This document shows positions 1 through 32,000 of a stretch of 32,000 nucleotides of DNA, one piece after another; positions within the stretch are counted from its first letter, which is position 1, and each line of letters opens with the position of its first letter. Both the position numbers and the translations under genes were made by a program. The DNA lies in the NCBI GenBank assembly GCA_944387425.1, contig CALXEV010000005.1:30208-62207 (forward strand), written 5' to 3'. This DNA is from an uncultured Clostridia bacterium (GTDB lineage: Bacteria; Bacillota; Clostridia; TANB77; CAG-508). The notes under the pieces were generated by a model. The model worked only from the letters and a program-made list of their open reading frames with translations. It searched no databases and had not been told where the DNA came from.

Positions 1-9598: not shown

Positions 9599-10534
9599 TT
9601 ATTCCTCCTCATCTTTTAAAACCTTATTTAAAACTAATTTTTCTATAATCATTAAAAGACTGTTCATTAGCCAATATAAAGCTAATCCAAGTGGTGCTAT
9701 AAGCGCTACTGCAAGATACATTATAGGGAACATTAATGTCATATTTTTATTCATTTGAGCCATTGGGTCAATTTCTTTTTCTCCCTCTTCCCCATCTTTT
9801 TTTATATTATCTGTTTTTGGTCCAGTAATTTTTAATGAAATTACTGCAACTAATACATATAAAACAGGTATTATATATGCTTTCCAGTCAGAACTTCTAG
9901 TTGGTACTTGTGCTAAGTTTAAACCTAAGAATTCCATATTAATTCTTAATGAATCAACTTCATCATCTTTTATTTCAGATAAATCAATTTTATCAGTTTC
10001 TTCTTGTTGTTCTTCTGAGGTTTCTTCGGAATTATCTGTATTTTCCTCTGTTGGTTGATTTTTTAAATTTTTAATATTATCTAATTCACGTATTATTTCT
10101 ATTTCTGGATATGCACTATTTGTGCTTAAATCATTTTGTTGAATTATTTTAGTATATTTATCTATTACAGATACATCAACTTTTTTCATATAAGTTAATG
10201 GTGATCTTACTAAATAAAATACAGCAAATAATAAGATAATTTGCACTATTGCACTTAAGCATCCACTAAATGGACTCATATTTTCAGACTTGTACAATTC
10301 TAGGGTTGCTTGATTTAATTTCTCAGGGTCATTTTTGTACTTAAACTGAATTTCTTTCATTTTTTTCTGAATTTTAGTAGATTTTTTAAGTGTTTTTTGT
10401 TGTTTTATAGATATCGGAAGCATTAATAATTTTATTAAAATTGAAAATAAAATTATAGCTAATCCGTAATTTTGCACAAAATTATAAATAATATTTAGTA
10501 TGTATCCAAAAATATTTGCAAAAAATGCTATCAT
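9599..10534 (-). CDS. yidC: Membrane protein insertase YidC/OxaA
   Basis: 311 aa multi-TM protein in the syntenic position between yidD and jag. It contains an acidic insert (EENTDNSEETSEEQQEE). Confidence 0.85.
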   Translation of the reverse strand: MIAFFANIFGYILNIIYNFVQNYGLAIILFSILIKLLMLPISIKQQKTLKKSTKIQKKMKEIQFKYKNDPEKLNQATLELYKSENMSPFSGCLSAIVQIILLFAVFYLVRSPLTYMKKVDVSVIDKYTKIIQQNDLSTNSAYPEIEIIRELDNIKNLKNQPTEENTDNSEETSEEQQEETDKIDLSEIKDDEVDSLRINMEFLGLNLAQVPTRSSDWKAYIIPVLYVLVAVISLKITGPKTDNIKKDGEEGEKEIDPMAQMNKNMTLMFPIMYLAVALIAPLGLALYWLMNSLLMIIEKLVLNKVLKDEEE

Positions 10535-10548
10535 TATACTGCCCCTTT

Positions 10549-10767
10549 CTATTTTAATGGGTCATATCCTCCTTTTGAAAAAGGATTACATTTTAAAATC
10601 CTTACAAATCCTAACATACAGCCTTTTAAAATTCCATATTTTTCAATTGCTTGTTTTGTATATTCAGAACATGTCGGATAAAATTTGCATTTTATATTTT
10701 TACTTTCTAGAATTTTTGATATATATTTTTGATACCATTCAATTAAATGAATACATATTTTTTTCAT
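10549..10767 (-). CDS. yidD: Membrane protein insertion efficiency factor YidD
   Basis: 72 aa with conserved Cys residues and a C-terminal [11 protein letters not shown] motif. It overlaps the rnpA stop. Confidence 0.85.
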
Positions 10768-11120
10768 AACTTTTCATCTTCTTTTAAGATTTGAGCTCTC
10801 TTAAAAATATCTTGCATTTCTACTATAATATCTCTATATCTTAAATCTTTCAAGTTTATTTCTTTTTTGATTAAAATTACTATAGAATAATCGTTTTTTA
10901 CTTGAGGCTCTAGGTTTTTATATGCTTCTCTAATTAGCCTTTTGGCTCTATTCCTTTGGTAAGCTTTTCCAGCCTTTGTACTTACTGCTATCCCTAGTAA
11001 TTTCTTATTCATACTATTTTTTAAGAATACTATTTGTAATTGTTTTCCTAAGTAAAAACGACCTTTTGATAGGACTTTTTTGAATTCATAGTTCTTTTTT
11101 AACATTTCTGTTTGTTTCAT
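10764..11120 (-). CDS. rnpA: Ribonuclease P protein component
   Basis: 118 aa basic protein ([12 protein letters not shown]) directly downstream of rpmH. Confidence 0.9.
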
Positions 11121-11218
11121 TATTACTCATATCCTCTCTTAAGGTACAATAATATTTTTTAAATTCTAGGAAAAACCTAGAATTTAAACCTATTATTTAA
11201 TTTCACTTAAGTAAAAAT

Positions 11219-11353
11219 TTAAGCACATATTTTCTTTCTGCCTTTAGCTCTTCTTGCTTTAAGTACGTTTCTTCCTGCTCTTGTTGACATTCTTTTCATA
11301 AATCCATGTTCTTTCTTTTCTTGTCTGTTTTTTGGTTGAAATGTTCTTTTCAT
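11219..11353 (-). CDS. rpmH: 50S ribosomal protein L34
   Basis: Too short for the ORF track. My translation is [44 protein letters not shown], preceded by an AGGAGG SD. Confidence 0.95.
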
Positions 11354-11584
11354 TTATTGCACCTCCTAGTTTTTCGAAATTATATTTTAATTCCTTTTGG
11401 AAATAATTTCACAAAATAACAAGTAGAATGATTATACACCACTATTAAGCCTATTGTCAAGACCTTTTGGAAAATTTTAAATTTTTTGACTTTTATTTTT
11501 TTGAGTATTGCATTTTGAAAAAAAATATTGTATAAAGAATTAAAAATTATCAAATTTTGTAATATTTTTGTAATATTCGATAGT

Positions 11585-11797
11585 TTTCCACAGCTTTTTT
11601 TGAAGTTCTCCACAATTTTTTCAAAATTATCCACAATTATCTTGACTATTTGTGTAATATTTTGATATTATTATGAGCAAGAAAAGATAGGGGATTTCCA
11701 AAAACGTTTAACAAAAAAATTCGTTCGTAAAAAACTTTCTATTTATTACAAGATTATTACAAAGTTATCCACACCTGTGGATAACTTTGTGGATAAC
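11585..11797. promoter_or_regulatory. oriC part 1: DnaA-box cluster upstream of dnaA (also the dnaA promoter/autoregulation region)
   Basis: Forward-strand boxes are TTTTCCACA 11585-11593, TTCTCCACA 11606-11614, TTATCCACA 11627-11635 and TTATCCACA 11765-11773. Reverse-strand boxes are TGTGGATAA 11777-11785 and 11789-11797. Confidence 0.85.
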
Positions 11798-11820
11798 TTT
11801 TTTACATTTATTTTGAAAGG

Positions 11821-13191
11821 ATGTTTAAAATGCAAATTGACAAAGACGAACTTTTAAACCAAGCAAAAGAATTACTAAAAAACGAAGTAACACAAATTGC
11901 CTATGAAACTTGGCTAAGAACATTAGAGATAATGGAAATAAAAGGTAATCACATCGTCTTTAAAGCAGGATCAGAATATCATCATGACTTAATTAAAAGT
12001 CGATATGCGGATTTAATTCTTAATACTTTAAAATACTTAACAAATACAGAATGGACATTTTCAGTGTATTATGAAAAGGATAAGGATAAAAAAGAAGTTT
12101 CAGATGATACAATAATTTCAAACTCACAACCAGATATATCAGATGCTGAAATCGAAACTTCTAATAGAACACTTAATCCAAAATATACTTTTGACACATT
12201 TGTAGTAGGAAACAATAACAGATTTGCACATGCAGCAGCAATTGCAGTAGCAGATAAACCTGGTGAATCTTACAATCCATTATTTTTATATGGAGGAGTA
12301 GGATTAGGAAAAACTCACTTAATGCATGCAATTGGAAATAGAATCCTACAAAACAACAGATCTACAAAAATTTTATATGTAACATCTGAAAAGTTTACAA
12401 ATCAATTGATAAATGCCATCAAAGACAACAAGAATGAAATATTTAGAAATAAGTATAGAACAATTGATGTACTACTAATAGATGATATCCAATTTATAGC
12501 TGGAAAAGAGAGAGTGCAAGAAGAATTTTTCCATACTTTTAATGCTTTATACGAAGACAAAAAACAGATAATAATCTCAAGTGATAAGCCTCCAAGAGAC
12601 ATTCCATTTCTTGAAGATAGGTTAAAATCAAGATTTGAATGGGGTCTTTTAGCAGACATATCTTGTCCAGATTATGAAACACGTTTGGCAATTTTAAGAA
12701 AAAAAGCACAAGAAGAAAAAATTATTGTTGATGACAACATTTTAGCAAATATCGCAAACAAAATCGATTCTAATATTAGAGAATTAGAAGGTGTTTTTAA
12801 TAAAATCATTGCTAGAGCTTCACTTACACATAGTCCAATAACAATTGAACTTGCTGAAAATACAATAAATGAATTTAAAGCAGAAAGTGAAAAAGTTCTT
12901 TCATCAGATTTTGTTAAAGAAACAGTAGCAAAATACTTCAACATTGATAAAGATGATTTAGCAAGTAATAAGCGCTCAAATGAAATAGCATTTCCTAGAC
13001 AAATTGCAATGTATTTATGCAGAGAAGTTGCAAATATGTCTTATCCTAAGATAGGAGAGGACTTTGGGAACAGAGATCACTCAACAGTAATGCATGCATG
13101 CAAAAAAATTGAGAAAGAAGTTAAAGAAAAAACAAACACAAGATTAATTGTGGAAAGTGTGAAAAACATAATCATAAATGGTGAACAATAG
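11821..13191 (+). CDS. dnaA: Chromosomal replication initiator DnaA
   Basis: It has the AAA+ Walker A motif GGVGLGKTHLMHA and a C-terminal DnaA-box-binding domain (..DHSTVMHA..). The SD GAAAGGA abuts the first ATG, so 11830 (MQIDK...) is the more likely start. Confidence 0.95.
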   Translation: MFKMQIDKDELLNQAKELLKNEVTQIAYETWLRTLEIMEIKGNHIVFKAGSEYHHDLIKSRYADLILNTLKYLTNTEWTFSVYYEKDKDKKEVSDDTIISNSQPDISDAEIETSNRTLNPKYTFDTFVVGNNNRFAHAAAIAVADKPGESYNPLFLYGGVGLGKTHLMHAIGNRILQNNRSTKILYVTSEKFTNQLINAIKDNKNEIFRNKYRTIDVLLIDDIQFIAGKERVQEEFFHTFNALYEDKKQIIISSDKPPRDIPFLEDRLKSRFEWGLLADISCPDYETRLAILRKKAQEEKIIVDDNILANIANKIDSNIRELEGVFNKIIARASLTHSPITIELAENTINEFKAESEKVLSSDFVKETVAKYFNIDKDDLASNKRSNEIAFPRQIAMYLCREVANMSYPKIGEDFGNRDHSTVMHACKKIEKEVKEKTNTRLIVESVKNIIINGEQ

Positions 13192-13290
13192 AAAAGATAA
13201 TAGTTTAACTTTACTTTTTGAAAATTTGTTCTTATAGACAATTGTTCGGTTACAAAAAAGTTATCTTTACTTACGGAAAGGCTAGCTAGG

Positions 13291-13457
13291 TTGTCCACAC
13301 CCAACTGTTAATTTCTTGTTGATAAACTGTTTATAAGTACAATATCCACATTTTCAAAATTTTGCTGTGGACAAATTGGGAAGTTATCCACTAAGTTATA
13401 CACATAAATTTTTCTTAGGGGTTCAAAGTTTCCACATAGTTTTCCACATTATCCACA
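13291..13457. promoter_or_regulatory. oriC part 2: DnaA-box cluster between dnaA and dnaN
   Basis: Boxes are TTGTCCACA 13291-13299, ATATCCACA 13342-13350, TGTGGACAA 13366-13374, TTATCCACT 13384-13392, GTTTCCACA 13428-13436, TTTTCCACA 13440-13448 and TTATCCACA 13449-13457. Confidence 0.85.
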
Positions 13458-13512
13458 GCTACTAATACTATTACTACTAATAATATTTATTTTATATTTT
13501 AATATTAATAAA
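13458..13512 (+). promoter_or_regulatory. DnaA-trio-like TAN array plus AT-rich unwinding element
   Basis: A GC dinucleotide follows the last DnaA box. Next come nine consecutive TAN trinucleotides (TAC TAA TAC TAT TAC TAC TAA TAA TAT, 13460-13486), then pure A/T sequence up to the dnaN SD. Confidence 0.65.
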
Positions 13513-13525
13513 GGAGAGACGAAAA

Positions 13526-14641
13526 ATGAAAATTGTTTGTTATAAGGATAACATCCTTAAAGCTTTAAATTCCGTAGTAAAAGGTGTATCATCTAAAACA
13601 ACAATGCCTATACTAGAAGGAATACTTATACAAACTAATGATAATGAAATAAAATTAACAACATATGATTTAGAAATTGGAATTGAATATGTAATGGAAT
13701 GTGAAGTTAAAGAACAAGGAAGTATAGTTGTTAATGCAATAATGTTTAGTGAAATTATTAGAAAACTACCAGATACAGAAATTTATATATCACTAAACGA
13801 AAATAATTTATTAGAAATAGAATGTGAAGGTTCTTTATATAAATTAGCAACAATGAATCCTGAAGAATTTCCAGAATTACCTAAAATAGAAGTGGAAAAT
13901 TCAATAGAACTAGAACAAAATAAATTAAAAAATATGATTAGAAAAACAATATTTGCAGTTAGCTCTGAAGAAAACAGACCAATATTCACAGGTTGTTTAT
14001 TCGAAGTGGAAAACAATAAGCTAAATGTTGTTGCAGTAGACGGATTTAGATTAGCATTAAGAAGTATTTATCTACAAACAAAAGTAAATAATTTTAGGGC
14101 AGTAATACCAGGAAAAACACTTAATGAAGTAAATAAAATATTGTTAGATTCTTTTGATCCAATAAGAATAGGTATTTCAAAGAACCAAGCATTATTTGAA
14201 ATGGAAAATTGTAAAGTTGTTACACGTATATTAGATGGCGAGTTTTTAAATTATAAAACAGTTATTCCTTCAAGTTGGGAAACAAGAATAAAAGTAAATA
14301 AAAACAGTCTTCAAAACAGTTTTGAAAGAATAAGTTTAATTTCTTCTTCTTCAATAGAAAAGGAGAAAAAATATCCTGTAAAAGTATCTGTTGATATTGG
14401 AAAAGTTACAATTTCTTGTACAAACCAAACTGGAGATGCAAAAGAAGAAATCTTTGTATCTACAGAAGGGAAAAATATAGAAGCTGGATTTAATCCAAAA
14501 TATTTCTTAGATAGTTTAAAAGCAATAGATGATGAAGAAGTTTATGTGGAATTTGGAACAAACATATCCCCATGTTTAGTAAAACCTGTGGAAAACAATG
14601 AATATGTTTACATGATATTACCAATTAGATTAAAAGATTAA
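13526..14641 (+). CDS. dnaN: DNA polymerase III beta sliding clamp
   Basis: 371 aa in the position after dnaA, with the C-terminal ..YMILPIRL motif typical of beta clamps. SD is AAAGGAGAG. Confidence 0.9.
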   Translation: MKIVCYKDNILKALNSVVKGVSSKTTMPILEGILIQTNDNEIKLTTYDLEIGIEYVMECEVKEQGSIVVNAIMFSEIIRKLPDTEIYISLNENNLLEIECEGSLYKLATMNPEEFPELPKIEVENSIELEQNKLKNMIRKTIFAVSSEENRPIFTGCLFEVENNKLNVVAVDGFRLALRSIYLQTKVNNFRAVIPGKTLNEVNKILLDSFDPIRIGISKNQALFEMENCKVVTRILDGEFLNYKTVIPSSWETRIKVNKNSLQNSFERISLISSSSIEKEKKYPVKVSVDIGKVTISCTNQTGDAKEEIFVSTEGKNIEAGFNPKYFLDSLKAIDDEEVYVEFGTNISPCLVKPVENNEYVYMILPIRLKD

Positions 14642-14647
14642 AAATTT

Positions 14648-14674
14648 TGGTCAGAGGAGAGAAACTTCTGACCA
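14648..14674 (+). terminator. Terminator after dnaN
   Basis: 10-bp stem TGGTCAGAGG / CTTCTGACCA (one G-U pair) with loop AGAGAAA, followed by a T-rich tail. Confidence 0.6.
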
Positions 14675-14700
14675 TTATTTCTTAATAATAATAAATATGA

Positions 14701-14864
14701 AAAAAATAGCAAAAAAAAGAATAAAATAGAAAAAAAAAGATTGAGCGAGATTTTGAAAATTTTAAAATAAATAATTTAAGTATATAAAAAAGCAAAATGA
14801 AAAAGTAAGAAAAAAATAGAAAAAAAAAGAATAAAATAGTAAAAAAAAGATTGAGCGAGATTTT
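14701..14864 (+). repeat. 54-bp direct repeat (2 copies, 110 bp apart) in an A-rich spacer
   Basis: Copy 1 (14701-14754) and copy 2 (14811-14864) both read AAAAAATAG[C/A]AAAAAAAAGAATAAAATAG[A/T]AAAAAAAAGATTGAGCGAGATTTT and differ at 2 positions. A degenerate third core, GCACGAGAATCGAAAAT, lies at 15033-15049. Confidence 0.8.
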
Positions 14865-15144
14865 AAAATAAATTATAATTTATAAATAATATAGAAAATT
14901 AAAAATAAAAATAAATAAAATAAATTATATTTAATAAATTAGAAATAAATAAAAAAATAAAAAATAAATAACAAAAAATATAATAAATAATAAAAAAATA
15001 CAAAAATAATAAAAAATCATAAAAAAAACGACGCACGAGAATCGAAAATAAGCCATTTATTTTTTTGGGGTAATATAATTTTATGCCTCAAATAAAATAA
15101 AAAATTCTAAAAAAATCCTAAAAATAATAAAAAAATATACACAA

Positions 15145-16230
15145 ATGGAGAATAAAATGTGGATAAAAGAAATTAAATTAATGAATTTTAGAAATTATGA
15201 TGAACAAAAAATAAAATTACATGAAAATATTAATGTTTTTTTTGGTGAAAATGCACAAGGAAAAACAAATATAATTGAATCTATTTATTTAAGTAGTATA
15301 GGAAAATCTTTTAGAACAAATAAAGAAAAAGAATTAATTAAATTTAATAAAGAAAAAGCTTTTGTTGATATTTCTTATGAAAAAAGTGATAGAGATGGAA
15401 ATATAAAAATTGAAATAGGAGATAAAAAACAAGTATATTTAAATGGAATAAAAATAAAAAAATTAAGTGAACTTTTAGGTAATATTAATATAGTAATTTT
15501 TACTCCAGATGATATTAATATTTTAAAAGGCGGACCACAAAATAGAAGAAAATTTTTGGATGTCATGATAAGCCAATTAAGACCAAATTATATTCATGTA
15601 TTAACATTATATTTAAAAACACTAGAACAAAGAAACAATTATTTAAAACAAATAAAATTAGAAAATAAAAATGAAGAATTATTAGAAATATGGGATGAAA
15701 AATTAGCTGATTACGGAATAAAAATATATGAATATAGGAAAGAATTTATTGAAAAAATAATAAATAAAATAAAAATAATTCATAAAGAAATAACTCAAAA
15801 TAAAGAAGAAATAGAAATCAAATATTTTTCTGATTTAACTACTAGACAAAATTTTATAAATGAGTTAAAATCAAAAAGAAAGCTAGACATAATAAAAGGT
15901 TATACTACAAAAGGTGTACATAGAGATGATTTTGTAGTATATATAAATGGAAAACAAGTTGATATATATGGTTCGCAGGGACAACATAGAACTGCAGTTT
16001 TATCATTAAAGCTTGCGGAATTACAAGTTATATATGATGAAATAGGGGAGGAACCTATATTATTATTAGATGATTTTATGTCAGAATTAGATGAGAACAG
16101 AAGAAAAAACTTTTTTAATTATATAAAAAATATTCAAGTAATTGTTACATGTACTGAAAAAATAGTACTTGAAAATTTAAAATATTTTTCATATAATGTT
16201 ATAGATGGAAAGGTAATAGAAAAGGAATAA
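15145..16230 (+). CDS. recF: DNA replication and repair protein RecF
   Basis: It has the Walker A motif GENAQGKTN and the N-terminus (M)WIKEIKLMNFRNY. The SD GGAG lies inside the first codons, so ATG 15157 is the likely start. Confidence 0.9.
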   Translation: MENKMWIKEIKLMNFRNYDEQKIKLHENINVFFGENAQGKTNIIESIYLSSIGKSFRTNKEKELIKFNKEKAFVDISYEKSDRDGNIKIEIGDKKQVYLNGIKIKKLSELLGNINIVIFTPDDINILKGGPQNRRKFLDVMISQLRPNYIHVLTLYLKTLEQRNNYLKQIKLENKNEELLEIWDEKLADYGIKIYEYRKEFIEKIINKIKIIHKEITQNKEEIEIKYFSDLTTRQNFINELKSKRKLDIIKGYTTKGVHRDDFVVYINGKQVDIYGSQGQHRTAVLSLKLAELQVIYDEIGEEPILLLDDFMSELDENRRKNFFNYIKNIQVIVTCTEKIVLENLKYFSYNVIDGKVIEKE

Positions 16231-16240
16231 GCAACATTGA

Positions 16241-18184
<1,944 letters not shown>

Positions 18185-18193
18185 ATTAAATTA

Positions 18194-18223
18194 ATAGCTA
18201 GGAGAATAAAATCTCCTAGCTAT
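18194..18223 (+). terminator. Hairpin terminator after gyrB
   Basis: Perfect 11-bp stem ATAGCTAGGAG / CTCCTAGCTAT with loop AATAAAAT. The U-tract is weak. Confidence 0.55.
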
Positions 18224-18712
18224 TATCTATAAAGCTAATAAAAATCTTAACTCAGACTAATATATATAGTGGTCAAATCTAATGTATATTGCTATACAAA
18301 TAAACTATACACCACATATATTAATCAGTTGCTCGACTATTAATACATTAGTAGAAACCATATTCATCCACGTGGGACTAATAACAACCCCATATAATAT
18401 AAAAATAATCTTAGTTCAAATATATTACATATAATTTAACCATATATACATATAAAAATAATCCTTGAAAATTTAAATAAAATACAGCTTACATACACAT
18501 AATATATTTTTATCGCCGACATATATTAAGCCATAAAAATGACCCAATAAATATCTTTGTTCGAATATTAATAAACTAATAAAAATCCATTAATATTCTT
18601 AACTCAACTTGTATTAACCTTATACACATATTATGTACAAAACAAAAAATAATATTCAAAAAAATAAAAATTTTTTAAAAAGTTTATGTCGAAGAATGTC
18701 GAACGATTTTTC

Positions 18713-18741
18713 TTGACAAAAAAGAATAAGGATAGTAGAAT
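18713..18741 (+). promoter_or_regulatory. Sigma-A-type promoter of the island virB4-like operon
   Basis: TTGACA (18713-18718), a 17-nt spacer, then TAGAAT (18736-18741). The tandem direct repeats ATGTCGAA at 18686-18693 and 18696-18703 lie immediately upstream. Confidence 0.6.
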
Positions 18742-18762
18742 GTTTGTGAAAGGAGAGAGAAA

Positions 18763-19302
18763 ATTAAGTCTATACAAAAATGGTTACCAATAGAAGATAT
18801 TCTTGATAGAGGAATTATAAAAATAAGAAAAAATAAATATGTAAAAATATTAAAAATCGAACCAATCAATTTTAATTTAAAAACTCAATTAGAAAAAGAA
18901 TCAATTTTAAATTCTTATAAAATTTTTTTAAAAACATGTAATTTTGATATTCAAATTTTAATTCAAAGTAAAAAAGCCGATTTAAGTGGTCATATTAAAA
19001 ATCTAAAAAAAATTTCAGAAAAAGAAAATAATAAAATATTAAAAAATTATTTAGAAAAATATTTGGAATTTATTCAAGAAAAAAATAATAAAAATAAATC
19101 TGCCACAAAAAATACTTATTTAATAATAAAAAATAATATAGAAAATAATGAAGAAAATATAATACAAGATTTAAATGAAAAATATTTTAAAATTAAAGAA
19201 TGTTTATATAGATGTGGAAATAATGTTTTAGAATGTAATAAAGAAGAAACAAAAAATATATTATTTTCATTTTTAAATTTAAAAATATTTTTAGAAAAAT
19301 AA
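18763..19302 (+). CDS. VirB4-family N-terminal domain protein (separate ORF; apparent ATT start)
   Basis: The frame is open from 18739 to the TAA at 19300-19302, but the first ATG/GTG/TTG is TTG at 19063 (the ORF-track entry). ATT at 18763 lies 7 nt after GGAG (18752-18755). The translation ..KSIQKWLPIEDILDRGIIKIRKNKYVKILKIEPINFNLKTQLEKESILNSYKIFLKTCNFDIQILIQS.. matches the VirB4 N-terminal pattern. Confidence 0.55.
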   Translation: MKSIQKWLPIEDILDRGIIKIRKNKYVKILKIEPINFNLKTQLEKESILNSYKIFLKTCNFDIQILIQSKKADLSGHIKNLKKISEKENNKILKNYLEKYLEFIQEKNNKNKSATKNTYLIIKNNIENNEENIIQDLNEKYFKIKECLYRCGNNVLECNKEETKNILFSFLNLKIFLEK

Positions 19303-19316
19303 AAGGAGGAATATAA

Positions 19317-21080
19317 ATAGAAAATAAAATATATTTAAAAGAAGGAAATTTTAATTCAAAAGATTTTATATCACCAACATATATTAATTTAAATAATCCA
19401 AAATTTTTAGAAATAGATGATTATTTTTTTTCCGGAATAATTATTGTAAATTATTATAGAGAATACAATGAATTAATTTTAAAAAATTTAGTTGAAACAA
19501 ATATAAATATGAATATTTCAATTTTTTATGAAAAAGCTGATACAAATAAAATAATTAAAGAACTTACATATAATATTGGAAATGTAGGTGCAGAAATAAA
19601 AAGTTCTGGAGAAAATAAGCAAGATATTGATATTGCTACATTTGCATATAGTGACGCGAAATATATAAGAAAAGAAATTCAAGTTAATAATGAGGAGCTT
19701 TATTTTTTATATATTTATTTGGAATTATTTTCAAAAGAACAAAAAGAATTGCAATATAATTTAGACAAAGTAGAAGGGATTTTACAAAGCAAAGGTTTAC
19801 AAACTAAAAGAGCATATTTTAGGCAGGAACAATTATTTAAATCATGTTTACCTTTATTAGAAAATAGTGAAACTTTAAAAACCGTAGGAAAAAGAAACAT
19901 TTTAACAAATGGATTAATAAGCACATATCCATTTATTTCATCTTCAATATTTGAAGATAAAGGAATTTATATAGGAACAAATATGTATAATAATTCATTA
20001 ATTTTAATAGATAGATATAATACAAATAAATATAAAAATGCAAATATGTGTATTTTTGGAACGAGTGGAGCAGGAAAGTCTTTTTATACAAAATTATTAA
20101 TATTAAGAAATTCATTATTAGGAATTGAACAATATGTAATAGATCCAGAAAGAGAATATAATAAATTAGCAAAAAATATAGGAGGTACAATAATAAAATT
20201 AGGACCTACTTCAGAAAATTATATAAATATTTTTGATATTAGAAAAGAAAGTATTGAAGAAAATGAACATGGATATCTAGCAACAAAAATAGGAAAATTA
20301 ATTGGATTTTTTAATTTAATTTTTGGAGAATTAAATGAAGAAGAAAAAGCAATATTAGAAGAAAAAATAATTGAAGTATATAAAATAAAAAATATTAATT
20401 TTAATGATAAAACATTATATAAAAATAAAAAATTTAAAACAACAAAAGATATGCCAATATTAGAAGATTTTTATAATATATTAAATGATGAAAAAACGAA
20501 AAAATTTAAAATAAAACTATTGCCATTTATAAAAGGTTCTTTTAAATTTTTTAATAATTATACAAATATAGAATTAAATAAAAAATTAATAATTGCTGAT
20601 GTATATGAACTTGGAGAAGAAAATATGAAATATGGTATGTACTTATTTACAGAATTATTTTGGGACAAAATTAAAATAAATAGAAAAATAAAAAAAGCAA
20701 TCTATTTAGATGAAATTTGGAGATTAATAGGTGTCACGTCAAATAAAGATGTAGCAAAATTTATTTATAAAATATTTAAAACTATTAGAAAATATGGAGG
20801 AAGTAGTGTAGCAATAACACAAGATATATCAGATTTATTCAGTTTGGAAAATGGTACTTATGGAAAAAGTATTTTAAATAATTCAAGTATAAAAACATTT
20901 TTTTCATTAGAAGAAGAAAATATTAAATTATTATCTCAATATTCTAATTTATCAGAAAAAGAAAAAATAGAAATTAAATCATTAAGGAGGGGAGAATGTT
21001 TAACATTTGTTGGAGATGAACATATTTTAATAAAAATTGAAGCAAATGAATTTGAAAAACAATTAATAGATGGACAATAG
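19317..21080 (+). CDS. VirB4-family T4SS ATPase (central and C-terminal ATPase part; apparent ATA start)
   Basis: It has the Walker A motif FGTSGAGKSFYTKLL, the Walker B-like motif AIYLDEIWRL and AITQDISDL. The track ORF starts at ATG 19509, but the frame is open from 19317. ATA there lies 7 nt after GGAGG (19305-19309), and the 64 extra codons are stop-free in very AT-rich DNA. Confidence 0.7.
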   Translation: MENKIYLKEGNFNSKDFISPTYINLNNPKFLEIDDYFFSGIIIVNYYREYNELILKNLVETNINMNISIFYEKADTNKIIKELTYNIGNVGAEIKSSGENKQDIDIATFAYSDAKYIRKEIQVNNEELYFLYIYLELFSKEQKELQYNLDKVEGILQSKGLQTKRAYFRQEQLFKSCLPLLENSETLKTVGKRNILTNGLISTYPFISSSIFEDKGIYIGTNMYNNSLILIDRYNTNKYKNANMCIFGTSGAGKSFYTKLLILRNSLLGIEQYVIDPEREYNKLAKNIGGTIIKLGPTSENYINIFDIRKESIEENEHGYLATKIGKLIGFFNLIFGELNEEEKAILEEKIIEVYKIKNINFNDKTLYKNKKFKTTKDMPILEDFYNILNDEKTKKFKIKLLPFIKGSFKFFNNYTNIELNKKLIIADVYELGEENMKYGMYLFTELFWDKIKINRKIKKAIYLDEIWRLIGVTSNKDVAKFIYKIFKTIRKYGGSSVAITQDISDLFSLENGTYGKSILNNSSIKTFFSLEEENIKLLSQYSNLSEKEKIEIKSLRRGECLTFVGDEHILIKIEANEFEKQLIDGQ

Positions 21081-21489
21081 AAATAATAAAATAATTTTTT
21101 TATATAATTTAAAAGAATTATATAGTAGTGGAAAAAAGTATAAAAAAGTGGAATTAAATTTAAAAAATTATAAAAATATAAAAATACAAAAAAATAAAAA
21201 TTTATTAATAGTAAATAAAATAAAAAATAATTTATTAATTTTAAAAAAATATTTTAAATTAAGTGATGAAATTATTTTTATTATAGAACCTAATTTTTAT
21301 TCAGTAAAAAAATATTATTTTGTAATTAATAAAATAATAAAATATAATATTAATCCTAAAAAAATAAAAATAATAATAAGAAATAAAAATGAAAAAATTT
21401 ATTATTTAATAATTAAATGTTTTTTTAAAAAATTAAAAATAGAAAAAATAGAAAGGGGTAAATATGGAATTAGAAAACGAAATAAATAA
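21070..21489 (+). CDS. Hypothetical, extremely K/N/I-rich basic protein
   Basis: 139 stop-free codons in roughly A/T-only DNA. The ATG overlaps the virB4-like stop (ATGGACAATAG). No SD is recognisable and I recognise no family. Confidence 0.4.
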   Translation: MDNRNNKIIFLYNLKELYSSGKKYKKVELNLKNYKNIKIQKNKNLLIVNKIKNNLLILKKYFKLSDEIIFIIEPNFYSVKKYYFVINKIIKYNINPKKIKIIIRNKNEKIYYLIIKCFFKKLKIEKIERGKYGIRKRNK

Positions 21490-22168
21490 TGATTTAAAAA
21501 TTGAAGAAAAACAAAATAATTTTTTTGACACAATGTTCGGAAAAGTTGTGGATAATGGAATAGATATTGGATTAAGAGCAATATTACCAGATTTGATTGA
21601 AGAGCAGGTTATAGATATTAAAAATGCACTTTTGAAAAATGGTATTTCAGAAGGAATTCAAACAGCCGTAAAATCTGTTTCAGATTTTGCAAAAAGTGCA
21701 TTAGGTATAGTAACAGGAAAATTTGAAAATATGGAACAAATTGAGATAGCCGTGGGTGATGGTGGACTTGTTGACACAATTTCATCAGCACTAGATAATG
21801 CTACAGACAAGATATATGAAAAAGGATATATAAACCGTACTATAAACAATATAATAAAAAGTGGAAAAGATATTCTATTAGAAAATGTTACACAAAAAAT
21901 AAAAGAAGAAATTGACGAACAAAATAATAGTATAGAAAGCTTAGAAAAATACATGGACAATTGGAAAGAATATTATAATAATAAAAATTTTGAAGGTATG
22001 GAAAAGGAAATAGAAAAAATACAAGAAAAACTAGAAGATATTATACCATTAGAAAATATTATAAAAGAAGCAAGAAATATTGAAACACTTCATGAATTAA
22101 TAAAAAATAAAGGACAAAATTTTGAAATTACACAAACAGAAAGAGAGTTAATAAATAAACTCTCTTAA
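21464..22168 (+). CDS. Hypothetical soluble protein with a coiled-coil C-terminus
   Basis: 234 aa with an AAAGGGG SD, no TM segment and a C-terminal heptad-like EK-rich region. I recognise no family. Confidence 0.55.
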   Translation: MELENEINNDLKIEEKQNNFFDTMFGKVVDNGIDIGLRAILPDLIEEQVIDIKNALLKNGISEGIQTAVKSVSDFAKSALGIVTGKFENMEQIEIAVGDGGLVDTISSALDNATDKIYEKGYINRTINNIIKSGKDILLENVTQKIKEEIDEQNNSIESLEKYMDNWKEYYNNKNFEGMEKEIEKIQEKLEDIIPLENIIKEARNIETLHELIKNKGQNFEITQTERELINKLS

Positions 22169-22515
22169 GATTTGCTATCATTTAATTTTTTACAGAAATC
22201 ATTAGAACATAAAACTATATGATAAATAAAATCTGATGTAGTTTCAGAATTTAATTCTAAAATATTATTAATTTTATTTAAAACATCATTTTTTGAATTT
22301 TTGCCAAAAAGTAAATAATCAGCTGAAACGCCAGTGTATTTTACAACTTTTTTTAAAGTTTTTACACTAAGAGAACGTTCGCCTCTTTCTATTTGGCCCA
22401 AAAATGAATCTGTAATATCTATTTTTTCAGAAAATTCTTCTCTTGTCATATTCATATTTTCTCTTATCTCACGTAATCTTTCTCCAATATTAATATCATC
22501 TTGATTAAGCTGCAT
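22165..22515 (-). CDS. XRE-family helix-turn-helix transcriptional regulator
   Basis: 116 aa with the N-terminal HTH_3 pattern IGERLREIRENMNMTREEFSEKIDITDSFLGQIERGERSLSVKTLKKV. Confidence 0.85.
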   Translation of the reverse strand: MQLNQDDINIGERLREIRENMNMTREEFSEKIDITDSFLGQIERGERSLSVKTLKKVVKYTGVSADYLLFGKNSKNDVLNKINNILELNSETTSDFIYHIVLCSNDFCKKLNDSKS

Positions 22516-22568
22516 TTCATCACCTCAAAATTTTTTTACATTATATAGCAAAAAATGTCAACACATAA

Positions 22569-22594
22569 TATGCAAAAAGCACATTTTTTGCATA
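22569..22594. promoter_or_regulatory. Candidate operator (10-bp perfect inverted repeat) in the XRE / small-ORF divergent intergenic region
   Basis: TATGCAAAAA (22569-22578), a 6-nt spacer, then TTTTTGCATA (22585-22594). Confidence 0.45.
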
Positions 22595-22665
22595 CTCAAC
22601 AAAAAGGTACAATAAATGCATAAAAAAAGTCGAACTGGAAAAAATATCAAGTAAAGGAGGAAAAA

Positions 22666-22863
22666 ATGTTAAGTGATGAAATGCTAAACAAAATATTTAA
22701 TGAAAACTTTGAAAAAATAGAAGAAAATATTCAAGGTGAATATCATCAAAAGATAAAAGAGATAAAAAATGAAGAAGAAAAAGAAAATATAAAATTATCA
22801 ATAATAAGTGAATTATACTATAAACAAGGTTTTAAAGATGGTTTTGAATATGCAAATAAGTAA
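22666..22863 (+). CDS. Small hypothetical protein (65 aa), divergent from the XRE gene
   Basis: It has a strong SD (AAAGGAGG) 7 nt before the ATG. The protein is charged and helical with a C-terminal YYKQGFKDGFEYA. I recognise no family. Confidence 0.55.
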   Translation: MLSDEMLNKIFNENFEKIEENIQGEYHQKIKEIKNEEEKENIKLSIISELYYKQGFKDGFEYANK

Positions 22864-22894
22864 TCTAAAAAATCAAAATAATTCGCTAAAACCC

Positions 22895-22923
22895 TTGCAA
22901 AATAAGGCGTAGTATAATATAAT
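22895..22923 (+). promoter_or_regulatory. Dedicated gyrA promoter
   Basis: TTGCAA (22895-22900), a 17-nt spacer, then TATAAT (22918-22923). An overlapping second TATAAT lies 5 nt upstream. Confidence 0.6.
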
Positions 22924-22958
22924 ACTCATGTAGAAAAACAAGGAAAGAGGTAGAAACA

Positions 22959-25412
22959 ATGGAAGAAAGACAAGATGGAAATATAATCAAAAGAGATATT
23001 GAGCAAGAGATGAGAACAGCCTATATTGATTATGCCATGAGTGTTATTGTATCTAGGGCTTTACCAGATGTAAGAGATGGTTTAAAGCCTGTACATAGAA
23101 GAATTTTATATGCTATGTATGAAGATGGAATTACTTCAGACAAACCATATAGGAAATGTGCCAACACAGTAGGTTCTGTACTAGGAAGATACCATCCACA
23201 TGGTGATAGTTCCGTATATGATGCAATGGTAAGAATGGCACAAGACTTTTCAATGAGATATATGTTAATAGATGGGCATGGAAATTTTGGTTCTATAGAT
23301 GGTGATGGAGCTGCTGCTATGAGGTACACAGAAGCAAGAATGTCAAAAATAGCTGAGCAAATGCTTGTAGATATAGAGAAAAACACAGTAGATTTTATGC
23401 CAAACTATGATGAAAGATTACAAGAACCAACAGTATTACCTGCAAAAATACCAGCATTATTAATAAATGGTTCATCAGGTATTGCCGTAGGAATGGCAAC
23501 AAATATACCACCTCATAATTTAACAGAAGTTATAGATGGAATTATAAAAATAATAGATGATGACAATGTAACAGATGACGAATTAATGCAAATTATAAAA
23601 GGTCCAGATTTTCCTACAGAAGGTATAATTCTTGGAATTGAAGGAATAAAAGAAGCATATAAAACAGGTAAAGGAAAAATCACATTAAGAGCAGAAACAG
23701 AAATTGAAGAAATGAGCGGAAATAAACAAAGAATAATTGTTTCTTCTTTACCATACCAAGTAAATAAAGCAAAATTAATTGAAAACATAGCTAAATTATG
23801 TAGGGAAAAAAGAATTGAAGGCATCTCAGAAATGAGAGATGAATCAGATAGAAAAGATAGAGTTAGAATAGTAATAGAATTAAAAAGAGATGCTAATCCT
23901 CAAGTAGTTTTAAATCAATTATATAAAAACACACAAATGCAAGATACTTTTGGTATTATAATGCTTGCATTAGTAGATGGAGAACCAAAAATACTAACAT
24001 TAAGACAATGCTTAGATTTATATCTAGATCATAGAAAAACAGTAATTTTACGTAGAACACAATTCGATTTAGATAAAGCATTAGCAAGAGCACATATATT
24101 AGAAGGATTAAAAATAGCATTAGATAATATAGATGAAGTAATTGAAATAATCCGTAATTCATATGATGATGCTAAAGAAAGATTAATGGAAAGATTTGGT
24201 CTTACAGATATTCAAGCACAAGCAATACTAGACATGAGATTAAAAACATTATCTGGATTGCAACGTGAAAAAATAGAAGAAGAATATCAACAATTAATGG
24301 CATTAATAGAACATTTAAGAGCTATTTTAGCAAGTGAAAAATTAGTTTTTGATATAATTAAAGAAGAACTTATTGAAATAAGAGACAAATTTGGAGATGA
24401 AAGAAAAACTAAAATTGTTGCTGCAGAAGGCGAAATAGATGTTGAAGATTTAATAAAAGAAGAGCAAGCAGTTATAGCCCTAACTCATTTTGGTTACATA
24501 AAAAGAATGCCAATAGATACATATAAGAGTCAAAAACGTGGAGGAAAGGGAATAACAGGAATTGCAACTAGAGAAGAAGATTTCGTAAAACAAATATTTA
24601 CAGCTTCTACACATGATACAATCTTATTCTTCACAAATAAAGGAAAATTATATAGATTAAGAGGATATGAAGTACCAGAAGCAGGTAGAACAGCAAAAGG
24701 AACTGCAATAGTTAATCTATTAAGTTTAGATGCTGGTGAAAAAGTATCAGCCGTAATACCAATTCAAAATTTTGCTGAAGGAAAATATCTATTAATGGCA
24801 ACTAAAAAAGGATTAATAAAGAAAACAGCATTATTAGAATATAATTCAGCAAGAAAAACAGGTCTTCAAGGAATCACATTAAAAGAAGATGACGAATTAA
24901 TCGGAGTAAGATTAACAGATGGTCAAGATGATGTAGTTCTTGTAACAAAAAACGGAATGTGTATAACATTTGACGAAAAAGAAGTACGCCCAATAGGAAG
25001 AGTTTCACAAGGTGTTATAGGAATTAGATTAGATGAAGATGATGAAGTAATTGGAATGGAATCTATAATTTCTGGAGGAAAGGCAACATTACTTGCAATT
25101 ACAGAAAACGGTTTCGGAAAGAGAACTGAATTAGATGAATATAGAGTTCAACTAAGAGGTGGAAAAGGTGTTATAACATATAAAATAACACAAAAAACAG
25201 GAAAACTTGTTGGAGTAAGAATTGCAACAGATGATGAGGATGTAATGCTTATAACTGATAAAGGAACAATTATAAGATTAAAAGTTAAGGATATAAGTGT
25301 TCTAGGTCGTTCTACACAAGGTGTTACTCTAATGAGAACAACAGATGGAGGAAAAGTAGTAAGTATTGAAACAATTACTTCAGAAATGATGAACGAAGAT
25401 GAAAAAGAATAA
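22959..25412 (+). CDS. gyrA: DNA gyrase subunit A
   Basis: 817 aa with the active-site region [11 protein letters not shown], a QRDR-like [10 protein letters not shown] motif and C-terminal beta-pinwheel repeats. Confidence 0.95.
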
Positions 25413-25416
25413 AAAT

Positions 25417-25450
25417 AATCGCTAGAAAAAATCTAGCGATTTTTATTTTT
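25417..25450. terminator. Bidirectional terminator between the convergent gyrA and dnaI-like genes
   Basis: Stem AATCGCTAGA / TCTAGCGATT with loop AAAA. T-runs follow downstream on both strands. Confidence 0.75.
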
Positions 25451-26456
25451 GTTTCAATTTAAATCTCAAATCATCACCAAAAAAGTAATAAATATCATAA
25501 AAACCAACAATACGAGAACCAATTCGTTCCTCATAATTCTTAAAAATATTATTAATATCCAAATTAGTAGAAATAATTGTTTTTGTAGCTTTATTATTCA
25601 AATTAAGTAGTCTAGTATTAAGAATAGTGAAAAGCTCACTCAATTTCATACTATTTAAACACTCTGTTCCAAGATCATCAATAATTAGTAAATCAGCTTC
25701 AAGAACATTCTTATAAAAATCATCTTGACGAGAATTTTTATATTTACTCATTTTATTATCAATAACAGTTTCAAGAAGAACAGGAGCTGTTTGGTATAAA
25801 ACATTTTTTCCTTTTTTAATTAATTCACTAGCTATACAATTAGTCATAAAAGTTTTACCTAAGCCTGTATTTCCCGTAAAAAGTAAATTATGAGAATCAA
25901 GATTATCAAAGTTATTAATAAAATCAATGCATTTTTCTTTAATAAGTAAAATATTAGCTCTTGGAGAAATTTTCATCTTATATTTATCAAAATTTACTTC
26001 GTCAGAGTAAATTAATGGATTAAAAGTATCGAAATTTTCTTGAGCCAAGTTAGAAATATTAGCCTTATTATATGATATATCTAATAACTTTTGTTTAATA
26101 CAAGAACATAGGGTGGAAGCACTTCCAGAGTTATTTATATATCCGGTATCTTTACAAATTTTACATTCATAATATGGCTCTAAATAACTTTCTGGAATGT
26201 TATTATCCTTAAGAATTTGTGCTTTTTCTTTTTTTAGAGTATTCAACTTTTCTGTTAAATCAGATAAAGAGCTATTATTTCCGTTTAAAATATTTTTTGC
26301 AGTATTAATAGCATACGAATTTAAAGTATCTTCAATTTCTTGCAAACGAGGAATTTTTTTGAATAATTCTTGTTTTCGTTCTTCTAAATCTAATTCTGCT
26401 TTACGCTTTTTTTGGTCATATTCTAATAAAAGTTCTGATAAAATTTCACTAGCCAT
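25443..26456 (-). CDS. DnaC/DnaI-family helicase-loader ATPase
   Basis: 337 aa with the Walker A motif FTGNTGLGKTF, the Walker B motif LLIIDDLGTE and an N-terminal Cys cluster (CKICKDTGY...CSC). Its start overlaps the stop of the DnaD-domain gene. Confidence 0.8.
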   Translation of the reverse strand: MASEILSELLLEYDQKKRKAELDLEERKQELFKKIPRLQEIEDTLNSYAINTAKNILNGNNSSLSDLTEKLNTLKKEKAQILKDNNIPESYLEPYYECKICKDTGYINNSGSASTLCSCIKQKLLDISYNKANISNLAQENFDTFNPLIYSDEVNFDKYKMKISPRANILLIKEKCIDFINNFDNLDSHNLLFTGNTGLGKTFMTNCIASELIKKGKNVLYQTAPVLLETVIDNKMSKYKNSRQDDFYKNVLEADLLIIDDLGTECLNSMKLSELFTILNTRLLNLNNKATKTIISTNLDINNIFKNYEERIGSRIVGFYDIYYFFGDDLRFKLKQK

Positions 26457-27510
26457 TAATATCTCCTTCTATATTTGAAATTGAGGAAGCTGCAATATTA
26501 GGTGAATTATTTACGGAATTAGTATATTGTGTGTTTTGAGGAATATTTTCACCAGCATTTGCATACAAGAAAGCTAAATTATCATATTGTCTTTGTTCAA
26601 AAGAAGCTTTTGCTACTTGTTTTTCTATTTTTTTAGTATCTTTCTTTAGTTTTGTTCTTTGTTCAATAAATGCAAGAATTTCATTTGGGGTTTTTAAACC
26701 TCTGTCATGCCAATCAGTAATTATATTATTAAAATATTCAAATGTAGGGTTATTCTTAAAAGTAGTTCTTTTTAAAGCAATTTCAATGATATTTAAATCA
26801 TATCCAAAATCAATAACCCATTTTTCAATATAAGCTTCTTCATATTGAGTAAGAGTTTGTTTGCCTAATTTTTTTGCAATAGTCTTTTTAATTTTAACAA
26901 GTTTTTCTTGTTTTTGATAATATAAATCTAAATCATTCCAAGTTCGTATTTTATTGTTTCCCCAAGCTTCTGCAACAGTTTGTATATATTTCTTATGTAA
27001 TGCAGAACGATTAAAACAATAATCAAATAAAGCAATCATTACTTCTTCATCAAAATTATATTTTGTGAACCATAAATCTATATCATTATACCAAGAAGGT
27101 CCCATAATTCCTTGGAAATAAGTATTATTAATATGATTGATAACTTTTGCACGAGCTTTATTTTTTGCTATATCTGCAACTTTTTCTGGAGAAGCGGTTA
27201 AGTTTGGTTTATATAATTTATTAAGTGTTATTTCTTGTAAATTAGAAACAATATATCCATTTTCTTTTTTTATAATTAACTCATTTGTATCTAAATAAGA
27301 AATAGCATCATTAACTTCTTTTAAAGGCAATGCTAATTTTTTTGATAAATCATTTAATTTGATTTCTTTTCTATATTTAGATAAAAAAAGCATATATAGA
27401 TAAACTTTAACACAATTTCCTGGCATTTGAGATAGATATTCTGCAAAAAATATGTCAGGAACAATAGTTTCAGAGAATAACAAAGGTTGTTCTGGTTGTT
27501 CGAATTTCAT
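26449..27510 (-). CDS. DnaD-domain replication initiation protein (Firmicute DnaB/DnaD-like)
   Basis: It has two DnaD-like repeats (..IQTVAEAWGNNKIRTWNDL.. and ..FNNIITDWHDRGLKTPNEI..). GGAGG (27522-27518) favours ATG 27510 over the track start at 27528. Confidence 0.75.
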   Translation of the reverse strand: MKFEQPEQPLLFSETIVPDIFFAEYLSQMPGNCVKVYLYMLFLSKYRKEIKLNDLSKKLALPLKEVNDAISYLDTNELIIKKENGYIVSNLQEITLNKLYKPNLTASPEKVADIAKNKARAKVINHINNTYFQGIMGPSWYNDIDLWFTKYNFDEEVMIALFDYCFNRSALHKKYIQTVAEAWGNNKIRTWNDLDLYYQKQEKLVKIKKTIAKKLGKQTLTQYEEAYIEKWVIDFGYDLNIIEIALKRTTFKNNPTFEYFNNIITDWHDRGLKTPNEILAFIEQRTKLKKDTKKIEKQVAKASFEQRQYDNLAFLYANAGENIPQNTQYTNSVNNSPNIAASSISNIEGDING

Positions 27511-27536
27511 TTTTAAGCCTCCAATCATTTGGACAA

Positions 27537-27565
27537 ATTATATCATTTTAAGACATAAAATCCAA
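27537..27565 (-). promoter_or_regulatory. Candidate promoter of the dnaD/dnaI-like pair
   Basis: On the minus strand: TTGGAT (27565-27560), a 17-nt spacer, then TATAAT (27542-27537) with a TGn extension. Confidence 0.45.
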
Positions 27566-27584
27566 GTAAAAATCAAAAAATGTT

Positions 27585-27869
27585 TTAATATTTTTTATAT
27601 AAATATAATTTTGGTCTAACCAAATAATTTATAAAATATTTAAATACATATATTAAAGGTTCTCCATTAAAACCTATTATACTAAGAAGTGTAACAGGAA
27701 AACAAAGAGAAATCAATAAAAATATTTTTATATTCCAATCATGTATAAATAGATTAAGAATTAAATAAATACACACATACCAAATAACATTAAAAATAGC
27801 TGTTGAATAATCTATTACACCAAAAAGCTTACTTTTAAAATTATAATTTTGTGGAAAAATAAATTTCAT
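27585..27869 (-). CDS. TcpE/VirB3-like small T4SS membrane protein
   Basis: 94 aa. The N-terminus FPQNYNFKSKLFGVIDY is followed by two TM helices. It is the last gene of the T4SS-like operon. Confidence 0.5.
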   Translation of the reverse strand: MKFIFPQNYNFKSKLFGVIDYSTAIFNVIWYVCIYLILNLFIHDWNIKIFLLISLCFPVTLLSIIGFNGEPLIYVFKYFINYLVRPKLYLYKKY

Positions 27870-27880
27870 GAATCACCATC

Positions 27881-32000: not shown

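What the first reader, a model, noticed from the sequence alone, without database searches (positions are those of the whole stretch)
18226..22863. A 4.6-kb, visibly more AT-rich island splits gyrB from gyrA
Seen in sequence:
- gyrB ends at 18184 with its own hairpin, and gyrA starts at 22959 with its own near-consensus promoter (22895-22923).
- Between them lie about 480 bp of non-coding DNA, a consensus-like promoter, a two-ORF VirB4 homolog, two unknown ORFs, a convergent XRE repressor gene and a small divergent ORF.
- By eye, the island ORFs (especially 19.0-21.5 kb) are far richer in A/T (Lys/Asn/Ile codons) than the flanking gyrase genes.

Established knowledge: gyrB-gyrA adjacency downstream of dnaA-dnaN-recF is the common Firmicute arrangement.

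Inference: this is an insertion, or the remnant of one, at a very unusual site. It is regulated by its own XRE module and carries only part of a secretion machine.
Basis: partly seen in the sequence, partly recalled or inferred. Interest (0 to 1): 0.7.

Follow-up and report, generated by a model that had tools for sequence, protein, structure and literature searches.

The report
Ancient secretion genes plus unknown RNA
The stretch between gyrB and gyrA is not a recent foreign insertion: it is an old, inherited set of conjugation-type (type IV) secretion genes shared by a whole group of uncultured gut Clostridia, and its supposedly non-coding part encodes a conserved, highly structured ~440-nt RNA that matches no described RNA family.

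Summary

The interpretation as an insertion is largely wrong.
- **Shared by descent.** Every fetched relative whose contig spans the gyrB-gyrA interval (20 species loci with GyrB at least 78% identical, plus metagenome contigs) carries the same cassette there.
- **Older than the clade.** Sister lineages whose VirB4 is only 46-49% identical keep the cassette directly upstream of gyrA.
- **Under selection.** VirB4 has dN/dS 0.12, against 0.105 for gyrB, and its Walker motifs are invariant.
- **Composition.** The low G+C comes from amino-acid content. GC3 matches the neighbours and recF is equally AT-rich.
- **No mobility marks.** I found no integrase and no flanking repeats.

The two-ORF VirB4 is a conserved two-protein arrangement (an N-domain protein resembling TrsD, plus the ATPase), not a pseudogene. 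Both genes appear to start at ATT or ATA.

The missing machine parts lie at 27585-30786 on the minus strand: a coupling protein, a VirB2-like pilin, and VirB6-like and VirB3-like membrane proteins. No relaxase was found. The XRE gene occurs only in a sub-lineage.

The 480 bp of "non-coding" DNA holds a minus-strand RNA of about 440 nt. In the consensus fold, 97.7% of cells pair and 75 of 128 pairs show compensatory changes. Rfam has no match.

The closest analogue is the relaxase-less, origin-proximal T4SS of Patescibacteria.

The parts
18192..18225 (.). Hairpin shared by gyrB (+) and the RNA gene (-). It probably acts as a terminator in both directions.
   Evidence: The scan finds a 14-pair stem. 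In the 22-sequence alignment the stem pairs covary, for example AU/CG/UA/GC at one position.
18186..18626 (-). Conserved structured RNA gene of about 440 nt. The core, 18229-18623, is a closing helix plus five long arms. The junction strands repeat a motif, UYGARYWAAGA.
   Evidence: - **Strand asymmetry:** RNAalifold gives -118.8 kcal/mol and 138 pairs on the minus strand, against -15.2 and 32 pairs on the plus strand.
- **Covariation:** 97.7% of cells pair, against 36-45% when the partners are slid; 75 of 128 pairs show compensatory changes; 0 of 500 shuffles reach this.
- **Stability:** MFE -130.4 kcal/mol, z = -9.4.
- **Distribution:** nhmmer finds it directly 3' of gyrB in 33 related loci and nowhere else in 2.65 Mb of fetched sequence.
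- **Known families:** no Rfam match in the window or in eight orthologous loci.
- **Motif positions:**
18630..18659 (-). Promoter-like site for the RNA: TTGAAT, 18 nt, CATAAT. It places the transcription start at about 18623-18626, where the closing helix begins.
   Evidence: Found by the scan. The -10 element is nearly invariant, reading TATTATG on the plus strand, and the -35 element is conserved in most of the 22 sequences. The start site is inferred, not measured.
18686..18703 (+). Two direct repeats of ATGTCGAA, 10 nt apart, just upstream of the cassette's -35 element. They may be a regulator binding site.
   Evidence: Read from the sequence. The same element precedes TTGACA in L001, L008 and L017. 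The function is inferred.
18713..18741 (+). Promoter-like site of the cassette: TTGACA, 17 nt, TAGAAT.
   Evidence: Best match in the region, 11 of 12. TTGACA is conserved at this place in many relatives.
18763..19302 (+). Gene for the VirB4 N-terminal domain as a separate protein of about 179 aa, resembling TrsD. It probably starts at ATT, 7 nt after a GGAG ribosome-binding site.
   Evidence: - **Family match:** it matches positions 2-168 of the 752-position NCBIfam model conju_CD1110 (E 1.7e-9) and TrsD/TraD NF041427 (E 3e-6).
- **Relatives:** homologous to the TraC-like protein of L084 and to the N-terminus of the fused VirB4 of L085.
- **Separate ORF:** it is a separate ORF in all 20 genomes examined.
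- **Start codon:** the first ATG, GTG or TTG is at codon 108, although the upstream residues are conserved.
19317..21080 (+). VirB4 ATPase, 587 aa. It probably starts at ATA, 7 nt after AAGGAGG.
   Evidence: - **Family matches:** Pfam P-loop_TraG (E 3e-18) and AAA_10; conju_CD1110 positions 183-732 (E 6e-87).
- **Solved structure:** PDB 4AG5, VirB4 C-terminal domain (E 2e-44).
- **Motifs:** Walker B and the ITQD motif are invariant in 15 clade genomes; Walker A keeps GTSGxGKS with only A/S changes.
- **Selection:** dN/dS 0.12.
- **Start codon:** the first ATG is 64 codons into the conserved sequence.
21070..21489 (+). orf139, at 9.5% G+C. It is the decaying C-terminal remnant of a receiver-like plus ParA/MinD ATPase (CpaE/TadZ-like) that is intact in most relatives.
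   Evidence: - It aligns to positions 231-353 of a 385-position profile built from 15 relatives (E 1e-9, with high compositional bias).
- The intact relatives match CbiA, ParA and AAA_31.
- The gene is wholly absent in L013 and L081.
21464..22168 (+). Conserved 234-aa helical protein of unknown function. It is always the last cassette gene before gyrA.
   Evidence: - Present in all 20 genomes examined, in L087 at 36% identity and in L175 at 29%.
- 1601 homologues, none with a Pfam domain or an informative name.
- dN/dS 0.38.
- The AlphaFold model is all-helical but unreliable, with pLDDT 45.
22165..22515 (-). XRE-family repressor gene. It is specific to a sub-lineage and is not part of the conserved cassette.
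   Evidence: HTH_3, E 9e-16. Found only in the window, L002 and L081-L083. dN/dS 0.17.
22570..22593 (.). Palindrome ATGCAAAAA-N6-TTTTTGCAT between the XRE gene and orf65. It may be the XRE operator.
   Evidence: Read from the sequence. The function is inferred.
22666..22863 (+). orf65, a small ORF with a ribosome-binding site. It has no support from comparison.
   Evidence: ORF listed. No Pfam or NCBIfam match. No tblastn match in any locus, including the closest relatives.
22895..22923 (+). Promoter-like site for gyrA: TTGCAA, 17 nt, TATAAT.
   Evidence: 10 of 12.
29098..30786 (-). Type IV coupling protein (VirD4/TraG-like), 562 aa, with Walker A (GTIGTGKTS) and Walker B (ICDE) motifs.
   Evidence: - Pfam TrwB_AAD_bind (E 2e-9) and TraG-D_C (E 1.5e-7).
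- 41% identical to the coupling protein of the mobile element L085.
- Conserved in L081 at 72% and in L087 at 44%.
- dN/dS 0.19.
28762..29079 (-). VirB2/TrbC-like pilin, 105 aa, with a signal peptide and hydrophobic segments.
   Evidence: Weak Pfam matches to T4SS_pilin (E 6e-4) and TrbC (E 6e-4), both below their cut-offs. Homologous to the T4SS_pilin gene of L085. dN/dS 0.08.
27881..28753 (-). Polytopic membrane protein, 290 aa. It is VirB6-like by size, topology and position only.
   Evidence: No family match. Homologue in the L084 cluster (E 1.5e-18). Conserved next to dnaD in L016, L021, L033 and L081 and in L087.
27585..27869 (-). Membrane protein of 94 aa with two predicted helices. It is VirB3/PrgI-like by position.
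   Evidence: In L084 and L085 its homologues lie immediately upstream of VirB4. Conserved in L007, L016, L021, L033, L034 and L081.

Best explanation
The gyrB-gyrA interval is the central block of an ancient, vertically inherited, chromosomally fixed secretion system of the Gram-positive conjugation type (MPF-FATA-like T4SS). It belongs to a clade of uncultured, low-G+C, small-genome gut Clostridia.

**Which clade**
It includes Clostridium sp. CAG:356 and Candidatus Scatovivens. The literature places Scatovivens in order TANB77, family CAG-508, so that placement for the window is inferred.

**What the block encodes**
- A VirB4 ATPase made as two proteins: an N-domain protein resembling TrsD, and the ATPase.
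- A degenerating CpaE/ParA-like ATPase.
- A conserved helical protein of unknown role.

Its partners (coupling protein, VirB2-like pilin, VirB6-like and VirB3-like membrane proteins) form a second block beyond gyrA, in a tight gene string with the dnaD-like and dnaC-like replication genes.

**How it most likely works (inferred, not shown)**
The two ATPases energise a membrane channel built from the VirB3-like and VirB6-like proteins and the pilin. [quoted passage not shown]

**Other features**
- The XRE gene is a later addition in one sub-lineage.
- The DNA between gyrB and the cassette encodes a separate RNA of about 440 nt on the opposite strand. It has its own promoter, shares gyrB's terminator hairpin, and has no known function.
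- The AT-richness reflects weak constraint on amino-acid composition under strong AT mutation pressure, not foreign origin.
For: **Clade-wide synteny**
- All 20 GTDB species loci that span the interval carry TrsD-like, VirB4 and orf234 homologues in the same order and strand.
- So do the CAG:356 contigs and L176 and L177.

**Deeper conservation**
- L087/L088 (24% G+C, GyrB 67% identical) have dnaA-dnaN-recF-gyrB-[two genes]-TrsD-VirB4-...-orf234 homologue-gyrA. In L087 gyrA is followed by the coupling protein, pilin, VirB6-like, VirB3-like and dnaD.
- L089 (30% G+C) and L175 (39% G+C) keep TrsD-VirB4-ParA-like-T2SSE-...-gyrA.

**Selection**
- dN/dS, window against L081: VirB4 0.12, gyrB 0.105, recF 0.20, coupling protein 0.19.
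- The ATPase motifs are conserved across the clade.

**Identity of the parts**
-.

**The split is natural**
- The two genes are separate ORFs in all 20 genomes.
- In the window the ATPase frame still has a stop at 19314-19316, after the N-domain gene's own stop at 19300-19302, so no frameshift can fuse them.
- The nearest relatives at 45-51% identity are also about 600 aa; typical VirB4 proteins at 30-36% are fused and 800-1000 aa long.

**Composition**
-.

**No mobility marks**
- No flanking repeats.
- No integrase or relaxase domain among the window ORFs that were scanned or among the genes called on the 10 kb to the left in L091.

**RNA**
-.

**Precedent**
- Patescibacteria have a relaxase-less T4SS with TrsD, VirB4, VirB3, VirB6 and VirB2-like proteins, often near dnaA (PMC12102498).

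**Taxonomy**
- L011 is labelled Ca. Scatovivens. Scatovivens is placed in TANB77/CAG-508 in PMC13106387.
Against: - No expression or functional data exist.
- The substrate and role of the machine are unknown.
- A relaxase could be encoded elsewhere in the genome; only about 42 kb was inspected.
- No VirB8-like or cell-wall hydrolase gene belongs to this set.
- The CpaE-like gene is decaying in the window and is degenerate or lost in L002, L013, L028 and L081. The T2SSE ATPase seen in sister lineages is absent. Parts of the ancestral system are therefore being lost.
- Both VirB4 genes lack a canonical start codon in the window. I read this as ATT/ATA initiation, but that is untested.
- Several MAGs show frameshifted VirB4 (L012, L019, L022, L026, L029, L031, L034). 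Some of these also have frameshifts in recF, gyrB or gyrA, which points to assembly error.
- The VirB6-like, VirB3-like and pilin assignments rest on weak or positional evidence.
- Placement of the window itself in TANB77 is inferred from one named relative.
Confidence: 0.75

Rival explanations
1. One reading: a fairly recent horizontally acquired island, or the remnant of one, inserted between gyrB and gyrA and controlled by its own XRE repressor.
For: - The genes are of conjugative ancestry.
- G+C is lower than in the flanks.
- The cassette has its own promoter-like site, and gyrB has its own terminator hairpin.
- XRE genes accompany the related mobile element L085.
Against: - The cassette is present at the same place in every relative examined and in lineages as distant as 46-49% VirB4 identity.
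- GC3 is not deviant, and recF is equally AT-rich.
- There is no integrase and there are no flanking repeats.
- XRE is confined to a sub-lineage.
- VirB4 is under selection as strong as on gyrB.
Confidence: 0.03
2. A functionless relic: an ancient element that became trapped and is slowly decaying, its conservation reflecting only slow loss.
For: - orf139 is a remnant of a larger gene.
- That gene is degenerate or lost in several relatives.
- The T2SSE ATPase of sister lineages has been lost.
- The window's two VirB4 genes lack canonical start codons.
- G+C is extremely low.
- Some MAGs have frameshifted copies.
Against: - VirB4 has dN/dS 0.12, and the other machine proteins 0.08-0.19.
- The Walker motifs are conserved across the clade.
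- The N-terminal sequences upstream of the first ATG are conserved at the protein level and are preceded by strong ribosome-binding sites.
- These genomes are small (about 1.66 Mb for the CAG:356 contig), and small genomes lose useless DNA.
Confidence: 0.07
3. An active DNA-transfer system: the machine still conjugates DNA, for example by chromosome mobilisation starting near the origin, using a relaxase and oriT encoded elsewhere or not yet recognised.
For: - A coupling protein with intact Walker motifs is retained. Coupling proteins typically recruit DNA substrates; this rests on established knowledge of T4SS.
- A second T4SS cluster with pilins and an M23 hydrolase lies nearby.
- The nearest mobile relative is conjugative, with a relaxase and MobC.
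Against: - No relaxase domain was found in the window ORFs scanned or in the 10 kb to the left.
- Strict vertical synteny over long evolutionary time is unlike a self-transmissible element.
- The analogous Patescibacteria systems also lack relaxases (PMC12102498).
Confidence: 0.15
4. The conserved 18.2-18.6 kb element acts as DNA (an oriT-like or protein-binding region, or single-stranded DNA structure), not as an RNA.
For: - It lies next to T4SS genes, and origins of transfer are structured. This is inference only.
- Watson-Crick covariation alone cannot tell DNA from RNA.
Against: - Many invariant G-U pairs exist only on the minus strand. The consensus fold gives 138 pairs on the minus strand against 32 on the plus strand.
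- A conserved -35/-10 pair sits exactly before the first helix, and a conserved hairpin exactly after the last.
- The element stays attached to gyrB when other genes are inserted before the cassette, as in L018 and L024. It is lost in L013, L025, L028, L033 and L072, which keep the cassette.
Confidence: 0.05

Closest known systems
Chromosomal, relaxase-less MPF-FATA-like T4SS of Patescibacteria (PMC12102498)
   Same: - The same component set: a TrsD-like protein plus VirB4, VirB3/PrgI-like, VirB6-like and VirB2-like pilins.
- No relaxase nearby.
- A location next to dnaA, dnaN, rnpA and rpmH.
- Hosts with reduced genomes.
- Vertical conservation (compared).
   Different: - The host here is a clade of Clostridia, not Patescibacteria.
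- The genes are interleaved with gyrB, gyrA and dnaD/dnaC in two blocks.
- A coupling protein is tightly linked here; in Patescibacteria only a minority of coupling protein genes lie near virB4.
- Whether the two systems are related by descent was not tested.
- Named relatives of the nearest outgroup VirB4 are all labelled Clostridia bacterium.
pGO1/pSK41/pIP501-type conjugation systems (TrsD plus TrsE; the MPF-FATA subclass with a separate VirB4 N-domain protein)
   Same: The VirB4 function is divided between a protein of about 180-200 aa homologous to the VirB4 N-terminus and an ATPase of about 600-650 aa (TrsD is described in PMC12102498).
   Different: - The match to the TrsD model is far below its cut-off, 27 bits against 200.
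- Plasmid VirB4 proteins are at most 28-32% identical.
- There is no relaxase, no hydrolase and no plasmid or ICE backbone.
Clostridial conjugative elements with VirB4 of the CD1110 family (for example the metagenomic element L085)
   Same: Best NCBIfam model. L085 shares VirB3-like, VirB4, pilin, coupling protein, XRE and receiver-plus-CbiA genes with the window.
   Different: - L085 has a fused 849-aa VirB4, a relaxase, MobC and an M23 hydrolase, and its VirB4 is only 42-44% identical.
- The window's genes are fixed in the chromosome and split around housekeeping genes.
Large structured bacterial RNAs of unknown function (OLE, GOLLD, ROOL, raiA) as a class
   Same: Size of several hundred nucleotides, many covarying helices, restricted phylogenetic range and no known function. 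The comparison rests on my own knowledge of these classes.
   Different: - No sequence or structure match to any of them, or to any other Rfam 15 family.
- The architecture is a closing helix with five long AU-rich arms and a repeated junction motif.
- It is always convergent with gyrB.

Membership tests
VirB4 / TraC-type T4SS ATPase | C-terminal P-loop ATPase domain homologous to the VirB4 C-terminal domain, with Walker A and Walker B motifs | tested here: met
   P-loop_TraG E 3e-18, 66 bits against a cut-off of 25.8. PDB 4AG5 E 2e-44. GTSGAGKS and LDE are conserved in the clade.
VirB4 / TraC-type T4SS ATPase | N-terminal VirB4 domain on the same polypeptide | tested here: not met
   The domain is present but encoded by a separate upstream gene in all 20 genomes examined. 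The ATPase alone scores 292.6 bits against the conju_CD1110 cut-off of 325. With the N-domain gene's 36.5 bits, the simple sum is 329.
TrsD/TraD family (NF041427) | Score above the curated cut-off of the family model | tested here: not met
   27.2 bits against a cut-off of 200, E 3e-6. This is remote resemblance only. It works like a TrsD but is not a curated member.
Integrative conjugative element or recently acquired genomic island | Presence/absence polymorphism among close relatives | tested here: not met
   Present in every relative whose contig spans the interval.
Integrative conjugative element or recently acquired genomic island | Integrase or recombinase, and flanking direct repeats | tested here: not met
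   No such domain in the island ORFs. No credible flanking repeats.
Integrative conjugative element or recently acquired genomic island | Relaxase gene | tested here: not met
   None among the window ORFs scanned, and none in 10 kb to the left. The rest of the genome was not examined.
Integrative conjugative element or recently acquired genomic island | Composition deviating at synonymous sites | tested here: not met
   GC3 is 0.04-0.13 in the island, against 0.08-0.22 elsewhere. The difference lies in codon positions 1 and 2.
Functional T4SS (minimal Gram-positive set) | VirB4, coupling protein, VirB6-like and VirB3-like membrane proteins | tested here: inconclusive
   VirB4 and the coupling protein are well supported. 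The VirB6-like and VirB3-like assignments rest on topology, size and conserved position next to VirB4 in L084 and L085.
Functional T4SS (minimal Gram-positive set) | Cell-wall hydrolase (VirB1-like) and VirB8-like protein | tested here: not met
   None in this gene set. An M23 peptidase belongs to the second, separate cluster to the left.
Patescibacteria-type co-opted T4SS | VirB4 falls within the Patescibacteria VirB4 clade | not tested
   No Patescibacteria sequences were available for a tree. Named relatives of the nearest outgroup VirB4 are all labelled Clostridia bacterium.
Any Rfam 15 RNA family | Covariance-model match | tested here: not met
   No match at E up to 1 in the window region, or up to 5 in eight orthologous loci apart from chance hits on the terminator hairpin. 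ARAGORN finds no tmRNA.
XRE / Cro-CI-type repressor | HTH_3 domain | tested here: met
   E 9e-16, 58 bits against a cut-off of 23.

The most novel reading that the evidence does not exclude
Two linked novelties.

1. The RNA of about 440 nt next to gyrB is a new class of large structured bacterial RNA. It has a six-strand junction carrying a repeated UYGARYWAAGA motif and is confined to TANB77-like gut Clostridia.
2. These uncultured, small-genome bacteria keep conjugation-derived secretion systems without a nearby relaxase, wrapped around their replication origin, as Patescibacteria do. In Patescibacteria such a system is essential for life on a host cell. The same dependence on other cells, or on DNA exchange, could explain why this clade has never been cultured.
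Probability: 0.35. Interest if true: 0.85.

Novelty: new variant of a known kind. Interest (0 to 1): 0.68.

Why it matters
**The host clade.** TANB77/CAG-508 bacteria are prevalent in human and animal guts, have never been cultured, and have been linked to response to cancer immunotherapy (PMC11680825).

**The secretion system.** A conserved, origin-proximal, conjugation-derived system with no relaxase nearby would be a concrete lead on how these bacteria interact with other cells or take up DNA. It would also extend a pattern so far described for Patescibacteria to the Firmicutes that probably donated it.

**The RNA.** Its covariation support is as strong as for established RNA families. It is cheap to test with existing stool metatranscriptomes.

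**A practical caution.** Ordinary gene callers truncate or miss both VirB4 genes here because they appear to start at ATT and ATA.

Tried and rejected
- **Frameshift or readthrough fusion of the two VirB4 ORFs.** Rejected. The ATPase frame has a stop at 19314-19316, downstream of the N-domain gene's stop at 19300-19302, and the two ORFs are separate in all 20 genomes.
- **RNase P RNA, tmRNA, SRP RNA or 6S RNA as the identity of the RNA.** Rejected. There is no Rfam or ARAGORN match. I also saw no GGAAAGUCC-type RNase P motif at the expected place; that check rests on my own knowledge.
- **Coding potential of 18226-18700.** Only short ORFs with no support.
- **Flanking direct repeats.** Only AT-rich chance matches.
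- **AlphaFold2 model of the 234-aa protein.** Built from 21 sequences, it gave pLDDT 45, so no fold search was run.
- **Viral contigs.** Neither the RNA motif nor VirB4 relatives were found.
- **Plasmid collection.** Only distant VirB4 proteins, at most 32% identical.
- **Literature searches.** Searches for a VirB4 between gyrB and gyrA, and for large RNAs in gut Clostridia, found nothing relevant.
- **The TANB77 pilus cluster of PMC11680825.** This is a Tad-type locus (CpaF, TadB/C), not this system.
- **The coupling protein.** It has no sequence match in the PDB.
- **Covariance model.** Not built, because the alignment exceeds the 400-column limit. An nhmmer profile was used instead.

Full report
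**1. What is in the sequence**

The window is the replication-origin region of a bacterium with about 26% G+C. Reading left to right it holds:
- rnpA, yidC, jag, mnmE, mnmG, rsmG, parA and parB on the minus strand;
- dnaA (11821-13191), dnaN, recF and gyrB (16256-18184);
- gyrA (22959-25412);
- dnaC-like and dnaD-like genes on the minus strand.

- a hairpin after gyrB at 18192-18225;
- about 480 bp without ORFs;
- a promoter-like site at 18713-18741;
- a VirB4 homologue in two frames;
- two unknown ORFs;
- a convergent XRE gene;
- a small ORF;
- a promoter-like site before gyrA.

The interval has G+C 0.199, against 0.271 for the rest of the window.

**2. The interval is not an insertion on any recent time scale**

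A scan of one genome per species with GyrB returned 80 loci.

- All 20 relatives with GyrB at least 78% identical whose contig reaches across the interval have the same genes between gyrB and gyrA, in the same order and on the same strand. These are a protein of about 190 aa, a VirB4 ATPase of about 600 aa, usually a protein of 310-430 aa, and a homologue of orf234.
- The same is true of contigs carrying the protein named for Clostridium sp. CAG:356, including one of 1.66 Mb, and of L176 and L177.
- Within this clade the ATPase is 65-89% identical, which is as conserved as DnaA and more so than RecF.
- Beyond the clade, lineages whose VirB4 is only 46-49% identical still keep the cassette directly upstream of gyrA:
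  - L087/L088 (24% G+C, GyrB 67% identical) even keep the full order dnaA-dnaN-recF-gyrB-...-cassette-gyrA;
  - L089 (30% G+C) and L175 (39% G+C) have TrsD-like, VirB4, ParA-like, T2SSE ATPase, two more genes and then gyrA.
- The association with gyrA therefore predates the clade by a long way.
- Other relatives (L035, L036, L046) have infC, rplT and efp after gyrB and no gyrA nearby. More distant Clostridia carry up to 4.5 kb of unrelated genes between the two gyrase genes. The site is not exceptional in this part of the tree.

**3. Composition**

- The AT-richness lies in codon positions 1 and 2, that is, in Lys/Asn/Ile-rich proteins. It does not lie in position 3, where the island genes (0.04-0.13) overlap gyrB (0.079) and recF (0.083).
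- recF is as AT-rich as VirB4 in the window and in five relatives. gyrB and gyrA are the G+C-rich outliers at 0.30-0.33.
- This is what long residence under AT-biased mutation with weaker protein constraint predicts. It is not what foreign DNA predicts.
- No integrase and no flanking repeats were found.

**4. The genes are maintained by selection**

| Gene | dN/dS, window against L081 |
|---|---|
| VirB4 | 0.12 |
| gyrB | 0.105 |
| dnaA | 0.094 |
| recF | 0.20 |
| Coupling protein | 0.19 |
| 290-aa membrane protein | 0.19 |
| 94-aa membrane protein | 0.19 |
| Pilin | 0.08 |
| XRE | 0.17 |
| orf234 | 0.38 |

Walker B and a downstream ITQD motif of VirB4 are identical in 15 clade genomes. Walker A keeps GTSGxGKS with only A/S changes.

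**5. The two-ORF VirB4 is a natural two-protein form**

- The upstream product matches positions 2-168 of the 752-position VirB4 model conju_CD1110, and weakly matches TrsD/TraD. The downstream product matches positions 183-732.
- The C-terminal domain matches the solved VirB4 domain 4AG5.
- The two are separate ORFs in every genome examined.
- No frameshift could join them in the window, because the stops at 19300 and 19314 close both frames.
- The nearest relatives at 45-51% identity are mostly about 600 aa as well, with one fused exception of 849 aa (P0125). Ordinary conjugative VirB4 proteins, at 30-36% identity, are mostly fused and 800-1000 aa long.
- In the window neither gene has an ATG, GTG or TTG where the conserved protein sequence begins:
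  - ATT at 18763 follows a GGAG site by 7 nt;
  - ATA at 19317 follows AAGGAGG by 7 nt.
- Several relatives have ATG at the equivalent place, and others again have ATA or ATT.
- Initiation at these codons is my inference and is not shown.

**6. The rest of the machine**

The minus strand at 27585-30786 encodes four further parts:

| Position | Size | Assignment | Support |
|---|---|---|---|
| 29098-30786 | 562 aa | Coupling protein | TrwB_AAD_bind, TraG-D_C and Walker motifs |
| 28762-29079 | 105 aa | VirB2/TrbC-like pilin | Weak Pfam matches, below cut-off |
| 27881-28753 | 290 aa | VirB6-like | Polytopic membrane protein; size and position only |
| 27585-27869 | 94 aa | VirB3-like | Two predicted helices; position only |

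- These four run straight into the dnaD-like and dnaC-like genes.
- All four are conserved in the CAG:356 contigs. The two membrane proteins are seen beside dnaD in five more distant clade members. All four recur after gyrA in L087.
- In the metagenomic cluster L084, homologues of the 290-aa and 94-aa proteins, the N-domain protein, VirB4 and the ParA-like protein lie in one uninterrupted string.
- In the element L085, homologues of the 94-aa protein, VirB4, pilin and coupling protein lie beside a relaxase, MobC and an M23 hydrolase.
- The ancestry is therefore a Gram-positive-type conjugation system, and in this clade its genes are now split around gyrA.

**7. Genes being lost, and the XRE module**

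- The gene that follows VirB4 in most relatives has a receiver-like N-terminus and a ParA/MinD ATPase domain, which makes it CpaE/TadZ-like.
- In the window only its C-terminal third survives, as orf139 at 9.5% G+C.
- That gene has lost its P-loop in L002 and L028, and is absent in L013 and L081.
- The T2SSE ATPase of sister lineages is absent from the clade.
- XRE occurs only in the window, L002 and the CAG:356 contigs. It cannot be the cassette's ancestral regulator.
- orf65 has no homologue anywhere I looked.

**8. The "non-coding" 480 bp encode an RNA**

- The stretch is 65-87% identical at the nucleotide level in more than 25 species. That is remarkable where synonymous sites are highly diverged.
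- The alignment shows conserved blocks broken by variable-length hairpin insertions.
- Folding is strongly strand-asymmetric:
  - the consensus structure has 138 pairs and -118.8 kcal/mol on the minus strand, against 32 pairs and -15.2 on the plus strand;
  - the window sequence folds at -130.4 kcal/mol, z = -9.4.
- On a 23-sequence minus-strand alignment:
  - 97.7% of pair cells are standard pairs, against 36-45% when partners are slid by 1-3 columns;
  - 75 of 128 pairs show changes on both sides, and 0 of 500 shuffles reach the observed values;
  - many invariant G-U pairs would be A-C mismatches on the other strand.
- A conserved TTGAAT-18-CATAAT promoter-like site lies just before the first helix, and the gyrB hairpin follows the last.
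- The fold is a closing helix with five long arms. The junction strands repeat a motif close to UYGARYWAAGA.
- A sequence profile finds the RNA directly after gyrB in 33 loci, and nowhere else in 2.65 Mb of fetched sequence. It is absent from some clade members that keep the cassette (L013, L025, L028, L033, L072) and from the sister lineages.
- It stays with gyrB when a two-component system is inserted before the cassette, as in L018 and L024. It is therefore a separate gene, not a leader of the cassette.
- Rfam 15 has no match.
- Its function is unknown.

**9. Comparison with what is known**

- The closest described system is the chromosomal T4SS of Patescibacteria. It has TrsD, VirB4, VirB3, VirB6 and VirB2-like proteins, usually no relaxase, and often lies next to dnaA, dnaN, rnpA and rpmH. 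In one species it is essential for growth on the host cell (PMC12102498). The window shows the same set and the same neighbourhood in a Clostridia clade.
- I could not test whether the two systems are related by descent. Named relatives of the nearest outgroup VirB4 are all labelled Clostridia bacterium.
- Plasmid VirB4 proteins are at most 32% identical.
- One relative, L011, is labelled Candidatus Scatovivens. The literature places that genus in order TANB77, family CAG-508 (PMC13106387). This is an uncultured, small-genome gut clade linked to immunotherapy response (PMC11680825). Placing the window itself there is an inference.

**10. Verdict**

The interpretation as an inserted island is mostly wrong.
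- The interval is one block of an ancient, selected secretion system with no relaxase nearby, fixed around the origin of replication.
- It also holds a strongly supported structured RNA with no known family.
- The mechanism and substrate of the machine, and the role of the RNA, remain inferred or unknown.

Noticed in passing
window 1-2323 (minus strand), continued in L091:8646-20348: A second, separate T4SS gene cluster begins next to parB and two tRNA-Ser genes.
- It has three VirB2/TrbC-type pilin genes (1919-2323, 1500-1904, 1077-1433).
- It has a PrgI/VirB3 gene (621-968).
- It has another VirB4 N-domain gene that runs off the left end of the window.

Same-species contigs continue with a 655-aa VirB4 ATPase (again split), a 1065-aa protein, a 318-aa protein and an M23 peptidase.

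This second VirB4 is only 25-27% identical to the gyrB-gyrA copy. The cluster is conserved in 26 metagenome loci, with fast-evolving pilins.
   Followed up: partly
window 18763 and 19317; equivalent sites in L013, L019, L029, L031, L034: Conserved genes appear to start at ATT or ATA, 7-8 nt after strong ribosome-binding sites, where other species have ATG. Standard ORF callers therefore truncate them: the public protein set calls the window's VirB4 as 523 aa starting at the internal ATG.
   Followed up: partly
window 18686-18703; L018 and L024 about 12600-15450: Two ATGTCGAA direct repeats, 10 nt apart, sit just upstream of the cassette's -35 element and are conserved in several species. In L024 (and, from the matching spacing, probably L018) a response regulator and histidine kinase pair is inserted at this very place. 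This hints at two-component control of the cassette.
   Followed up: no
window 31809-31895 (+): A c-di-GMP-I riboswitch (82 bits) follows the tRNA-Lys, tRNA-Glu and tRNA-Thr genes at 31410-31682. Its regulated gene lies beyond the window.
   Followed up: no
window 25443-27528 (minus strand): The dnaD-like (DnaB_2) and dnaC-like (PRK06835) replication genes lie in one tight minus-strand string directly after the four T4SS genes, 56 nt from the 94-aa gene. The same linkage recurs on the opposite strand in L087. I could not tell whether these are the only copies in the genome.
   Followed up: partly
L089:13124-14419, L175:12089-13375, L084:8146-9795: In higher-G+C sister lineages the cassette also contains a T2SSE-type ATPase (VirB11/CpaF-like) and one or two further genes between the ParA-like gene and gyrA. 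The ancestral cassette may have combined T4SS and Tad-like modules.
   Followed up: no
L012, L019, L022, L026, L029, L031, L034 (VirB4 region): VirB4 is broken into two to five frames in these MAGs. L022, L031 and L034 also have breaks in recF, gyrB or gyrA, so assembly error is likely. True pseudogenes in some species are not excluded.
   Followed up: no
L088:16547-21640 compared with L087:16503-21791: In two contigs that share the same VirB4 protein and the same gene order as far as gyrA, the region after gyrA differs. One has the coupling protein operon. The other has an integrase, a SocA_Panacea protein and a methyltransferase. This looks like a mobile element inserted next to gyrA.
   Followed up: no

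Follow-up and report, generated by a model that had tools for sequence, protein, structure and literature searches.

In the uncultured Clostridia bacterium (TANB77; CAG-508) considered here, VirB4 of a chromosomal T4SS is likely to be supplied jointly by two intact and separately initiated genes, which begin at AUU and AUA, respectively, behind extended Shine-Dalgarno (SD) sequences and would be made in low amount. These genes, ORF A and ORF B, lie in a window of 32,000 nucleotides (contig CALXEV010000005.1), i.e., the whole stretch of DNA that was analysed, in the following surroundings.

18686-18693 and 18696-18703, plus strand: two direct repeats, ATGTCGAA, directly 5' of the -35 box
18713..18741, plus strand: sigma-70-type promoter of the ORF A/ORF B operon (TTGACA, 17 nt, TAGAAT)
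18749..18755, plus strand: Shine-Dalgarno sequence of ORF A, AAAGGAG
18763..19302, plus strand: ORF A, 179 codons and a stop from an ATT start, a TrsD-like VirB4 N-terminal domain protein
19302..19309, plus strand: Shine-Dalgarno sequence of ORF B, AAAGGAGG, beginning at the final base of the ORF A stop codon
19317..21080, plus strand: ORF B, 587 codons and a stop from an ATA start, a VirB4/TrsE-type ATPase
21464..22168, plus strand: conserved gene for 234 aa, 3' of VirB4, with a canonical SD and ATG
22165..22515, minus strand: HTH_3 (XRE-type) regulator, convergent with the operon (PF01381, E=9e-16)

The frame of ORF A is closed by a TAG at 18736-18738 and is open from 18739 to the TAA at 19300-19302; its first in-frame ATG, GTG or TTG is the TTG at 19063, which is codon 101 as counted from the ATT at 18763, and that ATT follows GGAG (18752-18755) with a spacer of 7 nt. 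The frame of ORF B is closed by a TAA at 19314-19316 and is open from 19317 to the stop at 21078-21080, with its first canonical start at ATG 19509 and its ATA at 19317 exactly 7 nt past GGAGG (19305-19309). The SD matcher returned 8-nt matches for both sites, with a spacing of 6 for ORF A and an aligned spacing of 7 for ORF B. When the sequence and the ORF list were re-read, the coordinates that the initial annotation had given for both ORFs, their SDs and the ATT and ATA all proved correct, as did its statements that a single frameshift cannot fuse the two ORFs (they differ in frame and two stops lie between them) and that together they amount to roughly a full-length VirB4, with positions 2-168 of the 752 in model NF045971 matched by ORF A and 183-732 by ORF B. 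The same ATT and ATA occur in the six loci shown, from nine independent metagenome contigs with an identical 523-aa ORF B product, and because they are identical in the independent contigs examined they are no assembly error. If AUH initiates, the predicted N-termini would be Met-KSIQKWLPIEDILDR for ORF A, Met-ENKIYLK for ORF B and Met-KKFFLK for the VirD4 gene described below.

The match of ORF A to NF045971 has E=1.7e-9 and that to the TrsD profile NF041427 has E=3e-6, and a Pfam TraC-like match was recorded for one full-length homolog. ORF B carries a P-loop VirB4 ATPase domain (PF19044, AAA_10 [PF12846] and DUF87 [PF01935], with the Walker A motif GTSGAGKS in its translation), and it matches NF045971 with E=6e-87 and the VirB4 C-terminal domain of PDB 4AG5 with E=2e-44. 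As separate polypeptides, ORF B (292.6 bits) and ORF A (36.5 bits) stay below the single-chain cut-off of 325 bits for NF045971; the locus is thus predicted to work like VirB4, yet is no canonical single-chain member of that CD1110 family. ORF A likewise scores 27.2 bits against the 200-bit cut-off of the TrsD/TraD family NF041427, and its likeness to TrsD is, as judged by these profiles, one of remote similarity only. Among relatives, ORF B is 70-89% identical across species and ORF A has diverged to 52% identity; the gap between them has its mode at 11-20 nt and ranges from -8 to 1522 nt, and their relative frame varies freely. Since other DNA (>100 nt, up to 1.5 kb) separates them in 15 species, A and B are independent genes, and the two-gene VirB4 is, on this comparative evidence, a stable architecture throughout the lineage, neither a lesion nor an oddity of one genome.

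The start codons were surveyed in ~80 species-level relatives (82 loci), the start being taken as the in-frame codon with the best SD. For ORF A (n=70) the calls were ATA 38, ATT 18, ATG 11, GTG 2 and TTG 1, so that ATA or ATT accounts for 56/70; for ORF B (n=81) they were ATA 40, ATT 23, ATC 1, ATG 11, TTG 4 and GTG 2, with ATH in 64/81. Five control genes at the same loci, called by the same method, begin with ATG in 229/235 calls or 95-100% per gene (gyrB 56/58, gyrA 47/49, recF 45/46, the 234-aa gene 55/56 and the HTH gene 26/26), and against them the non-canonical codon is both gene-specific and conserved among orthologs. In a frame test, in which the SD was picked blind to the codon and an ATH was then sought at a spacing of 5-10 nt, the ATH was in frame in 51/59 species for A and 50/60 for B, and in each of the other two frames in 3-9 of ~60; an in-frame ATH after the SD exceeds chance. 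The spacing from SD to start peaks at 7-8 nt, as in ATG genes. The mean SD match is 7.5 nt at ATH sites vs 5.6 nt in the controls, a difference biased by the default of SD-less sites to "canonical", and SD length in ATH vs canonical species is confounded by the same selection rule and serves for description only. The homologous SD-proximal codon is ATG or TTG in some species, good examples being L048, L056, L059, L078 and L090 for ORF B and L051 and L083 for ORF A. In 12 species ORF B offers, after the ATH and ahead of the conserved motif, an in-frame canonical codon that might serve instead, and in 18 species the GTG within GGAGGTG is in frame with ORF A. The initial annotation had proposed an alignment of orthologs as a check on whether the ATT/ATA state and the split are conserved; both are common to the lineage of ~80 species and are not private to this genome.

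Several other candidates that arose in the survey were set aside. A relative's protein beginning MENKSKL (P0005) had seemed to place an ATG at the position of the window's ATA, but in the DNA of that relative (L174) the homologous ATG is 51 nt from the SD, behind an inserted K/N-rich stretch, and another ATA lies 7 nt after the SD. Of two starts put forward by an automated scan, the ATT of yidC (10558, minus strand) is spurious, the likely site being AAAGGGG followed after 7 nt by ATG 10534, and the "ATT" of mnmG is an internal codon. A compensatory relationship, in which one of A and B would keep ATH when the other has ATG, is unsupported (46/10/11/3, Fisher p=0.71).

The remaining T4SS genes of the window, all of which are on the minus strand, are the following.

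621..2323, minus strand: third T4SS cluster, with a PrgI/VirB3-like gene, two TrbC/VirB2 pilins and a 134-aa gene (Pfam PrgI, TrbC, T4SS_pilin)
621-968, minus strand: the PrgI/VirB3-like gene, 8-nt SD and ATG
1077-1433 and 1919-2323, minus strand: the TrbC/VirB2 pilins, both with 8-nt SD and ATG
27585..29079, minus strand: three T4SS membrane genes with canonical starts, for proteins of 94 aa, 290 aa (polytopic, VirB6-like) and 105 aa (VirB2/TrbC-like pilin)
29098..30822, minus strand: VirD4-like coupling protein, 574 codons from ATT 30822 (PF10412, PF12696)

The VirD4 gene shares the unusual start: GGAGG at 30831-30835 (a 5-nt match) precedes its ATT with an 8-nt spacer, and its first ATG (30786) has no SD, so that three genes of the window, ORF A, ORF B and this one, combine a strong SD with an in-frame AUU or AUA and have no canonical start there. 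In 30 distinct contexts among relatives VirD4 begins with ATA 17, ATT 8, ATC 2 and ATG 3 times (ATH 27/30), and in L101 and L102 the homologous codon is ATG. The neighbouring membrane genes start in relatives with ATG 16, TTG 11 and ATA 1 (the 105-aa pilin, for which the Pfam pilin matches are weak), ATG 17 and TTG 16 (the VirB6-like gene) and ATG 25, GTG 3, ATA 3 and TTG 2 (the 94-aa gene). In the third cluster the first canonical start of the 134-aa gene is GTG 1904, which has no SD by the matcher. The "conserved pilin" reported for TANB77 concerns a Tad-type pilus (PMC11680825). The T4SS genes form three clusters separated by parAB, dnaA-gyrB, gyrA and dnaD/dnaI-like genes, and no relaxase or integrase was found among the annotated ORFs of the 32-kb window. 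The gene order from gyrB to VirD4 recurs in the four CAG:356-type contigs examined, and gyrB and gyrA adjoin the VirB4 genes in 58/82 and 49/82 loci, respectively; it appears that this chromosomal T4SS is vertically inherited and interleaved with oriC-proximal housekeeping genes.

The promoter of the operon has 11/12 matches (TTGACA-17-TAGAAT), is the best of the region, and is kept in relatives as TTCTTG(A)CA-17-TATAAT/TAGAAT. At the position of the ORF A SD most relatives have AGGAGGTGA, a 9/9 match. The direct repeats ATGTCGAA look like an operator, and about half of the close clade, and distant species too, keep TGTCGAA-N-TGTCGAACGATTTTTCTTG. We infer only that the HTH_3 regulator is a candidate repressor and a candidate binder of these repeats; family searches with the 234-aa gene beside it gave no significant family match. 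Upstream, and separate from the start-codon feature, lies one further element.

18404..18642, minus strand: conserved structured non-coding RNA candidate, divergent from ORF A

This candidate, present in 54/82 loci, has an Alifold energy of -41 kcal/mol vs -2.5 on the opposite strand and 11 covarying pairs vs 2.6 in shuffles; an Rfam search of the gyrB-ORF A spacer gave no match.

Transcription of the operon would begin a few bases past the promoter, after which extended SD pairing would anchor the 30S subunit and fMet-tRNA would initiate at the near-cognate AUU (18763) and AUA (19317), so that the ORF A and ORF B proteins would begin with Met; near-cognate starts being poorly decoded, little protein would be made. 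The short distance from the A stop to the B SD (11-20 nt in most species) would permit coupled and roughly equimolar synthesis, and the VirD4-like coupling ATPase (ATT 30822) would be throttled likewise, while the pilin, PrgI and VirB6-like genes use ATG or TTG. The size of the attenuation, its sensitivity to IF3, the coupling of A and B and the adaptive purpose of the arrangement are extrapolated from published work on other genes. The initial annotation had offered low-level translation from ATT and ATA as one of its readings; the comparative evidence favours it and extends it to VirD4, and what must be given up is the notion of the split as a lesion.

It is possible, if on balance doubtful, that the weak codon is merely tolerated: very little of the ATPases would be needed, a strong SD would suffice, and start identity would be relaxed and held at ATA/ATT by extreme AT mutation pressure, with the genes still translated from ATH and the codon having no adaptive or IF3-sensing role. 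ATG stands at the start in 14-16% of species vs ~4-5% G at four-fold degenerate sites, and since ATG is not below the neutral expectation, selection for ATG has been lost and there is no sign of selection against it; selection for a weak start codon is unproven. The start ATA and ATT also occur roughly in the proportions of internal Ile codons, the codon flips frequently (at least 17 changes in A and 22 in B, of which at least 5 and 7 are between ATH and a canonical codon), and A and B show no correlation in start type. Such drift sits less well with a trait found on three NTPase-related genes of one machine while at least 6 neighbouring T4SS and housekeeping genes keep ATG or TTG, with an ATH state that persisted as ORF A diverged, with SDs that are unusually long, or with comparable cases in which experimental tests altered the phenotype (PMC4447247, PMC13068326). 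Conversely, a stronger form of the attenuation reading can be imagined, to which we give little credence: the TrsD-like, TrsE/VirB4 and VirD4 genes of a domesticated, origin-proximal T4SS might constitute a translational regulon, defined by AUH starts and extended SDs, with the machine energised only when start-codon discrimination relaxes, e.g., in stressed or slowly growing cells or when IF3 is scarce relative to ribosomes. The state of the translation apparatus would then be coupled to secretion or to the transfer of chromosomal DNA, and the adjacent, divergent and previously undescribed structured RNA might share in the control.

Very improbable is the view that translation starts only at TTG 19063 and ATG 19509, yielding a 79-aa fragment and a 523-aa ATPase as in public gene annotation. 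These codons are canonical and Prodigal-type callers do choose such starts (ORF A at 79-101 aa, with no Pfam match, and ORF B at 523 aa), but neither has an SD, the positions of downstream canonical codons vary among relatives, and 28/70 species for A, 42/81 for B and 17/30 for VirD4 have no in-frame canonical codon at all from the upstream stop to the conserved motif. The segments that would be lost, 100 residues of the 179-residue N-domain protein and the conserved FISPTYINL...EIDDY segment of ORF B, are conserved as protein (tblastn from residues 1-10) and are under purifying selection: dN/dS is 0.31 upstream of TTG 19063 and 0.34 for ORF A as a whole, and 0.15 for ORF B with 0.44 in its variable N-tail segment (gyrB, for comparison, 0.095).

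Early pseudogenisation, the other reading of the initial annotation, in which ATG-to-ATA/ATT mutations and a stop would have inactivated a once-single virB4, is scarcely credible. The nearest plasmid homologs (Vescimonas pMM35_02 and Bacillus mycoides) are single fused genes and the island has a very low GC content of ~19%, but ~80 species share both features, split and ATH starts, and in all of them the two ORFs are intact, dN/dS (0.15-0.34) stays well below 1, also in the stretches that precede the first canonical codon, with no private disruptions, ORF B retains its high identity, and other DNA separates A from B in the 15 species already mentioned. The ATT/ATA state, being found in ~80 related species, is therefore conserved and not a product of gene decay. 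We likewise dismiss recoding or artefact, whether by frameshifting from ATG 18740 (out of frame, not discussed in the initial annotation, and in frame only if the A4 run at 18760-18763 were A5), by A-B readthrough or frameshift fusion (in the relative L174 the two share a frame with a single TAA between them), by reading of ATA as Met, or by sequencing error, given that ATG 18740 sits in the -10 hexamer of a conserved promoter and an equivalent out-of-frame ATG was not noted in the close-clade upstream alignment (untabulated), that gaps of 11, 12, 13, 14, 15... nt, overlaps and insertions to 1.5 kb accompany freely varying frames, with neither a conserved frame relation nor a recoding site, that internal ATA aligns with ATT/ATC and internal ATA and ATT almost never exchange with ATG, and that independent contigs agree.

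Probable AUU/AUA starts bear on annotation as well as on biology. Standard start calls truncate ORF A, so that thousands of gut metagenome assemblies in effect hide the VirB4 N-domain gene; VirD4 similarly loses 12 residues from its first membrane helix. Three more AUU/AUA genes, in one machine and across ~80 species, make up a natural comparative data set, and the alternation of ATA, ATT, ATG and TTG at one homologous site lets the question of selected vs tolerated weak starts be asked. The T4SS itself is unusual: in these abundant, uncultured gut Clostridia it is apparently inherited vertically, with its genes scattered among essential genes close to oriC.

To our knowledge, bacterial genes with documented and conserved AUU/AUA starts are very few, the classic AUU starts of E. 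coli being those of infC and pcnB. Nothing specific on such starts in genes for T4SS or conjugation turned up in a literature search. By analogy, the start mechanism would be the already known one of a near-cognate start with extended SD and attenuation. In Firmicutes, AUU or AUA with an extended SD attenuates infC, ccpN and cvfC1 roughly ten-fold, the S. aureus infC (AUA), ccpN (AUA) and cvfC1 (AUU) giving ~10% of AUG expression (PMC13009471); the ATT start of E. faecalis ebpA, also with extended SD, is attenuating (PMC4447247), as are the AUU/AUA starts of rsbW with extended SD (PMC13068326). Like ORF A and ORF B, the infC, ccpN, cvfC1 and ebpA genes have AUU/AUA at normal spacing, a long SD and no canonical codon there, the near-cognate state is kept among relatives, and for ebpA, as for the window genes, public annotation had placed the start at a downstream ATG. 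The window differs in that the trait, read here from sequence, is spread over three genes of a single apparatus, including two adjacent cistrons, in ~80 uncultured species, and the rationale for infC (IF3 autoregulation) is inapplicable to VirB4 and VirD4 genes.

For the two-gene layout the closest parallel is trsD-trsE (traD-traE) of staphylococcal conjugative plasmids of the pSK41/pGO1 type, where a ~200-aa TrsD is followed after 14 nt by a DUF87/VirB4 ATPase of ~600-670 aa; ORF A lies directly 5' of its VirB4-type ATPase gene with the same 14-nt gap and is 24% identical to TrsD (E=4e-4), and ORF B is 28% identical to TrsE (E=1e-50). Unlike ORF A and ORF B, however, trsD and trsE start with ATG, and they sit on a plasmid, pSK41, that encodes a relaxase and has a contiguous tra operon. 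Both halves score best against the CD1110-family VirB4 (NF045971) of clostridial and other Bacillota conjugative elements, and the nearest plasmid VirB4s, at ~31-32% identity, are those of Vescimonas fastidiosa pMM35_02 ("PrgI family protein") and Bacillus mycoides ("DUF87 domain-containing"). By their CDS coordinates these are single polypeptides of 942 and 831 aa, the ORF A-like match and the ORF B-like one falling within the one Vescimonas CDS, whereas in the window VirB4 is divided near model positions 170-183 and PrgI is encoded separately, 18 kb away.

The two parts of the VirB4 homolog lie on the forward strand, and on re-reading the sequence all the coordinates given for them in the initial annotation proved correct:

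18763-19302, + strand: ORF A, TrsD-like VirB4 N-terminal domain; frame closed upstream by TAG 18736-18738 and ending at TAA 19300-19302
19317-21080, + strand: ORF B, VirB4/TrsE-type ATPase; frame closed upstream by TAA 19314-19316 and running to 21080

The earliest in-frame canonical start codon (ATG, GTG or TTG) of ORF A is TTG 19063, and GGAG at 18752-18755 is followed after 7 nt by ATT 18763; in ORF B the earliest is ATG 19509, and GGAGG at 19305-19309 is followed after 7 nt by ATA 19317. The frames differ and two stops intervene, so that a single frameshift would indeed not fuse them, and together they do approximate a full-length VirB4, with ORF A covering positions 2-168 and ORF B 183-732 of the NCBIfam VirB4 CD1110 model (752 positions). 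ORF B has P-loop TraG, AAA_10 and DUF87 domains and matches the known structure of the VirB4 C-terminal domain, 4AG5 (E=2e-44). Nine independent metagenome contigs encode an identical 523-aa ORF B product, and the six of these loci shown have the same ATT and ATA, which rules out assembly error; a TAA-to-TAT spacer polymorphism in one strain is the sole difference found among loci with this product.

One scan of species-representative genomes found 252 relatives, from which the best 80 loci were kept; all of these are from uncultured gut Clostridia MAGs, with identities of 70-88% for ORF B and 52-80% for ORF A. For each locus the start was called as whichever start-capable codon in frame had the best Shine-Dalgarno (SD) site, scored as a match to AGAAAGGAGGTGATC at an aligned spacing of 4-11 nt.

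Start codons of ORF A and ORF B across relatives
ORF A (n=70): ATA 38, ATT 18, ATC 0, ATG 11, TTG 1, GTG 2
ORF B (n=81): ATA 40, ATT 23, ATC 1, ATG 11, TTG 4, GTG 2

An ATA, ATT or ATC (ATH) codon is thus kept at the SD in 56/70 (A) and 64/81 (B) species, and in 28/70 and 42/81, respectively, the frame has no ATG, GTG or TTG from the upstream stop as far as the conserved motif. The identical procedure gave ATG in neighbouring genes: gyrB 56/58, gyrA 47/49, recF 45/46, a conserved 234-aa gene 55/56 and an HTH_3 regulator 26/26. The SD spacing of ORF A and ORF B peaks at 7-8 nt, as in the ATG genes, and when the SD was located blind to the codon, an in-frame ATH followed in 51/59 (A) and 50/60 (B) species, as against 3-9 of ~60 in the other two frames. 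Where canonical codons are used they occupy the homologous SD-proximal position (for ORF B, ATG in L056/L059 and TTG in L090 versus ATT in L082; for ORF A, ATG in L051/L083 versus ATA in L047). The start codons of both genes are therefore conserved and gene-specific. Inside the genes, ATA and ATT replace one another or alternate with codons for Val or Leu, and hardly ever with ATG, so ATA is ordinary Ile and exchange with ATG is peculiar to the start site. Between the SD-proximal start and the FISPTYINL motif, ORF B of L011-L090 and L174 has a K/N-rich low-complexity tail of very variable length (public gene calls of 580 to 657 aa), which suggests repeated slippage in A-rich runs; the tail is almost missing from the window.

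Of the explanations considered, an upstream ATG with a frameshift is disposed of by the position of the out-of-frame ATG 18740 within the -10 box. A recoded A-B fusion is excluded by the gap from ORF A stop to ORF B start (mode 11-20 nt; from 8 nt of overlap up to 1.5 kb) and by a relative frame that is not fixed. The split is instead a stable two-gene layout common to the relatives, with an SD-led ORF B start in all loci. The initial annotation had also entertained early pseudogenisation, which is contradicted by the sharing of ATH codons and split among relatives and by dN/dS.

dN/dS computed against the window, close clade
ORF A, whole: 0.34
ORF A, 100 codons upstream of TTG 19063: 0.31
ORF B, whole: 0.15
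ORF B, first 64 codons, variable K/N-rich tail included: 0.44
ORF B, remainder: 0.14
gyrB: 0.095

When ORF A is read from ATT, tblastn matches start at residues 1-3. By these sequence measures both genes are predicted to be functional.

The window corresponds to the origin region of the chromosome, where three clusters of type IV secretion system (T4SS) genes are interleaved with parAB, dnaA-dnaN-recF-gyrB, gyrA and dnaD/dnaI-like genes:

621-2323, - strand: PrgI-like gene, two TrbC/VirB2 pilin genes
next: tRNA-Ser x2, parB, parA, rsmG, mnmG, mnmE, jag, yidC, rnpA
next: dnaA, dnaN, recF, gyrB
18763-22515: ORF A, ORF B, 139-aa gene, 234-aa gene (21464-22168, +); HTH regulator on the opposite strand (22165-22515, -)
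next: gyrA; dnaI-like and dnaD-like genes
27585-30822, - strand: 94-aa gene, VirB6-like gene, pilin-like gene, VirD4-like gene

Between them the clusters contain genes for the split VirB4, VirD4, PrgI and a VirB6-like protein, besides three or four pilin-like genes; the 32-kb window has no relaxase or integrase. GC is ~19% in the ORF A-ORF B block versus 27-31% in flanking housekeeping genes. The gyrB-to-VirD4 order is kept in the related 1.6-Mb contigs examined, ORF B homologs at 85-89% identity number in the thousands, and the gene of one homolog examined (P0082; Clostridium sp. CAG:356 per NCBI) has the same gyrB-gyrA slot in contigs of up to 1.66 Mb. The T4SS is not a recent insertion and appears to be vertically inherited and fixed in the chromosome. 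The 139-aa ORF (21070-21489) overlaps the end of ORF B and, among 82 loci, occurs only in the window's own species; in related genomes VirB4 is followed directly by the 230-234-aa gene, and in a variant (P0024) ORF B reads on into a different C-terminal sequence. A tRNA Lys-Glu-Thr cluster is followed downstream by a c-di-GMP-I riboswitch (31809-31895, +; 82 bits, E=7e-15), and the gene that the riboswitch regulates is past the window end.

The coupling protein gene, VirD4-like (29098-30822, -), shares the start anatomy. Its first ATG (30786, -) lacks an SD, and 12 codons upstream an ATT (30822-30820, -) follows GGAGG 30835-30831 after 8 nt; a public-style call from the ATG cuts the first hydrophobic segment short by 12 residues. 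Across 30 distinct contexts from a metagenome scan the start is ATH in 27 (ATA 17, ATT 8, ATC 2) and ATG in 3, with no canonical alternative in 17/30; in L101 and L102 the homologous codon itself is ATG. The three genes adjoining VirD4 start nearly always with ATG or TTG, and in the window an 8-9-nt SD leads to ATG in the PrgI gene, the two TrbC/VirB2 pilin genes and the 105-aa pilin-like gene. Weak starts are found on the three NTPase-related components, and the structural components are without them. TTG is unusually common in the pilin-like (11/28) and VirB6-like (16/33) genes beside VirD4 (L093-L172; homologs of window 27881-29079). Across the T4SS as a whole, start codons may be graded in strength.

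The best promoter-like site near ORF A, TTGACA-17-TAGAAT (18713-18741), is kept in relatives together with TGTCGAA direct repeats upstream, and in the window its -10 box ends only 7 nt from the SD, which implies a very short leader. Two ATGTCGAA direct repeats (18686-18703), kept in many relatives, abut the -35 box and are probably an operator, for which the HTH_3 product is a candidate binder. The gyrB-ORF A promoter spacer also holds a ~240-nt element (18404-18642, -), conserved above coding sequence, with a 20-mer, TTATCGCCGACATATATTAA, identical in at least 14 species. It folds on the minus strand only (alifold -41 versus -2.5 kcal/mol; single-sequence z-score -5.1 versus -1.0), with 97.7% of cells paired and 11 covarying pairs versus 2.6 in shuffles, and it matches nothing in Rfam and contains no ORF. 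It occurs in 54/82 related loci, divergently from ORF A in every case, and has a possible promoter (TTGAAT-18-CATAAT, 18659-18630, -); we regard it as a candidate for a new non-coding RNA.

As to why the weak codons persist, tolerated drift is a serious rival to regulation. ATG stands at the ORF A and ORF B starts in 14-16% of species, versus 4-5% G at four-fold sites, and the start has switched between ATH and canonical codons at least 5-7 times among 17-22 codon changes in all; this pattern shows that the otherwise strong selection for ATG has been lost, rather than that ATG is selected against. As for the deliberate low-level translation first proposed, the conserved in-frame ATH behind an SD and the purifying dN/dS support use of ATT and ATA, and the low level comes by analogy with published cases. 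A practical consequence is that public annotations shorten these genes or miss them: in the window species and L001-L010 ORF A is called as 79-101 aa without a Pfam hit, ORF B is called as 523 aa in this species, and the same callers give a full-length ORF A only where ATG abuts the SD (L174).

Among known systems, trsD-trsE of pSK41 has the same two-gene layout with a 14-nt gap (ORF A versus TrsD, E=4e-4; ORF B versus TrsE, E=1e-50), but both genes, unlike ORF A and ORF B, start with ATG. The nearest plasmid homologs (~31-32% identity) are single fused genes, from which it follows that the split is derived; in Vescimonas a single CDS with the annotation 'PrgI family protein' contains the ORF A-like as well as the ORF B-like matches, whereas the window has two genes. 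The anatomy of ORF A, ORF B and VirD4 is that of a characterised Firmicutes class with an AUU/AUA start and extended SD. The class includes S. aureus infC, ccpN and cvfC1, at ~10% of the AUG level (ccpN ~30% in rich medium; PMC13009471), E. faecalis ebpA, with an ATT start and an unused annotated downstream ATG (PMC4447247), and L. monocytogenes rsbW, with described ATA/ATT variants (PMC13068326). From this likeness we conclude that initiation at AUU/AUA would reduce output of the ATPase components, and translational coupling of ORF A and ORF B is possible. The mechanism of a near-cognate start with an extended SD was already known; what is new is that a single secretion machine has weak starts coordinated over three of its genes, throughout a whole uncultured lineage.
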